Under the pieces are notes generated by a model. That model searched no databases. It saw nothing but the letters and a program-made list of their open reading frames with translations, and was not told the DNA's origin. A DNA stretch of 37,342 nt from Promethearchaeota archaeon (GTDB lineage: Archaea > Asgardarchaeota > Lokiarchaeia > Sigyniarchaeales > SOKP01), in contig SDNY01000025.1 of the NCBI GenBank assembly GCA_004524535.1, positions 1 through 37,342 on the forward strand. Reading direction: 5' to 3'. Shown piece by piece: positions 1 through 37,342 of this stretch. The position numbers and the translations under genes were made by a program. Positions within the stretch are counted from its first letter, which is position 1. Each line of letters opens with the position of its first letter.

Positions 1-1600
<1,600 letters not shown>

Positions 1601-1730
1601 ATGTTGTTTCTTCATTATAAATTTTTTTATTTTTCTTGAAGGAACAAGTTAAGCTTCTAAATTTTCGGAGTTTAAAAATCTAATTTCTAATCTTAAAAAT
1701 AAGTATTTTAAAATAATTAGAAGATATGAA

Positions 1731-2732
1731 ATGCACTTACAAGAAAAAATTAAAATTCATTTGGATCAGATAAAGCAGATTAAAGGAGTTGAAAATGCAG
1801 TTTTAACTCAAAGAGATGGAAATCCAATTCAATCAAGTGGAGTCTGGTTTTCTAAAGATGAAATTTTCAATGTTTGCTCTGCTGCAAGTGCAATTTTTAA
1901 TGTAGGAATACATCTGCATCCTAAAGATTTGAAATATATTTTGATTGAAGGAAAGAAGGCAAAAATCTTAATCGCGCCATTAAATTCTCCATTACACAGC
2001 TCATTAAATAAGATTTTAGAAAAACAAATGATTCTAAATAGTAATCACGAGTTTTTTGTAGCAATTACAGCTCAGCCTAATGTTAATTTAGGAGGAATTT
2101 TCTTACAAACGAATGAATGTTTAAAAAAAATTAAAACCTCTCTTATTACCTCTGGAGAATCATTTAAACCGCCATTAATTCAATTTGACAATCAAAAAAT
2201 TCAAAACATAATCAATGGATTCGATATTAAGGAAAATGAGGAATTTAACTTAAAAATATCATCGTTTTCATTAAGTTTTTCAGAAAATATTTCGATAGAA
2301 TTAAGAAAAGTGTTAAATGACTTTTCTTTAACAATTCCAGATTTAAAATATGCATTCATAAGTATAGACGGAGGGTTCGTTGCTTCTAAAATATTAAAAA
2401 ATTCTAGAGTAAATAACGATGAGTTAGACAATATTTCCGCAATGAGCTATTCAGTTTTTCAAACAGCAAATAGATGTTCTTGGTTATTAAAAAAAATGCA
2501 TACAGAAAATATTTTAATTGATTGTGATAATTCTTTTCAATTTATAAATGGATTAGGAAAGTCGATATTTAGTTCAGAAATTGGTAAGGCAAGGCAAAAA
2601 TTAGGATTATTAAGATTGCTTCTTCCCCAATTCTCAAAAAAAATTAATAATCTCATAAAAAAAGCATCAGAAATTCAAGAATATAGAACTTTTGATGTTA
2701 AAAAATTATTAGGAGATTTAGTTATTAAATAA
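1731..2732 (+). CDS. Tandem Roadblock/LC7 (MglB-like) domain protein
   Basis: Two Roadblock-like units (IKGVENAVLTQRDGNPI... and IPDLKYAFISIDGGFVAS...KLGLLRLLL). It lies directly upstream of an MglA-like GTPase. Confidence 0.8.
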   Translation: MHLQEKIKIHLDQIKQIKGVENAVLTQRDGNPIQSSGVWFSKDEIFNVCSAASAIFNVGIHLHPKDLKYILIEGKKAKILIAPLNSPLHSSLNKILEKQMILNSNHEFFVAITAQPNVNLGGIFLQTNECLKKIKTSLITSGESFKPPLIQFDNQKIQNIINGFDIKENEEFNLKISSFSLSFSENISIELRKVLNDFSLTIPDLKYAFISIDGGFVASKILKNSRVNNDELDNISAMSYSVFQTANRCSWLLKKMHTENILIDCDNSFQFINGLGKSIFSSEIGKARQKLGLLRLLLPQFSKKINNLIKKASEIQEYRTFDVKKLLGDLVIK

Positions 2733-2757
2733 GATATAATAATGGTTTGAATGAGCA

Positions 2758-3351
2758 ATGATTTTTGATTACGAAGATAAAATAATACAAATTAAAATCG
2801 TATATTATGGTCCTGCTATGTCAGGAAAAACAACTTCTTTGAAATATCTTTTTTCTTACTTAGGGAAAGAAGAAAAATTAGAATCGATAGAGAGCACAGT
2901 TGGACGAACACTATTTTTTGATTTTGGTGTTTTACAAATTAAAGGAGCCGAATGGAGTTTAAAATTCTTACTTTATACAGCAACCGGGCAGGATTTTTAT
3001 GCAGGGACTAGACCTGCTACTTTAAATGGAGTAGATGGAATTATTTTTGTAGCTGATGCTCAAACTGAATATTTAGAACAAAATCTGAGATCTTGGGGCG
3101 AATTAAAGGTTTTATTCGGAATTGATATTTATAATCTTCCAATTATTATATCTTTAAATAAATATGATCTAGAAAACGGGAAAAAGCTAAAAAAAGAAGA
3201 ATTTATCCAGTACATTGATTTTGAAAAATTTAAATATCTTTCATTTAATAAAACGATTGCTCTTAAAGGAAAAGGAGTTTTAGATTCATTTCAACAAATT
3301 ATAGGTTTTATTTTTCCACAATTAACTATAACCTTAAATCCAGAAATCTAA
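2758..3351 (+). CDS. MglA-like small GTPase (Arf/Ras superfamily)
   Basis: KIVYYGPAMSGKTT (G1), RTLFFDF (G2 with the intrinsic Arg), YTATGQ (MglA-type G3), NKYD (G4). Confidence 0.9.
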   Translation: MIFDYEDKIIQIKIVYYGPAMSGKTTSLKYLFSYLGKEEKLESIESTVGRTLFFDFGVLQIKGAEWSLKFLLYTATGQDFYAGTRPATLNGVDGIIFVADAQTEYLEQNLRSWGELKVLFGIDIYNLPIIISLNKYDLENGKKLKKEEFIQYIDFEKFKYLSFNKTIALKGKGVLDSFQQIIGFIFPQLTITLNPEI

Positions 3352-3383
3352 TAAAGAAGATTATTAATCAAAAAAGTTCAAGG

Positions 3384-3560
3384 CTATAGTTTTTCATACA
3401 TATTTTTAGATATCCGCTTAATATAACCTTCTAAATAAAATTGTTTTAATATATTTCTTGCTTTACGAACATCAGAAGCATTAATTTCTAGAATACTCAT
3501 TAATTGAAATATTGAAAATTGTTTTGGCAATTTATCTTTAATATTGCTGTATAGTCCCAT
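3384..3560 (-). CDS. Small winged-helix DNA-binding protein, 58 aa (absent from the ORF track)
   Basis: Manual translation MGLYSNIKDKLPKQFSIFQLMSILEINASDVRKARNILKQFYLEGYIKRISKNMYEKL*. The helix-helix-wing pattern (LEGYIKRISKNMY) is typical of wHTH. Confidence 0.65.
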   Translation of the reverse strand: MGLYSNIKDKLPKQFSIFQLMSILEINASDVRKARNILKQFYLEGYIKRISKNMYEKL

Positions 3561-3802
3561 GGTTATTACACTTTTCTTTTTACTTTAAAAATTATGTTAT
3601 AATAGAAGTTTTTAAAATTTTTAAAATGTGTGAATTATAAATGAAAAAAGGTTTTTATAATTCTCAAAGTAACTATAAGTTTTCATTCCCATTTAAAATA
3701 GGTCATCCTTGTCTAGTTTCAATCATTGAAATTTTCACAACCTTAGGAAATTCCTATTGAAAATAATTTTGGATAAATTAAAAAGAATCGCATGATTTTA
3801 AA

Positions 3803-5416
3803 TTAAATATTTTTATTTTTCATTATACGATTTAAACCCTTCACTAAGGCTAAAACAGAGCTCATTACAATATCTTCATGGGCAGCACTTGAATTCACTA
3901 TATAATTGCTTTCTAAATCTATTAATTCAATTGTAACTTGGCCTAAAGATTCAGTTCCCCCTGTTACAGCATCAATATTGTAATTTAAAAGTTTTATTTT
4001 ACTCATTGGTTCAAAACATTTAACAATTGCTTTAACTGATGCGTCTACAGGCCCCACTCCAATCGATGAGGCAATTCTTTCTATAAATGTTCCATTATTA
4101 CGGATTTTTAAACGAACAGTAGATGTAGGGGTGACTGAGCCTGTTAAAACAGTTAATTCTTCAAGTATAACATATTGTTCTTCTTTTGGGAGCTCTCCCA
4201 TAACATCCTTTACTATCGCTAAAAAATCTTCTTCTGTAACTTCGTGACCTTTATCACCAAAATTTTTAACATGATTCATGATTTCATTAAATTGAGTATC
4301 TTTAGTTACTATTCCCATACCTTCTAATTTTGCTCTTAGCGCGTGACCTCCAGTATGTTTCCCGAGTTTAATAGATTGTCGCAAAATATCTTCAACATCA
4401 TCTGATCGCTGAATTCCTATTAATTCTGGAGTTATTGGTTCATAAGCACGCGCATTTTTAATCATTGCATGTGCATGAATACCCGATTCATGAGAAAAGG
4501 CATTTTTCCCAATTAAAGGTTGCAACCTTCCAATGCGTATCTTTCCGCCACAATAACTTTCAACCAATTTAGCAGTTGTAAAGATCTTTCTTGTATTTAT
4601 ATTCATCGGGATTTGATATAAAGCGTAAAATGACATTGCAGTTTCTTCAAATGAAGCATTTCCAGCACGTTCACCCAAACCCATTATTGTAGTTTGAGCT
4701 TCTGAAGCTCCATTTTCAAAACCTACAATCGTATTTGCCACAGCCAAACCAAAGTCATTATGGCAATGTACCGCAATGCGAACATTTTTGGGTAATGCTT
4801 CATAAATTTTACGAATGATATAACCAAATGCTGTTGGAGTAATAGTTCCAACTGTATCGGGAATATTTACTCGGGTAGCTCCATTTTCAACTGCTATTTG
4901 ATTCGCTCTAATTAAAAAATCTAAATCAGAACGAGTAGCATCTTCGGCTGAAAATAAAATTTTTGAATAATGTTCTTTTGCATATGTAATCATTTTTGAT
5001 ATTTGATTTAGCACATCATCTCGAGTCATTTGAAGTTTTGATTTCATATGCAGATCTGATGTCGCAATAAACACATGTATACTATCCATATCAGCTTCAA
5101 TAACCTTGTCTATATCTACTTTTGTCATCCGAGCTAACCCAATTACTTCCATATCTAAGCCCAATTTGGCGATATCACGGCAAGCTTTAAAATCTCCTTG
5201 AGATACAATGGGAAACCCGGCTTCAATTACATCAATACCTAATTCACTTAAAGCTTGTGCTATAGATAGCTTTTCTTCATGTGTAAAACTAATGCCTGGC
5301 GTTTGTTCTCCATCGCGAAGGGTCGTATCAAAAAAATAAACTTTTTCGGGTAAGTTTAACGATCCTCGAATTTTATCCATCATCGCTGAAACATGTACCT
5401 TATTTTTTTCAATCAT
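3803..5416 (-). CDS. leuA: 2-isopropylmalate synthase / citramalate synthase family (DRE-TIM) with C-terminal regulatory domain
   Basis: FFDTTLRDGEQTPG, HCHNDFGLAVAN, GLGERAGN, HESGIH, and C-terminal GVGPVDA/EDIVMSS. LeuA and CimA cannot be separated by eye. Confidence 0.88.
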   Translation of the reverse strand: MIEKNKVHVSAMMDKIRGSLNLPEKVYFFDTTLRDGEQTPGISFTHEEKLSIAQALSELGIDVIEAGFPIVSQGDFKACRDIAKLGLDMEVIGLARMTKVDIDKVIEADMDSIHVFIATSDLHMKSKLQMTRDDVLNQISKMITYAKEHYSKILFSAEDATRSDLDFLIRANQIAVENGATRVNIPDTVGTITPTAFGYIIRKIYEALPKNVRIAVHCHNDFGLAVANTIVGFENGASEAQTTIMGLGERAGNASFEETAMSFYALYQIPMNINTRKIFTTAKLVESYCGGKIRIGRLQPLIGKNAFSHESGIHAHAMIKNARAYEPITPELIGIQRSDDVEDILRQSIKLGKHTGGHALRAKLEGMGIVTKDTQFNEIMNHVKNFGDKGHEVTEEDFLAIVKDVMGELPKEEQYVILEELTVLTGSVTPTSTVRLKIRNNGTFIERIASSIGVGPVDASVKAIVKCFEPMSKIKLLNYNIDAVTGGTESLGQVTIELIDLESNYIVNSSAAHEDIVMSSVLALVKGLNRIMKNKNI

Positions 5417-5453
5417 TTTTACATAACCTATTTTATTTTATTTAATATTTTAC

Positions 5454-5509
5454 ACCTCTCTTGTTCATAAGAATCCAATAATTTCGATTCTTATTAAACG
5501 ATAGAGGGT
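5454..5509 (-). promoter_or_regulatory. Long hairpin between the Leu-rich leader ORF and leuA (putative attenuator stem)
   Basis: ATAAGAATC (5467-5475) pairs with GATTCTTAT (5486-5494). Outer pairs on the mRNA are GUUU/GAAC and CCUCU/AGAGG. The stem starts right after the leader stop codon. Confidence 0.65.
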
Positions 5510-5620
5510 TTATTGTAACAATAAGAGAAGATCTAATAATTTTAACAATAATCTAAAAGGAGATAATTGCCTCAAAAGGTTCTTAACTTTAAGAGTTTTG
5601 TTGTATTGAAGCATCTTCAT
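5510..5620 (-). CDS. Putative leucine-rich leader peptide, 36 aa with 15 Leu
   Basis: Manual translation MKMLQYNKTLKVKNLLRQLSPFRLLLKLLDLLLLLQ*. Ten of the last 13 sense codons are Leu (TTA, TTG, CTT, CTC). It ends about 94 nt upstream of leuA on the same strand. Confidence 0.7.
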   Translation of the reverse strand: MKMLQYNKTLKVKNLLRQLSPFRLLLKLLDLLLLLQ

Positions 5621-5737
5621 TTTAAAAGTTCCCTAAAGAATTGTTAATTATATTCAAAATATATATTCTAATATTAAAGATTTTCTATTAAGGTTCTATT
5701 TATGAAAAATCGAATAAATAAAAAAGAACAAAATTTT

Positions 5738-6427
5738 CTATAGATCCGGGGTCTCTTTTGAGATTTTTAAAAAATTATCTCCAACTGGTGCCTTTCCATT
5801 TCCATATATTTGGTATAACCCTGTTCTTCTCGCACATTCTGAAAAACTGCGGTATATATCTTTTCGTAAATCGAATAGTGCACAGGTTTTATATATAATT
5901 GGATTCCATATATAATATTTATCGTCAGGTTCAAACCAAAGTTTTTCATCTTTTAGAATTTGCTTAAAATCCTCCTCTCCAATAACTTCTGTAAGATCCT
6001 GTTTATTTAGCATAAGAATAAGGGGAATTTCTTTGATTAATTTATCTGCTGTGACACTTTTTAATTCCTTTAATGCTTCAATGTTATCTTCAAAAAAATG
6101 AGTTTGTGAATCAACCACAAAAATAACACCATCTGTTCCTTTAAATATCTTTTTTCTTAAAGGAGAAAATCTGCTTTGACCAGCAACGGTATAAACATGA
6201 TAAAATACTTTTCTTTGTTTTGTTGATTGAAATATACCCCGATCAAAATATAATGTTGAGCCACTAGCCATTGCAATTTTTGTTAAATTTCCTGTAGGTT
6301 CAATATCTTTTTTTTGTTCTTTTGTTAATCTATAAAGTGTATCAACTACTGTTGTTTTTCCGCCACCCCCCATTCCCCAATAGAGAATTTTTATATACAC
6401 TTTATGATCAGCTGTAAATCGAACCAT
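5738..6427 (-). CDS. MglA-like small GTPase, second paralog
   Basis: KILYWGMGGGGKTT (G1), STLYFD (G2), YTVAGQ (G3), NKQD (G4). Confidence 0.88.
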   Translation of the reverse strand: MVRFTADHKVYIKILYWGMGGGGKTTVVDTLYRLTKEQKKDIEPTGNLTKIAMASGSTLYFDRGIFQSTKQRKVFYHVYTVAGQSRFSPLRKKIFKGTDGVIFVVDSQTHFFEDNIEALKELKSVTADKLIKEIPLILMLNKQDLTEVIGEEDFKQILKDEKLWFEPDDKYYIWNPIIYKTCALFDLRKDIYRSFSECARRTGLYQIYGNGKAPVGDNFLKISKETPDL

Positions 6428-6640
6428 TAAAAAACCTACCCTAGATCTAAAATTGTTTGGGAAATAAAATTGTTTCTTTCAATAATATTCTTAAAAATTA
6501 TGAAATTTTTTGAAAAATCCTTTAATGTTTTTTATATAATATTATAATTAAGTATTTAATAGTCGTTTTTGATATTTTAACTTTTTCTTCAAATAGAATC
6601 TTTAAAATAAATAAGAAGTTTTTTTTTTCAAAAAAGATCA

Positions 6641-6865
6641 TTAAAATTCTACAAAGAATTCTCCAATTCTGATCTTATAATTGCACCAAATAATTAAATT
6701 ATTATAAGATTCGCCATTAAGTCCTTCTCTAAGTATTAAATTAATAATATCAGAATACATGATTCTCCTTTTTCCTTTTATAATTCTATTTAATTTATCT
6801 AAGATTTCTTTTAATATTGTTGAATTTTTTTCTGGAATATTCTTAATTTTTTGATTACACGACAT
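6641..6865 (-). CDS. Small hypothetical protein
   Basis: 74-aa ORF with host-like composition that fills an intergenic gap. No motif recognised. Confidence 0.55.
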   Translation of the reverse strand: MSCNQKIKNIPEKNSTILKEILDKLNRIIKGKRRIMYSDIINLILREGLNGESYNNLIIWCNYKIRIGEFFVEF

Positions 6866-7114
6866 TTTGTTTCGGTTATAAAATACTTTTCTTTTTATAC
6901 TATTTAAATTCGTTTTTGTATATCTAAGGGCATAAATTATGTTTAATTTAAATGTTATAAATTACTCTTTTTTTTTTATTTTTAATTAACTCCCCCTCTT
7001 TCTCTAAAGGTGTTTATTTCATTTCATAGAATTTATCTTATAATCAAATAGACAATTGTTCTTAAAAATCAAAATAAAATACTCTTGAAATTATATATTT
7101 AAATTTAAAATATT

Positions 7115-8143
7115 TTGGTGTTTTTCATAGAACAAAAAAAAACTTATTTTCAAAATTATGAATTATGCCCTGAATGTGGAGGAAATTTAATTCTATCTAG
7201 TTATGAAAGAATCTGTAAAGATTGTGGGTTGGTAATTGATGAAATTTTTGGAGATACTTCGTATATTTTTAATGATAAAAGTCTGAAATCAAATTTAAAT
7301 AAACAATATGTGGCCCTAGGAAAACGAACCGATTTCATAGGAGGATTAGGTACATTTATAGATTATGAAAATTCAAAATATTTAAAAGATAAATCTGGAA
7401 AGCTTTTGCCTCCAAATGAACAAAAATTATTTAGGAGACTAAAAAAGAATTATGCGCAATTCATAAGAATTAAAAATCACGAAACTGAATATCGAATATT
7501 CAATATTTTAAATAAAATATCTATTTATTTAAATCTAAATAAAAATATTCGTAATACAGCTGCTTATTATTACAAAAAAATTTTAAAATATGAGGAGAAG
7601 GTAATTAACAATATATCATTAATCGGATTTTGTATTTTTTATGCTGCAAGAAAAGAATGTCATAATGCACCATTTACAATTAACGAAATTTCTGATGCCT
7701 TTCAAAGTTTTGGTCATAGGGTTAACCCTAGGCTTATTTTAAGGGATGGGATTAGATATAAAAGACATTTATCAATAGAATCTGCGCCTCACAGAAGTGA
7801 AGATTATCTCATAAGATTAATAGATAATGTTGTTAAACACGACGATTTAGAAACAAGATTAATAAAAAAGGAAAGCTTTTGGTCAAAAAAAGAATTCCAA
7901 ATTAAAATTACAATAAAATGTCGTGAGATATTAAAATATTTGACTTTAAAACATCGAGGAGGAAGAAATCCATTTATTTTAACAGGAGCAATTATTTATC
8001 TAGCAGATAAATTATTAGCTAAACAATATAACCAAAAAGCTATTTTAACTCAAAAAATGATATCAGAAGCAACTAAAATTGCTGAATATTCAATAAGAGA
8101 TCATTATGTTAACTTATTAAAACCATTATTCATGAAAAATTAA
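7115..8143 (+). CDS. tfb: Transcription factor IIB (TFB) family paralog
   Basis: N-terminal Zn ribbon CPECGG...CKDCG and cyclin repeats (GRNPFILTGAIIY, LTQKMISEATKIAEYSIRDHY). Confidence 0.85.
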   Translation: MVFFIEQKKTYFQNYELCPECGGNLILSSYERICKDCGLVIDEIFGDTSYIFNDKSLKSNLNKQYVALGKRTDFIGGLGTFIDYENSKYLKDKSGKLLPPNEQKLFRRLKKNYAQFIRIKNHETEYRIFNILNKISIYLNLNKNIRNTAAYYYKKILKYEEKVINNISLIGFCIFYAARKECHNAPFTINEISDAFQSFGHRVNPRLILRDGIRYKRHLSIESAPHRSEDYLIRLIDNVVKHDDLETRLIKKESFWSKKEFQIKITIKCREILKYLTLKHRGGRNPFILTGAIIYLADKLLAKQYNQKAILTQKMISEATKIAEYSIRDHYVNLLKPLFMKN

Positions 8144-8374
8144 ATCCAAAAAAGATTGAGTTCAAGGTAAAGATTAAAATCAAATAAGCACTTTCCTATA
8201 TGAAGAAAAAATAGAGTTTAAGAATTTTTCTAATAAAAAATGATTTTCTATATATATAAAATCTTAAATAAAAAGTAAAGTAAAAAAAAAAATATAATCA
8301 TTGAAATGTTGATTTTTCAAATATATTAAATAATGGCAGTTATTATAATTAATATTTCAATAATAAAATTCTAT

Positions 8375-8479
8375 GCTTCTGTAGTGTAGTGCGGTCAAAC
8401 TTCTCCTTAAATTAAGAATAAGGATCACGCATGCGAGGCTCTCACCCTCGCGACCCGGGTTCAAATCCCGGCAGAAGCA
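8375..8479 (+). tRNA. tRNA-Glu(CTC) with an ~30-nt intron in the D-arm (about 8399-8428)
   Basis: Acceptor stem GCTTCTG/CAGAAGC, anticodon arm CGAGG-CT-CTC-AC-CCTCG, T-arm CCGGG-TTCAAAT-CCCGG. Removing about 8399-8428 restores the D-arm GTGT-AGTGCGGTCAA-GCAT. No encoded CCA. Confidence 0.93.
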
Positions 8480-8880
8480 TTATCATCTATTTTATTCAAT
8501 AAATCATATATTTTTGTTAAAATCTTTACGTAACGTTCAATTAAATCTATTTGTGTCTCAATTTTTAATTTTTGAGAAATGTAATCGATCTTTTCTTCAA
8601 TAATCTTTTTTAAAGATTTAAATTTAATATCAGAATTTATTTTAGTTTTTATAAGTTTTTCGTTGTTAATGATTCTTTTTTCTAATGACATATTGGATAT
8701 TTGTTGATTGTTATCATCTTTTTTAACTAAAACCCTTTTATTACAAATTGGACAAAGAATCTCATTATCTTTATTGCGAAAAAGAGGATTGTTACATATT
8801 GGGCATGCTAAATTTAACATCGTATGGCCAGATCGAAGAAGTTCCGCCATTTTTTTAGCTTCTTCTTTAATAATAATCAC
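8461..8880 (-). CDS. UPF0148 / Sjogren's syndrome-scleroderma autoantigen 1 family Zn-ribbon protein
   Basis: KKMAELLRSGHTMLNLACPICNNPLF...CPIC is the characteristic N-terminal signature. Confidence 0.85.
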   Translation of the reverse strand: MIIIKEEAKKMAELLRSGHTMLNLACPICNNPLFRNKDNEILCPICNKRVLVKKDDNNQQISNMSLEKRIINNEKLIKTKINSDIKFKSLKKIIEEKIDYISQKLKIETQIDLIERYVKILTKIYDLLNKIDDNASAGI

Positions 8881-8933
8881 TATAAATTTATATTATTTAA
8901 TTAAATTAAAGAATATTGGAAATAAAATCAATT

Positions 8934-9137
8934 TTAAGTTGATAATTCTCTATTTTTAATTTTAAGCAAATTTACTATATATCCTGAAATTCTGTTTCTT
9001 AAATGTTTTGAATCAATTTCAAGATATACATCCAATAATTTCTTATTTTTTTCAAAATCGGTAGTAAATACATTTGGATACTTACTTATCAATTCTTTTG
9101 ATACATTTTTGATTAAAACTGTTCTTACCTTTCCCAT
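8934..9137 (-). CDS. rps17e: 30S ribosomal protein S17e
   Basis: MGKVRTVLIK...FTTDFEKNK...SKHLRNRISGYI. Confidence 0.97.
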   Translation of the reverse strand: MGKVRTVLIKNVSKELISKYPNVFTTDFEKNKKLLDVYLEIDSKHLRNRISGYIVNLLKIKNRELST

Positions 9138-9364
9138 TTTTTTTTTCCAAATTAAAAGATTTTATAAGTAACTATTTTGATATAAATATTCAATAAAATA
9201 AATTTTTTTTGTAAATATTTGAGCTTTTATATTTTTAATCTTTTTTTAGTTAATCCTTTCATAATGAAAGAATAAAAAACATTATCATGAAAAATTATTA
9301 CTCCGTATTTTCTTAAAAGCGATAATTTTCTTGTAATTATATAAATTTCTATTGGTTATTTCTT

Positions 9365-10570
9365 ATGAATACTGATTTGTTTGAAGAACTATTAAAGCAG
9401 CCTTCAAATTTCAAAGATGAAAGTACACTTGATATAAATTTTGTTCCAGACAGATTACCACACAGAAGAAAAGAATTGTCTTTACTATCTCAACTTTTTT
9501 TAACACTATTAACAAATCCAAATGTAATTTCAAGAAAAATTTTGATAACTGGGAAAACTGGTATAGGTAAAACTGTTACTGTTAAGTTGTTTGGAATGAT
9601 ATTAAGTGAAGCATCAAAAAAAAGAAATATTTCTCTAAAATATATCCATGTAAATTGTAGAAAAGAACGTACGAGTTATAAAGTATTAATAAAGATTATA
9701 CAATCAATAAATAATAATTTTCCAAAAAGGGGATTTTCTTCACAGGATCTTTTAGAGAGTATAAATAATTATCTTAATATTCAAAATCAACACCTTTTAA
9801 TCGTGCTTGATGAATTAAATTATCTTATAAAAAAAGATAAGGATGTAATTTATTCGTTAACTCGTTTAAACGATGATTCATTTAATGTCCCCCAGAGATT
9901 ATCAATCATTGGAATTGTAAGAGATATTTCTTGTATAAACAATTTAGATGCAAGCACATTAAGTACACTTCAAAGAAATATTATAAATTTTGATGTATAT
10001 ACTAATCAACAAATCTTCGATATTTTAAAATTTAGAGCAGAGCTTAGTTTAAAAAAAAATGTGATATCGGATGAATTAATTAAAATGATATCAAATATAG
10101 TTTTCGTGGAAGGCGATATAAGATATGGTTTAAATTTATTATGGAAGGCTTGCAAAATTGCTGAGAGTAAGGACTTAAAATTGATTACTTCCGAATGTGT
10201 TAGGCTAGCGAATCATGATTTGGTTCCATTTTCAACTTTAGATGTCTTAAAGGACATGCCGGTGCAAAAACTTATATTTTTACTTTCAATTGTAATCCTT
10301 TTAAAAAAAAAAAAAGAACCACAAATATCATTCATGGAGATTTTAAAATCATATCTTGTGTTATGCGAAAATACTGGTATGAATCCTCGCTCTTATTCCC
10401 AACTATGGAACTATCTACAAGAACATAAAAGAGAAAACTTAATAACAATAAATTTAAAGAGTAAAGAGATTAGAGGAAGGAGAGCTTTAGTTGAAATTCA
10501 GGATATACCTTTACCAAAATATGAAGAAATAATCATAGATATTTTGAATTCAAAAGGTATAAATATATGA
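9365..10570 (+). CDS. cdc6: Orc1/Cdc6 replication initiator (AAA+ plus wHTH)
   Basis: FVPDRLPHR, Walker A GKTGIGKT, HVNC, Walker B IVLDE, GDIRYGL. Confidence 0.93.
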   Translation: MNTDLFEELLKQPSNFKDESTLDINFVPDRLPHRRKELSLLSQLFLTLLTNPNVISRKILITGKTGIGKTVTVKLFGMILSEASKKRNISLKYIHVNCRKERTSYKVLIKIIQSINNNFPKRGFSSQDLLESINNYLNIQNQHLLIVLDELNYLIKKDKDVIYSLTRLNDDSFNVPQRLSIIGIVRDISCINNLDASTLSTLQRNIINFDVYTNQQIFDILKFRAELSLKKNVISDELIKMISNIVFVEGDIRYGLNLLWKACKIAESKDLKLITSECVRLANHDLVPFSTLDVLKDMPVQKLIFLLSIVILLKKKKEPQISFMEILKSYLVLCENTGMNPRSYSQLWNYLQEHKRENLITINLKSKEIRGRRALVEIQDIPLPKYEEIIIDILNSKGINI

Positions 10571-10860
10571 TTATTAATGAGAAAAGTAAAAAGTACCTTA
10601 TTGAGGAATTATTAGGTTCCAAGGCAAGATTGAAAATATTAAAAACTCTGGCGCTAAATGAAGAATTAAATATCTCATTAATTATTTCTAAAACGAAATT
10701 AAACCATGCTAATGTTTTAAAACATTTAAATTTTTTAAAATCATTTAATTTAATTCAAGAAAAGAAATTTGGCCGGATTAGAATTTATCGATATAAAAAT
10801 GAAAATATTAAAGCAAGGAGTTTAAAGAATTTCATTGAAATTTGGGAAAGCGATGTTTAA
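10567..10860 (+). CDS. ArsR-like winged-helix transcriptional regulator
   Basis: LLGSKARLKILKTL...HANVLKHLNFLKSFNLIQEKKFGRIRIY. Coupled to cdc6 by an ATGA overlap. Confidence 0.85.
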   Translation: MIINEKSKKYLIEELLGSKARLKILKTLALNEELNISLIISKTKLNHANVLKHLNFLKSFNLIQEKKFGRIRIYRYKNENIKARSLKNFIEIWESDV

Positions 10861-11533
10861 TTTCATGTTATCAATAATATTTGGTATAGATTTTATATTT
10901 ATTGCGATAATTTTAATTTTTTCTCTATATTTCGATTTAAAATTTAGAAGGATTTCGAATAAACATCTTAAAATTTTTTATTTAATTAGTCTAATTCTAA
11001 ATTTTTTAGAATTTTGGATTTTTTATAAAATCTTTTTATTGTTCATTATTTTGAAATTTCTTATTATTATTTTAACATTTCTAATATCTTTACTATTATT
11101 TTCTCTTAAAATTATAGGAGGTGGTGATGGAAAATTAATTATTTTAATATTTTTAACTCATCCAATTAAATATTTGGAATTCGGTTTAGTACTTTTATTC
11201 TTTTTATTATTTTCACTTCTATTTTTTATATTCTTTTTTTCAAACTTCTTAATCAATCATATCGTGAAAAATTCCTATTCATTCGAGATTCTTTTTAGTT
11301 ATAACATTAAGATTTCTGTTTTTAAAAGATTTTATTTGAAAATGTTCTTTAGATTTTTTAATTTATCAGAAATTATAGATTATCAGGGATATAAGAAATC
11401 AATAAAGTCTCAAACGATATTTTATAATAGTATTAAGAAGAAATTACAATTATTTGCTCAATATCAACCACCTCTCGTTATTATGTGTATATTATCCTAT
11501 TACACAATTTTTTTTCTAAAAATAGGATTTTAA
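10853..11533 (+). CDS. Prepilin peptidase (A24 family, FlaK/PibD-like)
   Basis: Multi-TM protein with two aspartate motifs, YFDLKFRRISN and IIGGGDGKL. The ATG at 10853 is preferred over the TTG at 10835. Confidence 0.82.
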   Translation: MFNFMLSIIFGIDFIFIAIILIFSLYFDLKFRRISNKHLKIFYLISLILNFLEFWIFYKIFLLFIILKFLIIILTFLISLLLFSLKIIGGGDGKLIILIFLTHPIKYLEFGLVLLFFLLFSLLFFIFFFSNFLINHIVKNSYSFEILFSYNIKISVFKRFYLKMFFRFFNLSEIIDYQGYKKSIKSQTIFYNSIKKKLQLFAQYQPPLVIMCILSYYTIFFLKIGF

Positions 11534-11583
11534 ATAGTTTTTTACAAACTTAAAATTAAAAATATAAAGTAACAAAATTAAAA

Positions 11584-11898
11584 ATGAAAGAGATTATTAC
11601 AAAAGATTCTTTAAACCAATCTATTGAATTGATTTCAGAGTTGAATCTCAACGACGAGGATTATGAAAAAATTTTCGAAAAATTTAAATTAATGTTGAAT
11701 AATTCGGAAATGAAAGAAGCAATTAAAAAATTTTCAGGAGTCAGAGAGATTGAAAAAGAAAATGACTTAAAAACAATTATGAAAACGCTTATAAATAAGA
11801 TAAGATTATCTGACTTAAATCAATTATTAGGAAATATTGTTAAAAACGAGGATCTCATAGATTTTATTCAAGATTTGTTTTTAGAGAAATTAATCTAA
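11584..11898 (+). CDS. Hypothetical acidic helical protein
   Basis: 104-aa ORF with an ATG start and host-like composition. Confidence 0.65.
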   Translation: MKEIITKDSLNQSIELISELNLNDEDYEKIFEKFKLMLNNSEMKEAIKKFSGVREIEKENDLKTIMKTLINKIRLSDLNQLLGNIVKNEDLIDFIQDLFLEKLI

Positions 11899-12075
11899 AT
11901 TCTTATTTTATTTTTTTTTTATCTTAAGCTCATTTTTAATCCAAATAAAAGGTTCTATAATATTAAAGATAAAACTTTATTTTCGTAGTTGTATAATGTT
12001 TTAAAAAAATCAAAATATCATTAGTTTAAACTCAAAATTTTTATCCTAGAGAAAATATCTTAAAGATTCTTCTTC

Positions 12076-12085
12076 TTGCCGATAC
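12076..12085 (+). repeat. Left terminal inverted repeat TTGCCGATAC
   Basis: Exact reverse complement of GTATCGGCAA at 20361-20370. Both copies sit at the compositional borders of the element. Confidence 0.55.
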
Positions 12086-12127
12086 TCGTATTAGAGATAA
12101 TATGCTTCGCTTCTTTATTATAAGCCA

Positions 12128-12523
12128 CTATTCAATTTTTATTACTTTCATGGTAATAATTCCCTTGTATCGACATATATCACAATAATAATTTATTTTT
12201 GTATTATTATCATAGACATTATTTAATAAATATAGATTTTTTATTCTTCCACAATTAGCACATTTCCCTTTTAAATATACTACTTTTTTAGCCAACTGAT
12301 GTAAGGAAATATTCGGTAATTCCTCTTTATCTGACATTCTATTTGTCCTAATTCTGTATTCTTTATCTGGATATGACATTAATTTTTCCCCCGTTTTCAT
12401 AGAAAAAATCATGATATAATTTTTAAAATATTTATAATATGCCTTTTCATATTCCCCCACCATTTTATTCTTTTCTTTTTCATACACATATATCGTAGTC
12501 ATTAAGGTATCTCTCCAATTCAT
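12128..12523 (-). CDS. Element protein with C-terminal Zn finger
   Basis: CANC...CDIC. Last gene of the minus-strand array. Confidence 0.75.
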   Translation of the reverse strand: MNWRDTLMTTIYVYEKEKNKMVGEYEKAYYKYFKNYIMIFSMKTGEKLMSYPDKEYRIRTNRMSDKEELPNISLHQLAKKVVYLKGKCANCGRIKNLYLLNNVYDNNTKINYYCDICRYKGIITMKVIKIE

Positions 12524-12748
12524 TTAAGGTATTTCTCCCTTCCATAATTCCCATATTTTCTTATTTTCAATATCTACCATCTTATCCAAGATTTTCGATA
12601 TATTATAATAAGCCGTCTTAATATTTTCTCTTTCTTCCACATTCCCCATAATTCCCACTCTGAAACCATAACTCTGATAATCTTTTGTATATTTCCGATG
12701 CACCGATATTTTTATTTCTTTTACACTTACCACTAACGCATCACCCAC
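12524..12748 (-). CDS. Element hypothetical protein
   Basis: Abuts the downstream gene. The exact start is uncertain. Confidence 0.65.
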   Translation of the reverse strand: MGDALVVSVKEIKISVHRKYTKDYQSYGFRVGIMGNVEERENIKTAYYNISKILDKMVDIENKKIWELWKGEIP

Positions 12749-12761
12749 ATTTCATAAATCT

Positions 12762-12929
12762 TTATTCTAATAAAGCATTCAATTTTTCGATTAAATCCTT
12801 AACTTCATTTTCTTCAAGATACAACATTAATATATCACCATACATATCTTCGAACAGAATTCTAAACAGCTTTCCATTTACACCAACTTTTATCTTTTCT
12901 ATTTCTTCCATTCCAAATTCTATTGGCAT
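12762..12929 (-). CDS. Element hypothetical protein, 55 aa (absent from the ORF track)
   Basis: MPIEFGMEEIEKIKVGVNGKLFRILFEDMYGDILMLYLEENEVKDLIEKLNALLE*. TAATG overlap with the Rep stop codon and an upstream GGTGA SD. Confidence 0.7.
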   Translation of the reverse strand: MPIEFGMEEIEKIKVGVNGKLFRILFEDMYGDILMLYLEENEVKDLIEKLNALLE

Positions 12930-13753
12930 TAATATATCACCTTATCATACATTCCTTTTTTGATATTTTTTATTTTTCTAAATAATTTTCTATATCCATT
13001 TTCCCCAAACGAATCATAATACTCTATAAAGTTCTGTTTCGTAAGCAATAATTTACTAATACACTGATTATACTTTACCATATCACTTTTTTTAAACATC
13101 GGCTTTACAACAAATTGATAACCACGCCCAAAATTCCACTTTTTTCCGCTACTTTTGATTTTTCCTAATTTAGTTGGTTTTAGTAAATCCTTATTTACAT
13201 AATATATTAAATTTCTTTTATGCTGACTTCCTAGACCTTTTAATTCTCGTGCATACACAATTCCTTTACCCCATTTTCTATACAACAAATAACCCATCAT
13301 TATTTCCACATCAGATTTTTTATAATTCATATAGTGTGTTCGTGCTTTTTTTATCATTTTAATTATATCAACTTTCCCTGCTTCCCAACCCTTTCTAAAC
13401 ATTTTTTTTGCTATATATTCCTTATTAAATTTTTTTTTAAATTCAAATAACAAATGAAAATGTGATCTCTGATTTTTCGTTCCTTCTTCATATTTCCAGA
13501 AATATTTTCTTCCTTTGTTATATATCGTTTTTGTATCTCTTAAAAAACCTTCCAATTCTTTTCCACTTGCACCCCCCTTCCTTAACATTTCATTTAATGA
13601 TTCCGTATTATAAGTCAATACTACATGCCATTCCCATTTAATTCCCGTTACCCCTATTATTTTATCCCGCATATCCTGTAATGATTTGCTTATTTTAGGA
13701 TATACATCCCAAAACCCTTCTTCATTATATACCGAATTTACTAATTTACTCAT
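12929..13753 (-). CDS. HUH rolling-circle replication initiator (Rep), catalytic motifs intact
   Basis: Motif I WHVVLTY, motif II YFWKYEEG...RSHFHLLF (HUH), then WGKG, and motif III YYVNKDL (YxxK). Confidence 0.85.
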   Translation of the reverse strand: MSKLVNSVYNEEGFWDVYPKISKSLQDMRDKIIGVTGIKWEWHVVLTYNTESLNEMLRKGGASGKELEGFLRDTKTIYNKGRKYFWKYEEGTKNQRSHFHLLFEFKKKFNKEYIAKKMFRKGWEAGKVDIIKMIKKARTHYMNYKKSDVEIMMGYLLYRKWGKGIVYARELKGLGSQHKRNLIYYVNKDLLKPTKLGKIKSSGKKWNFGRGYQFVVKPMFKKSDMVKYNQCISKLLLTKQNFIEYYDSFGENGYRKLFRKIKNIKKGMYDKVIY

Positions 13754-14589
13754 ACCTTCAATTTCACTTGTTTCTTTATTCCTTTTTTCATTTCCATTAA
13801 ATCATTTATCGTTCTTGCATACACTATTTCCCCAGAATAGTCTCTTTTTTCTGTAAAGTATTTTATAAAATTCTCTTTGGTGCTCTCCAAACTTTTTTCC
13901 GCTTCTTCCACCGATACATTTCCCAGCCATTCATATTCCGATTTTTTTTTTACCTTCTTAGTTTTAATTCCCCTCGAAAATCCATATTTTCTTTTATTTG
14001 GTTTAAACCCTTCCGTTCCCGTTCTTTTAGCCACATCTTTTTCCACTTGCTCAATTAATTCTTCCATCGATGTAATTTCCCTTGCATATACAATTCCCTT
14101 ATCCCATAATCTATACATTGAATATCCCATAATTATATCGTTATCCGATTTTTCCTTATTCATTTCATACCCCTTTTGCACTCGAATTACCTCTTTCATA
14201 TCATTTACCCCCATGACTTTTTCTAGTTCCTTTTTTTTCTTGTCTACATCCTTTAACTCAAATAATAAATGAAAGTGTGGTCGCTCTGATTTCCTCCCTT
14301 CTTCATACTTCCAAAAATGTTTTTCCTCAGGAAATATCTTTTTTATTTTTGTTAAATACCCCCGTAATATCGTTGAATCTATTCCCTTTTTTTTCTTTTC
14401 CTCATAGACTTCACTATTCAATGATAATACGACATGATAGTTCCAATTTACCCCTTCACAATTATATATTTTATGTCGCATTCTCATCGTAGATTGAGAA
14501 ATGGTTTTCATTCCCTTCGGAACACGAATATTATAGAATTCCGCTTCTATATGCCATAATAAAGTAATTTCTACAACCGCAGAACTCAT
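13750..14589 (-). CDS. HUH Rep paralog lacking the motif III tyrosine
   Basis: YHVVLSL, HFWKYEEG...RPHFHLLF, WDKGIVYARE, then EQVEKDV where the paralog has YYVNKDL. Confidence 0.82.
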   Translation of the reverse strand: MSSAVVEITLLWHIEAEFYNIRVPKGMKTISQSTMRMRHKIYNCEGVNWNYHVVLSLNSEVYEEKKKKGIDSTILRGYLTKIKKIFPEEKHFWKYEEGRKSERPHFHLLFELKDVDKKKKELEKVMGVNDMKEVIRVQKGYEMNKEKSDNDIIMGYSMYRLWDKGIVYAREITSMEELIEQVEKDVAKRTGTEGFKPNKRKYGFSRGIKTKKVKKKSEYEWLGNVSVEEAEKSLESTKENFIKYFTEKRDYSGEIVYARTINDLMEMKKGIKKQVKLKV

Positions 14590-14592
14590 TTT

Positions 14593-14805
14593 TTACCTCT
14601 TCAGAAATTTTTCAATACTATTTAATTTTACTTTATACCCACATTCAATATTATTGCAATAATAAATAATGTTATTTCCCTCTTTTTTAAGCCATACCCT
14701 TCCTTCTCCACATCGTGGGCATACCTTGTCTGTTTCCTTACATAAATATTTTTGCCCAATTATTCCCATAATTATTGTCATAATTATTCCCATAATTTTT
14801 TCCAT
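14593..14805 (-). CDS. Small Zn-ribbon protein
   Basis: CPRCG...YCNNIECGY, preceded by a short hydrophobic repeat (IMGII twice). Confidence 0.7.
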   Translation of the reverse strand: MEKIMGIIMTIIMGIIGQKYLCKETDKVCPRCGEGRVWLKKEGNNIIYYCNNIECGYKVKLNSIEKFLKR

Positions 14806-15225
14806 CTATTCCATCCACTCAAGCAATCTATTCGTCATATCTCTAATTTTTTCCAATACCCCATAATTATCCTCAATTATCTTACTTGCATAATTACCAT
14901 TTATTTTTTCAAGTTCTTTCATATATTCTACCGTCCTCCAAAAATGTGATACTAACTTATCAATTTTTATCTTATCAGCTACTTGTTTTTCGTCATTCAC
15001 ATCACTTTTTATTGATACCGCTTTTTCAGAAGACCCCGCTTCTCCCATTTTTTCCAATAACCAACTTTTCACTTTAATTATTTGCAATCCTTCTTTATCT
15101 TTCGAATCTACATCTCTTACTTGCGATTTTGGAAACCATTGTTCTCTTCCATCTGGTAATCTAAATAGGAACGCTTTACCTGATTCCGCTACTAAATAAC
15201 ACTCAAAATCTTTAAACTCACTCAT
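14806..15225 (-). CDS. Virus-type small beta-domain protein (WFPKSQ motif), possibly nucleic-acid binding
   Basis: ESGKAFLFRLPDGREQWFPKSQV resembles a motif common in small phage proteins. GAGGT SD present. The function is inferred. Confidence 0.65.
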   Translation of the reverse strand: MSEFKDFECYLVAESGKAFLFRLPDGREQWFPKSQVRDVDSKDKEGLQIIKVKSWLLEKMGEAGSSEKAVSIKSDVNDEKQVADKIKIDKLVSHFWRTVEYMKELEKINGNYASKIIEDNYGVLEKIRDMTNRLLEWME

Positions 15226-15313
15226 ATTTTTTACCTCTTTTTATTTTATTTTAATCTATTTTATTTTATTTTATTTCATTATAAAAAAAAAAAAAAAGCT
15301 GTTAATTAATTTT

Positions 15314-15727
15314 TTAAATTTTTCTTGAATATGCTCTTGAAGATGAACTTTTACTTGTTTTACCCGAATACTCTTTTTCTTCGTAATTTCTACATCGCCA
15401 GCAAGCTGGTTTCGGTTTAAACATTGGTTTACCTTTATCATCTTTTTTTCCAAAAGTTTTATCCCTATGAATCCCTGACATCATCTGGAATTTTATATAA
15501 TCTTTCCCATCATCCTCATATTTCGGGCATGGAACTTTTTCAAGATTATACATTCTACTTATTGGTATACAGAATAAAATATCTTTCCCACCTCTTGCTA
15601 CTCTTACCCAGATAGCTTTTCCAGATTTTACCGCTACAACACTTCCTCCAGCAATACTGAGCATAATTGATTTCCCATCCATCGTCTTATTATACGCACA
15701 TTCATAAATATAAGTTTTTAGCTCCAT
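15314..15727 (-). CDS. Element basic hypothetical protein
   Basis: 137 aa, Lys-rich, CWRC motif, GAGGTGA SD. Confidence 0.7.
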   Translation of the reverse strand: MELKTYIYECAYNKTMDGKSIMLSIAGGSVVAVKSGKAIWVRVARGGKDILFCIPISRMYNLEKVPCPKYEDDGKDYIKFQMMSGIHRDKTFGKKDDKGKPMFKPKPACWRCRNYEEKEYSGKTSKSSSSRAYSRKI

Positions 15728-15729
15728 TT

Positions 15730-16074
15730 TTATATCTTCACCTCGATAAATTTATCATGATGCTGATATTCTTTCACTTTATTTATGGTATCTTTCACGA
15801 ATTCATTGATTTGGGCTATCGTATCCGCTTCATTTGACTTTGACATTAATTTCTTAAAGGTAATCTCTAATTCTGTTATCAATACCTTTTTCCATTTTTT
15901 TCCCAGTTTCATGACTCCTCTCAGAAATTTCTTGTTTTGACTTGTTATATCGTATCCTAATTTTATCAACAATCTCTTCCATTTTCTCCTATTTGACAAT
16001 ATCCAAATAAAGAAAGTTATTACCGATGTTAAACTAATCGTTACTATCCCACCACCTATTACAATATCAAACAC
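15730..16074 (-). CDS. Element membrane-anchored protein
   Basis: N-terminal TM segment followed by basic RRKWKR and a helical tail. GAGGTGA SD before a GTG start. Confidence 0.75.
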   Translation of the reverse strand: MFDIVIGGGIVTISLTSVITFFIWILSNRRKWKRLLIKLGYDITSQNKKFLRGVMKLGKKWKKVLITELEITFKKLMSKSNEADTIAQINEFVKDTINKVKEYQHHDKFIEVKI

Positions 16075-16085
16075 TTTTTATCACC

Positions 16086-16724
16086 TCAGAACCATCCTTT
16101 TTTCTTCTTCTTCGATTTCTTTGGTTTTGGCAGTTTAAATACCGATTTTACTGTTTTTTTCGCTTTCTTAGAAGAGACTTTTGGTAATGCTATTATACTT
16201 TTTCGCTTCATTGTATTTGCAAATAGTTTTGGCACATCTACTGTTTTTTTCTTAGTCGCCTTTGCGACTGCACTTCCGAAGATACTAAATCTTTTACCAA
16301 CATCCCCGCCCATTTTACTCATACTTTTTGTAATCCCTGACAATCCTTTTGGGATACCTTTTGAGCTCAGCTTCAATCCTTCTCCAATAGTTCCAGAGAA
16401 CATTTTACCTATTCCCCCACCAATATCACTAACTCCACCTGTAATCATTTTCCCAAGACCACTAACTCCACCTGTAACCATTTGTCCAAGTTTACTTAAT
16501 CCACCCATTGCTTGTTGTCCAAGTCCACCTACCCCACCGAAGAAGGTTTCTCCTAATTTGCTAAATCCACCGAACAGTTTACCCCGAAGAACATACCATC
16601 CCACTAACACCGCTCCCGTTACACCCCCGCCTATCAATAGATATTTTATCCATTTCCTTCCCGAACTTCTTTGCCCTTTATTTCCTAACATTCCCATCAT
16701 TTGCGGAACAACAGTCATCGCCAT
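16086..16724 (-). CDS. Gly-rich membrane protein with 11-residue repeats and a Lys-rich tail (putative virion membrane or DNA-pilot protein)
   Basis: TM segment YLLIGGGVTGAVLVGWYVL, then repeats GGFSKLGETFF/GGVGGLGQQAM/GGLSKLGQMVT/GGVSGLGKMIT, then KPKKSKKKKKGWF. Confidence 0.75.
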   Translation of the reverse strand: MAMTVVPQMMGMLGNKGQRSSGRKWIKYLLIGGGVTGAVLVGWYVLRGKLFGGFSKLGETFFGGVGGLGQQAMGGLSKLGQMVTGGVSGLGKMITGGVSDIGGGIGKMFSGTIGEGLKLSSKGIPKGLSGITKSMSKMGGDVGKRFSIFGSAVAKATKKKTVDVPKLFANTMKRKSIIALPKVSSKKAKKTVKSVFKLPKPKKSKKKKKGWF

Positions 16725-16734
16725 TTTTTATCAC

Positions 16735-17157
16735 CTAAATCCTTCGTGAACCGCTACCGCTACGAACTTTTTGTAATTTTGGAACACCTGTTTTTACCGC
16801 ATCAAATAGCTTAGCTCCCCACTTCGTCGCTGTCGCAATATTCTGTAAAAAATCACTGATTCTTTTTAGTAGATCATTATCAATCTGTATCCCAAATGTT
16901 TTAAAGATATTGTCGATAAATTGCATGTTATCTCCTACCGTATCTACCGATTCCGCTAAATCCGAGCTGTTATATACTTTTATTTTATCATACAAAGGAG
17001 CTAACTTTACCCCTACATCAGTCCCTTTATCTATGATAATTAACGCCCCTGCACCAATCAATATCCACGGCAATGCTCTCAACACATTATCTATCGAAAA
17101 AAAATCTGCTAAAAAGTTTTTCGCTGAATCTTCGTCAATCTTTTTTATTTCCGACAT
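16735..17157 (-). CDS. Element membrane protein (putative virion membrane protein)
   Basis: Hydrophobic segment ALPWILIGAGALIII and a basic C-terminus. Confidence 0.7.
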   Translation of the reverse strand: MSEIKKIDEDSAKNFLADFFSIDNVLRALPWILIGAGALIIIDKGTDVGVKLAPLYDKIKVYNSSDLAESVDTVGDNMQFIDNIFKTFGIQIDNDLLKRISDFLQNIATATKWGAKLFDAVKTGVPKLQKVRSGSGSRRI

Positions 17158-17167
17158 CTAAATCCCC

Positions 17168-17911
17168 CTATTGTGATGGGCTTAATAGTTCTTCCACTTC
17201 TTCGGGCAAGAATCCTTTTCCTATTACTAATCGGGTATCAATTGCAATACTACCTGAAATACTACCCCCATTCGTGCTAGCCGCACAATATCCTAATCCA
17301 TGCGAACCAATATATAAATATAGAATATCTTTTAGCTTTTCCACACTAAATGACGATTTTATCGGAGTAAATATAGGTATTGAATTCTTCTTAGTCGTAG
17401 TTGCAATAACACCTTCAGCATTGCTTACAAGACCATTTTCTGGAGTAGTTTGATATGCTGAATACGGAAACCCTATACAATCTTCATTATTCCAAGATGT
17501 TATCGGCTTTCTACTTATCCAATATTTCAAATGCCCCCCTTTCAATCTTGCTACTGCATCTGCGGGCTCACTCGACAAACTCATTGTTATTAGTGTTTGC
17601 ACTCCATATATTTCCACTTCTTTACATGGATATTCAATCAACATATCCTGTGGAAATATATCCCCCGACTCGAACTGCACATTCTCTGGATTTTGGTCGT
17701 ATTCATGGAAATGTTCCGCTTGACTCCCTGCACCAATTGACCCCGCAATGGTTATAGTCCTTGTTTTTTTCTCACTTAACGCCACAAAGCTCTCTCCATA
17801 TCGCATGACAAACCTTCCACTTTCTCTTAGAATTACTTCTAGAGCATTACTTGTTATACTTTTCACTAACCCAATGTTTACTATTTTATTATCCCCTGTT
17901 ATAAAAGTCAT
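17168..17911 (-). CDS. Beta-rich 247-aa protein, candidate major capsid protein
   Basis: Largest non-Rep ORF, with alternating hydrophobic strand patterns and an AGGTGA SD. The ORF is well supported; the capsid role is inference only. Confidence 0.55.
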   Translation of the reverse strand: MTFITGDNKIVNIGLVKSITSNALEVILRESGRFVMRYGESFVALSEKKTRTITIAGSIGAGSQAEHFHEYDQNPENVQFESGDIFPQDMLIEYPCKEVEIYGVQTLITMSLSSEPADAVARLKGGHLKYWISRKPITSWNNEDCIGFPYSAYQTTPENGLVSNAEGVIATTTKKNSIPIFTPIKSSFSVEKLKDILYLYIGSHGLGYCAASTNGGSISGSIAIDTRLVIGKGFLPEEVEELLSPSQ

Positions 17912-17929
17912 ATTTTTTTTTCACCTGCT

Positions 17930-18118
17930 TCATACATCACTTTTAATTTTTAATAATGGTGATAGGTCTTTACGGTCATTCGTGTTAACATTACTAATGC
18001 TCACCCCTACTTGCGATAATCTATTTTGTTGAGCTTCATCCACGATTATTAACACCCCTATTCTTGCACCGACCACAGTTTTATCGCATTCATGAATAAT
18101 ATATAATATTATTTTCAT
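17930..18118 (-). CDS. Element hypothetical protein
   Basis: ATGA overlap with the upstream ORF. Confidence 0.55.
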   Translation of the reverse strand: MKIILYIIHECDKTVVGARIGVLIIVDEAQQNRLSQVGVSISNVNTNDRKDLSPLLKIKSDV

Positions 18119-18303
18119 GGCAATACTCTATTTTCTACTATTTTTTTTACCGATTCATTCTTTTGTCCACATCGAAAAATCGGTCTTAATTTATCAATTC
18201 GCATTTTCCTTTCTTCCAGCCCTACCTTAATAATAGTTCCTTCACAAAAAGGAAAATTATTCCATCTACATCCTATACAGGTTTCATTTATTTTATTTTC
18301 CAT
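18115..18303 (-). CDS. Small Cys-rich element protein
   Basis: CIGCRWNNFPFCEG...FRCG, with a GGAGG SD. Confidence 0.7.
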   Translation of the reverse strand: MENKINETCIGCRWNNFPFCEGTIIKVGLEERKMRIDKLRPIFRCGQKNESVKKIVENRVLP

Positions 18304-18308
18304 TTTTT

Positions 18309-18845
18309 CTAATCCCTCCTTTTTTTAAATACCACTTGAATCGTATATACTTCTACCGACCGACCCGCATGATTTAATTTAATTTGCATTGCTACAATAT
18401 CACCAATTTCAAAATTTTCTTTTCTTAATATATAAAGATATTTTTGTCCACCTAATTCCCCACACGCTGGAAATTCTATATCCACATTATTTTCTACATT
18501 TTCCATAGTCCCTTGTTCAGAACCATCAGTCTTACATGCACCGACATTTAACTTCATATTAACCACCCCTCCATTTGCATCTATTCGCATGAACGGAATA
18601 ATCATTTTTATATCAAAGTTGTCATCCCACTGCTTATCTATATATACCGAACATGATATATTAGCTCCTACTACATTCATTACAATTCCCGGCACATACA
18701 TAATTGCTCCATTCAGATAACTTAACGATAAATTTGTCGTAGTAAACGGTGAACCCACAAAACTCAATACTTCTCCCTTTTTACATTGTGGTCTTATTTT
18801 CCCTACTTCTTTTTCATATTGGTCTATTTCCCATTGTTCTGTCAT
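18309..18845 (-). CDS. Beta-rich protein, paralog B (candidate spike/receptor-binding protein)
   Basis: Alignable over its full length with 18849-19388 (MTEQWE.DQYEK, VGSPF, WD.NFD.K.IIP, DGSE, NVEN.V.I.FP, GDIV). Confidence 0.75.
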   Translation of the reverse strand: MTEQWEIDQYEKEVGKIRPQCKKGEVLSFVGSPFTTTNLSLSYLNGAIMYVPGIVMNVVGANISCSVYIDKQWDDNFDIKMIIPFMRIDANGGVVNMKLNVGACKTDGSEQGTMENVENNVDIEFPACGELGGQKYLYILRKENFEIGDIVAMQIKLNHAGRSVEVYTIQVVFKKRRD

Positions 18846-18848
18846 CTT

Positions 18849-19388
18849 TTATTCCCTTTTTTTTTTATAAGTTATTTCCCACGCATATATTCTTACATCC
18901 CTATCACTTTGATTTAATACTATGCCTATTGATACAATATCCCCCTGATGAATATTTTCACTCCGTAGTAAATATTGATATTTTCCAAAACAATTATACC
19001 CCACATCTGGAAATGTTATACCCACTTCATTTTCTACATTATACCCATCATATTCTTCGCTCCCATCTGAGCTATAAGCATATACTCTTAATTTAAATTG
19101 CACACCCCCGCCACCATTAGTATCGTATCTAAAATACGGAATAATCACTTTTACATCAAAATTTTCATCCCATTTTGAATCTACATACATACTTATTCCC
19201 ACGACATCATTTATTTCACTCATTCGTATTTGGTCGCTACACATAGTTGCTCGATAATAGAAAGGTGTCAAAACAGCCGTATTAAATGGAGATCCTACAT
19301 CCATTACAACATCCCCTTTTTCAACGCATGTCGGTTTTATCTTTTTACAAGCTTTTTCGTATTGGTCAAGTTCCCATTGCTCAGTCAT
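18849..19388 (-). CDS. Beta-rich protein, paralog A (candidate spike/receptor-binding protein)
   Basis: The true start is probably ATG 19388 (MTEQWEL...), which follows GGAGG and matches the paralog's N-terminus. Confidence 0.75.
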   Translation of the reverse strand: MTEQWELDQYEKACKKIKPTCVEKGDVVMDVGSPFNTAVLTPFYYRATMCSDQIRMSEINDVVGISMYVDSKWDENFDVKVIIPYFRYDTNGGGGVQFKLRVYAYSSDGSEEYDGYNVENEVGITFPDVGYNCFGKYQYLLRSENIHQGDIVSIGIVLNQSDRDVRIYAWEITYKKKRE

Positions 19389-19521
19389 TACATGCCTCCA
19401 CATTCCGTATTAAAATCCGTATTATCCCAAACACTTTATTCTTATCCAAAATCTCTGCTTCTTTCCATATATACATTACCGTTTTTTCTATTTCATATTT
19501 CATATCGTCATTTAACTCCAT
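19381..19521 (-). CDS. Element hypothetical protein, 46 aa (absent from the ORF track)
   Basis: MELNDDMKYEIEKTVMYIWKEAEILDKNKVFGIIRILIRNVEACND*. It overlaps the next start (ATGACTGA) and fills the gap in the operon. Confidence 0.6.
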   Translation of the reverse strand: MELNDDMKYEIEKTVMYIWKEAEILDKNKVFGIIRILIRNVEACND

Positions 19522-19525
19522 AATG

Positions 19526-19714
19526 CTATAGACCCCCCAATTTCTTTCCACAATATGGGCAGAATTTCATTCCTTCCCCCATAAACTTTACTCCATTTTC
19601 TTTCGCCAAATAATCTACAATCAACATATAATCCACTAATTTTTGCCATTCTTTACACTTACACTTTTTCAATGAGAAGCACATCCATTGTTCACTTATC
19701 TCAGTCTTTTCCAT
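19526..19714 (-). CDS. Small Zn-binding element protein
   Basis: KCKCKEW...FCPYCGKKL. Confidence 0.7.
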   Translation of the reverse strand: MEKTEISEQWMCFSLKKCKCKEWQKLVDYMLIVDYLAKENGVKFMGEGMKFCPYCGKKLGGL

Positions 19715-19925
19715 GTTCTTCCACCATCCTTTTTAGCTCCATTTTTAGCTCCATTTTTATACGCTCACCTCGATAGACTCTATATACCTGATACTGAATG
19801 CATTTTTTATACTTACAAAAGCAGTAATATTCATTCTTAAATATTGTCTCACATCCTTCAAAATACGGGCATTCCTCCACTCTTACTTGCTGATTCTCTA
19901 TAATATGATTTTCCATTTCCCTCAC
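19701..19925 (-). CDS. Small Cys-rich element protein, first gene of the minus-strand array
   Basis: CPYFEGC...YCFCKYKKCIQY. The start may instead be ATG at 19916. Confidence 0.65.
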   Translation of the reverse strand: MREMENHIIENQQVRVEECPYFEGCETIFKNEYYCFCKYKKCIQYQVYRVYRGERIKMELKMELKRMVEEHGKD

Positions 19926-19952
19926 TTCTTAAAATGTAAGTTCTACGAAAAA
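19923..19952 (-). repeat. Degenerate inverted copy of the 20273-20302 site
   Basis: The reverse complement reads TTTTTCGTAGAA-CTTACA-TTTTAAGAAGTG, with the same 6-bp spacer and similar arms. Confidence 0.7.
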
Positions 19953-20080
19953 CCTAATAGGAAGTATGAAAATAGGAAAAAAAGGAAATATTTAAAAGGA
20001 AAAAATATCACTTTATAAATTGTTGTGTATTGAAATTATCGACATAATTATAAAAAAAAAAAGATCGTGATGTTTTGTAA

Positions 20081-20272
20081 ATGAATGGTTTTGAATATGA
20101 AACTAAAGATAAGGAAGGATGGGAAACTTTTTATATCGTAGAAGAAATGAAAATAAATTACAAACAATGGAATGAAACATTATATTTAGAAGTTAAATAT
20201 ATAGATGCTGATGGAAATCATTCAGAGAAGGAATTCTTTTTTAAAGAAGATATTAAATTAAAAATATATTAA
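20081..20272 (+). CDS. Small acidic protein, the only plus-strand gene of the element
   Basis: 63-aa ATG ORF that lies between the two inverted 30-bp sites. Confidence 0.65.
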   Translation: MNGFEYETKDKEGWETFYIVEEMKINYKQWNETLYLEVKYIDADGNHSEKEFFFKEDIKLKIY

Positions 20273-20302
20273 AAGTTCGTGAAACTTACATTTCACGAAC
20301 TT
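20273..20302. repeat. Perfect palindrome with 12-bp arms and a 6-bp spacer
   Basis: AAGTTCGTGAAA-CTTACA-TTTCACGAACTT. Confidence 0.9.
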
Positions 20303-20360
20303 ACCCCCATATCTTCAGAATACCCTAATAATATCCCCCAAATCTCAATTTGGATTTTTT

Positions 20361-20370
20361 GTATCGGCAA
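20361..20370 (-). repeat. Right terminal inverted repeat GTATCGGCAA
   Basis: Reverse complement of 12076-12085. Confidence 0.55.
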
Positions 20371-20526
20371 AAAAGACTGCCTAAAAAATCCTACACTCTC
20401 ATATTAATAACCCACACTTATACACTTTATATTATCACAAATAAATACTTGTCAAATTAAGATTACTAATGTTGAGATGTGTGCACAATATAATAATTAG
20501 TAATTATAATTAATTATATATATAAT

Positions 20527-20615
20527 ATTACTAGTAATTTATTTAATTATATTATTTAATTATTTATTTATTATTTAATTACTAGTAATTAATTTAATTA
20601 TATTATTTAATTATT
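20527..20615. repeat. 38-bp direct repeat (two copies, 1 mismatch, period 51) in a nearly pure A/T tract
   Basis: ATTACTAGTAATT(T/A)ATTTAATTATATTATTTAATTATT at 20527 and 20578. Each copy begins with the palindrome ATTACTAGTAAT. Confidence 0.8.
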
Positions 20616-20793
20616 AATATTAATTAACAATTATAGATATATTACATATAATAATTGTGAACTTCAATATTACTATTAATTTATTATTGCTATAATTTAT
20701 ATTGAAACCATCTGTAAAGATATAAAATTTTAAATTTAAAAATTTCTATGTTATTAATGAAATTATATAATTCCCTAATGTGAAAAATAAAAA

Positions 20794-21186
20794 ATGGAGA
20801 TTGAAAAGAAGAGAGAGACTTCGTGGAAAATCCAATTAAAAAAAACAGATGAATATATAGAAATAACTTCGGTTGAAATTAGTGGTGAAGTAAGACAAAT
20901 TAAGCTTGGGCTTATAAATAAAGATAAATCTATTAGAGTTGAAATGAGTAAAGAAGATTTTTTCAAATTTCTTTCTCTAATATCTGCATTTAAGGATGTA
21001 GTTATTGGTGAGGAGTCAATATTAGTAGAAAGTGAATTAAATATCGTTGAAGATAAACCAGAAAAAATTCAAGAGTATTCACAAATAGAAGATGATCTCT
21101 ATCAAATAAATTCTAAACCTTCTGAAGAATCTATGGAAAATAACGATACAGAAGAATTAAATCCTGAAGAATGGGATCCTTGGTAA
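20794..21186 (+). CDS. Hypothetical protein with an acidic tail ending EEWDPW
   Basis: 130-aa ORF with host-like composition. Confidence 0.75.
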   Translation: MEIEKKRETSWKIQLKKTDEYIEITSVEISGEVRQIKLGLINKDKSIRVEMSKEDFFKFLSLISAFKDVVIGEESILVESELNIVEDKPEKIQEYSQIEDDLYQINSKPSEESMENNDTEELNPEEWDPW

Positions 21187-21196
21187 TTAAACCTAT

Positions 21197-21697
21197 TTAA
21201 CTTATTTTACTGATGTTATATTCACAAATTTTTAAATTTGAATTTTCAAGACAACAATTAGGTTCAGATACAGATACTTGATATAATGCGTACTCCCCAA
21301 AACCCGATAATAACCCATTAATGAAATAACAAAAATATTTTGATTTGTTTTCTAATACGGATGAGATATTATGACGAAGTTCTATAACAATTAAATCCTC
21401 TGATATTTTTCTAGGAACAAAAAGCCCCCATCCTAGATTATTTATTAAATTACAAAATTGATTTACTAAATCATTTAAAGTTTTTGGTTTTAAATGTTCT
21501 TCCCAGTTTTGTATTAATGTCCAACCTGCTTTTTTCCCTAGCCATACTAATAAAGATTTTACACCTTCACCATAAATAGACGATAAAATATCAATTAATT
21601 GGGGGGGGAAAAAAACGAAACGATCGTTAAATAATTGAAATATACCATTATTATATTTTAAACCTTTTAATTTTAAGATTCTCATAATTATAATCAT
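21197..21697 (-). CDS. V4R domain protein (Bet3/TRAPP-related fold)
   Basis: LGKKAG...LGWG...CYFINGLLSG...VSEPNCCLE...CEY pattern. Confidence 0.8.
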   Translation of the reverse strand: MIIIMRILKLKGLKYNNGIFQLFNDRFVFFPPQLIDILSSIYGEGVKSLLVWLGKKAGWTLIQNWEEHLKPKTLNDLVNQFCNLINNLGWGLFVPRKISEDLIVIELRHNISSVLENKSKYFCYFINGLLSGFGEYALYQVSVSEPNCCLENSNLKICEYNISKIS

Positions 21698-22009
21698 TAA
21701 TTTTTTATTATTTAATCTTTTCTAGATGAGATTATTTCATTTATATTAGGTATATTCATTTAACAAATAATTCTTTAAGAATTTATAAAAATCCGTCCAA
21801 TATATCAATTTGGAAATGAAAATTAAGTATAAGGCTCTATAAATATATCTATTTGATACGAAATATCCGCGGTTAAAATAAAACCAATTTGAAATTGAAA
21901 ATTTTAATATTACTAATGCCTTTATACACTTTATTTTTATAAACTAATAATCAATAAAATTAATCCGAAATTTGAGAACTTTAAATATATGAAAAAAAAG
22001 ATAGATTGA

Positions 22010-22309
22010 ATGTTTGATTTATATTTCACTTTATTTCAAATCTTATTGATATTAGCGCTTTATATTTTTATTTTTTTCTATTCGGCAATATCTGCTGATA
22101 TGATGACTACATGCATTTGTTTAATGATATTCCTGATCTTTCTTTTACCTTTTTATATTTTATTAGAAAAACTAATACTAATAATCTTTATAAATAACAT
22201 TGGAAACATCCTATTTTTTAAAATATTAATATTTTATTCAATTATCATAGTTATATTTATCGGATTCTTTCTTTTCATACAATTAATTTATTTATTTTTG
22301 TCCGCTTAA
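22010..22309 (+). CDS. Small multi-TM membrane protein
   Basis: Three hydrophobic segments. Low complexity, so it could be spurious. Confidence 0.5.
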   Translation: MFDLYFTLFQILLILALYIFIFFYSAISADMMTTCICLMIFLIFLLPFYILLEKLILIIFINNIGNILFFKILIFYSIIIVIFIGFFLFIQLIYLFLSA

Positions 22310-22321
22310 AGCATCTGGCTT

Positions 22322-23848
22322 CTAAAAAAGCATTATAATATTCATGAACGATATAAAGAATGATAATATGTACACTATACTTGAAATTAAATTTATTAAG
22401 ATTTTTTTTTCGAAATTAATAATCTTTAAAAAATAATAACATGTTATCAAGTTGCTAAAAAATAATGTCAAGAATATTACTATAAGATCCAAAATATTAA
22501 TCAATTCAATGTAATCATTATATGAAAAGCTTCCTAACTGATCTATATTCTTAGTTAACATAATAAACAATGGAATCATTCCTCCGATCGATCCGATTAT
22601 TATTGGTAAAAGAAATATAAAAATTAGTACTTTAAATTTTTCACCTTTAATTATTATAGTAAGTTTTCTTTCAAGTCTTCTATGTTTAGAAATAATTTCT
22701 AAGATTTCTATAACTTTATCTGCAGAATAATAAGAATTTTCATCTAACATCCTTTCTATCACATCTATTATTATTATATAACGTAAAGATTTTAATTCAT
22801 CTTTCAATAAATTCAATATTTCACCAAATGAACAAGAAAAATTCAATAGACGAGATATTTGTGGTTCAAATGGTGTATTTAATATTTTGTAGAATTTTTT
22901 ATTTTGTAAATAAGCGTTAGTAAAAGCAATTTCTGGTGAAATATTAGCTTTTAAATTTAGAGCAAAATTTTTTAAAAATATTTGAAATTCATCAAATTTT
23001 CTTTTTTCTTTATTAGAATATTCTTTTAATAAACCAAGGAGTAATATATTAATTCTTATTAATTTTCGGAATAAAAAATTTAACAAAATTAAGAAGAAAG
23101 GAATAAATAAAATAATCAAAATTGTATTAATTTGCTGAAATAAGATTAGAAAACATAATCCTATTGGAAAAAAAAATCCTATAAAGAAAACAATACTAAT
23201 TTTCGATTCTATGTCTCTTAAAACAACTTTAAAATTTCTTTCTGAAGTGTTATCATCTAAATTTTGAAATTCATAATCAGTATTAAAATCATTAATAATC
23301 AAATCTCTTAAATAATGATTAAAGTCTTCAGAAGGAGTTACAATTTTTAATAATTCTTTTTCAGGAGTATATCCTTCATGAATTTTTCTTAAAATAATTT
23401 TGCAGCTTTCGGATACAGGTAAATTATAATTTTTAATTAATTCAATAAAATTTATAGAATAATCAGTATTTATTTTTAAAGTTTTTTTAATTAGAGAGAA
23501 ATTAATTATGATTAAATAAAGTAAAGCATTTAATATCGATTCTTCCTTTTTTATTTTTTTATATAAGTGTGAATTGAATCGATAAGATGCTAATAAGGAA
23601 AGCACCAATGAATAAAAGATAATTATTAGTATACTAAAGGGTGTGAAAAATAACGACAAGATTATTGATATGATGAAAAATAATGAAAAAATTACAAAGC
23701 TAGCTTTATTGATATCATCTTCATCAATATTAAATTTATTTCTATATAAATATCTATACCAATCATTTAATTCTTTAAATTTTATTTTTGGAAATTTATA
23801 ATCATGAAATATTTTGCAAAATCTTAGATATTTTTTTAAATTAGTCAT
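22322..23848 (-). CDS. Type II/IV secretion system membrane platform protein (TadC/FlaJ-like)
   Basis: Multi-TM protein with two cytoplasmic domains (EGYTPEKEL, ANISPEIAF), downstream of the secretion ATPase. Confidence 0.7.
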   Translation of the reverse strand: MTNLKKYLRFCKIFHDYKFPKIKFKELNDWYRYLYRNKFNIDEDDINKASFVIFSLFFIISIILSLFFTPFSILIIIFYSLVLSLLASYRFNSHLYKKIKKEESILNALLYLIIINFSLIKKTLKINTDYSINFIELIKNYNLPVSESCKIILRKIHEGYTPEKELLKIVTPSEDFNHYLRDLIINDFNTDYEFQNLDDNTSERNFKVVLRDIESKISIVFFIGFFFPIGLCFLILFQQINTILIILFIPFFLILLNFLFRKLIRINILLLGLLKEYSNKEKRKFDEFQIFLKNFALNLKANISPEIAFTNAYLQNKKFYKILNTPFEPQISRLLNFSCSFGEILNLLKDELKSLRYIIIIDVIERMLDENSYYSADKVIEILEIISKHRRLERKLTIIIKGEKFKVLIFIFLLPIIIGSIGGMIPLFIMLTKNIDQLGSFSYNDYIELINILDLIVIFLTLFFSNLITCYYFLKIINFEKKILINLISSIVYILSFFISFMNIIMLF

Positions 23849-23860
23849 TAGATTTTTTTC

Positions 23861-24238
23861 CTATAAAATCATTATTATTAAATATAAGCTATTAAGGGAG
23901 CTTTTCAATAAAAAAAACTCAATTGGTCCTAGAATTAATTTAAAAGTTTTTTCTTTCGGATTATAGTAAAATCTAGAATAAGTATTTTTAAAGAATATTT
24001 CCAAATATCTTAAGTATTCAACATTTACAAAAGATATTTCTTCGTTTTTTTCGATATTTTCGTTATTTTCATAGAATGTTATGATTATTGAGTCATTATT
24101 ATAATCATCTAAGCCTCTTTTATCATTTTCCTTAAAATCTGTTATTTTTCCAAAAAAAGGAGTTATAAGAATAAAGAAAATAGTTAAAATAAAAATTCCA
24201 AAACCAATAAGTAATGCTTTTTCCAATAAATTTGTCAT
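23861..24238 (-). CDS. Pilin-like or membrane-anchored small protein
   Basis: N-terminal LLEKALLIGFGIFILTIFFILI resembles an archaeal pilin helix. It lies between the ATPase and platform genes. Confidence 0.5.
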   Translation of the reverse strand: MTNLLEKALLIGFGIFILTIFFILITPFFGKITDFKENDKRGLDDYNNDSIIITFYENNENIEKNEEISFVNVEYLRYLEIFFKNTYSRFYYNPKEKTFKLILGPIEFFLLKSSLNSLYLIIMIL

Positions 24239-24254
24239 AAAAACTTTTTATAGT

Positions 24255-26453
24255 TTATGAATTTAAACTTCTATTCTTTTTCCATTCTTTCCAATAATTT
24301 TCCAGAAGGACGATAGAGTTAGTAGAATAAAATGATATCTTATGAAATAAATCAACTAATTTCTCATTGTTGATTTTCTTAATTTTTGAAAGAAATTTAA
24401 AAATATCTTCATAAATGCTTATAATATGGTTAAATTTCTCTATAGTAATATCCTCATAAACTCTTAATTGTTTAATTGTGTTCGTTTCATATAGAGATTT
24501 TAATTTGTCCCATGTCTTCTTATTTGGATTATATTGAAAAATGGTTTGATAGTATTTGCCCTTCTCAAGGTTATTAGAGTTAATTTCAACCACAGAAACA
24601 ACTCTTCTTTTATTACGTTCCTTTTTTAACAAGATAATTAGATCCAAATCATTTAAACAGGAAAAATTTATATTAAAATGATGAAGAAATCGATTTATTA
24701 AAGAATCTATTGTATTGGAGTGAATTGTTTGGAAGCCTCTCAATCCAGCAGCAAGACAATGAAACATTGCTTCTGATTCTTCTTTAGTTAAGATTTCACC
24801 GAGATAGATAATATCTGGAGTCCGATGCAGTAAGGTTTTAATATAATTGCTTTTTGAAAACCTTTTTTTAATAGAATTATCAAGAGAATCTGCTTGATAT
24901 TTTAATTGATGTTTACTAAATTTAGTTTGATTTAATGATTCTTCAACGTTCTCAATATAAATCTTTCTAAATTCTTTTGGAGTCAATAGATCAAAAGCGT
25001 TGATTAAAGTTGTCTTTCCAGTATCTGTTTCTCCTGTTACTGTTACATTAATTCTCCGTAAAATATTAAAAAATAAAAATGCTGCTATTAAAGGAGTTAA
25101 GGTTTTATTTTTTAATAGATCTTGAATTGTAAGGATATTTTTATTTAACTTTCTAATATCTAAAGCAAAATTATCTATATGAACAGGTGCTACATCAACA
25201 GCAAATCTGCAATAAAAATATTTATTTTTCATAACATATTTGATACTTGGATTAATATAATCAAGTCTTTGACTACTATAAAGTCTCAATAATGTTTTTA
25301 ATCGTTCAATTTCTTTTAAAGAAAGGCTAATTTTTGTTTGACATCTTCCATATTTTTGATGATTAATGTAAATATAGGTATTTGGTGAATCTAAGAAAAT
25401 CTCTTCTATATAATCGTCGATTAACAACGGAAATATCTTAGATAGGTTTAATTTTTTTAGAGCTGCGAAAAATCCAATCTTTTTTTGTTCTATTTTAGGT
25501 AAATTAAATTTTGAGTTAATAATTTTTAAAGATTCACGTTTATAGATTTTAATTAAAGTCTCTAAAGGGATTATTTTCTCAAGTTTAAAAATTTCTAAGT
25601 GTTTTAATAAATCATCAATAATGTTTTTAAAATAAATTTTATCTGCTAATGAATTAAATGATAGTTTTACATCATACTCTTTCTCAGATTCGTTAATAAC
25701 ATTGAAGATTGAAATTTGGAAGAGTTTATATTTTCCAATCTCATATACTTCAATCAACTCTTCATTTTTTTTTATAGTGTATTGCTTTAAGGCTTTTTTT
25801 TTTTCAGCTAATGAATAATCCTTTATCAGTAAAAATTCATAAAAATTTGATATTTTTTGTGTTAAAATAGGATTATTCTCAAAATTATTGAACTCTTCTA
25901 TTATTTTTAGATTATTCAAAATTTTTTGTATATCTTCAACTAAACTTCTTATATAATTATAACAATTTCGACAGGTTGAATCGATATTTTTTTTTTTTTT
26001 TATGATAATAGATTTTTTTTGAATTAAGCTATATAACAAAACTGGATTGAAATAACATTTTTCATCTATATTAAAGAAAGATTCATAATCTGGAAAAACT
26101 TTACATTTAAAGTCTTGAAATCCACATTTCTTTTTTTTAAAGGTTTCAATTTTCTGATAAATAGTTTTAATTTTTTTTAATCTCTTGAAATAATCTAAAA
26201 TTAATGTAATGTTTTTGGAATCAATTAAGGTTTTTAAAGAATCTATTGAAATAAAGTTAAATTTTTCATTTATATTGTTATAGAGACTCTCTAAGAAACA
26301 GAATTTGCAATTTATATTGTTTAAAAAATCCTTCTTGATTTCTGAACAATTATTACAATTTATTTTTAGTATTTTCTCACTTTTTCCTTCAAAATTTTCT
26401 CTTATTTGAAAAGCTGTTTTAGACTTTAAATTCATTGACATCCAAATTATCAT
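24255..26453 (-). CDS. Type II/IV secretion system ATPase (TadA/FlaI/VirB11 family) with a Cys-rich N-terminus
   Basis: Walker A GETDTGKTT, IENVEE (Asp box), HRTPDIIYLGEI (Walker B), FQTIHS (His box). Confidence 0.9.
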   Translation of the reverse strand: MIIWMSMNLKSKTAFQIRENFEGKSEKILKINCNNCSEIKKDFLNNINCKFCFLESLYNNINEKFNFISIDSLKTLIDSKNITLILDYFKRLKKIKTIYQKIETFKKKKCGFQDFKCKVFPDYESFFNIDEKCYFNPVLLYSLIQKKSIIIKKKKNIDSTCRNCYNYIRSLVEDIQKILNNLKIIEEFNNFENNPILTQKISNFYEFLLIKDYSLAEKKKALKQYTIKKNEELIEVYEIGKYKLFQISIFNVINESEKEYDVKLSFNSLADKIYFKNIIDDLLKHLEIFKLEKIIPLETLIKIYKRESLKIINSKFNLPKIEQKKIGFFAALKKLNLSKIFPLLIDDYIEEIFLDSPNTYIYINHQKYGRCQTKISLSLKEIERLKTLLRLYSSQRLDYINPSIKYVMKNKYFYCRFAVDVAPVHIDNFALDIRKLNKNILTIQDLLKNKTLTPLIAAFLFFNILRRINVTVTGETDTGKTTLINAFDLLTPKEFRKIYIENVEESLNQTKFSKHQLKYQADSLDNSIKKRFSKSNYIKTLLHRTPDIIYLGEILTKEESEAMFHCLAAGLRGFQTIHSNTIDSLINRFLHHFNINFSCLNDLDLIILLKKERNKRRVVSVVEINSNNLEKGKYYQTIFQYNPNKKTWDKLKSLYETNTIKQLRVYEDITIEKFNHIISIYEDIFKFLSKIKKINNEKLVDLFHKISFYSTNSIVLLENYWKEWKKNRSLNS

Positions 26454-26629
26454 TTGAATTTATTAATTTAAATGCCTCCTTTTTATTTTATTAATTTAAA
26501 ATGAAAGATTATATTTTATATTAAAAAATCGTGCTAAAATTTAATCAAATTAATTATTCCACTGTTAAAATTTTCAAAAAATTTAATTAACTTGAAAGAT
26601 TCATATTTTTAAAAAAAGAGTGATAGTTT

Positions 26630-27649
26630 ATGGGTCATCGGAAAAAACATGCTCCAAGACATGGCTCACTAGCATATCTTCCTAGAAAAAGGGCTAAAAA
26701 CATTAAGGGGCGCATTAGAAATTGGTTTGACTATTCAAACGAAATTAATTTTCTCGGATTCGCTGGTTTTAAGGCTGGTATGACCCATATAACTTATATA
26801 GAAGATCAAAAAACAAGTCCTTATCATGGAAAAGAATTAATGAAACCTATTACCCTAATAGAAGTTCCCCCTTTACTCTTAATTGGAGTCAGAATATATA
26901 ACGAAGATGATTACGGTAAATATGTTGTGGGAGAAATATTCACTAAAGAAATTAATGATTATTTACTTCGTAAAATAAACATTCCAAATTTAGATACTTA
27001 TAATTATAACGATATAAAAGAGAAATTAATAAATCAGATAAACCAAACGAGTGAAATTAGAGGTATTTTTCAAACCCAACCTTATAAAACATCTTTACCT
27101 AGAAAAAAACCAGATATAATTGAAATTAAAGTAAATTCAATAAAAAATCCTCTCAAAGAATTCAATTTTACTTTAGATCATCTAGGTAAAGAAATAAGAG
27201 CACGAGATATTTTAACTGAAGGAGAATTAATTGATGTCGTTGCTGTATCAAAAGGAAAAGGATTTCAAGGACCTGTTAAAAGATTTGGGATTAAATTATT
27301 AACCAGAAAAAACAGTAAAATTCAACGGGGCGTAGCATGTATAGGTCCTTGGCATCCTGCTAGAGTTCTATATACTGTACCGCGTCCTGGGCAATTAGGA
27401 TTTCATCAAAGGACTGAATATCATAAAAGAATTATGCAAATTGGTGAAAATGAGGAAGAGATTAATCCAAAGGGGGGTTTAATTAATTATGGAAAAATTA
27501 AAGGAGATTATCTTTTATTATTAGGATCTGTACCTGGAACTAAAAAAAGGCTAATCAGATTGAGAAAAACAATTCGACCATTAAAAGCTTTTATAGTAAA
27601 ATCTCCAGAAATTACTTTTATCAGTCGAGAGAGTCAACAGAGAAAATAA
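26630..27649 (+). CDS. rpl3: 50S ribosomal protein L3
   Basis: MGHRKKHAPRHGSLAYLPRKRA, GFKAGMTH, SKGKGFQGPVKRFG, GPWHP. Confidence 0.98.
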   Translation: MGHRKKHAPRHGSLAYLPRKRAKNIKGRIRNWFDYSNEINFLGFAGFKAGMTHITYIEDQKTSPYHGKELMKPITLIEVPPLLLIGVRIYNEDDYGKYVVGEIFTKEINDYLLRKINIPNLDTYNYNDIKEKLINQINQTSEIRGIFQTQPYKTSLPRKKPDIIEIKVNSIKNPLKEFNFTLDHLGKEIRARDILTEGELIDVVAVSKGKGFQGPVKRFGIKLLTRKNSKIQRGVACIGPWHPARVLYTVPRPGQLGFHQRTEYHKRIMQIGENEEEINPKGGLINYGKIKGDYLLLLGSVPGTKKRLIRLRKTIRPLKAFIVKSPEITFISRESQQRK

Positions 27650-27671
27650 TTAATAATTCTAATGTGATTTT

Positions 27672-28463
27672 ATGGAAAAGATAAATGTTTATGGTTTAGA
27701 TGGTGAAAAAAAAGGATTAATTGATAAGCCTGAAATATTTAATTTCAAACCTAGAAAAGATATCATACAAAAAGCTATTGAGATCCATCAGAGTAAAAAA
27801 AAACAGATTCAAGGGAGAGATAGAAGAGCAGGTCTAAGAAATACTGCTGAAGGTTGGGGAACTGGGCATGGAATGTCAAGAGCACCTAGATTAAAAGGCT
27901 CAGGGTATATGACGGCTAGAAATGTCGGAAGAGTTCCTTTTGCTAAAGGGGGTAGGAGAGCTCATCCAATTAAAAGTGAAAAAAAGATAATTAAAAAGAT
28001 GAATAAAAAAACTTATGAGCTTTCTATAATCTCAGCTATATCTGCTTCTGGAAACGTTTTATGGGTTCAAAAAAGAGGTCACAAAATTCAAAATATTCCT
28101 GAAATTCCATTGGTTGTTGATGATAAAATTCAAACAATCAAAAAAACTGAACAAATTTATTCAATTTTATGTGATTTAGGATTTAATGAGGAATTAATAA
28201 AAAATAAAAAAGGTAAAAAAATTAGAGCTGGTAAAGGTAAAAAAAGAGGTCGAAAATATAAAAGAAAAAAGGGAATTTTAATTGTAATAAAAGATGATTT
28301 TGGAATTGTAAAATCTTCAAGAAATATTCCTGGAACAGAAATTATTAATATTGAAGATTTATCGATTGATAAATTAGCTCCAGGAGGAGTAGCAGGAAGA
28401 TTAATAATTTGGGCTCAATCGGCGTTTAATGAGTTAAAAAATAAATTCGAGGTGTTAATTTAA
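27672..28463 (+). CDS. rpl4: 50S ribosomal protein L4
   Basis: [43 protein letters not shown]. Confidence 0.98.
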
Positions 28464-28464
28464 A

Positions 28465-28728
28465 TTGGAGAGATATTATAAAATCATTAAGAGACCATTA
28501 ATTACAGAAAAAACATTTGATCTGATTGAGCGAGAGAATAAATTAGTTTTTATTGTGGATAGATTAGCAAATAAAAACCAAATAAAGCGCGCAATTGAAA
28601 AAATCCATAGAGTAAAAGTTATAAAAGTTAATACATTAATCACCGTTACAGGGGAAAAAAAGGCATTCGTTAAATTACATCCGGACAACTCTGCTCAAGA
28701 TATCTCCATCGATTTGGGCGTTTTTTAA
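28465..28728 (+). CDS. rpl23: 50S ribosomal protein L23
   Basis: [36 protein letters not shown] start. Confidence 0.97.
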
Positions 28729-29838
28729 GATAAAACTTTTCTTAAAAACATCTATTTTTATACTAGAAAAATCATTTAGACTCATTACCTTAACATTTTC
28801 CAACAAATTGATTTTATCTAAATATCGCAACAATATATTATAATCTCTTTCATTTAAAATTAATATGTAAATTAAATATTTTGAACGATATCTCTTCAAT
28901 AATTTTAAAATTAATTCGAAGTCTAAATGGATAGTGGAAAAAAATAACGCTTTTTGCTCAATAAATAATAAGTTTTTATTCAATCTTTTAAATTTTATAT
29001 GTTTTTTTAATAAATTATATTCAAATTGCAAATTAAATTTGGATATATCTTGAAAATCGTATCTCTTTTCATTCCTAAATAATTCCGAGAAATTACTAAA
29101 AAAAAATAATTTATTAGAAATTTTAAATCTCCATAAAACAGAATAAATTTCTCTTAAGTTTATTTTTTGTTTTTCTAATAAATATTGATTAAAAAATTCA
29201 TTTATTTCATTTTCAATTTTAACATTAGATTTATTATTTTTTCTTTTATCAATAAAATAAGCGGTTATAATTAAATTACTACTATTATCCTTATTTAAAT
29301 TAAAAATCAAATGGCCATTTCGATTAAAACTTCTATTTAACTTTAAAAAATTATGAACAAAAGAATTTTTATTTTCAAGATTATTGAGATTAATTTTATA
29401 GAAGTTAAATATATCCTCTTTTATTATTATTGAATCATTCTTTTTCAAGAGAGATGTATCTGTATTAAAATTTCTTATTAATACATCTAAATACTTCTTT
29501 TCTAAGCGTTTATTTCTCAGGAATTGATATGTGCTCTTGCGTTTAATTATTTTTTGGTAAATCAAATTAAAAAGTTTGACGATTCTTTCTTTTCTATAAT
29601 CCTCGAAATTTAATATAAAAAATTTATTATCTTTTTGGCTAATATCTATTTGAATTGAATAATAATTTAGAAATCTTTTATTTAAATATTCATTAAGGAT
29701 TGGGATTAAGGGATAAAAATCTTTAGTTTCAACTATGGAAAAAGCTAAAATCTTTTTATTTCTATTGAAACTTGTATAAAAAATTAAATACTCTTCCACT
29801 ATATACGATAGTATTTTAAACTTACCTTTTCTTGCCAT
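28675..29838 (-). CDS. Hypothetical protein
   Basis: 387-aa ORF whose 3' end overlaps rpl23 convergently by 54 nt. Confidence 0.7.
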
Positions 29839-29886
29839 ATCATCAGAAATTTAAAATAGAATTATAAAAACATAGATTATTTATTT

Positions 29887-30519
29887 CTAATCATTTCCAT
29901 TTGAAATTTTAATTATTTTAATCTCATACTTAAATATCTTTAGGATCAAATATAATATCATTATTCCAATTATAATTGCTAAAATTATTGGAAAAAATAT
30001 AGAGATGTATCCAACATAAGGGATTACCAAGACAACTATACCCAAAACTTCTGTTTCTGAGATAAATATTACTTCTGAATCGTTATATTTTATAACAAAA
30101 TAATCATAATCATCTGTTTTATTTACAAATTTATAACCCCCGTCTGCTACTAAATTGTTATCTCCTTTAGTTTTGAAATACCATTTATTCCCAATTTTTT
30201 TCTTGTCAATAGCCCTGTGAATAATGGGAACATCTTTTATATTACTCCAAAAAATCGGATCGAAACCTTTTTCGTAGAAATATTCTGGACCCTTTAAAAT
30301 TAAGATATCTCCCTCTTTTTCATCAGCTTTAATATTTTCAGGAGATTTATCTCCACATATAATAAAATCACCAACATTTAATGTCGGAGCCATGGATTGA
30401 GTAGTAATAACATACATCCGATCTCTAATAATGATAAATGGTAATAGAATTAAGACAACTAAAATTGATAATTTGATGTAAAATTTTCTATTATTTCTTG
30501 AGTTTTTAATTCTAGCCAC
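29887..30519 (-). CDS. Signal peptidase I (S26B, Sec11-like)
   Basis: TQSMAPTLNVGD (Ser), PIIHR (His), TKGDNN, IPYVGY. Confidence 0.9.
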   Translation of the reverse strand: MARIKNSRNNRKFYIKLSILVVLILLPFIIIRDRMYVITTQSMAPTLNVGDFIICGDKSPENIKADEKEGDILILKGPEYFYEKGFDPIFWSNIKDVPIIHRAIDKKKIGNKWYFKTKGDNNLVADGGYKFVNKTDDYDYFVIKYNDSEVIFISETEVLGIVVLVIPYVGYISIFFPIILAIIIGIMILYLILKIFKYEIKIIKISNGND

Positions 30520-30579
30520 GATATTTTTTTTAAAAAAAACTTATAAAACCCAAGATTTTTTATTTAAATAAATAAAATA

Positions 30580-31866
30580 TTGCTAAAAGATAGAGTTTTG
30601 CTTAAATCTATAATTAAATTTCTAAGTAGTATAAATTCAGAGATTATTGTTCAAGCGCCTTCAAGAATTAATTTAATAAATCCTTTAGATGCTGTTGAAG
30701 GGGACTTCTGGATGCCCTCTGTAGCTATTAATGGTAGAGAGAATCCTTTATCTGCTTTTTTCTACATAAAAAAAAGGACTAATACGAGTAGAATAAAATT
30801 TTATGAGGTAAGAAAGGATTTAAACAAATACAATTTTAAAATAGAATATGAAGAAGGAATAAATAAAGATTTAAAGGACGTGAAGAGTAAATTTACTGGA
30901 AAGCTAAAATTATTTTATGCTAGTATATACAGATTTTATAAAACTAATTCTGTTTTTTGGGACAAATTTTTAAAGGAAAATCTTGAAATAGGAATACTCA
31001 CAACAATTCCTCAACAAAGTGGTTTGGGTGGTAGTACTGCAATAATTATATCTATACTTTACGGCTTTGCTAAATATTTTAATTTATACAATAATTTTTC
31101 TAACTTAAAGGAGACAGATTTTCCAATTAATAAAGATATAATAGCGGAAATGGCAACTAAAATTGAAGATGAAGATCTTAAAATAACCGCTGGATATTCA
31201 GACCGATACGTAATAAGTAGAGGAGGTTTGTGCTTTTGTTCTTACTATGGAAAATTATTCCATAAAGAACTTTCAATGGAACCATTGGCTATTTACGATA
31301 GAATTGATAATACTTATAATATTTCAAAATTGCCTATAATTATTTGCTTTTCAGGCACTCATCATAAAAGTGGAGATGTTCATTGTAAGTTGAGAAAGAA
31401 ATATTTACAAAACGAGCCAAAAATTCTAAAACTCTATGAAAAACTTTCAGAAATTGCATGGAAATCACGATTCGCTTTAATGAGTCAAAATTGGAAACTT
31501 TTAGGAAAATATTTTGAGGAAAATACAAATATAATGAATCTCGTTATGAGAGAAACTGGATTTGAATATGGCATTGGGGCAGTAAATAACATTTTAATTA
31601 AACTAGTAAAAGATCATCCCGATGTTTATGCTGCTAAATTGACTGGGGCAGGCGGAGGGGGTTCTGTTTTTGCTTTGGTGAATCCTGGTAAAATGGAGGG
31701 TGTTTTAAGCTATTGGAAGAAAAAATTGAATGAAATCGTTAGAAATGAAAATACATTTAAGTCTAAATTCCCATCTTATCCTTTAACCATTAGATCGCAA
31801 CTTAAAAATGCTGAATTTTTTCGAATTGAAATAAATCAAAGTGGTGTCTCTACTCTCAAAATTTAA
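30580..31866 (+). CDS. GHMP kinase superfamily protein (sugar/mevalonate kinase-like)
   Basis: APSRINL, IPQQSGLGGS, AKLTGAGGGGS. Confidence 0.88.
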   Translation: MLKDRVLLKSIIKFLSSINSEIIVQAPSRINLINPLDAVEGDFWMPSVAINGRENPLSAFFYIKKRTNTSRIKFYEVRKDLNKYNFKIEYEEGINKDLKDVKSKFTGKLKLFYASIYRFYKTNSVFWDKFLKENLEIGILTTIPQQSGLGGSTAIIISILYGFAKYFNLYNNFSNLKETDFPINKDIIAEMATKIEDEDLKITAGYSDRYVISRGGLCFCSYYGKLFHKELSMEPLAIYDRIDNTYNISKLPIIICFSGTHHKSGDVHCKLRKKYLQNEPKILKLYEKLSEIAWKSRFALMSQNWKLLGKYFEENTNIMNLVMRETGFEYGIGAVNNILIKLVKDHPDVYAAKLTGAGGGGSVFALVNPGKMEGVLSYWKKKLNEIVRNENTFKSKFPSYPLTIRSQLKNAEFFRIEINQSGVSTLKI

Positions 31867-31934
31867 GATAAATAAAAAAAATTATTATGAATTAAACACT
31901 TTTATAAAAAAAAGAATAAATGGAAGAATAAATA

Positions 31935-32147
31935 TTGAGCAAATTCGAAAGATACAAGAAAAAAGGGGATTCTTATTACGTATACCCCCATAAACATTGT
32001 CAAAAATGTGGGCAAATGATTGATGAATCTTTAACTTACTGCCCCCAATGTTATGCGATAATTCAGGAAAAAAAAAAGAAAAAGAAGTTCCGAAAAAAGA
32101 AAGATACTGACGAGTCTTCAAATGAAAAAGAAATAAAAAAGGACTAG
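31935..32147 (+). CDS. DUF2116-like Zn-ribbon protein
   Basis: PHKHCQKCG...YCPQC followed by a Lys-rich tail. Confidence 0.75.
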   Translation: MSKFERYKKKGDSYYVYPHKHCQKCGQMIDESLTYCPQCYAIIQEKKKKKKFRKKKDTDESSNEKEIKKD

Positions 32148-33856
32148 TTAATATCTAATCGATCTAAGAGCCAATTTTTATCTAATAATGAAAGAAATGG
32201 ACCTAATCGAGGTCCAAACTTTTTTCCAATAATTATCAGATATATTCCTTCAAACATTTTTTTAGGAGATATTTTTAAGTCCTCTTTTGCAATAGTGAAA
32301 ATCTTATTTTGAATTGATTCTGCTTCAATTTCTTGGTTTTCCAAGAGATATTTTCTCAAAAGATTAAAACCTTTTATTTGATCTGGATTCAACTTATTTT
32401 TCAATATATTTTTATCGATATTTTTTAGAATGGTGAATATTGTAACTTTTTGCAACATATTACGCTTTAATCTTTCGTCTTTCTCATTTTCAATTAACAA
32501 TTTAAACTCTTCAATCCAATTTTTTGTACGGTTAAGAATAAATTCGAATTTTTCAATTGTAATAGCCGCCTCAGGATTCTCATATTTCATTACTGATCTT
32601 GCTTTTTCATAAAGTTTTTCAATACTTAAAATATCTTGAATTTGTGAAAGAAAAATTAAGAGTTTTAATGACATTCTTTCAGGTTTTTTAGCAGAAATCC
32701 CATTTATAATAGTTAATGGGTACATATAATCATAAAAATCTTTCTCTTCTTTTGTTTCCCCTCTTTCAAGATTATAATAAATTCTTTCCATTCTATCATA
32801 ATAATCATAATATTGAGGAATTTCTTCAAGCCTCAATGATATATGTTTCATAGGATTAGTTCTTAAAATTAACATTCTATATAATGCAGGATCTGCAATC
32901 TCTAAATATTTTCTAGGTATAAAAACGATACCTTTTGATGTCTTCATATCACGATCACCTAATCTTAACCATTCATATGCAACTTTTACTGGACCTTCAT
33001 ATCCAAAAATCTTTTGACAGAGTTCTAATCCTGTATCATAAGATCCTCCTTTAACGCAATGATCTTTACCAGCAGGTTCACACGCGGTTTTGAAAAGAGC
33101 CCATTTTGCAGGCCAATCAATACGCCAATTCAATTTTAATTTGCCGCTATAAATCGATATTTCATCCTTATGATTACAAGCCGGACATATGTAAGTTACG
33201 TTTTCCTTTACGGCATCATACGTAAGTACTCTATTAGGTTTTATTGAACCATCTTTATTACGGGATTGAATTTTATTGCATTTTTCACAAATTACCATAA
33301 CAGGCATCCAAGTTTTTTGCATTTCGATAAATTCTTTTTTCCTCTCATCATCTAAGGTTGGTAAAATGTATTTTCTCAAGATTTTTTTTATTTTTTTATT
33401 ATTTTCAAGGGAGATTTTTATTTTTTCTTGCATTTCTTTTGTTCTATAAAGCTTGTGTGTCCAAATCACTCTATTTTTTATTCCAAAATCAATGAAAGTA
33501 GAAATTAATTCATTTCCAAAATGATGCCCATAGCTTTCGCAATTGCATTCTTTGAATGGACAAGGAATTAATGAAAAAGGTTTTCCTCGATGTTCTTTTT
33601 GAAATGTTGAATCGATATATTCTGGGAATCTTTTTGCTGCATCAAGATCATCTAGGAATAAAAGAGAGTTAACTTTTTTATTATTCTCCTCAAAAATTCT
33701 TCTTAATGCATCACAAATTATTATTTCTCGTAAAATTCCAATATGAATATGACCTGAAGGAGTTTTACCAGTAGCCAAGGTTATCTCAGATGTATTTTTC
33801 TCTGATAATTTATTTGCAATTTCTTCCAACCAATGAACCGGAAATTTTTTGCTCAA
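32144..33856 (-). CDS. lysS: Lysine--tRNA ligase, class I
   Basis: TPSGHIHIG (HIGH), KLNWRIDWPAKW, EPAGKDH, MKTSKG, GPRLGPF. Confidence 0.96.
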   Translation of the reverse strand: MSKKFPVHWLEEIANKLSEKNTSEITLATGKTPSGHIHIGILREIIICDALRRIFEENNKKVNSLLFLDDLDAAKRFPEYIDSTFQKEHRGKPFSLIPCPFKECNCESYGHHFGNELISTFIDFGIKNRVIWTHKLYRTKEMQEKIKISLENNKKIKKILRKYILPTLDDERKKEFIEMQKTWMPVMVICEKCNKIQSRNKDGSIKPNRVLTYDAVKENVTYICPACNHKDEISIYSGKLKLNWRIDWPAKWALFKTACEPAGKDHCVKGGSYDTGLELCQKIFGYEGPVKVAYEWLRLGDRDMKTSKGIVFIPRKYLEIADPALYRMLILRTNPMKHISLRLEEIPQYYDYYDRMERIYYNLERGETKEEKDFYDYMYPLTIINGISAKKPERMSLKLLIFLSQIQDILSIEKLYEKARSVMKYENPEAAITIEKFEFILNRTKNWIEEFKLLIENEKDERLKRNMLQKVTIFTILKNIDKNILKNKLNPDQIKGFNLLRKYLLENQEIEAESIQNKIFTIAKEDLKISPKKMFEGIYLIIIGKKFGPRLGPFLSLLDKNWLLDRLDIN

Positions 33857-33944
33857 TTCTATTTTACCTTTCCGCCTAAACTTTAGTTTAATTAATAATA
33901 AAAATTATTTATCATTTTTCATTTTATTTTATAGTGAAAAGTTT

Positions 33945-35765
33945 ATGAGAATTGCTGTTGTTAATAAAGACTTATGTAAGCCGGATAAATGTAGCCCCTT
34001 CGGTGAAAAACCTTGCATAAAATACTGTCCAAGAGTAAGAACTGGAGATAAAACTATTGTTTTGAATGAAAAAATAAATAAAATTGAAATAACTGAAAGT
34101 CTGTGTTCAGGGAGTGGAATTTGTGTAAAAAAATGCCCTTTTAATGCTATATCCATTGTAAACTTACCCGATCCCTTAAAAAACGAAATTACATACAGAT
34201 ATGGAAAAGATCAATTTTCACTATTCCGAATGGCGATTCCTAAGAAGGGAAAAGTACTTGGGTTAATAGGTCAAAATGGGATAGGAAAAAGTACGATGCT
34301 AAGAATTTTATCTGGTGATATAGAAATAAATTTTGGACGATTTGGCGATGATATTCCGGATAAGGATGAAATTATAAATTTTTTTAAAGGATCTGAACTT
34401 CAACAATATTTCACAGATATAAAAAACAATAAAGTTAAAATTGTTCATAAACCGCAGAATATCACGGTCATTCCTAATTTTATATCTGGAAGAGTATATG
34501 ACCTTTTAAAGAAAAATGATATTGAAGATAACTTAGATAAGATTTCAGAAAGATTGAATTTAACCGAGATCTTGGACAGAAAGATCTCTGTTTTGTCAGG
34601 TGGTGAATTGCAACGAGTTGCTATAGCTGCTGCGTATTTAAGAGACGGAGATGTATACCTTATAGATGAACCTAGCTCTTATTTAGATGTTAGTGAAAGA
34701 ATTAGTATGGCTAAATTAATTCGATCTTTAACTGATAAAAATAAAACTATTATTGTTGTTGAGCATGATTTAGCAATACTTGATTATTTAAGTGATTATG
34801 TCTCTTTATTTTATGGTATGCCTGGTGTGTATGGGATCATTTCCCACCCACAAGGAGTAAGGGTGGGTATTAATATATATCTCCACGGCTATATTAAAGA
34901 TGAAAACTTACGGATTAGAGAAAATCCTGTTATATTTCATGAACGTCCTCCTCAATCTTCTATGTTTGATACGGGAGATGTTATTTACACATATGAAAAT
35001 TTAGAAAAAACTTTAGGAAATTTTCATTTAAATGTTTCTGGAAGTGAAATTCACGCTGGAGAAATCATAGGTATCCTAGGCCCCAATGGAATAGGTAAAT
35101 CAACATTTATTAATTTAATTGCAAATAAAATTGAAGCAAATCATAATGGAGAAATAGAATCCGATGAGGAAGAAAATAAGCAGTTAAGAGTATCAATTAA
35201 GCCACAATATATTAATTATGAAAGTGATGGGCTAGTAAAAGATATTATAGTTGATGTTAAATTGGCACCTCATCTAAGTCAATCATACAAGAAAAGATTA
35301 GTTAATAATTTAGATCTATCTAATATTGAGGAAAGGTATATTTCTGAATTAAGTGGGGGGGAACTACAACGAATTGCTATTGCCAAATGTTTATCAAAAG
35401 AAGCCGAAATTTATTTACTTGATGAACCATCTGCTTTTTTAGACGTAGAAAGGAGATTACAAGTTGCTCAATTACTAAGAAAATCAATTGAAGAACTAAA
35501 AAAAGCTGCTTTTGTTGTAGAACATGATATTATTACTCAAGATTTTATTGCAGATTCAATTTTGGTATTTGATGGTACACCTGGCTTAGAGGGAAACGCT
35601 TTGCCTCCTCAAAATTTAAGAGATGGATTTAACTTATTTTTAAAAATAATGGGAATCACATTTAGGAGAGATTCTGTAAGCAATAGACCGCGTGTTAATA
35701 AATTAGGAAGTAAAAAGGATGTATATCAAAAAAGAATAAATGAATATTATTATATTCCTAATTAA
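33945..35765 (+). CDS. rli: Ribosome recycling ATPase ABCE1/RLI1
   Basis: Fe-S domain MRIAVVNKDLCKPDKC...CVKKCPF and two ABC domains (GQNGIGKS, LSGGELQR; GPNGIGKS). The likely start is ATG 33945. Confidence 0.96.
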   Translation: MRIAVVNKDLCKPDKCSPFGEKPCIKYCPRVRTGDKTIVLNEKINKIEITESLCSGSGICVKKCPFNAISIVNLPDPLKNEITYRYGKDQFSLFRMAIPKKGKVLGLIGQNGIGKSTMLRILSGDIEINFGRFGDDIPDKDEIINFFKGSELQQYFTDIKNNKVKIVHKPQNITVIPNFISGRVYDLLKKNDIEDNLDKISERLNLTEILDRKISVLSGGELQRVAIAAAYLRDGDVYLIDEPSSYLDVSERISMAKLIRSLTDKNKTIIVVEHDLAILDYLSDYVSLFYGMPGVYGIISHPQGVRVGINIYLHGYIKDENLRIRENPVIFHERPPQSSMFDTGDVIYTYENLEKTLGNFHLNVSGSEIHAGEIIGILGPNGIGKSTFINLIANKIEANHNGEIESDEEENKQLRVSIKPQYINYESDGLVKDIIVDVKLAPHLSQSYKKRLVNNLDLSNIEERYISELSGGELQRIAIAKCLSKEAEIYLLDEPSAFLDVERRLQVAQLLRKSIEELKKAAFVVEHDIITQDFIADSILVFDGTPGLEGNALPPQNLRDGFNLFLKIMGITFRRDSVSNRPRVNKLGSKKDVYQKRINEYYYIPN

Positions 35766-35770
35766 AATTT

Positions 35771-36793
35771 TTAATTGATATATTTTGCTTGACCTGCTGA
35801 GCCTAAAACTACTTTGTTTTTTCTTTTAATCATTTCAATTAATTCCTGACGAGCAGGGCCAAGGTATTGTCGTGGATCAAAATGATTTGGATGTTCAGCA
35901 AGATATTTTCTTACCATCGCAGTTACTACTAGCCTTCCATCTGTATCAATGTTTATTTTACTCACACCGAATTGTGTAGCTTTTCTTAATTGTTCTTCGG
36001 GAATTCCAAATGCTTTTTCTAAGGCTCCTCCATTTTGATTTATCATATCAACATACTTTTTTAATACAGAGGATGATCCATGCAATACTATAGGGAAGTT
36101 CCCAAGACGTTTTCTTACGTCTTCTAGAATATCAAATCTTAATTCAGGAATATCTTCTTCTTTTTCCACTTTAAATTTATATGCTCCATGAGAAGTACCT
36201 ATAGCAATTGCCAGAGATCCAGCACAATTGGAATTCGACCATAACTCTTTTAAACCTGTTCTTGTTACAAAATCTTCAACTTGTTCAGGATCAGTGTAAT
36301 GATGCTCTTCAGATTTAACATGTTCTTCAATTCCGGCAAGAATTCCTAATTCACCTTCCACGCTGACATCTCTCTCTCTCGCATATTCAACTACTTGTGT
36401 TGTAATCTTAATATTTTCTTCATAAGGCAAATGACTCCCATCAAACATGACACTGGAAAATCCACTATCGATACATGATTTGCAAAGGTCAAAAGAATTA
36501 CCATGATCTAAATGTAATGCAATTGGTATATTAAATCCTAATTCTTTTGCCATCTCAACCCCTCCTTGCCCTAAATAACGTAACATAGTTTGATTAGCAT
36601 ATGCTCGTGCTCCCTGAGATATTTGAATAATAACAGGAGATTGGCTTTCTCCACAGCCTATAATTATTGCTTGTAACTGTTCTAAATTATTAATATTGTA
36701 GCCAGGTACAGCAAACTTTCTTTCTAATGCGCTTTCAAACATTTTTCGAGTATTTACTAATCCTAATTCTTTAAATGATATCATTTTTCTCAA
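35771..36793 (-). CDS. fba: Fructose-1,6-bisphosphate aldolase class II
   Basis: ALHLDHG, GFSSVMFDGS, VEGELG, AIGTSHGAYK, VLHGSS, KINIDTD. Confidence 0.95.
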   Translation of the reverse strand: MRKMISFKELGLVNTRKMFESALERKFAVPGYNINNLEQLQAIIIGCGESQSPVIIQISQGARAYANQTMLRYLGQGGVEMAKELGFNIPIALHLDHGNSFDLCKSCIDSGFSSVMFDGSHLPYEENIKITTQVVEYARERDVSVEGELGILAGIEEHVKSEEHHYTDPEQVEDFVTRTGLKELWSNSNCAGSLAIAIGTSHGAYKFKVEKEEDIPELRFDILEDVRKRLGNFPIVLHGSSSVLKKYVDMINQNGGALEKAFGIPEEQLRKATQFGVSKINIDTDGRLVVTAMVRKYLAEHPNHFDPRQYLGPARQELIEMIKRKNKVVLGSAGQAKYIN

Positions 36794-37159
36794 AATTTTA
36801 TTTTTTTTTATATTTTTTAAAAGTTATATTTATTATTTAGATTTTTATAGTCTTCAATTTCCATTGCAATTTTTAATATAAATAATTTTTTAATCAATTT
36901 CACAAGAAAATCAAAACGAATAATTATTTAATAAATTTATTTATATAAAATTAAAGATTTTTTTAATGGGGTTTATTTTATAATATTCTAGACTATTTTA
37001 ATTTAACATTATTTTATAAAAATTTTGCAATCGAAGAAAAGGTGTTTTATATATTATTATCAATAAAAAATTAAAGATAATTTTTAATTTACCTTCTTTT
37101 TTTTAAATCTTCAATCACCTTTAAACTTTAATCCGACATTATTCTTTTATTTTCTCAGT

Positions 37160-37342
37160 TCAAATCAATAATTTATACGAGGTTTTATGGAGCATTTGAG
37201 GGGAAAAAGATAATTCGTCTAACACTTCTTTCAAGATCAAGGGACATTCACGAACCGTGAAATAATAGGTAAGCAAGAGACGCCAATATTCTAAATCCCT
37301 CTTACCCCGGAAATCAATAAGTTTTTTAAGCACCGAAAATAT
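37160..37342 (-). mobile_element. 3' end of a gene that runs off the window, possibly an IS transposase
   Basis: Open frame ...IFSVLKKLIDFRGKRDLEYWRLLLTYYF...LLI*. The FSxxK...RGxR pattern resembles the helix after the catalytic Glu of DDE transposases. GC is higher than in the flank. Confidence 0.4.

Follow-up and report, generated by a model that had tools for sequence, protein, structure and literature searches.

A candidate leucine-sensing leader peptide upstream of leuA in Asgard archaea

Described amino-acid leaders and the archaeal leuA locus

Attenuation by leader peptides is a textbook bacterial mechanism that relies on coupled transcription and translation. In the enterobacterial leuL leader the regulatory codons, rare CUA codons, are situated in segment 1 of the RNA, and the terminator is a hairpin followed by a U-tract. 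Seliverstov et al. 2005 (PMC1262725) describe the LEU element of Actinobacteria, where an upstream ORF carrying a leucine-codon run precedes leuA and this run pairs with the Shine-Dalgarno (SD) box of leuA at the base of a pseudoknot. In mycobacteria, a preprint (bioRxiv 10.1101/834739) describes leaderless short ORFs with runs of cysteine codons, on which stalled ribosomes act translationally.

A full-text literature search yielded no described amino-acid leader peptide from Archaea in general or from Asgard archaea. Two archaeal Ribo-seq papers speak of short ORFs in general terms only, the Methanosarcina paper stating that such ORFs often serve as upstream ORFs. The word stem 'attenuat' is absent from a review of archaeal transcription-translation coupling.

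We considered the leuA gene of a Promethearchaeota archaeon (3803..5416, minus strand; start codon ATG at 5416; 537 aa) and the region upstream of it. All positions are those of the window, that is, the whole analysed stretch of 37,342 nucleotides. The product, 2-isopropylmalate synthase, scores 581.8 bits against the NF002085 model (cutoff 517), and leuA is the presumed regulated gene. It is preceded on the same minus strand by a short leader ORF (uORF) and by a hairpin, here named P2. The whole resembles a bacterial-style amino-acid-sensing leader, a type of control that is not established in archaea.

Similarly to leuL, the leader peptide contains consecutive leucine codons before leuA, and the RNA has four segments forming two hairpins. 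However, the Asgard leader is dominated by the common codon TTA, has no terminator and belongs to no Rfam leader family, and its leucine codons lie between segments 2 and 3, abutting the stop codon. With the LEU element it shares a leucine-run uORF directly upstream of leuA that adjoins a conserved RNA structure. The two belong to different domains of life and are unlike in sequence and structure, and no Rfam leader family is matched in the window; moreover, the Asgard SD box lies 23 nt past the hairpin, and its pairing with the leucine run does not covary. The Asgard leader resembles the mycobacterial polycysteine ORFs in being a short, probably leaderless first ORF with a codon run for the amino acid of the downstream pathway. 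By analogy it may also resemble them in its mode of action, where stalled ribosomes influence mRNA structure translationally and without a terminator. In the mycobacterial case the mRNA structure sequesters the downstream ribosome-binding site, whereas no such sequestration is predicted here; besides, the amino acid is leucine rather than cysteine and the host is an archaeon.

The leader ORF and its leucine codons

The uORF (5510..5620, minus strand) was taken from the ORF list and consists of 36 codons followed by TAA at 5512-5510; the encoded peptide is MKMLQYNKTLKVKNLLRQLSPFRLLLKLLDLLLLLQ. Ten of the final 13 sense codons (5551-5513) are leucine codons, and TTA, TTG, CTT and CTC are all used, just as the first-pass annotation of this DNA had described. 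The run of presumed sensing codons, LLLKLLDLLLLL (5516..5551, minus strand), ends one codon short of the stop codon in the window and adjoins it directly in most relatives. A part of the run is a low-complexity (TTA)n repeat. TTA accounts for 71% of leucine codons in the leaders and for 57% in genes. Thus there is no rare-codon design in the run, which is dominated by the commonest codon.

In AT-rich intergenic DNA a leucine-rich ORF might arise by chance beside a palindrome unrelated to it, since at about 25% G+C the triplet TTA is very frequent, and a run with isoleucine at 10 of 13 codons is present elsewhere in the window. This explanation has a negligible probability and is already refuted by several observations. 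The uORF has the highest leucine content (10/13) over the six frames of the window, the runner-up having 8/13. When the 321-nt intergenic region was shuffled with dinucleotide composition retained, 0/5000 sequences exceeded 8/13, and 10/13 was never reached. A six-frame reading of 384,832 nt from related loci gave 25 regions with at least 10 leucines among 13 codons; 24 of these are leuA leaders and the remaining one is located elsewhere. Equally leucine-rich ORFs, whose frequent occurrence in shuffled DNA would have undermined the first-pass reading, are therefore rare in comparable DNA. Together with the conservation of the uORF in 52/56 loci and the covarying hairpin, both considered below, this means that the combination of a leucine-rich ORF and a hairpin is not a chance one. 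The isoleucine run mentioned above (14759-14797, plus strand), the one comparable single-residue run in the window, falls within an A/T repeat of low complexity that is antisense to an operon.

The comparison set comprised 56 leuA loci of Promethearchaeota with LeuA identity of 74-87%. A leucine-rich uORF ending with LLL(L)-stop is present 82-132 nt before the leuA start codon in 52 of them. Two further loci show the leucine run but are cut by contig ends, and one carries the uORF across an assembly gap. The related loci with the leader come from about fifty Asgard genomes of the Lokiarchaeia type. The frame is open for 28-49 codons across the relatives, despite the low G+C content of the DNA (about 25%). 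The leucine identity survives switches between TTA and CTT or CTC: codon -6 is TTA in 19 and CTT in 15 cases, and codon -5 is TTA in 20 and CTC in 12 cases. Thus the conservation of the uORF in relatives and the synonymous variation of its leucine codons, both proposed as checks in the first-pass annotation, were found. One clade has merely 6-8 leucines among the final 13 codons.

The uORF could instead encode a functional small hydrophobic protein (a membrane peptide, for example) whose only tie to leuA is the shared transcript. The frame is indeed conserved, and the C-terminus is leucine-rich and hydrophobic. However, only the initial methionine and the C-terminal leucine run are conserved when the peptides of relatives are compared. 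In the alignment A4 of 39 peptides, with a mean column identity of 49%, M1, L31 and L34 never vary and L33 and L35 reach at least 90% conservation; the middle part is variable. The peptide has no match to Pfam or NCBIfam families at E<=10. Further, the uORF stays with leuA through changing neighbourhoods, and its stop codon is locked to an RNA hairpin. All this makes a small protein very improbable.

By gene order, the leader is tied to leuA and not to the neighbouring genes. The gene upstream of the leader in the window, encoding an Arf-family GTPase (Pfam Arf, 63.3 bits), is common to only three loci and a weak fourth. The leader stands before leuA both when leuA is alone and when leuC, leuD or leuB follow. 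In four relatives the same-strand genes after leuA are leuC and/or leuD, with leuB in addition in one of them (L029). The leuC assignment is based on the TIGR02083 model (673.7 bits with the cutoff 610.65), and the other genes that follow leuA belong to the leuD and leuB families.

Structure and expression signals of the leader RNA

The hairpin P2 (5452..5509, minus strand) is 58 nt long, and its first base directly follows the stop codon. Its 5' arm is pyrimidine-rich and its 3' arm is purine-rich. The predicted free energy is -21.0 kcal/mol, compared to -7.9 +/- 2.6 kcal/mol for shuffled sequences (z = -5.06; 0/200 shuffles were as stable). The order originally noted, in which the ORF is at once followed by a hairpin and then by leuA, is confirmed. 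Per-locus folds contain P2 in 52/52 sequences. RNAalifold, applied to 15 sequences, gave P2 with 16 pairs, eight of them compensatory. On 47 sense rows the pairing is 89.7% canonical, with two-sided changes in 15 of the 16 pairs (0/1000 shuffles), so the expected stem covariation is observed. On the alignment A3 the value is 89.3% against 74.8% for shuffled data (0/500) and at most 61.5% when the strands are slid. A 227-nt MAFFT alignment of 52 leaders gave no pairs in RNAalifold, as it is out of register in P2; in its place, the support for P2 comes from per-locus folds, cross-locus chimera tests and a covariance-model alignment.

P2 is more stable in the sense than in the antisense orientation in 44/52 cases, and 135 of its 1099 pairs are G-U; thus it is an RNA of the sense strand. 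The covariance model scores the P2 of the window at 70 bits in the sense and 32 bits in the antisense orientation. In 566,850 nt the model matches only leuA leaders, save for one match at E = 0.43. The base of P2 begins at -3 to +6 nt relative to the end of the stop codon. Median distances to the leuA ATG are 93 nt (IQR 91-95) from the stop codon and 36 nt (IQR 34-38; 52 sequences) from the 3' end of the hairpin.

A second helix, P1, lies within the uORF. Its 5' strand UGCUUCAA (5606..5613, minus strand) covers codons 3-5 and pairs with the 3' strand UUGAGGCA (5568..5575, minus strand), which also shows weak complementarity to the beginning of the P2 5' arm. On the alignment A1, constructed from sequence only, 77.7% of cells are paired, compared to 69.2% for shuffled data (0/500) and at most 46.9% for slid strands, and both sides have changed in 8/8 pairs. 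The cross-locus chimera test gave z = -5.1 (0/5000). A scan of column pairs of A1 recovered only P1 and repeat-driven A/U matches. Thus, by the comparison of loci, covariation is present both in P1, within the uORF, and in P2, which directly follows the uORF stop codon.

The search of the whole window against Rfam at gathering thresholds gave only SSU rRNA, whose 3' end is cut off in the window, and one tRNA, and no leader RNA family. At E<=10 five weak matches are seen in the region 5350-5800; their families are those of snoRNAs and microRNAs, and none has E below 1.4. The tRNA found by Rfam is not accompanied by any tRNA found by ARAGORN in the window.

The strong covariation of P1 and P2 would also be expected if the region were a structured 5' leader RNA serving as a binding site for a protein or metabolite or influencing mRNA stability, with the leucine frame as a by-product of U/A-rich sequence and not read as a sensor. 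This is consistent with the fact that the terminal run is largely (TTA)n, and with one locus (L045) that retains the hairpin (32 bits by the P2 covariance model) without a recognisable leucine uORF. The latter also means that P2 may have a role independent of the uORF. Besides, the footprint folding described below predicts no output switch. However, it is the leucine frame, and not the tyrosine or isoleucine frame of the repeat, that is open from the conserved ATG in 52/56 loci, and the switches between TTA and CTY change two bases but preserve leucine. In all cases the run terminates at a stop codon that lies within a few bases of P2. An unrelated leucine uORF recurs before leuA of Altiarchaeota, and the RNA matches no Rfam family. 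Hence a purely RNA-based element is improbable, although it is the strongest of the alternatives to a leader peptide.

The likely SD box of leuA is AGGT at 5429-5426 (minus strand), separated from the ATG by 9 nt. Its columns are at least 90% conserved in A1, and AGGU is present at positions -16..-4 in 43/52 sequences. Motifs of the GAGGT or AGGTGA type are found about 5-11 nt before the start in about ten other genes of the window. The SD box is situated outside P2, 23 nt beyond it, and is separated from it by an A-rich spacer predicted to be unstructured (5430..5451, minus strand).

A TATA-like box TATAATTA is present at 5645..5652 (minus strand), 32-25 nt before the uORF ATG. In relatives, TATA-like pentamers peak at -33..-31 from this ATG and start at -37..-28 in 29/46 loci, and several genes of the window that lack an SD box have a TATA-like run about 30 nt before the start. 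This box is presumably the promoter of the joint leader-leuA transcript, and its spacing suggests that the uORF is leaderless or nearly so. Since this box precedes the uORF and no correctly spaced one is found between the hairpin and leuA, the leuA transcription start is argued to be upstream of 5510. An internal promoter in the conserved AAATTTAAATAGGT was ruled out, as the leuA ATG follows this motif at a distance of just about 12-19 nt and codons 1-11 are conserved as protein. Indeed, the start codon and the first 11 codons of leuA are conserved at the protein level, with third positions changing synonymously.

The promoter region contains another position-conserved motif, GGG (within TAGGGAA; 5631..5633, minus strand), at -13 to -11 from the uORF ATG. 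Of 54 GG starts counted over 46 loci within 45 nt upstream of the uORF, 32 form a peak at -13/-12. This motif may be either a promoter-proximal element or a short SD box. Further upstream, a T-rich tract (5705..5733, minus strand) directly follows the stop codon of the GTPase gene (TAG, 5740-5738). Intrinsic termination by archaeal RNA polymerase occurs at oligo-T and does not depend on hairpins. The tract is likely an oligo-T terminator that separates the GTPase gene from the leader-leuA unit.

Alternative pairings were analysed with cross-locus chimera tests on 49 loci, 14 pairings in total. The first-pass annotation had suggested that the leucine codons pair alternatively with the 3' arm of the hairpin. 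Complementary segments do exist: CTTCTCTT (5530-5523) matches AAGAGAGG (5462-5455) with one G-U pair. However, the proposed mutually exclusive pairing does not covary, the native and chimeric energies being the same (-5.8 and -5.8 kcal/mol) and 3166/5000 permutations being as good. This complementarity is what any pyrimidine-rich leucine run gives against a purine-rich arm. Likewise, the SD-like GAGGTG noted earlier is present in the 3' arm (5458-5453), but its distance to the ATG is 36 nt, and it is not the SD box of leuA. No covariation was seen in the same tests between the leucine run and the SD region (4083/5000), the 5' arm and the SD box or spacer, segment 1 and the SD region or the 3' arm, or the apex of P2 and the SD region, the leucine run, segment 1 or segment 2. 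The chimera mean of the test of the 3' arm against the spacer is distorted by an empty-segment artefact.

In terms of segments, P1 is formed by 1 and 2, P2 is formed by 3 and 4, and segment 2 (UGAGGC or UGAAGY) is complementary to segment 1 and to the start of segment 3. Such a four-segment topology could correspond to a classical bacterial-type transcription attenuator in which P2 would be the terminator and the P1 3' strand would form the antiterminator by pairing with the P2 5' arm. The latter pairing has a weak cross-locus signal (z = -2.7, 22/5000), one of 14 tests and without correction for multiple testing. However, the corresponding pairs are poorly kept in the register of A1, with 20 and 23 of 52 sequences at two of five positions. 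The sequence following P2 is GUGUAAAAUAUUAAAU, with no U-tract in the window, and U3-U5 occurs in only some relatives. A scan of 5300-5800 found no terminator-like sites, in agreement with the initial remark that the element lacks a U-tract. Thus the element is not a hairpin-plus-U-tract terminator; oligo-T dependence of archaeal intrinsic termination points in the same direction. The classical logic is moreover inapplicable, because segment 1 does not contain the leucine codons, which are found between segments 2 and 3. All in all, a classical attenuator is very unlikely.

The first-pass annotation also pointed to folding with and without a ribosome footprint. Partition functions were computed with imposed ribosome footprints for 51 sequences, 50 related loci and the window. 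This went against a switch at the SD box, whose accessibility barely moves: the mean probability of being unpaired is 0.40 in the free RNA, 0.48 at late stall and 0.48 with the ribosome at the stop codon (0.40, 0.40, 0.48, 0.48 for all states). Therefore an SD-sequestering switch is not predicted. Geometrically, a ribosome on the last one to three leucine codons would have to open the base of P2. Since there is no terminator, the SD box is outside P2 and its accessibility is unchanged by the footprint, neither textbook output mechanism is demonstrated. In particular, the leader differs from attenuators that unmask an SD box, such as the ermC leader, as the AGGT of leuA is in the predicted unstructured spacer and P2 ends 36 nt before the ATG.

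Proposed mode of regulation

The comparison of loci establishes the conserved uORF, its frame, the leucine identity of its codons, the geometry, and the helices P1 and P2. In our opinion the element senses leucine by means of a leader peptide and, as a ribosome-mediated attenuator in a broad sense, controls leuA; we give this a probability of roughly 0.7. In some relatives the leader would then control a leuA-leuC-leuD-leuB operon.

The candidate mechanism is as follows. Transcription from the promoter about 30 nt before the uORF ATG would produce a single transcript with the uORF, P2, the A-rich spacer, the SD box and leuA. The uORF would be translated, its sole conserved content being leucine codons that run to the stop codon, with P2 starting within a few bases of it. 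When charged tRNA-Leu is scarce, ribosomes would dwell at the last leucine codons, and the leading edge of the ribosome would keep the basal helix of P2 open. When leucine is plentiful, the ribosome would terminate and depart, and P2 would close. The output of leuA would then be set by P2 or by its purine-rich 3' strand. We infer both the stalling itself and its positive effect on leuA expression. The logic depends on which codons are limiting, as a stall at the first leucine codons of the run would leave P2 intact.

If leucine is sensed in this way, the output might well be translational, with the odds a little short of even. The opening of P2 may uncover, 36 nt ahead of the leuA start, a strand or standby site that is rich in purines and often SD-like, or may remove structure that hinders loading of the 30S subunit. 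It is less likely, given the same sensor, that the output is transcriptional, with ribosome-RNA polymerase coupling being kept or lost and factor-dependent termination (of the FttA/aCPSF1 type) occurring in the untranslated 93-nt gap. An output via mRNA stability or processing seems rather unlikely.

The layout, and only the layout, is also similar to that of the cauliflower mosaic virus 35S leader, where a short ORF is followed by a stem that enables ribosome shunt. In both cases the short ORF ends a few bases before a stable stem, and the next start codon is at a fixed short distance past it. Taken alone, shunting would make leuA expression fall, not rise, under leucine scarcity.

If the leucine-sensing reading is true, Asgard archaea have a conserved cis-regulator defined by sequence, with charged tRNA-Leu as the input and a testable output. 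The approximately 50 natural variants would form a ready mutational series, and the element would be a natural probe of the interplay of the archaeal ribosome, RNA polymerase and termination factors.

Among more distant archaea, no leucine uORF was seen at the leuA loci examined in Methanocella, Nitrososphaeria and other groups. A frame with 'CLLLLLL' at a locus of Hydrothermarchaeota (L058) was dropped, as it has no start codon before the leucine run.

A somewhat better than even chance can be given to a joint reading, in which archaea sense the amino-acid supply by translated leader peptides as bacteria do, with a different output device. In the Lokiarchaeia-type leaders this would be a leaderless leucine-run uORF locked to a covarying hairpin with no terminator, whereas in Altiarchaeota an unrelated leucine uORF and hairpin would have evolved for leuA. 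The output would go through archaeal or eukaryote-like machinery, that is, a purine-rich standby site for the small subunit or control of FttA-type termination by ribosome coupling. If so, the second, independent design would point to a wider occurrence of such leaders in archaea, overlooked because short ORFs go unannotated. Upstream of leuA in Altiarchaeota, the unrelated uORF with LLLLL(L) is present in 5/5 loci, and in four of these five the 5' arm of a hairpin contains the last codons and the stop codon.

Leader and leuA gene in the window

The 2-isopropylmalate synthase gene leuA (537 aa; NF002085, 581.8 against a curated cutoff of 517) and all elements of its leader lie on the minus strand of the window. 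We take the ATG at 5416 as its true start, since this ATG and codons 1-11 (M.EK..I.VS.MM) show conservation on the protein level with synonymous third-position variation. Upstream are an Arf-family small GTPase gene (6427-5738; Pfam Arf, 63.3 bits; stop codon TAG 5740-5738), a T-rich tract 3' of its stop (5733-5705), a TATA-like box TATAATTA (5652-5645), a GGG (5633-5631) and a short open reading frame of 36 codons, MKMLQYNKTLKVKNLLRQLSPFRLLLKLLDLLLLLQ, running from ATG 5620 to TAA 5512-5510 (uORF). Leucine codons occupy ten of its terminal 13 positions, and TTA, TTG, CTT and CTC are all used. A 58-nt hairpin, P2 (5509-5452), begins at the base after the stop codon (dG -21.0 kcal/mol against -7.9 +/- 2.6 for shuffled sequences, z = -5.06; none of 200 shuffles was as stable). 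It is followed by an A-rich spacer of 22 nt, the candidate Shine-Dalgarno (SD) box AGGT (5429-5426) and, after nine bases, the leuA ATG. The first-pass annotation, which proposed a leucine-sensing leader with an attenuator, described the uORF, its ten leucine codons and the adjoining hairpin accurately, the strand being unstated.

A scan of the leader region found no terminator-like site, in line with the remark in that annotation that no U-tract follows the stem, and a hairpin-plus-U terminator is excluded for the window. The leader RNA matched no family in an Rfam search, and the uORF peptide none in Pfam or NCBIfam.

The same annotation considered that such leucine runs might be common by chance, which is not borne out. 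It is the strongest leucine run when all six frames of the whole window (37 kb) are compared (the runner-up has 8/13), and when the 321-nt intergenic region was shuffled 5000 times with dinucleotides preserved, no shuffle had more than 8/13. The sole equally strong run of any residue in the window is one of isoleucine (10/13, 14759-14797, plus strand), which lies in an A/T repeat of simple sequence on the strand opposite to an operon; thus single-residue runs can come from low complexity in this genome. The repeat, (AAAAT)n-like, spans 14740-14806 upstream of the gene 14806-15225 (minus strand), the isoleucine run being on the opposite strand. The decisive control is the DNA of related loci: six-frame analysis of 384,832 nt yielded 25 regions with 10/13 leucines, 24 of them leuA leaders and one elsewhere.

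Two small GTPase genes, the Arf-family one (5738-6427, minus strand) and another at 2758-3351 (plus strand), flank leuA, which fits an Asgard-type genome. The records of the best LeuA relatives carry the title Promethearchaeota.

Leaders of related leuA loci

A scan of genome contigs with LeuA produced 78 loci. Those numbered L001-L057 come from Promethearchaeota-type records, a few of them titled Thor- or Hodarchaeota, with LeuA identity of 74-87%; L052, a fragment, has no upstream DNA, and the examined set contains 56 loci. In 52 of these a leucine-rich ORF ending in LLL(L)-stop is situated 82-132 nt upstream of the leuA ATG. L018 and L031 are truncated at the contig end with the leucine run still visible, and in L046 the run lies 362 nt upstream of leuA, across an N stretch. 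No recognizable leucine uORF was found upstream of leuA in L045. This locus retains a P2-like hairpin before leuA (2895-2967, 32.2 bits) despite the absent uORF, and may be a natural loss-of-sensor variant.

The leader peptides of the relatives have 28-49 aa, and when 39 of them are aligned, conservation is limited to Met1 and the terminal leucines. The same codon positions alternate between TTA and CTT or CTC, that is, by two-base switches that retain leucine. The leader is conserved in relatives in the way that had been looked for, and the pattern points to decoding, not nucleotide sequence, as the object of selection. Of the leucine codons, TTA accounts for 71% in the leader and 57% in the window genes, where it is the commonest; comparison with codon usage of these genes gave no sign of a rare-codon design.

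The leader is tied to leuA and not to neighbouring genes. The upstream GTPase is common to just three loci, with one additional weak match. Downstream of leuA, four loci (L016, L023, L028, L029) have leuC (TIGR02083, above cutoff), leuD-family and leuB-family genes on the same strand, whereas the window and L004, L012, L054 and L056 have a convergent gene instead.

Unrelated uORFs with leucine runs precede leuA in all five Altiarchaeota loci (L062, L064, L070, L073, L077; for example, at about 2720-2950 in L073), with a consensus such as M..GSYIY.TV...SGNP.L.LLLLLRLRA-stop. In four of the five, a covarying hairpin, whose 5' arm contains the last uORF codons and the stop codon, is followed by an unstructured spacer, GGAGG or GAGGTG, and leuA; there is no U tract. 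These leaders appear to be a second, independent archaeal design, and the same layout built from unrelated sequences argues for function. Nothing comparable was found at the loci of Methanocella, Nitrososphaeria and other distant leuA genes of the set.

Conserved helices of the leader

The folded set consists of 52 sequences, the window and 51 loci (L018, L031, L045, L046 and the duplicate L021 were omitted). All 52 have a hairpin of 15-30 pairs (median length 56 nt) starting from -3 to +6 nt relative to the end of the stop codon. The stems diverge widely in sequence and keep complementarity: the arm duplexes have -12.4 kcal/mol in native combinations against -7.4 in cross-locus chimeras (z = -14.4; 0/5000 permutations). 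RNAalifold on 15 sequences produced 16 pairs with compensatory changes in eight. Searched against 566,850 nt, the covariance model built from this set gave 65 matches at E<=1, namely 47 sense-strand leaders, 17 lower-scoring hits to these hairpins in antisense, and a single unrelated match (E = 0.43). In the 47 sense rows 89.7% of the cells are canonical and both sides changed in 15 of 16 pairs, which none of 1000 shuffles reached; the stem covariation proposed as a check is thus present. For all 65 rows the value is 89.3% against 74.8% in shuffles (0/500), and at most 61.5% with the partner slid; this alignment was fitted to the model and is biased towards structure, the alignment-free chimera test being in agreement. 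The sense fold is stabler than the antisense one in 44 of 52 sequences, and G-U accounts for 135 of the 1099 pairs; hence P2 forms in the RNA of the leuA strand.

A second helix, P1, lies inside the uORF and pairs 5613-5606 (codons 3-5) with 5575-5568 on the minus strand. In a sequence-only alignment 77.7% of its positions are paired against 69.2% in shuffles (0/500) and at most 46.9% when slid; both sides changed in all eight pairs (chimera z = -5.1).

The alternative pairing of CUUCUCUU with AAGAGAGG, which would have made the leucine codons compete with the hairpin, is present in the window sequence but has no comparative support (native -5.77, chimeric -5.85; 3166/5000). Nor did chimera tests support pairing of the leucine run or the 5' arm with the SD region, or of the P2 apex with any other segment. 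The sole hint of an alternative helix is the P1 3' strand (UGAGGC/UGAAGY) with the beginning of the P2 5' arm (z = -2.7, 22/5000, one of 14 tests), a pairing badly kept in fixed register. Folding of 51 leaders with and without a 28-nt ribosome footprint predicted no switch: the mean probability of the SD being unpaired is 0.40 in the free RNA, 0.40 with the ribosome at an early leucine codon, and 0.48 at the last leucine codon or the stop (partition function).

Candidate mechanism and other features

The stop codon precedes the leuA ATG by a median of 93 nt (IQR 91-95), and P2 by 36 nt (IQR 34-38). The P2 3' arm is 68% purine, with an SD-like 4-mer in 30 of 52 sequences, compared to one in the 5' arm and two in the spacer. 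GAGGTG of this arm, called SD-like in the first-pass annotation, is 36 nt from the ATG, and the conserved SD is AGGT 5429-5426, outside P2; AGGT falls in alignment columns with at least 90% conservation and occurs in 43 of 52 leaders.

TATA-like pentamers upstream of the uORF ATG peak at -33 to -31 (29 of 46 loci have a start within -37..-28), and GG dinucleotides at -13/-12 (32 of 54 starts counted, 46 loci). In the window, several genes without an SD-like motif show a TATA-like run some 30 nt upstream of the start, and about ten others have GAGGT/AGGTGA-type motifs some 5-11 nt before it. Judging by this spacing, the uORF looks like a leaderless or near-leaderless first gene, and leuA like an SD-led second gene of one transcript. 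The apparent first genes (upstream of 9365, 20794, 27672, 28675 and uORF 5620) share the motif TTATATAA-TTC-TAATG(G/T)GA, ending about 8-12 nt upstream of the ATG; the part with the Gs may serve as a promoter-proximal element or as a short SD of GGTGA type. The window edge truncates the archaeal SSU rRNA gene (1-1384, minus strand) at the 3' end, and the anti-SD tail is missing.

The sensor half of the proposed system, a leucine-codon run that is predicted to be translated and ends at a stop kept in register with the base of the conserved P2, is well supported. The spacing of stop, hairpin and ATG is tight, which suggests that the mechanism is steric or positional. Geometry implies that a ribosome whose A site holds one of the last one to three leucine codons or the stop would have to open the basal P2 helix. 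Under leucine shortage, longer occupancy of the uORF end would hold this helix open, exposing the purine-rich strand or removing a barrier just 5' of the unstructured leuA ribosome-binding region. The main alternative is a transcriptional output, which would depend on the coupling of ribosome and polymerase and on termination by a factor within the untranslated gap; the predicted opening of P2, the tight spacing and the purine-rich, SD-like 3' arm favour a translational one.

One close bacterial system is the classical leuL attenuator. The other closest systems described are bacterial as well: the actinobacterial LEU element (PMC1262725) and the mycobacterial leaderless poly-Cys sORFs (10.1101/834739). 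By their defining features, the window leader fits neither the terminator type nor the SD-sequestering type of attenuator. Searches of the accessible literature gave no archaeal amino-acid leader peptide; an older or obscure report may exist, subscription-only papers and preprint supplements being outside their scope.

Elsewhere in the window, eleven same-strand ORFs occupy 12128-19403 (minus strand), a block of extreme strand asymmetry with GC skew from -0.40 to -0.54 against about zero outside. Pfam gave no match for these ORFs at 1e-8; the ORF 12929-13753 scores 29.3 bits with PF23343 (rolling-circle replication protein ORF2/G2P; cutoff 27.8), and another hit, for one ORF, is to a PHROG whose function is unknown. 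A possible explanation of the block is an integrated rolling-circle plasmid or virus-like element. ARAGORN gave no tRNA anywhere in the window, whereas Rfam identified one at 8375-8479 (plus strand, 54.2 bits); given its span of 105 nt, it probably contains an intron.

Follow-up and report, generated by a model that had tools for sequence, protein, structure and literature searches.

The window analysed here, the whole stretch of 37,342 nucleotides, comes from a Loki-type Asgard archaeon, a host that the earlier note had described as Asgard-like. It raises the question of whether a block of closely packed genes with two rolling-circle Reps is an integrated virus, and how such an element could have entered the genome. 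Our analysis indicates that the block is probably the provirus of a small rolling-circle virus-like element infecting Loki-type Asgard archaea and belonging to a narrow family. A single-stranded DNA genome and an internal membrane are putative features, as are virions, of which none was seen.

Element Boundaries and Empty Site

The element is a discrete, polymorphic insertion that is missing from near-identical strains. Its limits and the associated repeats are as follows.

12061..20714, genes on the minus strand: whole integrated element, 8,654 bp, from contig joints and homology breakpoints
12061..12067: direct repeat TAAAGAT (7 bp), copy 1, at the low-coordinate end of the element; letters common to both sides of the joint
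20715..20721: direct repeat TAAAGAT (7 bp), copy 2, on the host side

In contigs of runs X7, X2 and X5, position 12060 is joined straight to 20715 and the 8,654 bp are skipped. This joint, in which 7 letters fit both sides, was found in three of the four sequencing runs compared, from three studies, and the empty site holds a single TAAAGAT copy within a 15-bp palindrome. Alignment with two genomes of the same genus (G001 and G006) revealed homology that stops at 11904/11905 and restarts at 20715. Furthermore, the Orc1 gene and the gene for a 166-aa protein, separated here by 10.6 kb, lie 0.8-3.2 kb apart on one contig in 10 of 29 relatives. Since contigs of other runs skip the element and ten relatives have the flanking genes close together, the polymorphic insertion is real. 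The earlier note had proposed read mapping across the junctions and comparison with related genomes; contigs of other runs show the empty-site joint, and the region is not conserved in all relatives. The ends it had drawn, 12076-20370, lie 15 bp and 344 bp away from the true ones, and fall where a 9-bp inverted pair, TTGCCGATA / TATCGGCAA, begins and ends. The circular junction that it had suggested seeking was absent among the contigs of the runs compared, and no outstanding hairpin was observed at the computed circle junction (z -1.8 to +0.7). The element is present as a single copy in its own genome.

Gene Array and Rep Proteins

Nineteen ORFs, all open and all on the minus strand, extend over 12128-19925 with spacings of -26 to +18 nt and one 88-nt gap, in agreement with the compact one-strand array of about 20 coupled ORFs described previously. 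Coding bases account for 7,635 of the 7,798 in this array. The GC content of the element is 0.30-0.38 vs 0.20-0.25 in its surroundings, and its coding-strand GC skew is +0.46 vs 0.02-0.19 for six host genes; across the element and five relatives, coding-strand C amounts to 8.4-10.5% and the skew to +0.35 to +0.55. Judged from sequence, the gene block is not a chance feature. The replication module, the small ORFs and the non-coding end comprise the following.

12128..12929, minus strand: three small ORFs after Rep1 (55, 74 and 131 aa), with CxxC pairs in the 131-aa protein
12929..13753, minus strand: Rep1, 274 aa, HUH endonuclease of the rolling-circle type, all three motifs (I, II, III) and the tyrosine present
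13750..14589, minus strand: Rep2, 279 aa, Rep1 paralogue (39% identity), HUH motif kept, Gln at the catalytic Tyr position
14593..15225, minus strand: 70-aa Zn-ribbon protein and 139-aa protein, with which the replication module begins beyond the 88-nt gap
17930-18118 and 18115-18303, minus strand: two 62-aa ORFs, the second with four Cys
19381..19925, minus strand: three small ORFs of 56, 62 and 74 aa that overlap, among them a 62-aa Zn-ribbon protein and a Cys-rich 74-aa protein kept in relatives
20081..20272, plus strand: 63-aa ORF, the only opposite-strand ORF within the element
20490..20714: AT-rich non-coding element end with two 41-nt direct repeats, each containing the 12-bp palindrome ATTACTAGTAAT

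Rep1 matches Pfam family PF23343 (29.3 bits, cut-off 27.8, E 1.1e-6). The motif III tyrosine occurs in 36 of 40 family Reps, most of which have one tyrosine and lack a helicase domain. The order Rep2-then-Rep1, with the same Gln in Rep2, is also seen in G007:C119 and P0077. Of the two HUH Reps recognised at first sight, both do carry the HUH motif, but only Rep1 has the catalytic tyrosine. The Zn fingers reported together with them correspond to CxxC pairs in several small proteins. The ORFs at 14593..15225 gave weak Pfam Zn-ribbon matches and a match to phrog_8389 (function not assigned, E 3.5e-6), while the 74-aa protein after Rep1 resembles the N-terminus of a protein of ~230 aa in relatives. 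A 24-nt inverted repeat (19926-19949 / 20276-20299) brackets the plus-strand ORF, and the repeats at 20490..20714 make this end a candidate origin or Rep-binding region.

The element had been taken for an integrated one without a recognisable integrase, transposase, polymerase, terminase or Walker-A ATPase, and this description is borne out by the empty-site contigs of three runs and by the searches. Pfam families of integrases, transposases, polymerases and terminases all stayed below their cut-offs, and NCBIfam and PHROGs revealed none either; a weak sub-threshold Pfam line relates Rep1 to DDE_Tnp_ISL3 (E 0.018, 15.3 bits, cut-off 23). The Walker-A motif is absent in all six frames of the element, no packaging ATPase, portal or scaffold was found among its genes, and PHROGs contained no structural match.

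Capsid-Like Protein and Its Neighbours

The structural-looking part of the array consists of the following genes.

15314..15727, minus strand: 137-aa basic, Cys-containing protein, function not assigned, kept across the family
15730..16074, minus strand: 114-aa protein with a membrane helix at the N-terminus
16086..16724, minus strand: 212-aa protein with a single membrane helix, repeats rich in Gly and a tail rich in Lys (41 K+R vs 5 D+E)
16735..17157, minus strand: 140-aa protein with one membrane helix, adjoining the jelly-roll gene wherever a relative offers enough sequence
17168..17911, minus strand: 247-aa single jelly-roll protein; its AF2 model matches viral capsid proteins with Foldseek and VIA-align
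18309..18845, minus strand: paralogue 1, 178 aa, N-terminal helix and a beta-sandwich like carbohydrate-binding modules (CBMs)
18849..19403, minus strand: paralogue 2, 179/184 aa, 48% identical to paralogue 1

The 247-aa protein, previously noted as beta-rich, is modelled by AF2 as an all-beta single jelly-roll (pLDDT 86.7, pTM 0.83), and structure prediction with Foldseek, the check suggested for this block, uncovered a fold of capsid type. Against the PDB there were 64 matches at E<=1e-3, all viral capsids among the matches listed; against BFVD there were 302 at E<=1e-3, with CRESS-DNA virus capsid proteins at the top (E 5e-6), to which the sequence is 7-14% identical. VIA-align without Foldseek gave a best Z of 6.6, with capsid proteins forming the majority of the top 50. 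The best Z values to viral capsids, 6.6-6.7, are modest, none reaching 8, and cellular jelly-rolls (Cry toxin domain III, CBMs and PNGase F) lie within about one Z unit of the best capsid matches. The gene is the best conserved of the family, with 49-67% identity among 35 relatives vs about 25-40% for other genes, and its product has neither a signal peptide nor a membrane segment. A basic N-terminal arm, common among the capsid proteins of small ssDNA and ssRNA viruses, is also lacking, and a T=1 shell built from a 247-aa protein would be small for a genome of 8.65 kb. On the basis of the model, the protein is a candidate major capsid protein.

Each of the 140-, 212- and 114-aa proteins has one strong hydrophobic segment, consistent with the three TM proteins described earlier. 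Regarding the two beta-rich paralogues, the pairing assigned to the structural block stands; their fold, although from a low-confidence model (pLDDT 58.7 for paralogue 1), looks like that of carbohydrate-binding beta-sandwiches and not of capsid proteins. With VIA-align the paralogue 1 model reached Z values of up to 13.4 (135 chains at Z>=8). Its closest Atlas clusters are viral, and it may be regarded as a candidate host-recognition protein. No homologue of paralogue 2 was found outside the window.

Family and Integration Sites

Relatives are few, comprising 36 capsid-like proteins and 40 Reps, with 3 of 399 Asgard genomes carrying them, and are confined to Loki/Hermod-type bins and sediment contigs. 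Synteny is conserved at 18 related loci, and across relatives of 8-9 kb the gene set is kept and looks complete. Family contigs of 7-9 kb seem to hold little besides the element, which suggests free genomes; no terminal overlap was seen in the related contigs examined. At least three related copies are integrated at different host loci. Recognised host genes adjoin the L005 and L009 copies, while the flank of L010 is different and has no recognised identity. The element and these three copies have a common terminus, AGAT(A/G)G(T/G)T, preceded by a T-rich end of host sequence. Neither capsid nor Rep queries retrieved a family member from IMG/VR. As for the proposed CRISPR check, no array was detected in the genome of the host, and 133 family genomes yielded no spacer-like match. 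The literature searched contained no account of the family, and, as the earlier note had surmised, the element appears to belong to a family of small archaeal viruses not described before.

Proposed Explanation and Alternatives

If the element is a provirus, excision or copy-out would give a circular double-stranded form, and Rep1 would nick beside the heptamer at the element's end, setting off rolling-circle replication that yields the C-poor coding strand. The putative nick region on this strand reads ATCTTTA, then AGAT. The 247-aa protein would assemble into an icosahedral shell; a lipid layer, DNA, or both might be organised by the membrane proteins together with the highly basic 212-aa protein; and the CBM-like pair could bind host surface glycans. 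During integration, the Rep, or failing that a host recombinase, would join the element to host sites resembling its own nick region, so that no integrase would be needed. Integration is possibly performed by the element's own Rep.

A non-viral, integrative rolling-circle plasmid, with the jelly-roll and CBM-like proteins as surface or adhesion cargo and no particle, is unlikely. HUH Reps of family PF23343 also serve plasmids, the similarity to capsids is only moderate given the cellular jelly-rolls, packaging ATPase, portal and scaffold are all absent, and IMG/VR lacks the element. However, the jelly-roll gene is the most conserved and always belongs to a fixed module that includes three small membrane proteins, so a structural module fits better than cargo; the lack of a signal peptide or membrane segment and the overwhelming dominance of capsid proteins among the best Foldseek matches point the same way. 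A satellite or defective provirus, with its own Rep and some virion parts and a helper virus for the remainder, seems improbable: all 19 ORFs are open, the complete-looking gene set is kept in relatives, and no helper-like element was seen within the window. A small genome without a packaging enzyme would nevertheless suit such a satellite, and a satellite of an Asgard virus is proposed in the available part of a preprint (10.64898/2026.08.12.739948).

The HUH enzyme, the absence of terminal inverted repeats, and a short specific target with insertion sites that differ between genomes recall an IS91- or Helitron-like rolling-circle transposon, moving only within genomes with passenger genes. 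This origin is very unlikely, however, in view of the single copy, the presence in only 3 of 399 Asgard genomes, the one tyrosine and missing helicase domain of most family Reps, the conserved structural-looking module of about 5 kb, and the 7-9 kb contigs that suggest free genomes. It is scarcely credible that assembly joined an unrelated small contig to host DNA. Although the window derives from a metagenome bin and the sole run with the complete window may be the one from which it came, the element ends exactly at the 7-bp repeat, which is single in empty-site contigs of three other runs, and its left terminus is the same as in three copies integrated elsewhere.

Comparison with Known Systems

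Taking the provirus reading, the element may be compared with described viruses. Microviridae, with an HUH Rep, a single jelly-roll capsid protein and genomes of 4.4-6.5 kb, include integrated gokushovirus-like proviruses in Bacteroidota. The element shares the small replicon, the HUH Rep, a single (here capsid-like) jelly-roll, genes all on one strand and chromosomal residence without its own integrase. It differs in its 8.65 kb, archaeal host, membrane and CBM-like proteins, a capsid-like protein about half the size of the microvirus F protein, and structural genes without a sequence match to any PHROGs phage family. FLiP (Finnlakeviridae), to which the element had been likened, is similar in its size of about 9 kb, rolling-circle Rep, predicted membrane proteins and lack of a recognised packaging ATPase. 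The analogy fails on the capsid protein, which has two beta-barrels in FLiP and a single jelly-roll here, and FLiP has a bacterial rather than an archaeal host. Cressdnaviricota combine an HUH Rep with a single jelly-roll capsid protein and supply the best BFVD structural matches; Smacoviridae among them have reportedly been proposed to infect methanogenic archaea. Their Reps contain a helicase domain of superfamily 3 that bears a Walker A motif, lacking here, their genomes have 2-6 kb and 2-6 genes, and their capsid proteins show the low identity given above. Alphapleolipoviruses resemble the element in archaeal host, 7-10 kb size, HUH Rep, membrane proteins and integrated host-genome copies; Pleolipoviridae, however, are not known to have a capsid protein, and their proviruses rely on integrases, whereas the element lacks an integrase but has a jelly-roll protein. 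The element's Rep matches PF23343 and, judging by description, is not of the Rep-Arvir type, an account of which is given in the available part of a source with background on pleolipoviruses (PMC13107129).

The available parts of two reports (10.1101/2021.07.29.453957; 10.64898/2026.02.13.705702) describe verdandi-, skuld- and wyrdviruses and Fylgjaviridae as Asgard virus groups. As described there, an HUH Rep and a capsid protein of the single jelly-roll type occur together in none of these groups; packaging ATPases and double jelly-roll proteins characterise skuld- and fylgjaviruses. Also recorded in these parts are 7H_11 and 8H_18, 'enigmatic' circular MGEs of 8,776 bp; compared by description only, they are similar in size and largely unannotatable, but 8H_18 reportedly has a Topo mini-A that was not found in the element's family. 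According to the same parts, some wyrdviruses possess HUH Reps, and Fylgjavirus 1 integrates outside tRNA genes. The known Asgard viruses and the element's family share the host phylum and, partly, the sediment metagenome series (JABUB..., Ga01149... contigs).

Insertion and exact ends of the element

The genes described here lie in an insertion of 8,654 bp, referred to as the element. Its main features and the two host genes used as landmarks in the window are as follows.

9365-10570: Orc1/Cdc6 gene
12061-20714: the element
12061-12067 and 20715-20721: heptamer TAAAGAT
12128-19925, minus strand: block of 19 ORFs
12929-13753, minus strand: Rep1, 274-aa HUH protein
13750-14589, minus strand: Rep2, 279-aa paralogue of Rep1
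17168-17911, minus strand: 247-aa protein, candidate capsid protein
21197-21697: gene of a 166-aa protein

Comparison with related genomes, which an earlier note on this DNA had proposed as a check of the provirus it described, revealed an empty allele. The Orc1/Cdc6 gene and the gene of the 166-aa protein are 10.6 kb apart in the window, and in 10 of 29 related genomes the same interval measures 0.8-3.2 kb on one contig. In two genomes of the same genus, alignment to the window stops at 11904/11905 and resumes at 20715, and a diverged spacer of approximately 133 bp lies between these breakpoints. Moreover, a joint from 12060 to 20715, skipping the 8,654 bp, was observed in contigs from three other public runs, one of which shares its study with the probable source run, the two others coming from other studies. 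RNA runs were absent from those listed as containing the window. Seven letters at the joint fit either side, and one empty-site contig (1,281 bp) differs from the window at just a few positions. The heptamer is present at both ends of the element, and the empty site holds one copy of it within a 15-bp palindrome. The ends proposed in the earlier note, 12076 and 20370, proved to be the outermost bases of a 9-bp inverted pair (12076, 20362), each member of which occurs once in the window; the empty-site joint rules this pair out as the boundary. An assembly chimera is very unlikely, since the boundary coincides precisely with a repeat that independent data contain as a single copy. A circular-junction joint was absent from the contigs of the public runs examined, in which rare forms are dropped, and the related loci tested for circular contigs displayed no terminal overlap. 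The element is present as one copy in its own genome, and is real, precisely bounded and recently mobile. Both the filled and the empty allele are available, and the element is thus a clean example from nature of sequence-targeted integration without an integrase.

Gene organization, composition and repeats

The 19 ORFs (55-279 aa) of the block follow each other at spacings of -26 to +18 nt, with one exception of 88 nt between the 137-aa and 139-aa ORFs, and most are preceded by ribosome-binding sequences of the GGTGA or GAGG type. Coding sequence accounts for 7,635 of 7,798 bases. The GC content is 0.30-0.38, compared with 0.20-0.25 in the surroundings, and the coding strand contains 8.7% C with a GC skew of +0.46, compared with 0.02-0.19 for the coding strands of six host genes. 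Such distinct GC content and skew, together with dense ORFs on one strand, indicate that the block is real rather than a chance pattern. The C-poor coding strand recurs in five relatives (C 8.4-10.5%, skew +0.35 to +0.55), compared with skews of -0.01 and +0.18 in two host flanks. This bias would fit a replicon whose coding strand is single-stranded part of the time, and is no proof of an ssDNA virion. No Walker-A motif or helicase domain was found in any frame of the element.

Several repeats were also observed. A 34-nt direct repeat, 91% identical, occurs at 15715-15748 and 19742-19775; its first copy spans the ribosome-binding site and first codons (MELK) of the 137-aa ORF, and the second, accompanied by a 12-nt tandem copy, is within the final part of the 74-aa ORF. 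The repeat may be a scar of recombination or a translation start that was used again. Within 20527-20618, in the AT-rich end of the element, two direct repeats of 41 nt are spaced 51 nt apart and open with a perfect 12-bp palindrome each, ATTACTAGTAAT; these are candidate Rep-binding or origin repeats. The T-rich stretch 12949-13003, at the junction of Rep1 and the 55-aa ORF, has short 80-93% matches in several related genomes and is also where several unrelated contigs break; low sequence complexity is the probable explanation.

The jelly-roll protein

For the 247-aa protein, 35 relatives were found, with identities of 49-67%, and it is much better conserved than its neighbours, for which identity is approximately 25-40% (tblastn). 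A profile search of 1.84 billion cluster representatives returned 7 clusters only, all at E<=5e-17, which indicates a small and isolated family. The AlphaFold2 model built from a 36-sequence alignment (pLDDT 86.7, pTM 0.83) is all-beta, with eight long strands and short helices after strand two. Against the PDB, Foldseek gave 64 matches at E<=1e-3, and all of those listed are viral capsid proteins, from noda-, circo-, picorna-, birna-, sobemo- and nanoviruses. Against BFVD, 302 matches at E<=1e-3 were obtained, led by capsid proteins of CRESS-DNA viruses (E 5e-6). Over both searches, the Foldseek probability reached 0.99-1.00 for noda-, circo- and picorna-like capsids. Among the Foldseek candidates, VIA-align superposed 144 residues on poliovirus VP1 with Z 6.7 and an rmsd of 3.7 A. 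Without Foldseek, the highest score was Z 6.6 (tobacco ringspot virus, cowpea mosaic virus, nodavirus), with 55 chains at Z>=5 and none at Z>=8; the best 50 are mostly capsid proteins, and Cry toxin domain III, carbohydrate-binding modules and PNGase F fall within about one Z unit of the best capsids. The single jelly-roll fold of the model is therefore well supported, and the search for jelly-roll folds suggested in the earlier note did yield one of capsid type. The ranking of the matches, the conservation of the protein and its gene context suggest that it serves as a capsid protein.

Membrane proteins and the paralogous pair

The 140-, 212- and 114-aa proteins contain one strong hydrophobic segment each, and, wherever a relative is long enough to tell, their genes come after that of the jelly-roll protein in an unchanged order. 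These three single-pass proteins are the sole feature suggesting that an internal membrane may be present. The 212-aa protein, with Gly-rich repeats and a Lys-rich tail (41 K+R against 5 D+E), would suit a membrane-anchored DNA-binding role.

The paralogues of 178 and 179/184 aa are 48% identical to each other and have no relatives elsewhere, the 184-aa copy having no homologue in a word-based search. The model of the 178-aa paralogue is of low confidence (pLDDT 58.7, pTM 0.58). It aligns strongly with Cry toxin domain III and with members of carbohydrate-binding module (CBM) families 35, 36 and 6, at Z up to 13.4 and with 135 chains at Z>=8; given the low confidence of the model, this likeness is to be taken as a lead. 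The nearest ESM Atlas clusters (features 0.94-0.95, structure TM 0.72) consist of unnamed proteins whose records are 89-100% viral. In relatives of the element, this position is occupied by a different set of paralogous proteins with a conserved N-terminal domain and variable C-termini (L005:8604-9581, L009:4266-4862, L010:3621-4616, L011:534-1517 and L012:1418-2314, in coordinates of related element loci). The invariant N-terminal domain reads SYP..PE.GWYYVV....GDWI.WNGT.WD; longer forms add a GW.V.NG...TP motif, which we take to recall phage tail-collar domains. Pfam gave no match for these proteins. A variable module resembling glycan-binding proteins, with a shared N-terminus and next to a putative capsid gene, would be expected of host-recognition proteins.

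Replication proteins

Rep1 matches Pfam PF23343 (REP_ORF2-G2P, Replication-associated protein ORF2/G2P) at 29.3 bits (E 1.1e-6), above the curated cut-off of 27.8 bits, and Rep2 reaches 16.4 bits, under it. The HUH superfamily is defined by a motif I of hydrophobic-T-hydrophobic-T type, a motif II of HxH with hydrophobics, and a motif III with the catalytic Tyr (YxxK). In Rep1 these read HVVLTYN, HFHLLFEF and YYVNKD, and alignment with four relatives gave HVVLT for motif I, HFHLLFEF or HYHLLFDF for motif II and YVxKD for motif III; both the profile and the three motifs thus place Rep1 in the superfamily. Rep2 keeps motifs I and II and has Gln in place of Tyr, so that motif III is lacking in Rep2 alone. 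Of the two HUH Reps claimed previously, one is accordingly complete, the other being a conserved paralogue with Gln for the catalytic Tyr. Among 40 family Reps found in a search of 5.8 billion proteins, the motif III residue is Tyr in 36, Gln in 2 (Rep2 and the related protein P0077) and Phe in 1; the one other sequence is a fragment that does not include the region. A genome of the same genus (G007) likewise encodes Rep2 followed by Rep1, and there too Rep2 has the Gln; more distant relatives have a single longer Rep of 340-457 aa with a zinc-ribbon insertion. The Gln rules out a covalent intermediate via that residue in Rep2, which would more likely be an accessory or regulatory subunit. No helicase family matched the Reps of 274-279 aa, and the Rep profile had 0 matches among PDB sequences. 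A pair consisting of one active-looking and one tyrosine-less Rep is directly testable in vitro.

Mechanism of integration

Read on the coding strand, the element of the window opens with CAGATGGTTTC directly after host ATCTTTA and closes in ATCTTTA directly before host AGATAT. Three other copies open with (C/A/T)AGATAG(T/G)T(T/C)ATAAC after host ends CTTTT, GTTTT and CCTTT. A T-rich host sequence ending in TTT(A/T) is common to the four independent insertions, and this indicates a preferred site rather than an arbitrary duplication. The host site in the window resembles the element's own end region on either side of the crossover. The heptamer alone is frequent, with 25 copies in the window, so that recognition must reach beyond it.

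The element was described in the earlier note as integrase-free, and this holds in the ORFs scanned: no tyrosine or serine recombinase family was recognised by Pfam in the 19 same-strand ORFs and an opposite-strand 63-aa ORF, by PHROGs or NCBIfam in ten ORFs each, or in the scanned element ORFs of five related loci (L005, L009, L012, L015, L017). In this respect the element differs from proviruses that use a tyrosine or serine recombinase of their own for integration, although a recombinase beyond recognition may exist among the small orphan proteins. It also differs from DDE transposons and casposons, having no terminal inverted repeats (neither end is an inverted repeat of the other), no arbitrary target duplication, and no transposase or Cas1 family at cut-off, the only such match being a weak DDE_Tnp_ISL3 line on Rep1 (15.3 bits against a cut-off of 23).

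Two routes of integration were weighed. In one, Rep would nick the circular form after the heptamer and nick a look-alike chromosomal site, and the strands would then be joined across, leaving the heptamer on both sides. In the other, a host recombinase would act on a short common core. The structure of the ends is as expected for nicking and joining by Rep and is also compatible with the host recombinase, which we regard as a serious candidate. The Rep route is slightly favoured, and held tentatively, because no recombinase was recognised in the copies and the position of the crossover would correspond to the 3' side of a nick site. The end region may resemble the nick region of filamentous-phage gene II. 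The Rep route gains nothing from the computed circle junction, which shows no prominent hairpin and no fold better than that of shuffled sequence.

Family and distribution

Relatives of the element (18 loci) were found on 4 contigs of the genome collection and 14 metagenome contigs. Several relatives are carried by contigs of 7.7-9.1 kb, approximately the size of the element. Of 399 genomes searched in the phylum, 3 contain the capsid-like gene, and these belong to the window's own taxonomic family; searches of IMG/VR with the capsid-like protein and with Rep gave no relative. Named bins with relatives are Promethearchaeota Loki_b31 and Hermodarchaeota. Two short contigs (L004, L007) are in bins labelled 'uncultured bacterium' and 'Candidatus Peregrinibacteria'; these labels are probably binning errors, since all longer copies have an Asgard context. 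As far as searched, this is a small orphan family confined to Loki- and Hermod-type Asgard archaea.

The flanks differ among copies, and no integrase was found among the ORFs scanned in them. The copy of Loki_b31 (L005) adjoins a coiled-coil gene, a second (L009) adjoins gelsolin, thioredoxin, ferredoxin and triose-phosphate isomerase genes, the gelsolin-repeat protein lying beside L009:142-741, and a third (L010) has a different flank again. The coiled-coil gene was rejected as part of the element, as it is 93-94% identical in element-free relatives and hence a host gene. Nothing in relatives corresponds to the right flank of the Loki_b31 copy, so that its right end could not be placed. Two copies are bordered by coiled-coil proteins, on opposite sides (L005:7062-7802, the host gene, and L017:6190-6756), and the likeness of these may be compositional only. 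With respect to CRISPR, a simple repeat scan of the whole host genome found only three 3-copy repeats, not array-like, and in 133 family genomes a DNA search for spacers yielded nothing beyond short matches that are AT-rich or due to chance, the two best short high-identity ones (in genomes G004 and G221) having no flanking repeats.

Nature of the element and comparison with known systems

Most probably the element is a provirus that replicates by the rolling-circle mechanism and has a single jelly-roll capsid. An integrative plasmid is the leading alternative, which we consider quite improbable given the capsid-type fold and its conservation. Against a capsid role stand the modest structural scores and the lack of a basic N-terminal arm in the 247-aa protein, and 8.65 kb is much DNA for a small shell built from a protein of this size. 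The fuller account, in which the element is the first of a small Asgard virus family with an HUH Rep and a single jelly-roll capsid, integrating without an integrase via its own Rep and the tyrosine-less paralogue at a mimic of the nick site (ATCTTTA then AGAT), is rather unlikely to hold in all its parts.

The pairing of a rolling-circle Rep with a single jelly-roll capsid defines small ssDNA viruses of bacteria and, above all, eukaryotes, and the element is a concrete object for the question of how small jelly-roll DNA viruses originated. It is closest in kind to such viruses (Microviridae, CRESS-DNA viruses) and closest in host and size to alphapleolipoviruses, yet it departs from each of these groups, and from FLiP, in some defining features. 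In Cressdnaviricota, the HUH domain of Rep is joined to a superfamily-3 helicase with a Walker A motif, neither of which the element has. The major capsid protein of Finnlakeviridae (FLiP) has two beta-barrels; the model of the 247-aa protein is one jelly-roll and no larger beta-rich protein is encoded, so the analogy with FLiP drawn in the earlier note fails on the capsid. A circular ssDNA genome in an internal membrane may be indirectly hinted at by the three membrane proteins and the strong strand asymmetry. IS91 and Helitron elements have a two-tyrosine Rep (with a helicase in Helitrons), many copies per genome and no structural genes. In contrast, the element is single-copy, has no helicase, carries a conserved structural-looking module of 5 kb, and belongs to a family in which most Reps have one Tyr in motif III.

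In the literature surveyed, Asgard virus groups are tailed, double jelly-roll (Skuldviridae, Fylgjaviridae), spindle-shaped (some with HUH Reps) or filamentous, and no virus group surveyed or element described there pairs an HUH rolling-circle Rep with a single jelly-roll protein. In a 2026 Microbiome survey (PMC13700489), 'rolling' and 'HUH' are absent as whole words, and the Rep-Arvir paper (PMC13107129) reports one Asgard homologue, of a different Rep family. The preprint of Medvedeva et al. (10.1101/2021.07.29.453957) describes 7H_11 and 8H_18 as 'enigmatic' circular 8,776-bp elements, targeted by Thorarchaeia spacers and largely unannotatable, 8H_18 carrying Topo mini-A. Compared by description only, these may overlap with the present family, and they derive partly from the same metagenome series as its related contigs.

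Host and surrounding locus

The window corresponds to an entire contig of 37 kb, and the bin holding this contig is 3.66 Mb in size and 99% complete. The host, called Asgard-like in the earlier note, was correctly recognised: an archaeal 16S rRNA gene is located at the start of the contig, an Arf-family small GTPase is encoded at 5738-6427 on the minus strand (Pfam PF00025, E 2.5e-17), and the window's taxonomic family in the genome collection includes Promethearchaeota archaeon Loki_b31 (G237, the contig of L005). The GTPase is a eukaryote-like signature protein, consistent with an Asgard host. A tRNA was called by Rfam at 8375-8479 on the plus strand (105 nt, full 71-position model, 54 bits), overlapping the end of the ORF 8461-8880; ARAGORN called no tRNA in the window, and the gene is probably an intron-containing archaeal tRNA. 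Left of the insertion lies a type IV prepilin peptidase (A24) gene (10835-11533, plus strand), and 1.6 kb past the right end, at 22322-26453 on the minus strand, a large multi-pass membrane protein and a T2SSE/type IV secretion-type ATPase are encoded. These genes, which flank the insertion beside Orc1/Cdc6, look like a pilus or archaellum-like locus.

Follow-up and report, generated by a model that had tools for sequence, protein, structure and literature searches.

A conserved pair of HUH Rep genes in an integrated Asgard archaeal element, one member specifically lacking the catalytic tyrosine

A small mobile element in the chromosome of an Asgard archaeon carries two adjacent, paralogous genes for HUH replication initiators (Reps), and the upstream protein, RepU, lacks the catalytic tyrosine that the downstream protein, RepD, retains. 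The element lies in a window of 37,342 nucleotides, the whole stretch of DNA analyzed here, from a Promethearchaeota archaeon (contig SDNY01000025.1). RepU is well conserved and looks like a working, non-cutting helper, not a dead gene. Our preferred reading, held tentatively and rated just short of an even chance, is that RepU works as the partner of RepD, binding metal and origin but having no nucleophile, in an integrase-less provirus or integrated plasmid of 8.65 kb whose replication module is formed by the two Rep genes.

Few DNA-cutting enzymes are as well understood as the HUH initiators. How a Rep with one tyrosine completes a round of replication is a standing question, since completion calls for either hydrolysis or another nucleophile. 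Here a conserved pair occurs naturally of which one subunit is missing the nucleophile only, and with it comes a test system for a metal center without a tyrosine. A role of asymmetric Rep complexes in controlling initiation, termination, or integration could be tested there as well. A search of the full-text literature, with supplements outside its reach, found no description of an active/inactive Rep gene pair. To the sparse Asgard mobilome the locus adds a small Rep-encoding element with base-exact ends and an empty site, unlike catalogued phages and plasmids.

The features of the Rep pair are as follows.

13750..14589, minus strand: RepU, upstream HUH Rep paralog, 279 aa, with HVVLS, HFH, and EQVEKD (ORF, BLASTP, models)
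12929..13753, minus strand: RepD, downstream HUH Rep paralog, 274 aa, with HVVLT, HFH, and YYVNKD (ORF, BLASTP, models)
13750..13753, minus strand: ATGA overlap of the RepU stop and RepD start (plus-strand letters tcat)
14269..14277, minus strand: HUH motif of RepU, His105-Phe-His107, intact (sequence; both His in 6/6 RepU-clade rows)
13454..13462, minus strand: HUH motif of RepD, His98-Phe-His100 (sequence, alignment)
14047..14049, minus strand: RepU codon 181, CAA (Gln), aligned with the catalytic Tyr (sequence, alignment column)
13199..13204, minus strand: RepD codons 184-185, TAT TAT (Tyr184/Tyr185), Tyr185 being the Y of Y-x-x-K (sequence, alignments)

The initial annotation had described overlapping paralogs that both keep motif I, the HFH motif, and KGIVYARE, with an upstream copy that is full length and uninterrupted, and the reading frames agree on each point. 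Both ORFs are uninterrupted, and the RepD start codon (ATG, 13753-13751) overlaps the RepU stop (TGA, 13752-13750). Four-nucleotide overlaps are common also between unrelated neighboring genes. The two proteins are identical at 99 of 261 positions by BLASTP (38%, E 1e-42), and by this comparison their paralogy is far above chance. Motif I reads WNYHVVLS in RepU and WEWHVVLT in RepD, and KGIVYARE is common to both, whereas motif III is LIYYVNKDLLK in RepD and LIEQVEKDVAK in RepU. The absence of Tyr from the upstream copy might have reflected a single misread codon, an objection foreseen in the initial annotation; over positions 10500-15233 the contig from the source sample shows no differing letter, although contigs drop rare variants and a minor Tyr allele could escape such a comparison.

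AF2 models of the two proteins (pLDDT of 93.4 for RepD and 89.1 for RepU) place Tyr185-Val-Asn-Lys188 of RepD on a helix (residues 175-190) that follows a strand (164-170), and Gln181-Val-Glu-Lys184 of RepU on a helix (175-186) without any Tyr. When the models were compared with VIA-align against 48,161 chains, the best solved match of both was the SIRV1 ORF119 Rep (Z 8.4, rmsd 3.8, and 113 aligned residues for RepD; Z 8.7, rmsd 3.8, and 111 aligned residues for RepU, out of 116 in both cases), a Z of about 8 being, by the tool's own note, only slightly over the level of unrelated models. The next matches, with Z given for RepD and then RepU, were the Helitron Rep (6.8, 6.9), MVM NS1 (6.3, 5.9), AAV5 Rep (5.6, 5.5), and pMV158 RepB (about 5). 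Foldseek against the PDB returned no rows at E<=1e-3, its top rows being parvovirus and AAV Rep domains, and the BFVD viral models gave 143 matches at E<=1e-3, those that carry a name being replication initiators of Microviridae and proteins with an ORF2/G2P domain. On the evidence of the models, both proteins have the HUH alpha/beta Rep fold.

The HUH Rep assignment made in the initial annotation also finds support in a profile. RepD matches Pfam PF23343 (REP_ORF2-G2P) at 29.3 bits, over the gathering cut-off of 27.8, and the profile matches 24 of 27 aligned family members at E<=0.01 (best, 1.6e-15); RepU on its own scores 16.4 bits (E 0.011), under the cut-off. NCBIfam has no family for either protein, and a profile search of PDB sequences gave chance-level rows only (E >= 0.04, unrelated GTPases). 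Like the PF23343 and Microviridae initiators, the family has its motifs in the order motif I, HUH, and Tyr, the last on a helix further on. It differs from them in its Asgard host, in the lack of any tblastn match in 50,697 phage records and 72,556 plasmid records, and in having a member, RepU, without the Tyr. Among 73 pattern matches in IMG/VR, none is a relative, and the family was found in 5 of the 399 Asgard genomes searched.

That the motif III Tyr is present in the downstream copy and missing from the upstream one, as had been claimed from the DNA alone, is a family-wide distinction in alignments of 6 RepU-clade rows and 29 other rows. The column of RepD Tyr185 and RepU Gln181 holds Tyr in 28 of the 29 other rows and Gln in all 6 RepU-clade rows, and a seventh RepU-type sequence, the fragment P0026, reads QQVERD and likewise has Gln. 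The rest of the center has changed little. The first and second His of the HUH motif occur in 28/29 and 29/29 of the other rows, respectively, and both occur in every RepU-clade row; the motif I Thr is found in 28/29 of the other rows and 4/6 of the RepU clade. By a 5-of-6 criterion, RepU has changed at 3 of 35 family-conserved columns and kept 32, including HUH, WKYEEG, Lys184, Asp185, and Lys188. The alignment supports a RepU that is a maintained Rep specifically without its nucleophile, the remainder of the family-conserved center being retained. RepU thus belongs to the HUH family by descent and fold but not as an enzyme, because the motif III Tyr has been replaced by Gln181.

The suggestion that the upstream copy is kept and not decaying has likewise stood. 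Between the window and a same-genus genome, G007, amino acid identity is 61-65% for RepU and 48% for RepD, and pN is 0.236 and 0.334, respectively; because pS is saturated (0.69-0.75), the comparison rests on pN and amino acid identity and not on dN/dS. RepU is conserved at least as well as RepD in all three matched element pairs, and the RepU clade is monophyletic (100/100) with branches shorter than those of RepD. RepU changes more slowly than RepD and is therefore not decaying; it is under purifying selection.

How the second gene arose is less clear than the initial annotation implied in calling the pair a tandem duplication. Paralogy stands, at 38% identity, whereas the tandem origin does not follow from the tree, in which RepU and RepD are two old clades within a five-way polytomy. 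Forcing the two together costs 11.5 lnL (p-AU 0.126), so a sister relation is not rejected. Given the polytomy and this p-AU, acquisition of a second Rep is as plausible as tandem duplication.

A recurrence of the active/inactive pair in homologous elements, which the initial annotation had proposed as a check, is seen in part. Overlapping RepU and RepD genes recur in the same order in G007, where the overlap is about 11 nt and the sole break in RepU is a 10-N scaffold gap; RepU is full length in five database homologs, and the closest pair, P0011 and the RepU of the window, shares 74% identity. The pair probably occurs on two metagenome contigs also, judged solely from equal contig sizes, P0014 and P0008 each lying on a contig of 5574 bp and P0015 and P0003 each on one of 3546 bp. 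Both closer and more distant relatives, however, have a single, Tyr-bearing Rep. In one RepD relative (P0009, on contig L016) the ORF ahead of the single Rep is unrelated, and in P0005 and P0007 a KAYLF..WFPKS domain runs straight into a RepD-type Rep, RepU being absent between them, even though P0005 is 76% identical to the paired P0003. Since close relatives of RepD occur without RepU, these gene arrangements mean that RepD-type Reps can work alone and that RepU is an accessory and not a necessity. Among proteins of 490-2000 aa we found no fused RepU-RepD protein, which is weak evidence.

The pair belongs to an element with defined ends.

12061..20714, minus strand: whole mobile element, 8,654 bp (X2 contig joining 12060 to 20715; composition)
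12061..12067, unstranded: left TAAAGAT, 7-bp direct repeat at the insertion edge (X2 junction, sequence scan)
20715..20721, unstranded: right TAAAGAT, 7-bp direct repeat and the sole copy left in the empty site (X2 junction, sequence scan)

The host of the window is an Asgard archaeon, and the element sits in its chromosome. In a contig from a sister sample (run X2), position 12060 is fused to 20715 and 8654 bases are skipped, giving the empty site of a related strain; the seven letters at the joint match either side and define the repeat TAAAGAT. Because this empty site exists, the element is a true insertion. Its composition sets it apart as well, with a GC content of 0.26-0.38 against about 0.19-0.25 in the nearest flanks, a plus-strand GC skew of -0.33 to -0.54, and every long gene on the minus strand. 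Read depth over the element in the assembled chromosome equals that of the flanks (47.7). Short matches to the element elsewhere in the host genome are of low complexity or fall within a coding region, a crude scan of the genome (G000) found no CRISPR array, and nine related metagenome contigs have no terminal direct repeats that would indicate a circular genome.

The initial annotation had taken the element to be without an integrase, and we reach the same conclusion. Among its ORFs (19 on the minus strand and 7 on the plus strand), none reaches the cut-off of a recombinase or transposase family in Pfam or PHROGs, the PHROG scan having taken in 17 of the 19 minus-strand ORFs. The sole match of this type, DDE_Tnp_ISL3 on RepD, lies below its cut-off (15.3 bits against 23). 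The element has no recognizable integrase or transposase; it is inserted in an intergenic site without a tRNA at either end and carries neither the tyrosine or serine recombinase nor the usual tRNA target of an integrase-mediated provirus.

Upstream of the Rep pair lie further genes and a non-coding end.

14593..14805, minus strand: small zinc-ribbon protein, 70 aa, directly upstream of RepU (weak Pfam zinc-finger matches below cut-off; phrog_16186, E 5.6e-06)
14806..15225, minus strand: protein of 139 aa whose N-terminal domain is of the KAFLF..WFPKS type (E 2e-08 against P0007, at 32% over 63 aa; phrog_8389, E 3.5e-06)
15314..17911, minus strand: non-Rep module, putatively for morphogenesis, with ORFs of 137, 114, 212, 140, and 247 aa, several with hydrophobic segments (tblastn)
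20273..20302, unstranded: hairpin of 12-13 bp, nearly perfect, within the non-coding end; candidate origin or site recognized by Rep (fold scan, inverted repeat I6)

The KAFLF..WFPKS domain recurs ahead of the Rep pair in G007, and in the RepD-type Reps P0005 and P0007 it forms the fused N-terminus. Of all genes in the element family, that for the 247-aa protein is best conserved, at 57-65% identity in L013, L024, L022, and L018 by tblastn, and the 140-aa ORF is 29-39% identical. Where the 247-aa protein is conserved to this degree, the Rep is only about 25% identical, a contrast which shows that the element family swaps its replication modules. The module at 15314..17911 has no Pfam or PHROG family, the 247-aa protein has no usable match in the ESM Atlas (TM <= 0.34), every element ORF is without a Walker A motif, and no ORF has a Pfam or PHROG match to a capsid protein or ATPase. 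The hairpin folds with a dG of -12.3 on the plus strand and -11.7 on the minus strand under DNA parameters, and a degenerate copy lies at 19926-19949. The non-coding end holds two related 24-nt sites.

Under the partner reading, RepD would be a complete HUH rolling-circle initiator whose Tyr185, on the helix past the GIVYARE strand, links covalently to the origin as a 5'-phosphotyrosine. RepU would keep a metal- and DNA-binding center, made up of motif I, His105/His107, the WKYEEG strand, and Lys184/Asp185/Lys188, while with Gln181 in place of Tyr it should form no covalent link itself. The overlapping stop and start suggest that RepU is made from the same message as RepD and directly before it. 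RepU may then bind the origin DNA of RepD, single-stranded or as a hairpin, through its metal center and serve as a non-cutting subunit alongside RepD. Such a complex would have one nucleophile in place of two, possibly limiting each complex to a single nick or a single round; alternatively, RepU may position RepD for cleavage and rejoining in replication, excision, or integration. A heterodimer prediction for RepD and RepU with alignments scored 0.00, a value counted neither for nor against binding.

The specific Tyr loss and the retained binding center would also suit a competitor, in which RepU, as an origin binder without a nucleophile, occupies the site of RepD and damps or times initiation. 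The purpose might be control of copy number, quiescence of the integrated copy, or exclusion of incoming relatives, RepU being a fixed counterpart of a once-used, inactivated Rep. That RepU is dispensable in close relatives suits a regulator better than a core subunit, and the element is integrated at the same depth as its flanks. There is precedent in pT181 RepC, described in passages of PMC5714925 as inactivated after one cycle and thereby limiting copy number. The gene order is awkward for this explanation, however, as RepU lies upstream with its stop overlapping the RepD start and would be made whenever RepD is made and be at least as abundant, which is odd for a switchable repressor. The retention of both HUH His in every RepU row also exceeds the need of simple duplex binding; in papillomavirus E1 and SV40 T antigen, the domains that bind the origin have lost the HUH histidines. 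We consider a competitor role rather unlikely.

We give a lower probability to RepU being an enzyme still, either through another nucleophile, Tyr95 or Tyr141, or through a metal center and Asp185 that activate water, which would make it a hydrolytic nickase or a factor releasing RepD at termination. All metal-center residues are kept, and Asp185, one helical turn past the Tyr position, is present in all 6 RepU rows and as Asp in 24 of the 29 others. Noirot-Gros and Ehrlich reportedly traced hydrolytic termination by pC194 RepA to a Glu that lies one turn away from the Tyr. In proteins of the phiX174 type a second Tyr lies one helical turn past the first, where the present family has its Asp. 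Tyr141, in an R/K-K-Y-x-M-N motif, occurs in all 6 RepU-clade rows, but its segment is missing from distant family members, and Tyr95 (in WKYEEG) is equally invariant in the Tyr-bearing members (29/29), which points to another role there. Replacement of Tyr by Gln removes the hydroxyl and does not mimic it, and we know of no HUH enzyme without the helix Tyr that cleaves DNA.

On a par with this, and similarly improbable, RepU and RepD might split one HUH machine, RepD supplying the sole tyrosine and RepU its metal center and Asp185, so that the pair and not an integrase inserts and excises the element at TAAAGAT. The share of RepU would be an active site completed across the interface, or the non-covalent steps, such as holding of the second site, hydrolytic release, or nicking of the target. 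If this were true, HUH chemistry, served by a dedicated pseudo-Rep, would both replicate and integrate an Asgard provirus or plasmid.

RepU and RepD may, with a somewhat slimmer chance again, not be a functional pair at all. RepU would then have been captured from a relative, or remain from a replicon fusion, and would have a separate task or site, for instance recognition of the target or the element end in Rep-mediated integration or excision. The five-clade polytomy, which does not make the two proteins sisters, the swapping of replication modules, the precise insertion with a 7-bp repeat though no integrase is present, and the two related 24-nt sites all favor this explanation. Yet the tree test does not reject a sister relation, two genomes with Reps of only 48-65% identity share the gene order and the overlap, and a protein without a nucleophile is unable to do strand transfer itself. 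That RepU is a decaying pseudogene, still open by chance, could draw on the missing Tyr and the score of RepU alone below the Pfam cut-off, but it is contradicted by the full-length homologs in the database and in G007, the fixed Gln, the 32 of 35 conserved columns kept, and a slower change than RepD, and has next to no probability.

Passages of PMC5714925 describe phiX174 protein A as using two Tyr, and pT181 RepC as a dimer with one Tyr, in which one subunit initiates and the other terminates. RepC resembles the proposed pair in idea, being a two-subunit initiator of which a form with one unusable subunit limits re-initiation; as those passages have it, RepC is of the Rep_trans family and not HUH (PMC5714925), and its asymmetry is chemical and arises during replication, not through a second gene, whereas for RepU and RepD we infer the association. 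Rep-Arvir, considered as a relative, was rejected, its family being Rep_trans-like and not HUH in the description seen in PMC13107129, and Fylgjavirus 1 was set aside as having no Rep in its available description. The SIRV1 ORF119 Rep (PDB 2X3G), the top structural match, is an archaeal rudivirus HUH Rep that sections of PMC4187194 describe as dimeric, each subunit having one catalytic Tyr. It is a 119-aa homodimer of identical active subunits, however, and here there are two genes for proteins of 274-279 aa, one without the Tyr, with no match to it at the sequence level.

Circovirus Rep and Rep' are two related products of one locus that act together at the origin, Rep' arising by splicing and retaining both the HUH domain and the Tyr. 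The present case differs in having two separate paralogous genes, one without the nucleophile.

Wyrdviruses share the Asgard setting, and the circular elements WyrdV4 and WyrdV5 encode HUH rolling-circle initiators, according to their genome description (bioRxiv 10.1101/2021.07.29.453957), whose relevant passages do not mention two Rep genes. As given there, wyrdviruses exceed 10 kb and encode a His1-like capsid protein (about 80 aa, two hydrophobic segments), an adhesin, and a pI-like AAA+ ATPase (bioRxiv 10.1101/2021.07.29.453957). The element described here differs from this description in its size of 8.65 kb, and its ORFs have no Walker A motif and no Pfam or PHROG match to a capsid protein or ATPase. 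Some of the related loci come from the same record series as wyrdviruses (JABUB..., Ga0209977...).

The element, an 8,654-bp insertion in the window (12061-20714), carries two adjacent genes for HUH Rep paralogs, an upstream copy that lacks the catalytic Tyr (RepU) and a downstream copy that bears it (RepD).

13750..14589, minus strand: RepU, uninterrupted ORF of 279 aa
12929..13753, minus strand: RepD, uninterrupted ORF of 274 aa
14047-14049, minus strand: RepU codon at the Tyr position, CAA (Gln181)

The plus strand reads tcat at 13750-13753, so that the start ATG of RepD overlaps the stop TGA of RepU as ATGA. Identity between the proteins is 38% across 261 columns (E = 1e-42). Motif I reads HVVLS in RepU and HVVLT in RepD, and both have the HUH motif HFH and the string KGIVYARE, after which RepD continues as LIYYVNKDLLK and RepU as LIEQVEKDVAK. 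The coupled ORFs, ATGA overlap, shared motifs, and Tyr-less upstream copy described in the initial annotation are thus all found in the sequence. Three 12-nt tandem units (14758-14805) encode a repeated MGII/MTII peptide at the N terminus of the zinc-ribbon ORF that directly precedes RepU.

The missing Tyr is characteristic of RepU-type proteins. Searching 1.84 billion representative proteins with a profile returned 101 relatives at E<=1e-3, of which 25 reach E<=1e-10. The family alignment has 35 rows: 6 are RepU-type, 10 are RepD-type, 10 come from three intermediate clades, and 9 are distant members. At the position of RepD Tyr185, 28 of the 29 rows outside the RepU type have Tyr, and all 6 RepU-type rows have Gln, as does a seventh RepU-type sequence, the fragment P0026. 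The sole non-RepU exception, P0020 from another clade of the family, has Phe, which may represent a second independent loss. This Tyr belongs to a Y-x-x-K-D motif that both AlphaFold models place on the helix after the GIVYARE strand (175-190 in RepD, 175-186 in RepU), the usual place of motif III in Rep-class proteins. In the other 29 members, 35 columns are conserved at >=75%. Only three of them are consistently changed in the RepU clade (in >=5 of 6 rows), with Thr34 in place of Leu, Ser72 in place of Gly, and Gln181 in place of Tyr. The clade retains both histidines of the HUH motif, the WKYEEG strand, Lys184, Asp185, and Lys188.

Structural comparison places both proteins in the Rep class. 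The models are confident (pLDDT 93.4 for RepD, 89.1 for RepU), and an exhaustive comparison with 48,161 solved chains ranked the SIRV1 ORF119 Rep first for RepD (Z 8.4, rmsd 3.8, 113/116 aligned) and RepU (Z 8.7, rmsd 3.8, 111/116 aligned). The Helitron Rep domain came next (Z 6.8 and 6.9, respectively), and below it MVM NS1, AAV5 Rep, vientovirus Rep, and pMV158 RepB. In the PDB, Foldseek found no row at E<=1e-3, its top rows being the same proteins, and a sequence search against solved structures detected nothing for the Reps. Among predicted viral structures, 143 rows reach E<=1e-3; those with names are Microviridae replication initiators and an ORF2/G2P-domain protein. Pfam PF23343 matches 24 of 27 family members; its cut-off of 27.8 bits lies between the scores of RepD (29.3) and RepU (16.4).

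The pair is present in the DNA of two genomes, in the window and on contig C119 of G007, a same-genus genome with a related element. There, a 10-N scaffold gap is the only break in RepU, whose motif reads AEQVEKD, and the overlap with RepD (MYYVNKD) is ~11 nt. From database records we infer two further pairs, P0014 with P0008 (for each, the record gives a single contig, 5574 bp long) and P0015 with P0003 (likewise, 3546 bp). P0009, 47% identical to RepD, lies on a contig with one Rep, preceded by an unrelated ORF. Two RepD-type proteins, P0007 and P0005 (the latter 76% identical to the paired P0003), carry at the N terminus a fused 'KAYLF..WFPKS' domain, which the window encodes as a gene of its own, two genes upstream of RepD; the elements of P0005 and P0007 therefore have no RepU in between. 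P0005 also has YYH in place of the HUH motif. All more distant elements (L011, L013, L014, L017-L022, G243, and G263) have a single Tyr-bearing Rep, often with a zinc-finger insert. Among homologous elements, the active/inactive pair is thus kept in G007 and probably on the contigs of the two inferred pairs, and not in the single-Rep elements. The family is rare: of 399 Asgard genomes searched, 5 have it, all in one taxonomic family, and 2 of these have the pair. A much smaller element, of ~3 kb, in the same-genus genome G001 (L011 8833-11500, contig C3) has one Rep, divergent and 259 aa long, besides a few short ORFs for zinc-ribbon proteins.

What RepU does can be considered against known Reps. 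The review PMC5714925 describes phiX174 protein A, with two tyrosines, one initiating and one terminating, and pT181 RepC, a dimer with one tyrosine in which one subunit starts and the other finishes and which is inactivated after one round. SIRV1 ORF119, the top structural match of both proteins here, also forms a Rep dimer and carries a catalytic Tyr (PMC4187194). Because RepU keeps a complete metal and DNA-binding center, has lost the nucleophile alone, and would be made from RepD's message just ahead of the active copy, we tentatively favor a role for it alongside RepD, either as a subunit that does not cut or as a cofactor bound at the origin. Retention of both histidines argues that RepU engages scissile-site DNA through metal, and not merely duplex DNA. 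No fused RepU-RepD form was found among proteins of 490-2000 aa, which is weak evidence. The earlier idea of a kept pseudo-enzyme holds insofar as this copy is maintained (Gln in 6/6, 3/35 departures) and Tyr-less in an integrase-less element, with no one of the roles then proposed singled out. That RepU is a competitive regulator is less probable, though its dispensability in relatives speaks for this. It is unlikely that RepU is a residual enzyme using water or another Tyr; a second conserved Tyr, in 'RKYxMN' ~34 residues after HUH, is not the nucleophile of the family, as distant members lack that segment.

A slightly more doubtful explanation is that RepU was acquired separately and serves as a Rep elsewhere, for example at the integration target. 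In the tree, RepU, RepD, and three Tyr-bearing clades form a polytomy, and a constraint that unites RepU with RepD lowers the log-likelihood by 11.5 units (p-AU 0.126). Their sister relation is neither rejected nor supported, so the tandem duplication originally suggested is possible but unproven. Whether by duplication or capture, the split is old.

Neutral decay of RepU is practically excluded. The RepU clade is monophyletic (100/100) with shorter branches than the RepD clade, and between the window and G007, RepU is 61-65% identical (pN 0.236) and RepD 48% (pN 0.334); as pS is saturated (0.75 and 0.69, respectively), the RepU-versus-RepD comparison is meaningful and the dN/dS value is not. 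In two further matched pairs, conservation of RepU is at least that of RepD (60% versus 52% and 58% versus 57% identity). These values, together with the 3/35 departures, argue that RepU is not decaying. Full-text literature searches and main-text passages on wyrdviruses, Fylgjavirus, Asgard viromes (2026), Rep-Arvir, and rolling-circle replication gave no description of an active/inactive Rep gene pair. The interest lies in this clean, conserved separation of nucleophile from metal center, and also in a newly delimited Asgard mobile element.

The following features belong to that element.

12061-12067: direct repeat TAAAGAT, left copy
20715-20721: direct repeat TAAAGAT, right copy
15314..17911, minus strand: five-gene module common to related elements
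17168-17911, minus strand: 247-aa protein, most conserved gene of the element family
19926-19949: degenerate copy of the hairpin's 24-nt sequence, adjoining the first minus-strand gene
20273-20302: near-perfect hairpin of 12-13 bp (dG about -12, DNA parameters), at the non-coding end just after a small plus-strand ORF (20081-20272)

An 851-nt contig from the sister-sample run X2 joins 12060 directly to 20715, skipping 8654 bases, with 7 letters that fit either side; its left flank differs by small indels and 9 substitutions, so it comes from a related strain. This empty site and the TAAAGAT at both ends establish a real intergenic insertion flanked by a 7-bp direct repeat. A similar ATCTTT string (~L010 3484-3489) lies at the Rep-proximal end of the G007 element, where GC skew ends. 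From ~12000 to 20000, every long gene is on the minus strand, GC is raised, and GC skew is -0.33 to -0.54; related contigs (L016-L024 and L010) also show strong skew on the Rep-sense strand, mostly 0.30-0.64 and only 0.15 in L019. Such skew would fit a single-stranded phase, or replication and transcription that run strongly in one direction. The element ORFs gave no integrase, transposase, or ATPase match, in agreement with the initial annotation on the lack of an integrase, and the host genome holds no second copy of the Rep genes. "Viruses of Asgard archaea" (bioRxiv 10.1101/2021.07.29.453957) reports HUH endonucleases in the wyrdviruses WyrdV4 and WyrdV5; by that description, wyrdviruses exceed 10 kb, and the ATPase and His1-like capsid protein that they encode were not detected in our element.

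Counterparts of the 247-aa protein (L013 5690-6433, L024 2637-3380, L022 1863-2609, and L018 6-563) are 57-65% identical where the Reps are only ~25% identical, indicating that the replication module is evolving, or being swapped, at a much higher rate than the putative structural core. The protein matches no known family or fold (Atlas TM <= 0.34) and may be a structural hallmark of an undescribed Asgard element group. The hairpin and its degenerate copy are plausible candidate Rep binding or nick sites. Also at the non-coding end, 20527-20618 holds two 41-nt direct repeats, 51 nt apart and 95% identical, in a very AT-rich palindromic stretch; they look iteron-like. A second adjacent paralog pair lies at 18309-18845 and 18849-19403 on the minus strand (178 and 184 aa, 47% identical, E = 5e-53), assigned to no Pfam or PHROG family and lacking counterparts among the related loci searched. 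Elsewhere in the window, an archaeal 16S rRNA gene on the minus strand (1-1384) is cut at its 3' end by the window edge, and a 105-nt tRNA match (8375-8479), not found by ARAGORN, probably contains an intron.

Follow-up and report, generated by a model that had tools for sequence, protein, structure and literature searches.

What is the role of two short sites that carry the same six-base centre and face each other in inverted orientation upstream of a gene array in an archaeal genome, and which protein would recognize them? The window, i.e., the whole 37-kb stretch of DNA that was analysed, is archaeal and contains a 16S rRNA gene (1-1384), an intron-bearing tRNA gene (8375-8479) and host genes for Roadblock/LC7 proteins, small Ras/Arf-like GTPases, TFB, Orc1/Cdc6, ribosomal proteins and ABCE1. 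Embedded between host genes is a compositionally distinct block with a higher GC content and a GC skew of about -0.5, in which all genes except one, ORF63, are located on the minus strand (Table 1). We read this block as an integrated provirus-like element. It encodes two related replication proteins of the HUH type, the second of which has kept the HUH motif and, in the alignment with Rep1, carries a glutamine at the position of the conserved tyrosine (EQVEKD). Small zinc-ribbon proteins and membrane proteins are also encoded. For a further protein of 247 residues, an AlphaFold2 model was obtained (pLDDT 78, pTM 0.75) and Foldseek matched it with jelly-roll capsid proteins of CRESS-DNA viruses, circoviruses, nanoviruses and picornaviruses; the matches are single jelly-roll capsid proteins and have probabilities near 1, yet TM-scores of just 0.25-0.34, and the protein is treated here as a capsid candidate. 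Neither Rep nor the 247-residue protein found a match in the public phage genome collection. Family searches including Pfam and PHROG returned no integrase or recombinase family in the element or elsewhere in the 37-kb window, and the window does not contain a gene for XerA. The direct repeats joining the two ends of the element are just AT-rich 9-10-mers, and an inverted 10-mer, TTGCCGATAC, is present at 12076 and 20362 (chance expectation about 0.07 by our own estimate) and has no collinear second match.

Table 1. Features of the integrated element in the window and site pairs of two related loci, L002 (contig NJBI01000011.1) and L004 (contig JAHPZA010000003.1).
Feature	Coordinates	Strand or location	Remarks
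Integrated Rep-encoding element	~12040-20470 (~8.4 kb)	-	ends approximate, set by composition; host genes on both sides
Rep1, HUH rolling-circle endonuclease	12929..13753	-	Pfam PF23343, E = 1.1e-6; motifs HFHLLFE and YYVNK
Rep2, paralogue of Rep1	13750..14589	-	37% identity to Rep1
247-aa beta-sandwich protein, candidate capsid protein	17168..17911	-	65% identical to L002 5678-6436
First gene of the minus-strand array, Cys-rich 74-aa protein	19701..19925	-	likely start is the ATG at 19915
Site B, TTTTTCGTAGAA-CTTACA-TTTTAAGAAGTG	19923-19952	-	degenerate 12-6-12; spacer that of site A in inverted orientation
Bracketed segment	19953..20272	.	320 bp; AT-rich region, then ORF63
TATA-like string ATTTAAAA	19990-19997	inside bracketed segment	read from sequence
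TATA-like string TTTATAAA	20012-20019	inside bracketed segment	read from sequence
TATA-like string TTATAAAA	20048-20055	inside bracketed segment	read from sequence
ORF63	20081..20272	+	the element's only convincing opposite-strand gene; orphan
Site A, AAGTTCGTGAAA-CTTACA-TTTCACGAACTT	20273-20302	spacer CTTACA on +	perfect 12-6-12 palindrome, centre non-palindromic
L002 A-type site, AAGATCGTGAAA-TATATG-ATCTACGATCTT	3759-3788		
L002 B-type site, ATGTTCGTAGAA-TATATG-TTTCAAGTATTT	5541-5570	opposite strand	1752 bases from the A-type site
L004 A-type site, TAGTTCGTGAAA-TTTTTA-TTTCACGAATTT	7923-7952		
L004 B-type site, TTTTTCGTAAAA-TAAAAA-TTATACGTAAAA	8094-8123		141 bases from the A-type site

A first-pass annotation, made from the letters of the DNA, had described two inverted 12-6-12 sites with identical CTTACA spacers at this place. 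When checked against the sequence, positions, inverted orientation and spacers all proved exact. As to the arms, the description is right for site A, a perfect palindrome, and has to be corrected for site B, the arms of which pair at 7/12 positions (by eye) and which does not fold (-0.7 to -0.8 kcal/mol as single-stranded DNA, no better than shuffled sequences). Site A forms the longest perfect hairpin of the 37-kb window. A perfect stem of at least 12 bp with a loop of 3-8 nt arose in 29/300 first-order Markov simulations of the whole window, and as single-stranded DNA the site reaches -11.4 kcal/mol, a value that none of 200 shuffles equalled. Site B agrees with site A at 21/30 positions and is its best non-self match window-wide (the next best, 19/30, occurs in two places); matches of at least 21/30 appeared in 5 of 1000 shuffled 2-kb neighbourhoods. 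Both sites contain an exact 11-mer, AACTTACATTT, that is found nowhere else in the window. A chance origin of either site is not likely. The stop codon of ORF63 directly precedes the start of site A, and the right arm of site B merges into a ribosome-binding-like GTGAGGG, 8 nt before the ATG at 19915.

What the annotation said of the stretch between the two sites is also right: AT-rich TATA-like strings and the only convincing open reading frame that the element has on the opposite strand are found there. We consider the TATA-like region as a putative promoter region. Its last string is positioned about 26 bp upstream of the start codon of ORF63, a distance that would suit a leaderless transcript. 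The GC skew changes sign within the segment, and the plus-strand coding of ORF63 agrees with the local skew. The product of ORF63 belongs to no Pfam or PHROG family and has no homologue besides itself in a set of 5.8 billion proteins. Site B is situated between the TATA-like region and the first gene of the array. A position between promoter and gene equally suits an operator.

Relatives of the element are rare. Rep has just ten homologues in the set of 5.8 billion proteins, and the 247-residue protein has eight in a set of 1.8 billion representatives. One scan of species-representative genomes yielded four related loci, L001 in a Hermodarchaeota MAG, the Rep of which is 47% identical, and L002, L003 and L004 in Promethearchaeota MAGs with Reps of 26% identity. 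Together with the gene content of the window, the genomes that harbour these relatives suggest an Asgard host. L002 is syntenic with the element in the window and encodes a capsid-like protein of 65% identity, and L004 is an element of about 3 kb that has only Rep and one small protein in common with the window. Both elements sit between ordinary host genes and neither contains a recombinase or integrase family. Rep and this small protein (15314-15727 in the window) are the only proteins detectably common to the window, L002 and L004. The small protein, 137 residues long, gave a poor structure model (pLDDT 0.44) and no usable lead in the ESM Atlas. Rep could bind a palindrome such as that of site A, and so could the small protein.

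The two-site architecture is present in 3/3 related elements in which the region upstream of the gene array is available, i.e., in the window, L002 and L004; the contigs of L001 and L003 end before this region. We scanned each locus with a half-site matrix that covers the arms, ignores the spacer and was built without the element being scanned. In L002 (14.4 kb) and in L004 (20.7 kb), the two sites are the top two hits. In the window, site A ranks first with 33.1 bits and site B third with 15.3 bits, the maximum in 30 shuffles being 17.3. On arms alone and locus-wide, the B sites of the window and L004 are not significant (15.3 vs. 17.3 bits for the highest shuffle in the window, 12.7 vs. 17.8 bits in L004), and site B derives its weight from its vicinity to site A and the 6/6 spacer match. 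The spacers are identical at 6/6 positions in all three pairs, always in inverted orientation, which amounts to 18/18 positions over the three site pairs that make up the pattern, with the low-complexity TAAAAA in L004 and a near-palindromic spacer in L002 that matches at 4/6 positions in direct orientation as well. Of the 24 arm positions, only 15, 13 and 15 are identical within the three pairs (43/72; Fisher p = 3.5e-4 for spacers vs. arms). The chance of three such spacer matches, in fixed register and either orientation, is about 2e-9. Between elements the picture is reversed: A-type arms are identical at 22/24, 19/24 and 17/24 positions and spacers at 4/6, 3/6 and 3/6 at most, each element having its own spacer, CTTACA in the window, TATATG in L002 and TAAAAA in L004. 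The arms have thus been kept among elements with proteins that are barely recognizable as relatives, and the spacer may change as long as both sites of an element have the same one.

When the ends of the element (window 11800-12950 and 19900-20900) were compared with L004 by blastn-short, site A gave a match of 26 nt with 88% identity, the sole non-coding match beyond short AT-rich strings. All three A-type sites form hairpins as single-stranded DNA (-11.4, -6.3 and -9.0 kcal/mol in the window, L002 and L004), and shuffles did as well in 0 to 3 cases out of 200; the B-type site forms none in the window or L002. The flanks, 70 nt on each side, contain nothing common across the elements that would mark a nick site. 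The layout in L004 resembles that in the window, with site B 37 bp before the first open reading frame. In L002, site B faces a five-gene segment that points away from the main array, and the A-type site follows the 3' end of an 89-aa gene at a distance of 9 nt. The cargo between the sites amounts to 141 bp without a convincing open reading frame in L004, 320 bp with one orphan open reading frame in the window and 1752 bp with five open reading frames in L002. The contents are unrelated across the three elements, and the sites are conserved and inversely oriented on related backbones. The L002 cargo includes a homologue (3797-4066) of the gene that opens the array in the window (phmmer E = 3e-7); inside this cargo, it occupies the opposite strand and faces away from the main array.

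Core sites of tyrosine recombinases consist of arms, to which the enzyme binds, and an overlap of 6-8 bp that has to be identical for strand exchange. Conserved arms together with spacers matched within the pair are the sequence signature of such sites. The suggestion of the annotation that tyrosine-recombinase core sites with matching spacers may be at hand has gained strong comparative support from the very distant relatives, two of which possess the pair, with covarying spacers and arms that resemble one published XerC-binding arm. All six sites share an 11/12-6 register, in which inverted arms of about 11 bp surround a 6-bp centre. The XerC-binding arm of an Acinetobacter pdif site, ATTTCGTATAA (Table 1 of PMC13141974), is matched at 8/11 or more positions by 9/12 half-sites in the register next to the 6-bp spacer, compared with a background of 0.6% of the 11-mers of this window; the comparison is with one published bacterial arm and was made after the fact, and the dif arms of the archaeal host may differ from it. 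The core TTCGTA.AA is common to the sites studied here and the Acinetobacter arm. Archaeal XerA acts alone on a 28-bp dif of 11-6-11 structure, and archaeal dif sites have 14-18 of 28 positions in common with the bacterial consensus according to the accounts in PMC2958812, PMC5357621 and PMC3646895. The perfect dyad of site A fits a single enzyme, XerA, that binds both arms. With Reps of 26% identity, arms as highly conserved as these speak for recognition by a conserved factor of the host and not by a fast-evolving protein of the element. As no integrase or recombinase family was detected in the three elements or in the window, any recombinase must act in trans.

These observations lead us to the reading that we prefer, at somewhat less than even confidence: A and B may be core sites of the Xer/dif type that are used by a recombinase acting in trans, such that the segment between them is inverted or exchanged. 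The enzyme in question would be a conserved tyrosine recombinase, most obviously XerA of the host, that attaches to the arms and carries out strand exchange where the spacers are identical. Given the inverted orientation of the sites, one would expect the stretch between them to be inverted; if another element with these spacers were present, the segment could be exchanged. In the window, the segment carries ORF63 and probably both divergent promoters, and as site B separates the promoter region from the first gene, a flip would change which promoter, if any, reads the capsid-Rep array. In L002 and L004, as in the window, inversion would join or disjoin promoters and genes. The conserved inverted arrangement around the putative promoter region fits an invertible segment. 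The sites and how they are conserved, the covarying spacers, the similarity to Xer arms and the changing cargo are observations; the identity of the enzyme, the inversion itself and its regulatory consequence we infer.

The strongest competitor, which we nevertheless consider rather unlikely, is that A and B bind a protein of the element, either Rep or the common small protein, with A being the palindrome or cruciform of a rolling-circle origin, B a weaker operator copy, and the central 6-11 bp an element-specific recognition code that is for this reason common to both sites of an element. It agrees with such a role that no proteins other than Rep and the small protein could be detected in all three elements, that the A-type sites can form hairpins in all of them, and that the sites are found in a divergent intergenic region with B just before the first gene. 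Bipartite origins, in which a palindrome is bound and a hairpin is nicked, are known from pT181-type and SNJ2 replicons as described in PMC13107129. A number of observations, however, point in the other direction. It is the stem that is kept and the loop that varies (CTTACA, TATATG and TTTTTA on stems that are identical at 17-22 of 24 positions), which is the reverse of what is seen in hairpin origins nicked in a conserved loop. Origins of the latter kind occur in circoviruses and geminiviruses. Arms identical at 22/24 positions go along with Reps that are only 26% identical, site B lacks a hairpin in the window and L002, and no conserved nick-like sequence is present in the flanks of 70 nt. 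Moreover, a binding protein would be indifferent to orientation, so that three inverted spacer matches would be a 1 in 8 coincidence, and the half-sites resemble a Xer arm in Xer register.

A role in integration, by which the elements would be archaeal counterparts of those that use the Xer system of their host, appears improbable. According to this possibility, A and B pair with each other as a CTXphi-like attP in single-stranded DNA, as had been envisaged in the annotation, or A by itself acts as an attP that mimics dif, or as a junction site. None of the elements, which are integrated at three unrelated loci, has an integrase, the A-type site is the last recognizable feature of L002 and L004 on the side distal to Rep, and a rolling-circle Rep together with a jelly-roll-like capsid candidate is compatible with a single-stranded DNA stage. 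As derived from the description in PMC5357621, integration of the CTXphi type is expected to produce a junction site that has an unchanged inverted partner just inside. Against this, both the minimum-energy and the centroid fold of single-stranded 19910-20315 keep site A paired with itself and not with B, the arms of a pair would contribute just 13-15 of 24 base pairs, and the distance between the sites varies over a 12-fold range, from 141 to 1752 nt. A third, hybrid site should be found at the far end; no further full site and no half-site of at least 10.5 bits, nor any half-site enrichment, was detected where the elements in the window, L002 and L004 end on the Rep side. Two sub-threshold strings that we considered as end sites, TTTTCGTAG at 11980 and GTCGTGAAA at about 11854 in L002, are in opposite senses relative to the element and were therefore treated as chance occurrences. 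In the window, about 170 bp of element-like composition extend beyond site A, and the element is located near the 16S rRNA and cdc6 genes, not in an obvious terminus region. The folded attP of the annotation is therefore not upheld.

It is very improbable that the sites have no function, A marking the end of the ORF63 transcript as a hairpin and B having arisen by chance or by duplication and decay, or the pair being the terminal inverted repeats of a nested transposon: many weak repeats arise in AT-rich DNA, A directly follows the ORF63 stop codon and the A-type site of L002 is similarly close to a gene end, but the conservation and covariation statistics speak against it, no gene ends at the A-type site of L004, no T-tract follows A and the pair is not surrounded by a target-site duplication. 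A nested transposon was rejected as there is neither a target duplication nor a transposase and the L002 segment holds five element-type genes.

For core sites served by a recombinase in trans, the closest worked-out analogue would be the dif modules of Acinetobacter plasmids. As reported in PMC13141974, these modules are segments of mobile elements without a recombinase of their own, bounded by inverted 11-6-11 sites of the Xer type; spacers vary between site pairs, arms are conserved and the cargo varies on related backbones, and all of these traits recur here. Experiments in that system detected inversions where the two sites were inversely oriented and had the same 6-bp spacer (PMC13141974). 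The Acinetobacter plasmids use XerC and XerD of their host; here, the host is archaeal and one XerA would bind both arms (PMC2958812, PMC5357621). Unlike in Acinetobacter, there is one module per element, and the carrier is a chromosomal Rep-encoding provirus-like element and not a Rep_3 plasmid. With invertons of the fimS type, the pairs share short inverted repeats with an identical crossover core that bracket a few hundred base pairs, and the segment, which probably holds promoters, is found directly upstream of the genes it would control. In contrast to fimS, no invertase gene is adjacent, only the assembled orientation is known here, and the L002 segment reaches 1.75 kb with five genes. 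Invertons have hardly been documented in archaea; PMC10028968 lists 12 putative cases in 42 archaeal long-read datasets, with no Asgard case among those it describes.

The sites also have features in common with rolling-circle double-strand origins, in that a strong hairpin-capable palindrome occupies an intergenic position in a Rep-encoding element. They differ from such origins by a conserved stem with a variable loop and by a second, non-hairpin copy with the same centre on the opposite strand. In the CTXphi fold, the central region is mismatched; here, the centres are best matched and the arms worst, the spacing amounts to 141-1752 bp, site A prefers its own hairpin and there is no junction site at the far end. 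The likeness to CTXphi consists in two close inverted dif-like sites in an integrase-less integrated element of the rolling-circle type, CTXphi being dependent on the host recombinase, and in CTXphi the two sites, separated by about 90 nt, form a paired fold of about 150 bp (PMC5357621). Among the Asgard virus groups, which we know by their descriptions, skuldviruses are portrayed without and two wyrdviruses with a HUH Rep, and Fylgjavirus has a double jelly-roll capsid protein and a tyrosine-recombinase-like gene. The literature on Asgard viruses, XerA/dif and invertons that we consulted describes no such sites and no such element family, with supplementary tables that may list related contigs, and a review of archaeal tyrosine recombinases contains neither the term IMEX nor the term Asgard.

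Taken one step further, and more tentatively, the comparison suggests that a family of small Asgard proviruses with a HUH Rep, a jelly-roll-like capsid protein and no integrase may have captured host XerA by means of an inverted dif-like pair, an archaeal equivalent of the dif module, with the host enzyme flipping or swapping the cassette at the head of the viral genome and thereby switching provirus expression. To our knowledge, the mobile elements that exploit the chromosome-dimer resolvase of their host are so far Vibrio phages, a Neisseria island and Acinetobacter plasmids. If the proposal is true, such exploitation would also occur in archaea, and in viruses whose hosts belong to the lineage closest to eukaryotes, and the elements would be the first Xer-exploiting mobile elements and carry the first virus-borne inverton described in archaea. 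The proposal also predicts the sequence of Asgard dif arms, which should be close to GTTCGTGAAA. Asgard genetics is just beginning, with cultured Lokiarchaea, and the site pair could serve as a recombination tool in this field. For the undescribed family of integrase-less Asgard proviruses itself, the pair would be a concrete cis-element through which its members are controlled and perhaps mobilized.

The two Rep proteins of the integrated, provirus-like element are tandem paralogues of the HUH rolling-circle family that share 37% identity. In Rep2, the upstream copy, the conserved tyrosine of the catalytic motif is replaced by glutamine while the HUH motif is retained, and the same combination, HUH together with glutamine in place of this tyrosine, is present in its metagenomic relative P0011. 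Rep2 may be an inactive Rep that acts as a DNA-binding partner. The same Rep pair is encoded at L001, the most closely related locus, from a Hermodarchaeota MAG, where the upstream copy is broken into two ORFs. The non-coding stretch past Rep at L001 (3517-3534) carries a palindrome, TGAACGA-GCAT-TCGTTCA, which has TCGTT-type half-sites but in an everted arrangement.

Features of the element and of the flanking host DNA
Feature	Position	Strand	Remarks
tRNA, 105 nt	8375-8479	+	Rfam; missed by ARAGORN
Host Orc1/Cdc6 gene	9365-10570		
Inverted G+C-containing 10-mer, TTGCCGATAC / GTATCGGCAA	12076-12085 and 20362-20371		Near both presumed element ends
Rep1, downstream tandem copy	12929-13753	-	YYVNKD
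Rep2, upstream tandem copy	13750-14589	-	HUH kept, EQVEKD
34-nt direct repeat	15715-15748 and 19742-19775 (also 19730-19747)		Copies 91% identical
Imperfect 12-6-12-like palindrome, TTCGT arms	16740-16769		Inside element, 3' end of ORF 16735-17157
247-aa protein	17168-17911	-	Modelled jelly-roll-like beta-sandwich
Adjoining paralogues, 178 and 184 aa	18309-18845 and 18849-19403	both -	
Very AT-rich stretch, GC 7-14%	20470-20760		Immediately outside element
TAATTCGTCTAA-CACTTC-TTTCAAGATCAA	37211-37240		Arms-only match to site model

Two further sequences in the window show some likeness to the 12-6-12 sites. The TAATTCGTCTAA-CACTTC-TTTCAAGATCAA sequence ranks second in the window by the site model, which scores the arms and ignores the spacer, and its 17.4 bits equal the top score among 30 shuffles; it lies within a host ORF, 17 kb away from the element, and is probably a chance match, less likely a host site. 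The TTCGT-armed palindrome is weaker, agrees with A at 18 of 30 positions, has a different spacer and scores within noise. The 34-nt direct repeat spans the region of ribosome binding and translation start in two genes on the minus strand, each of which has MELK at the start of its product or within it. The repeat may be a cassette, present in more than one copy, that acts as an internal promoter or in translation initiation. For the inverted 10-mer, about 0.07 chance occurrences are expected by our own estimate; no collinear extension of it was found.

The tRNA, which presumably bears an intron and overlaps the 3' end of an opposite-strand ORF (8461-8880), is located about 3.5 kb away from the element and does not serve as its integration site. 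Within the AT-rich stretch, a 51-bp segment is duplicated in tandem (20527-20567 and 20578-20618, 95% identical). Given the position of the host Orc1/Cdc6 gene, the element may lie close to a replication origin.

The folds nearest to the modelled 247-aa protein are capsid proteins of CRESS-DNA viruses, circoviruses and nanoviruses, with low TM scores. The adjoining paralogues are 47% identical to each other, and no family was found for them. In combination with Rep, the predicted jelly-roll-like protein and this family-less pair suggest that the element belongs to an undescribed family of small viruses in Asgard archaea.
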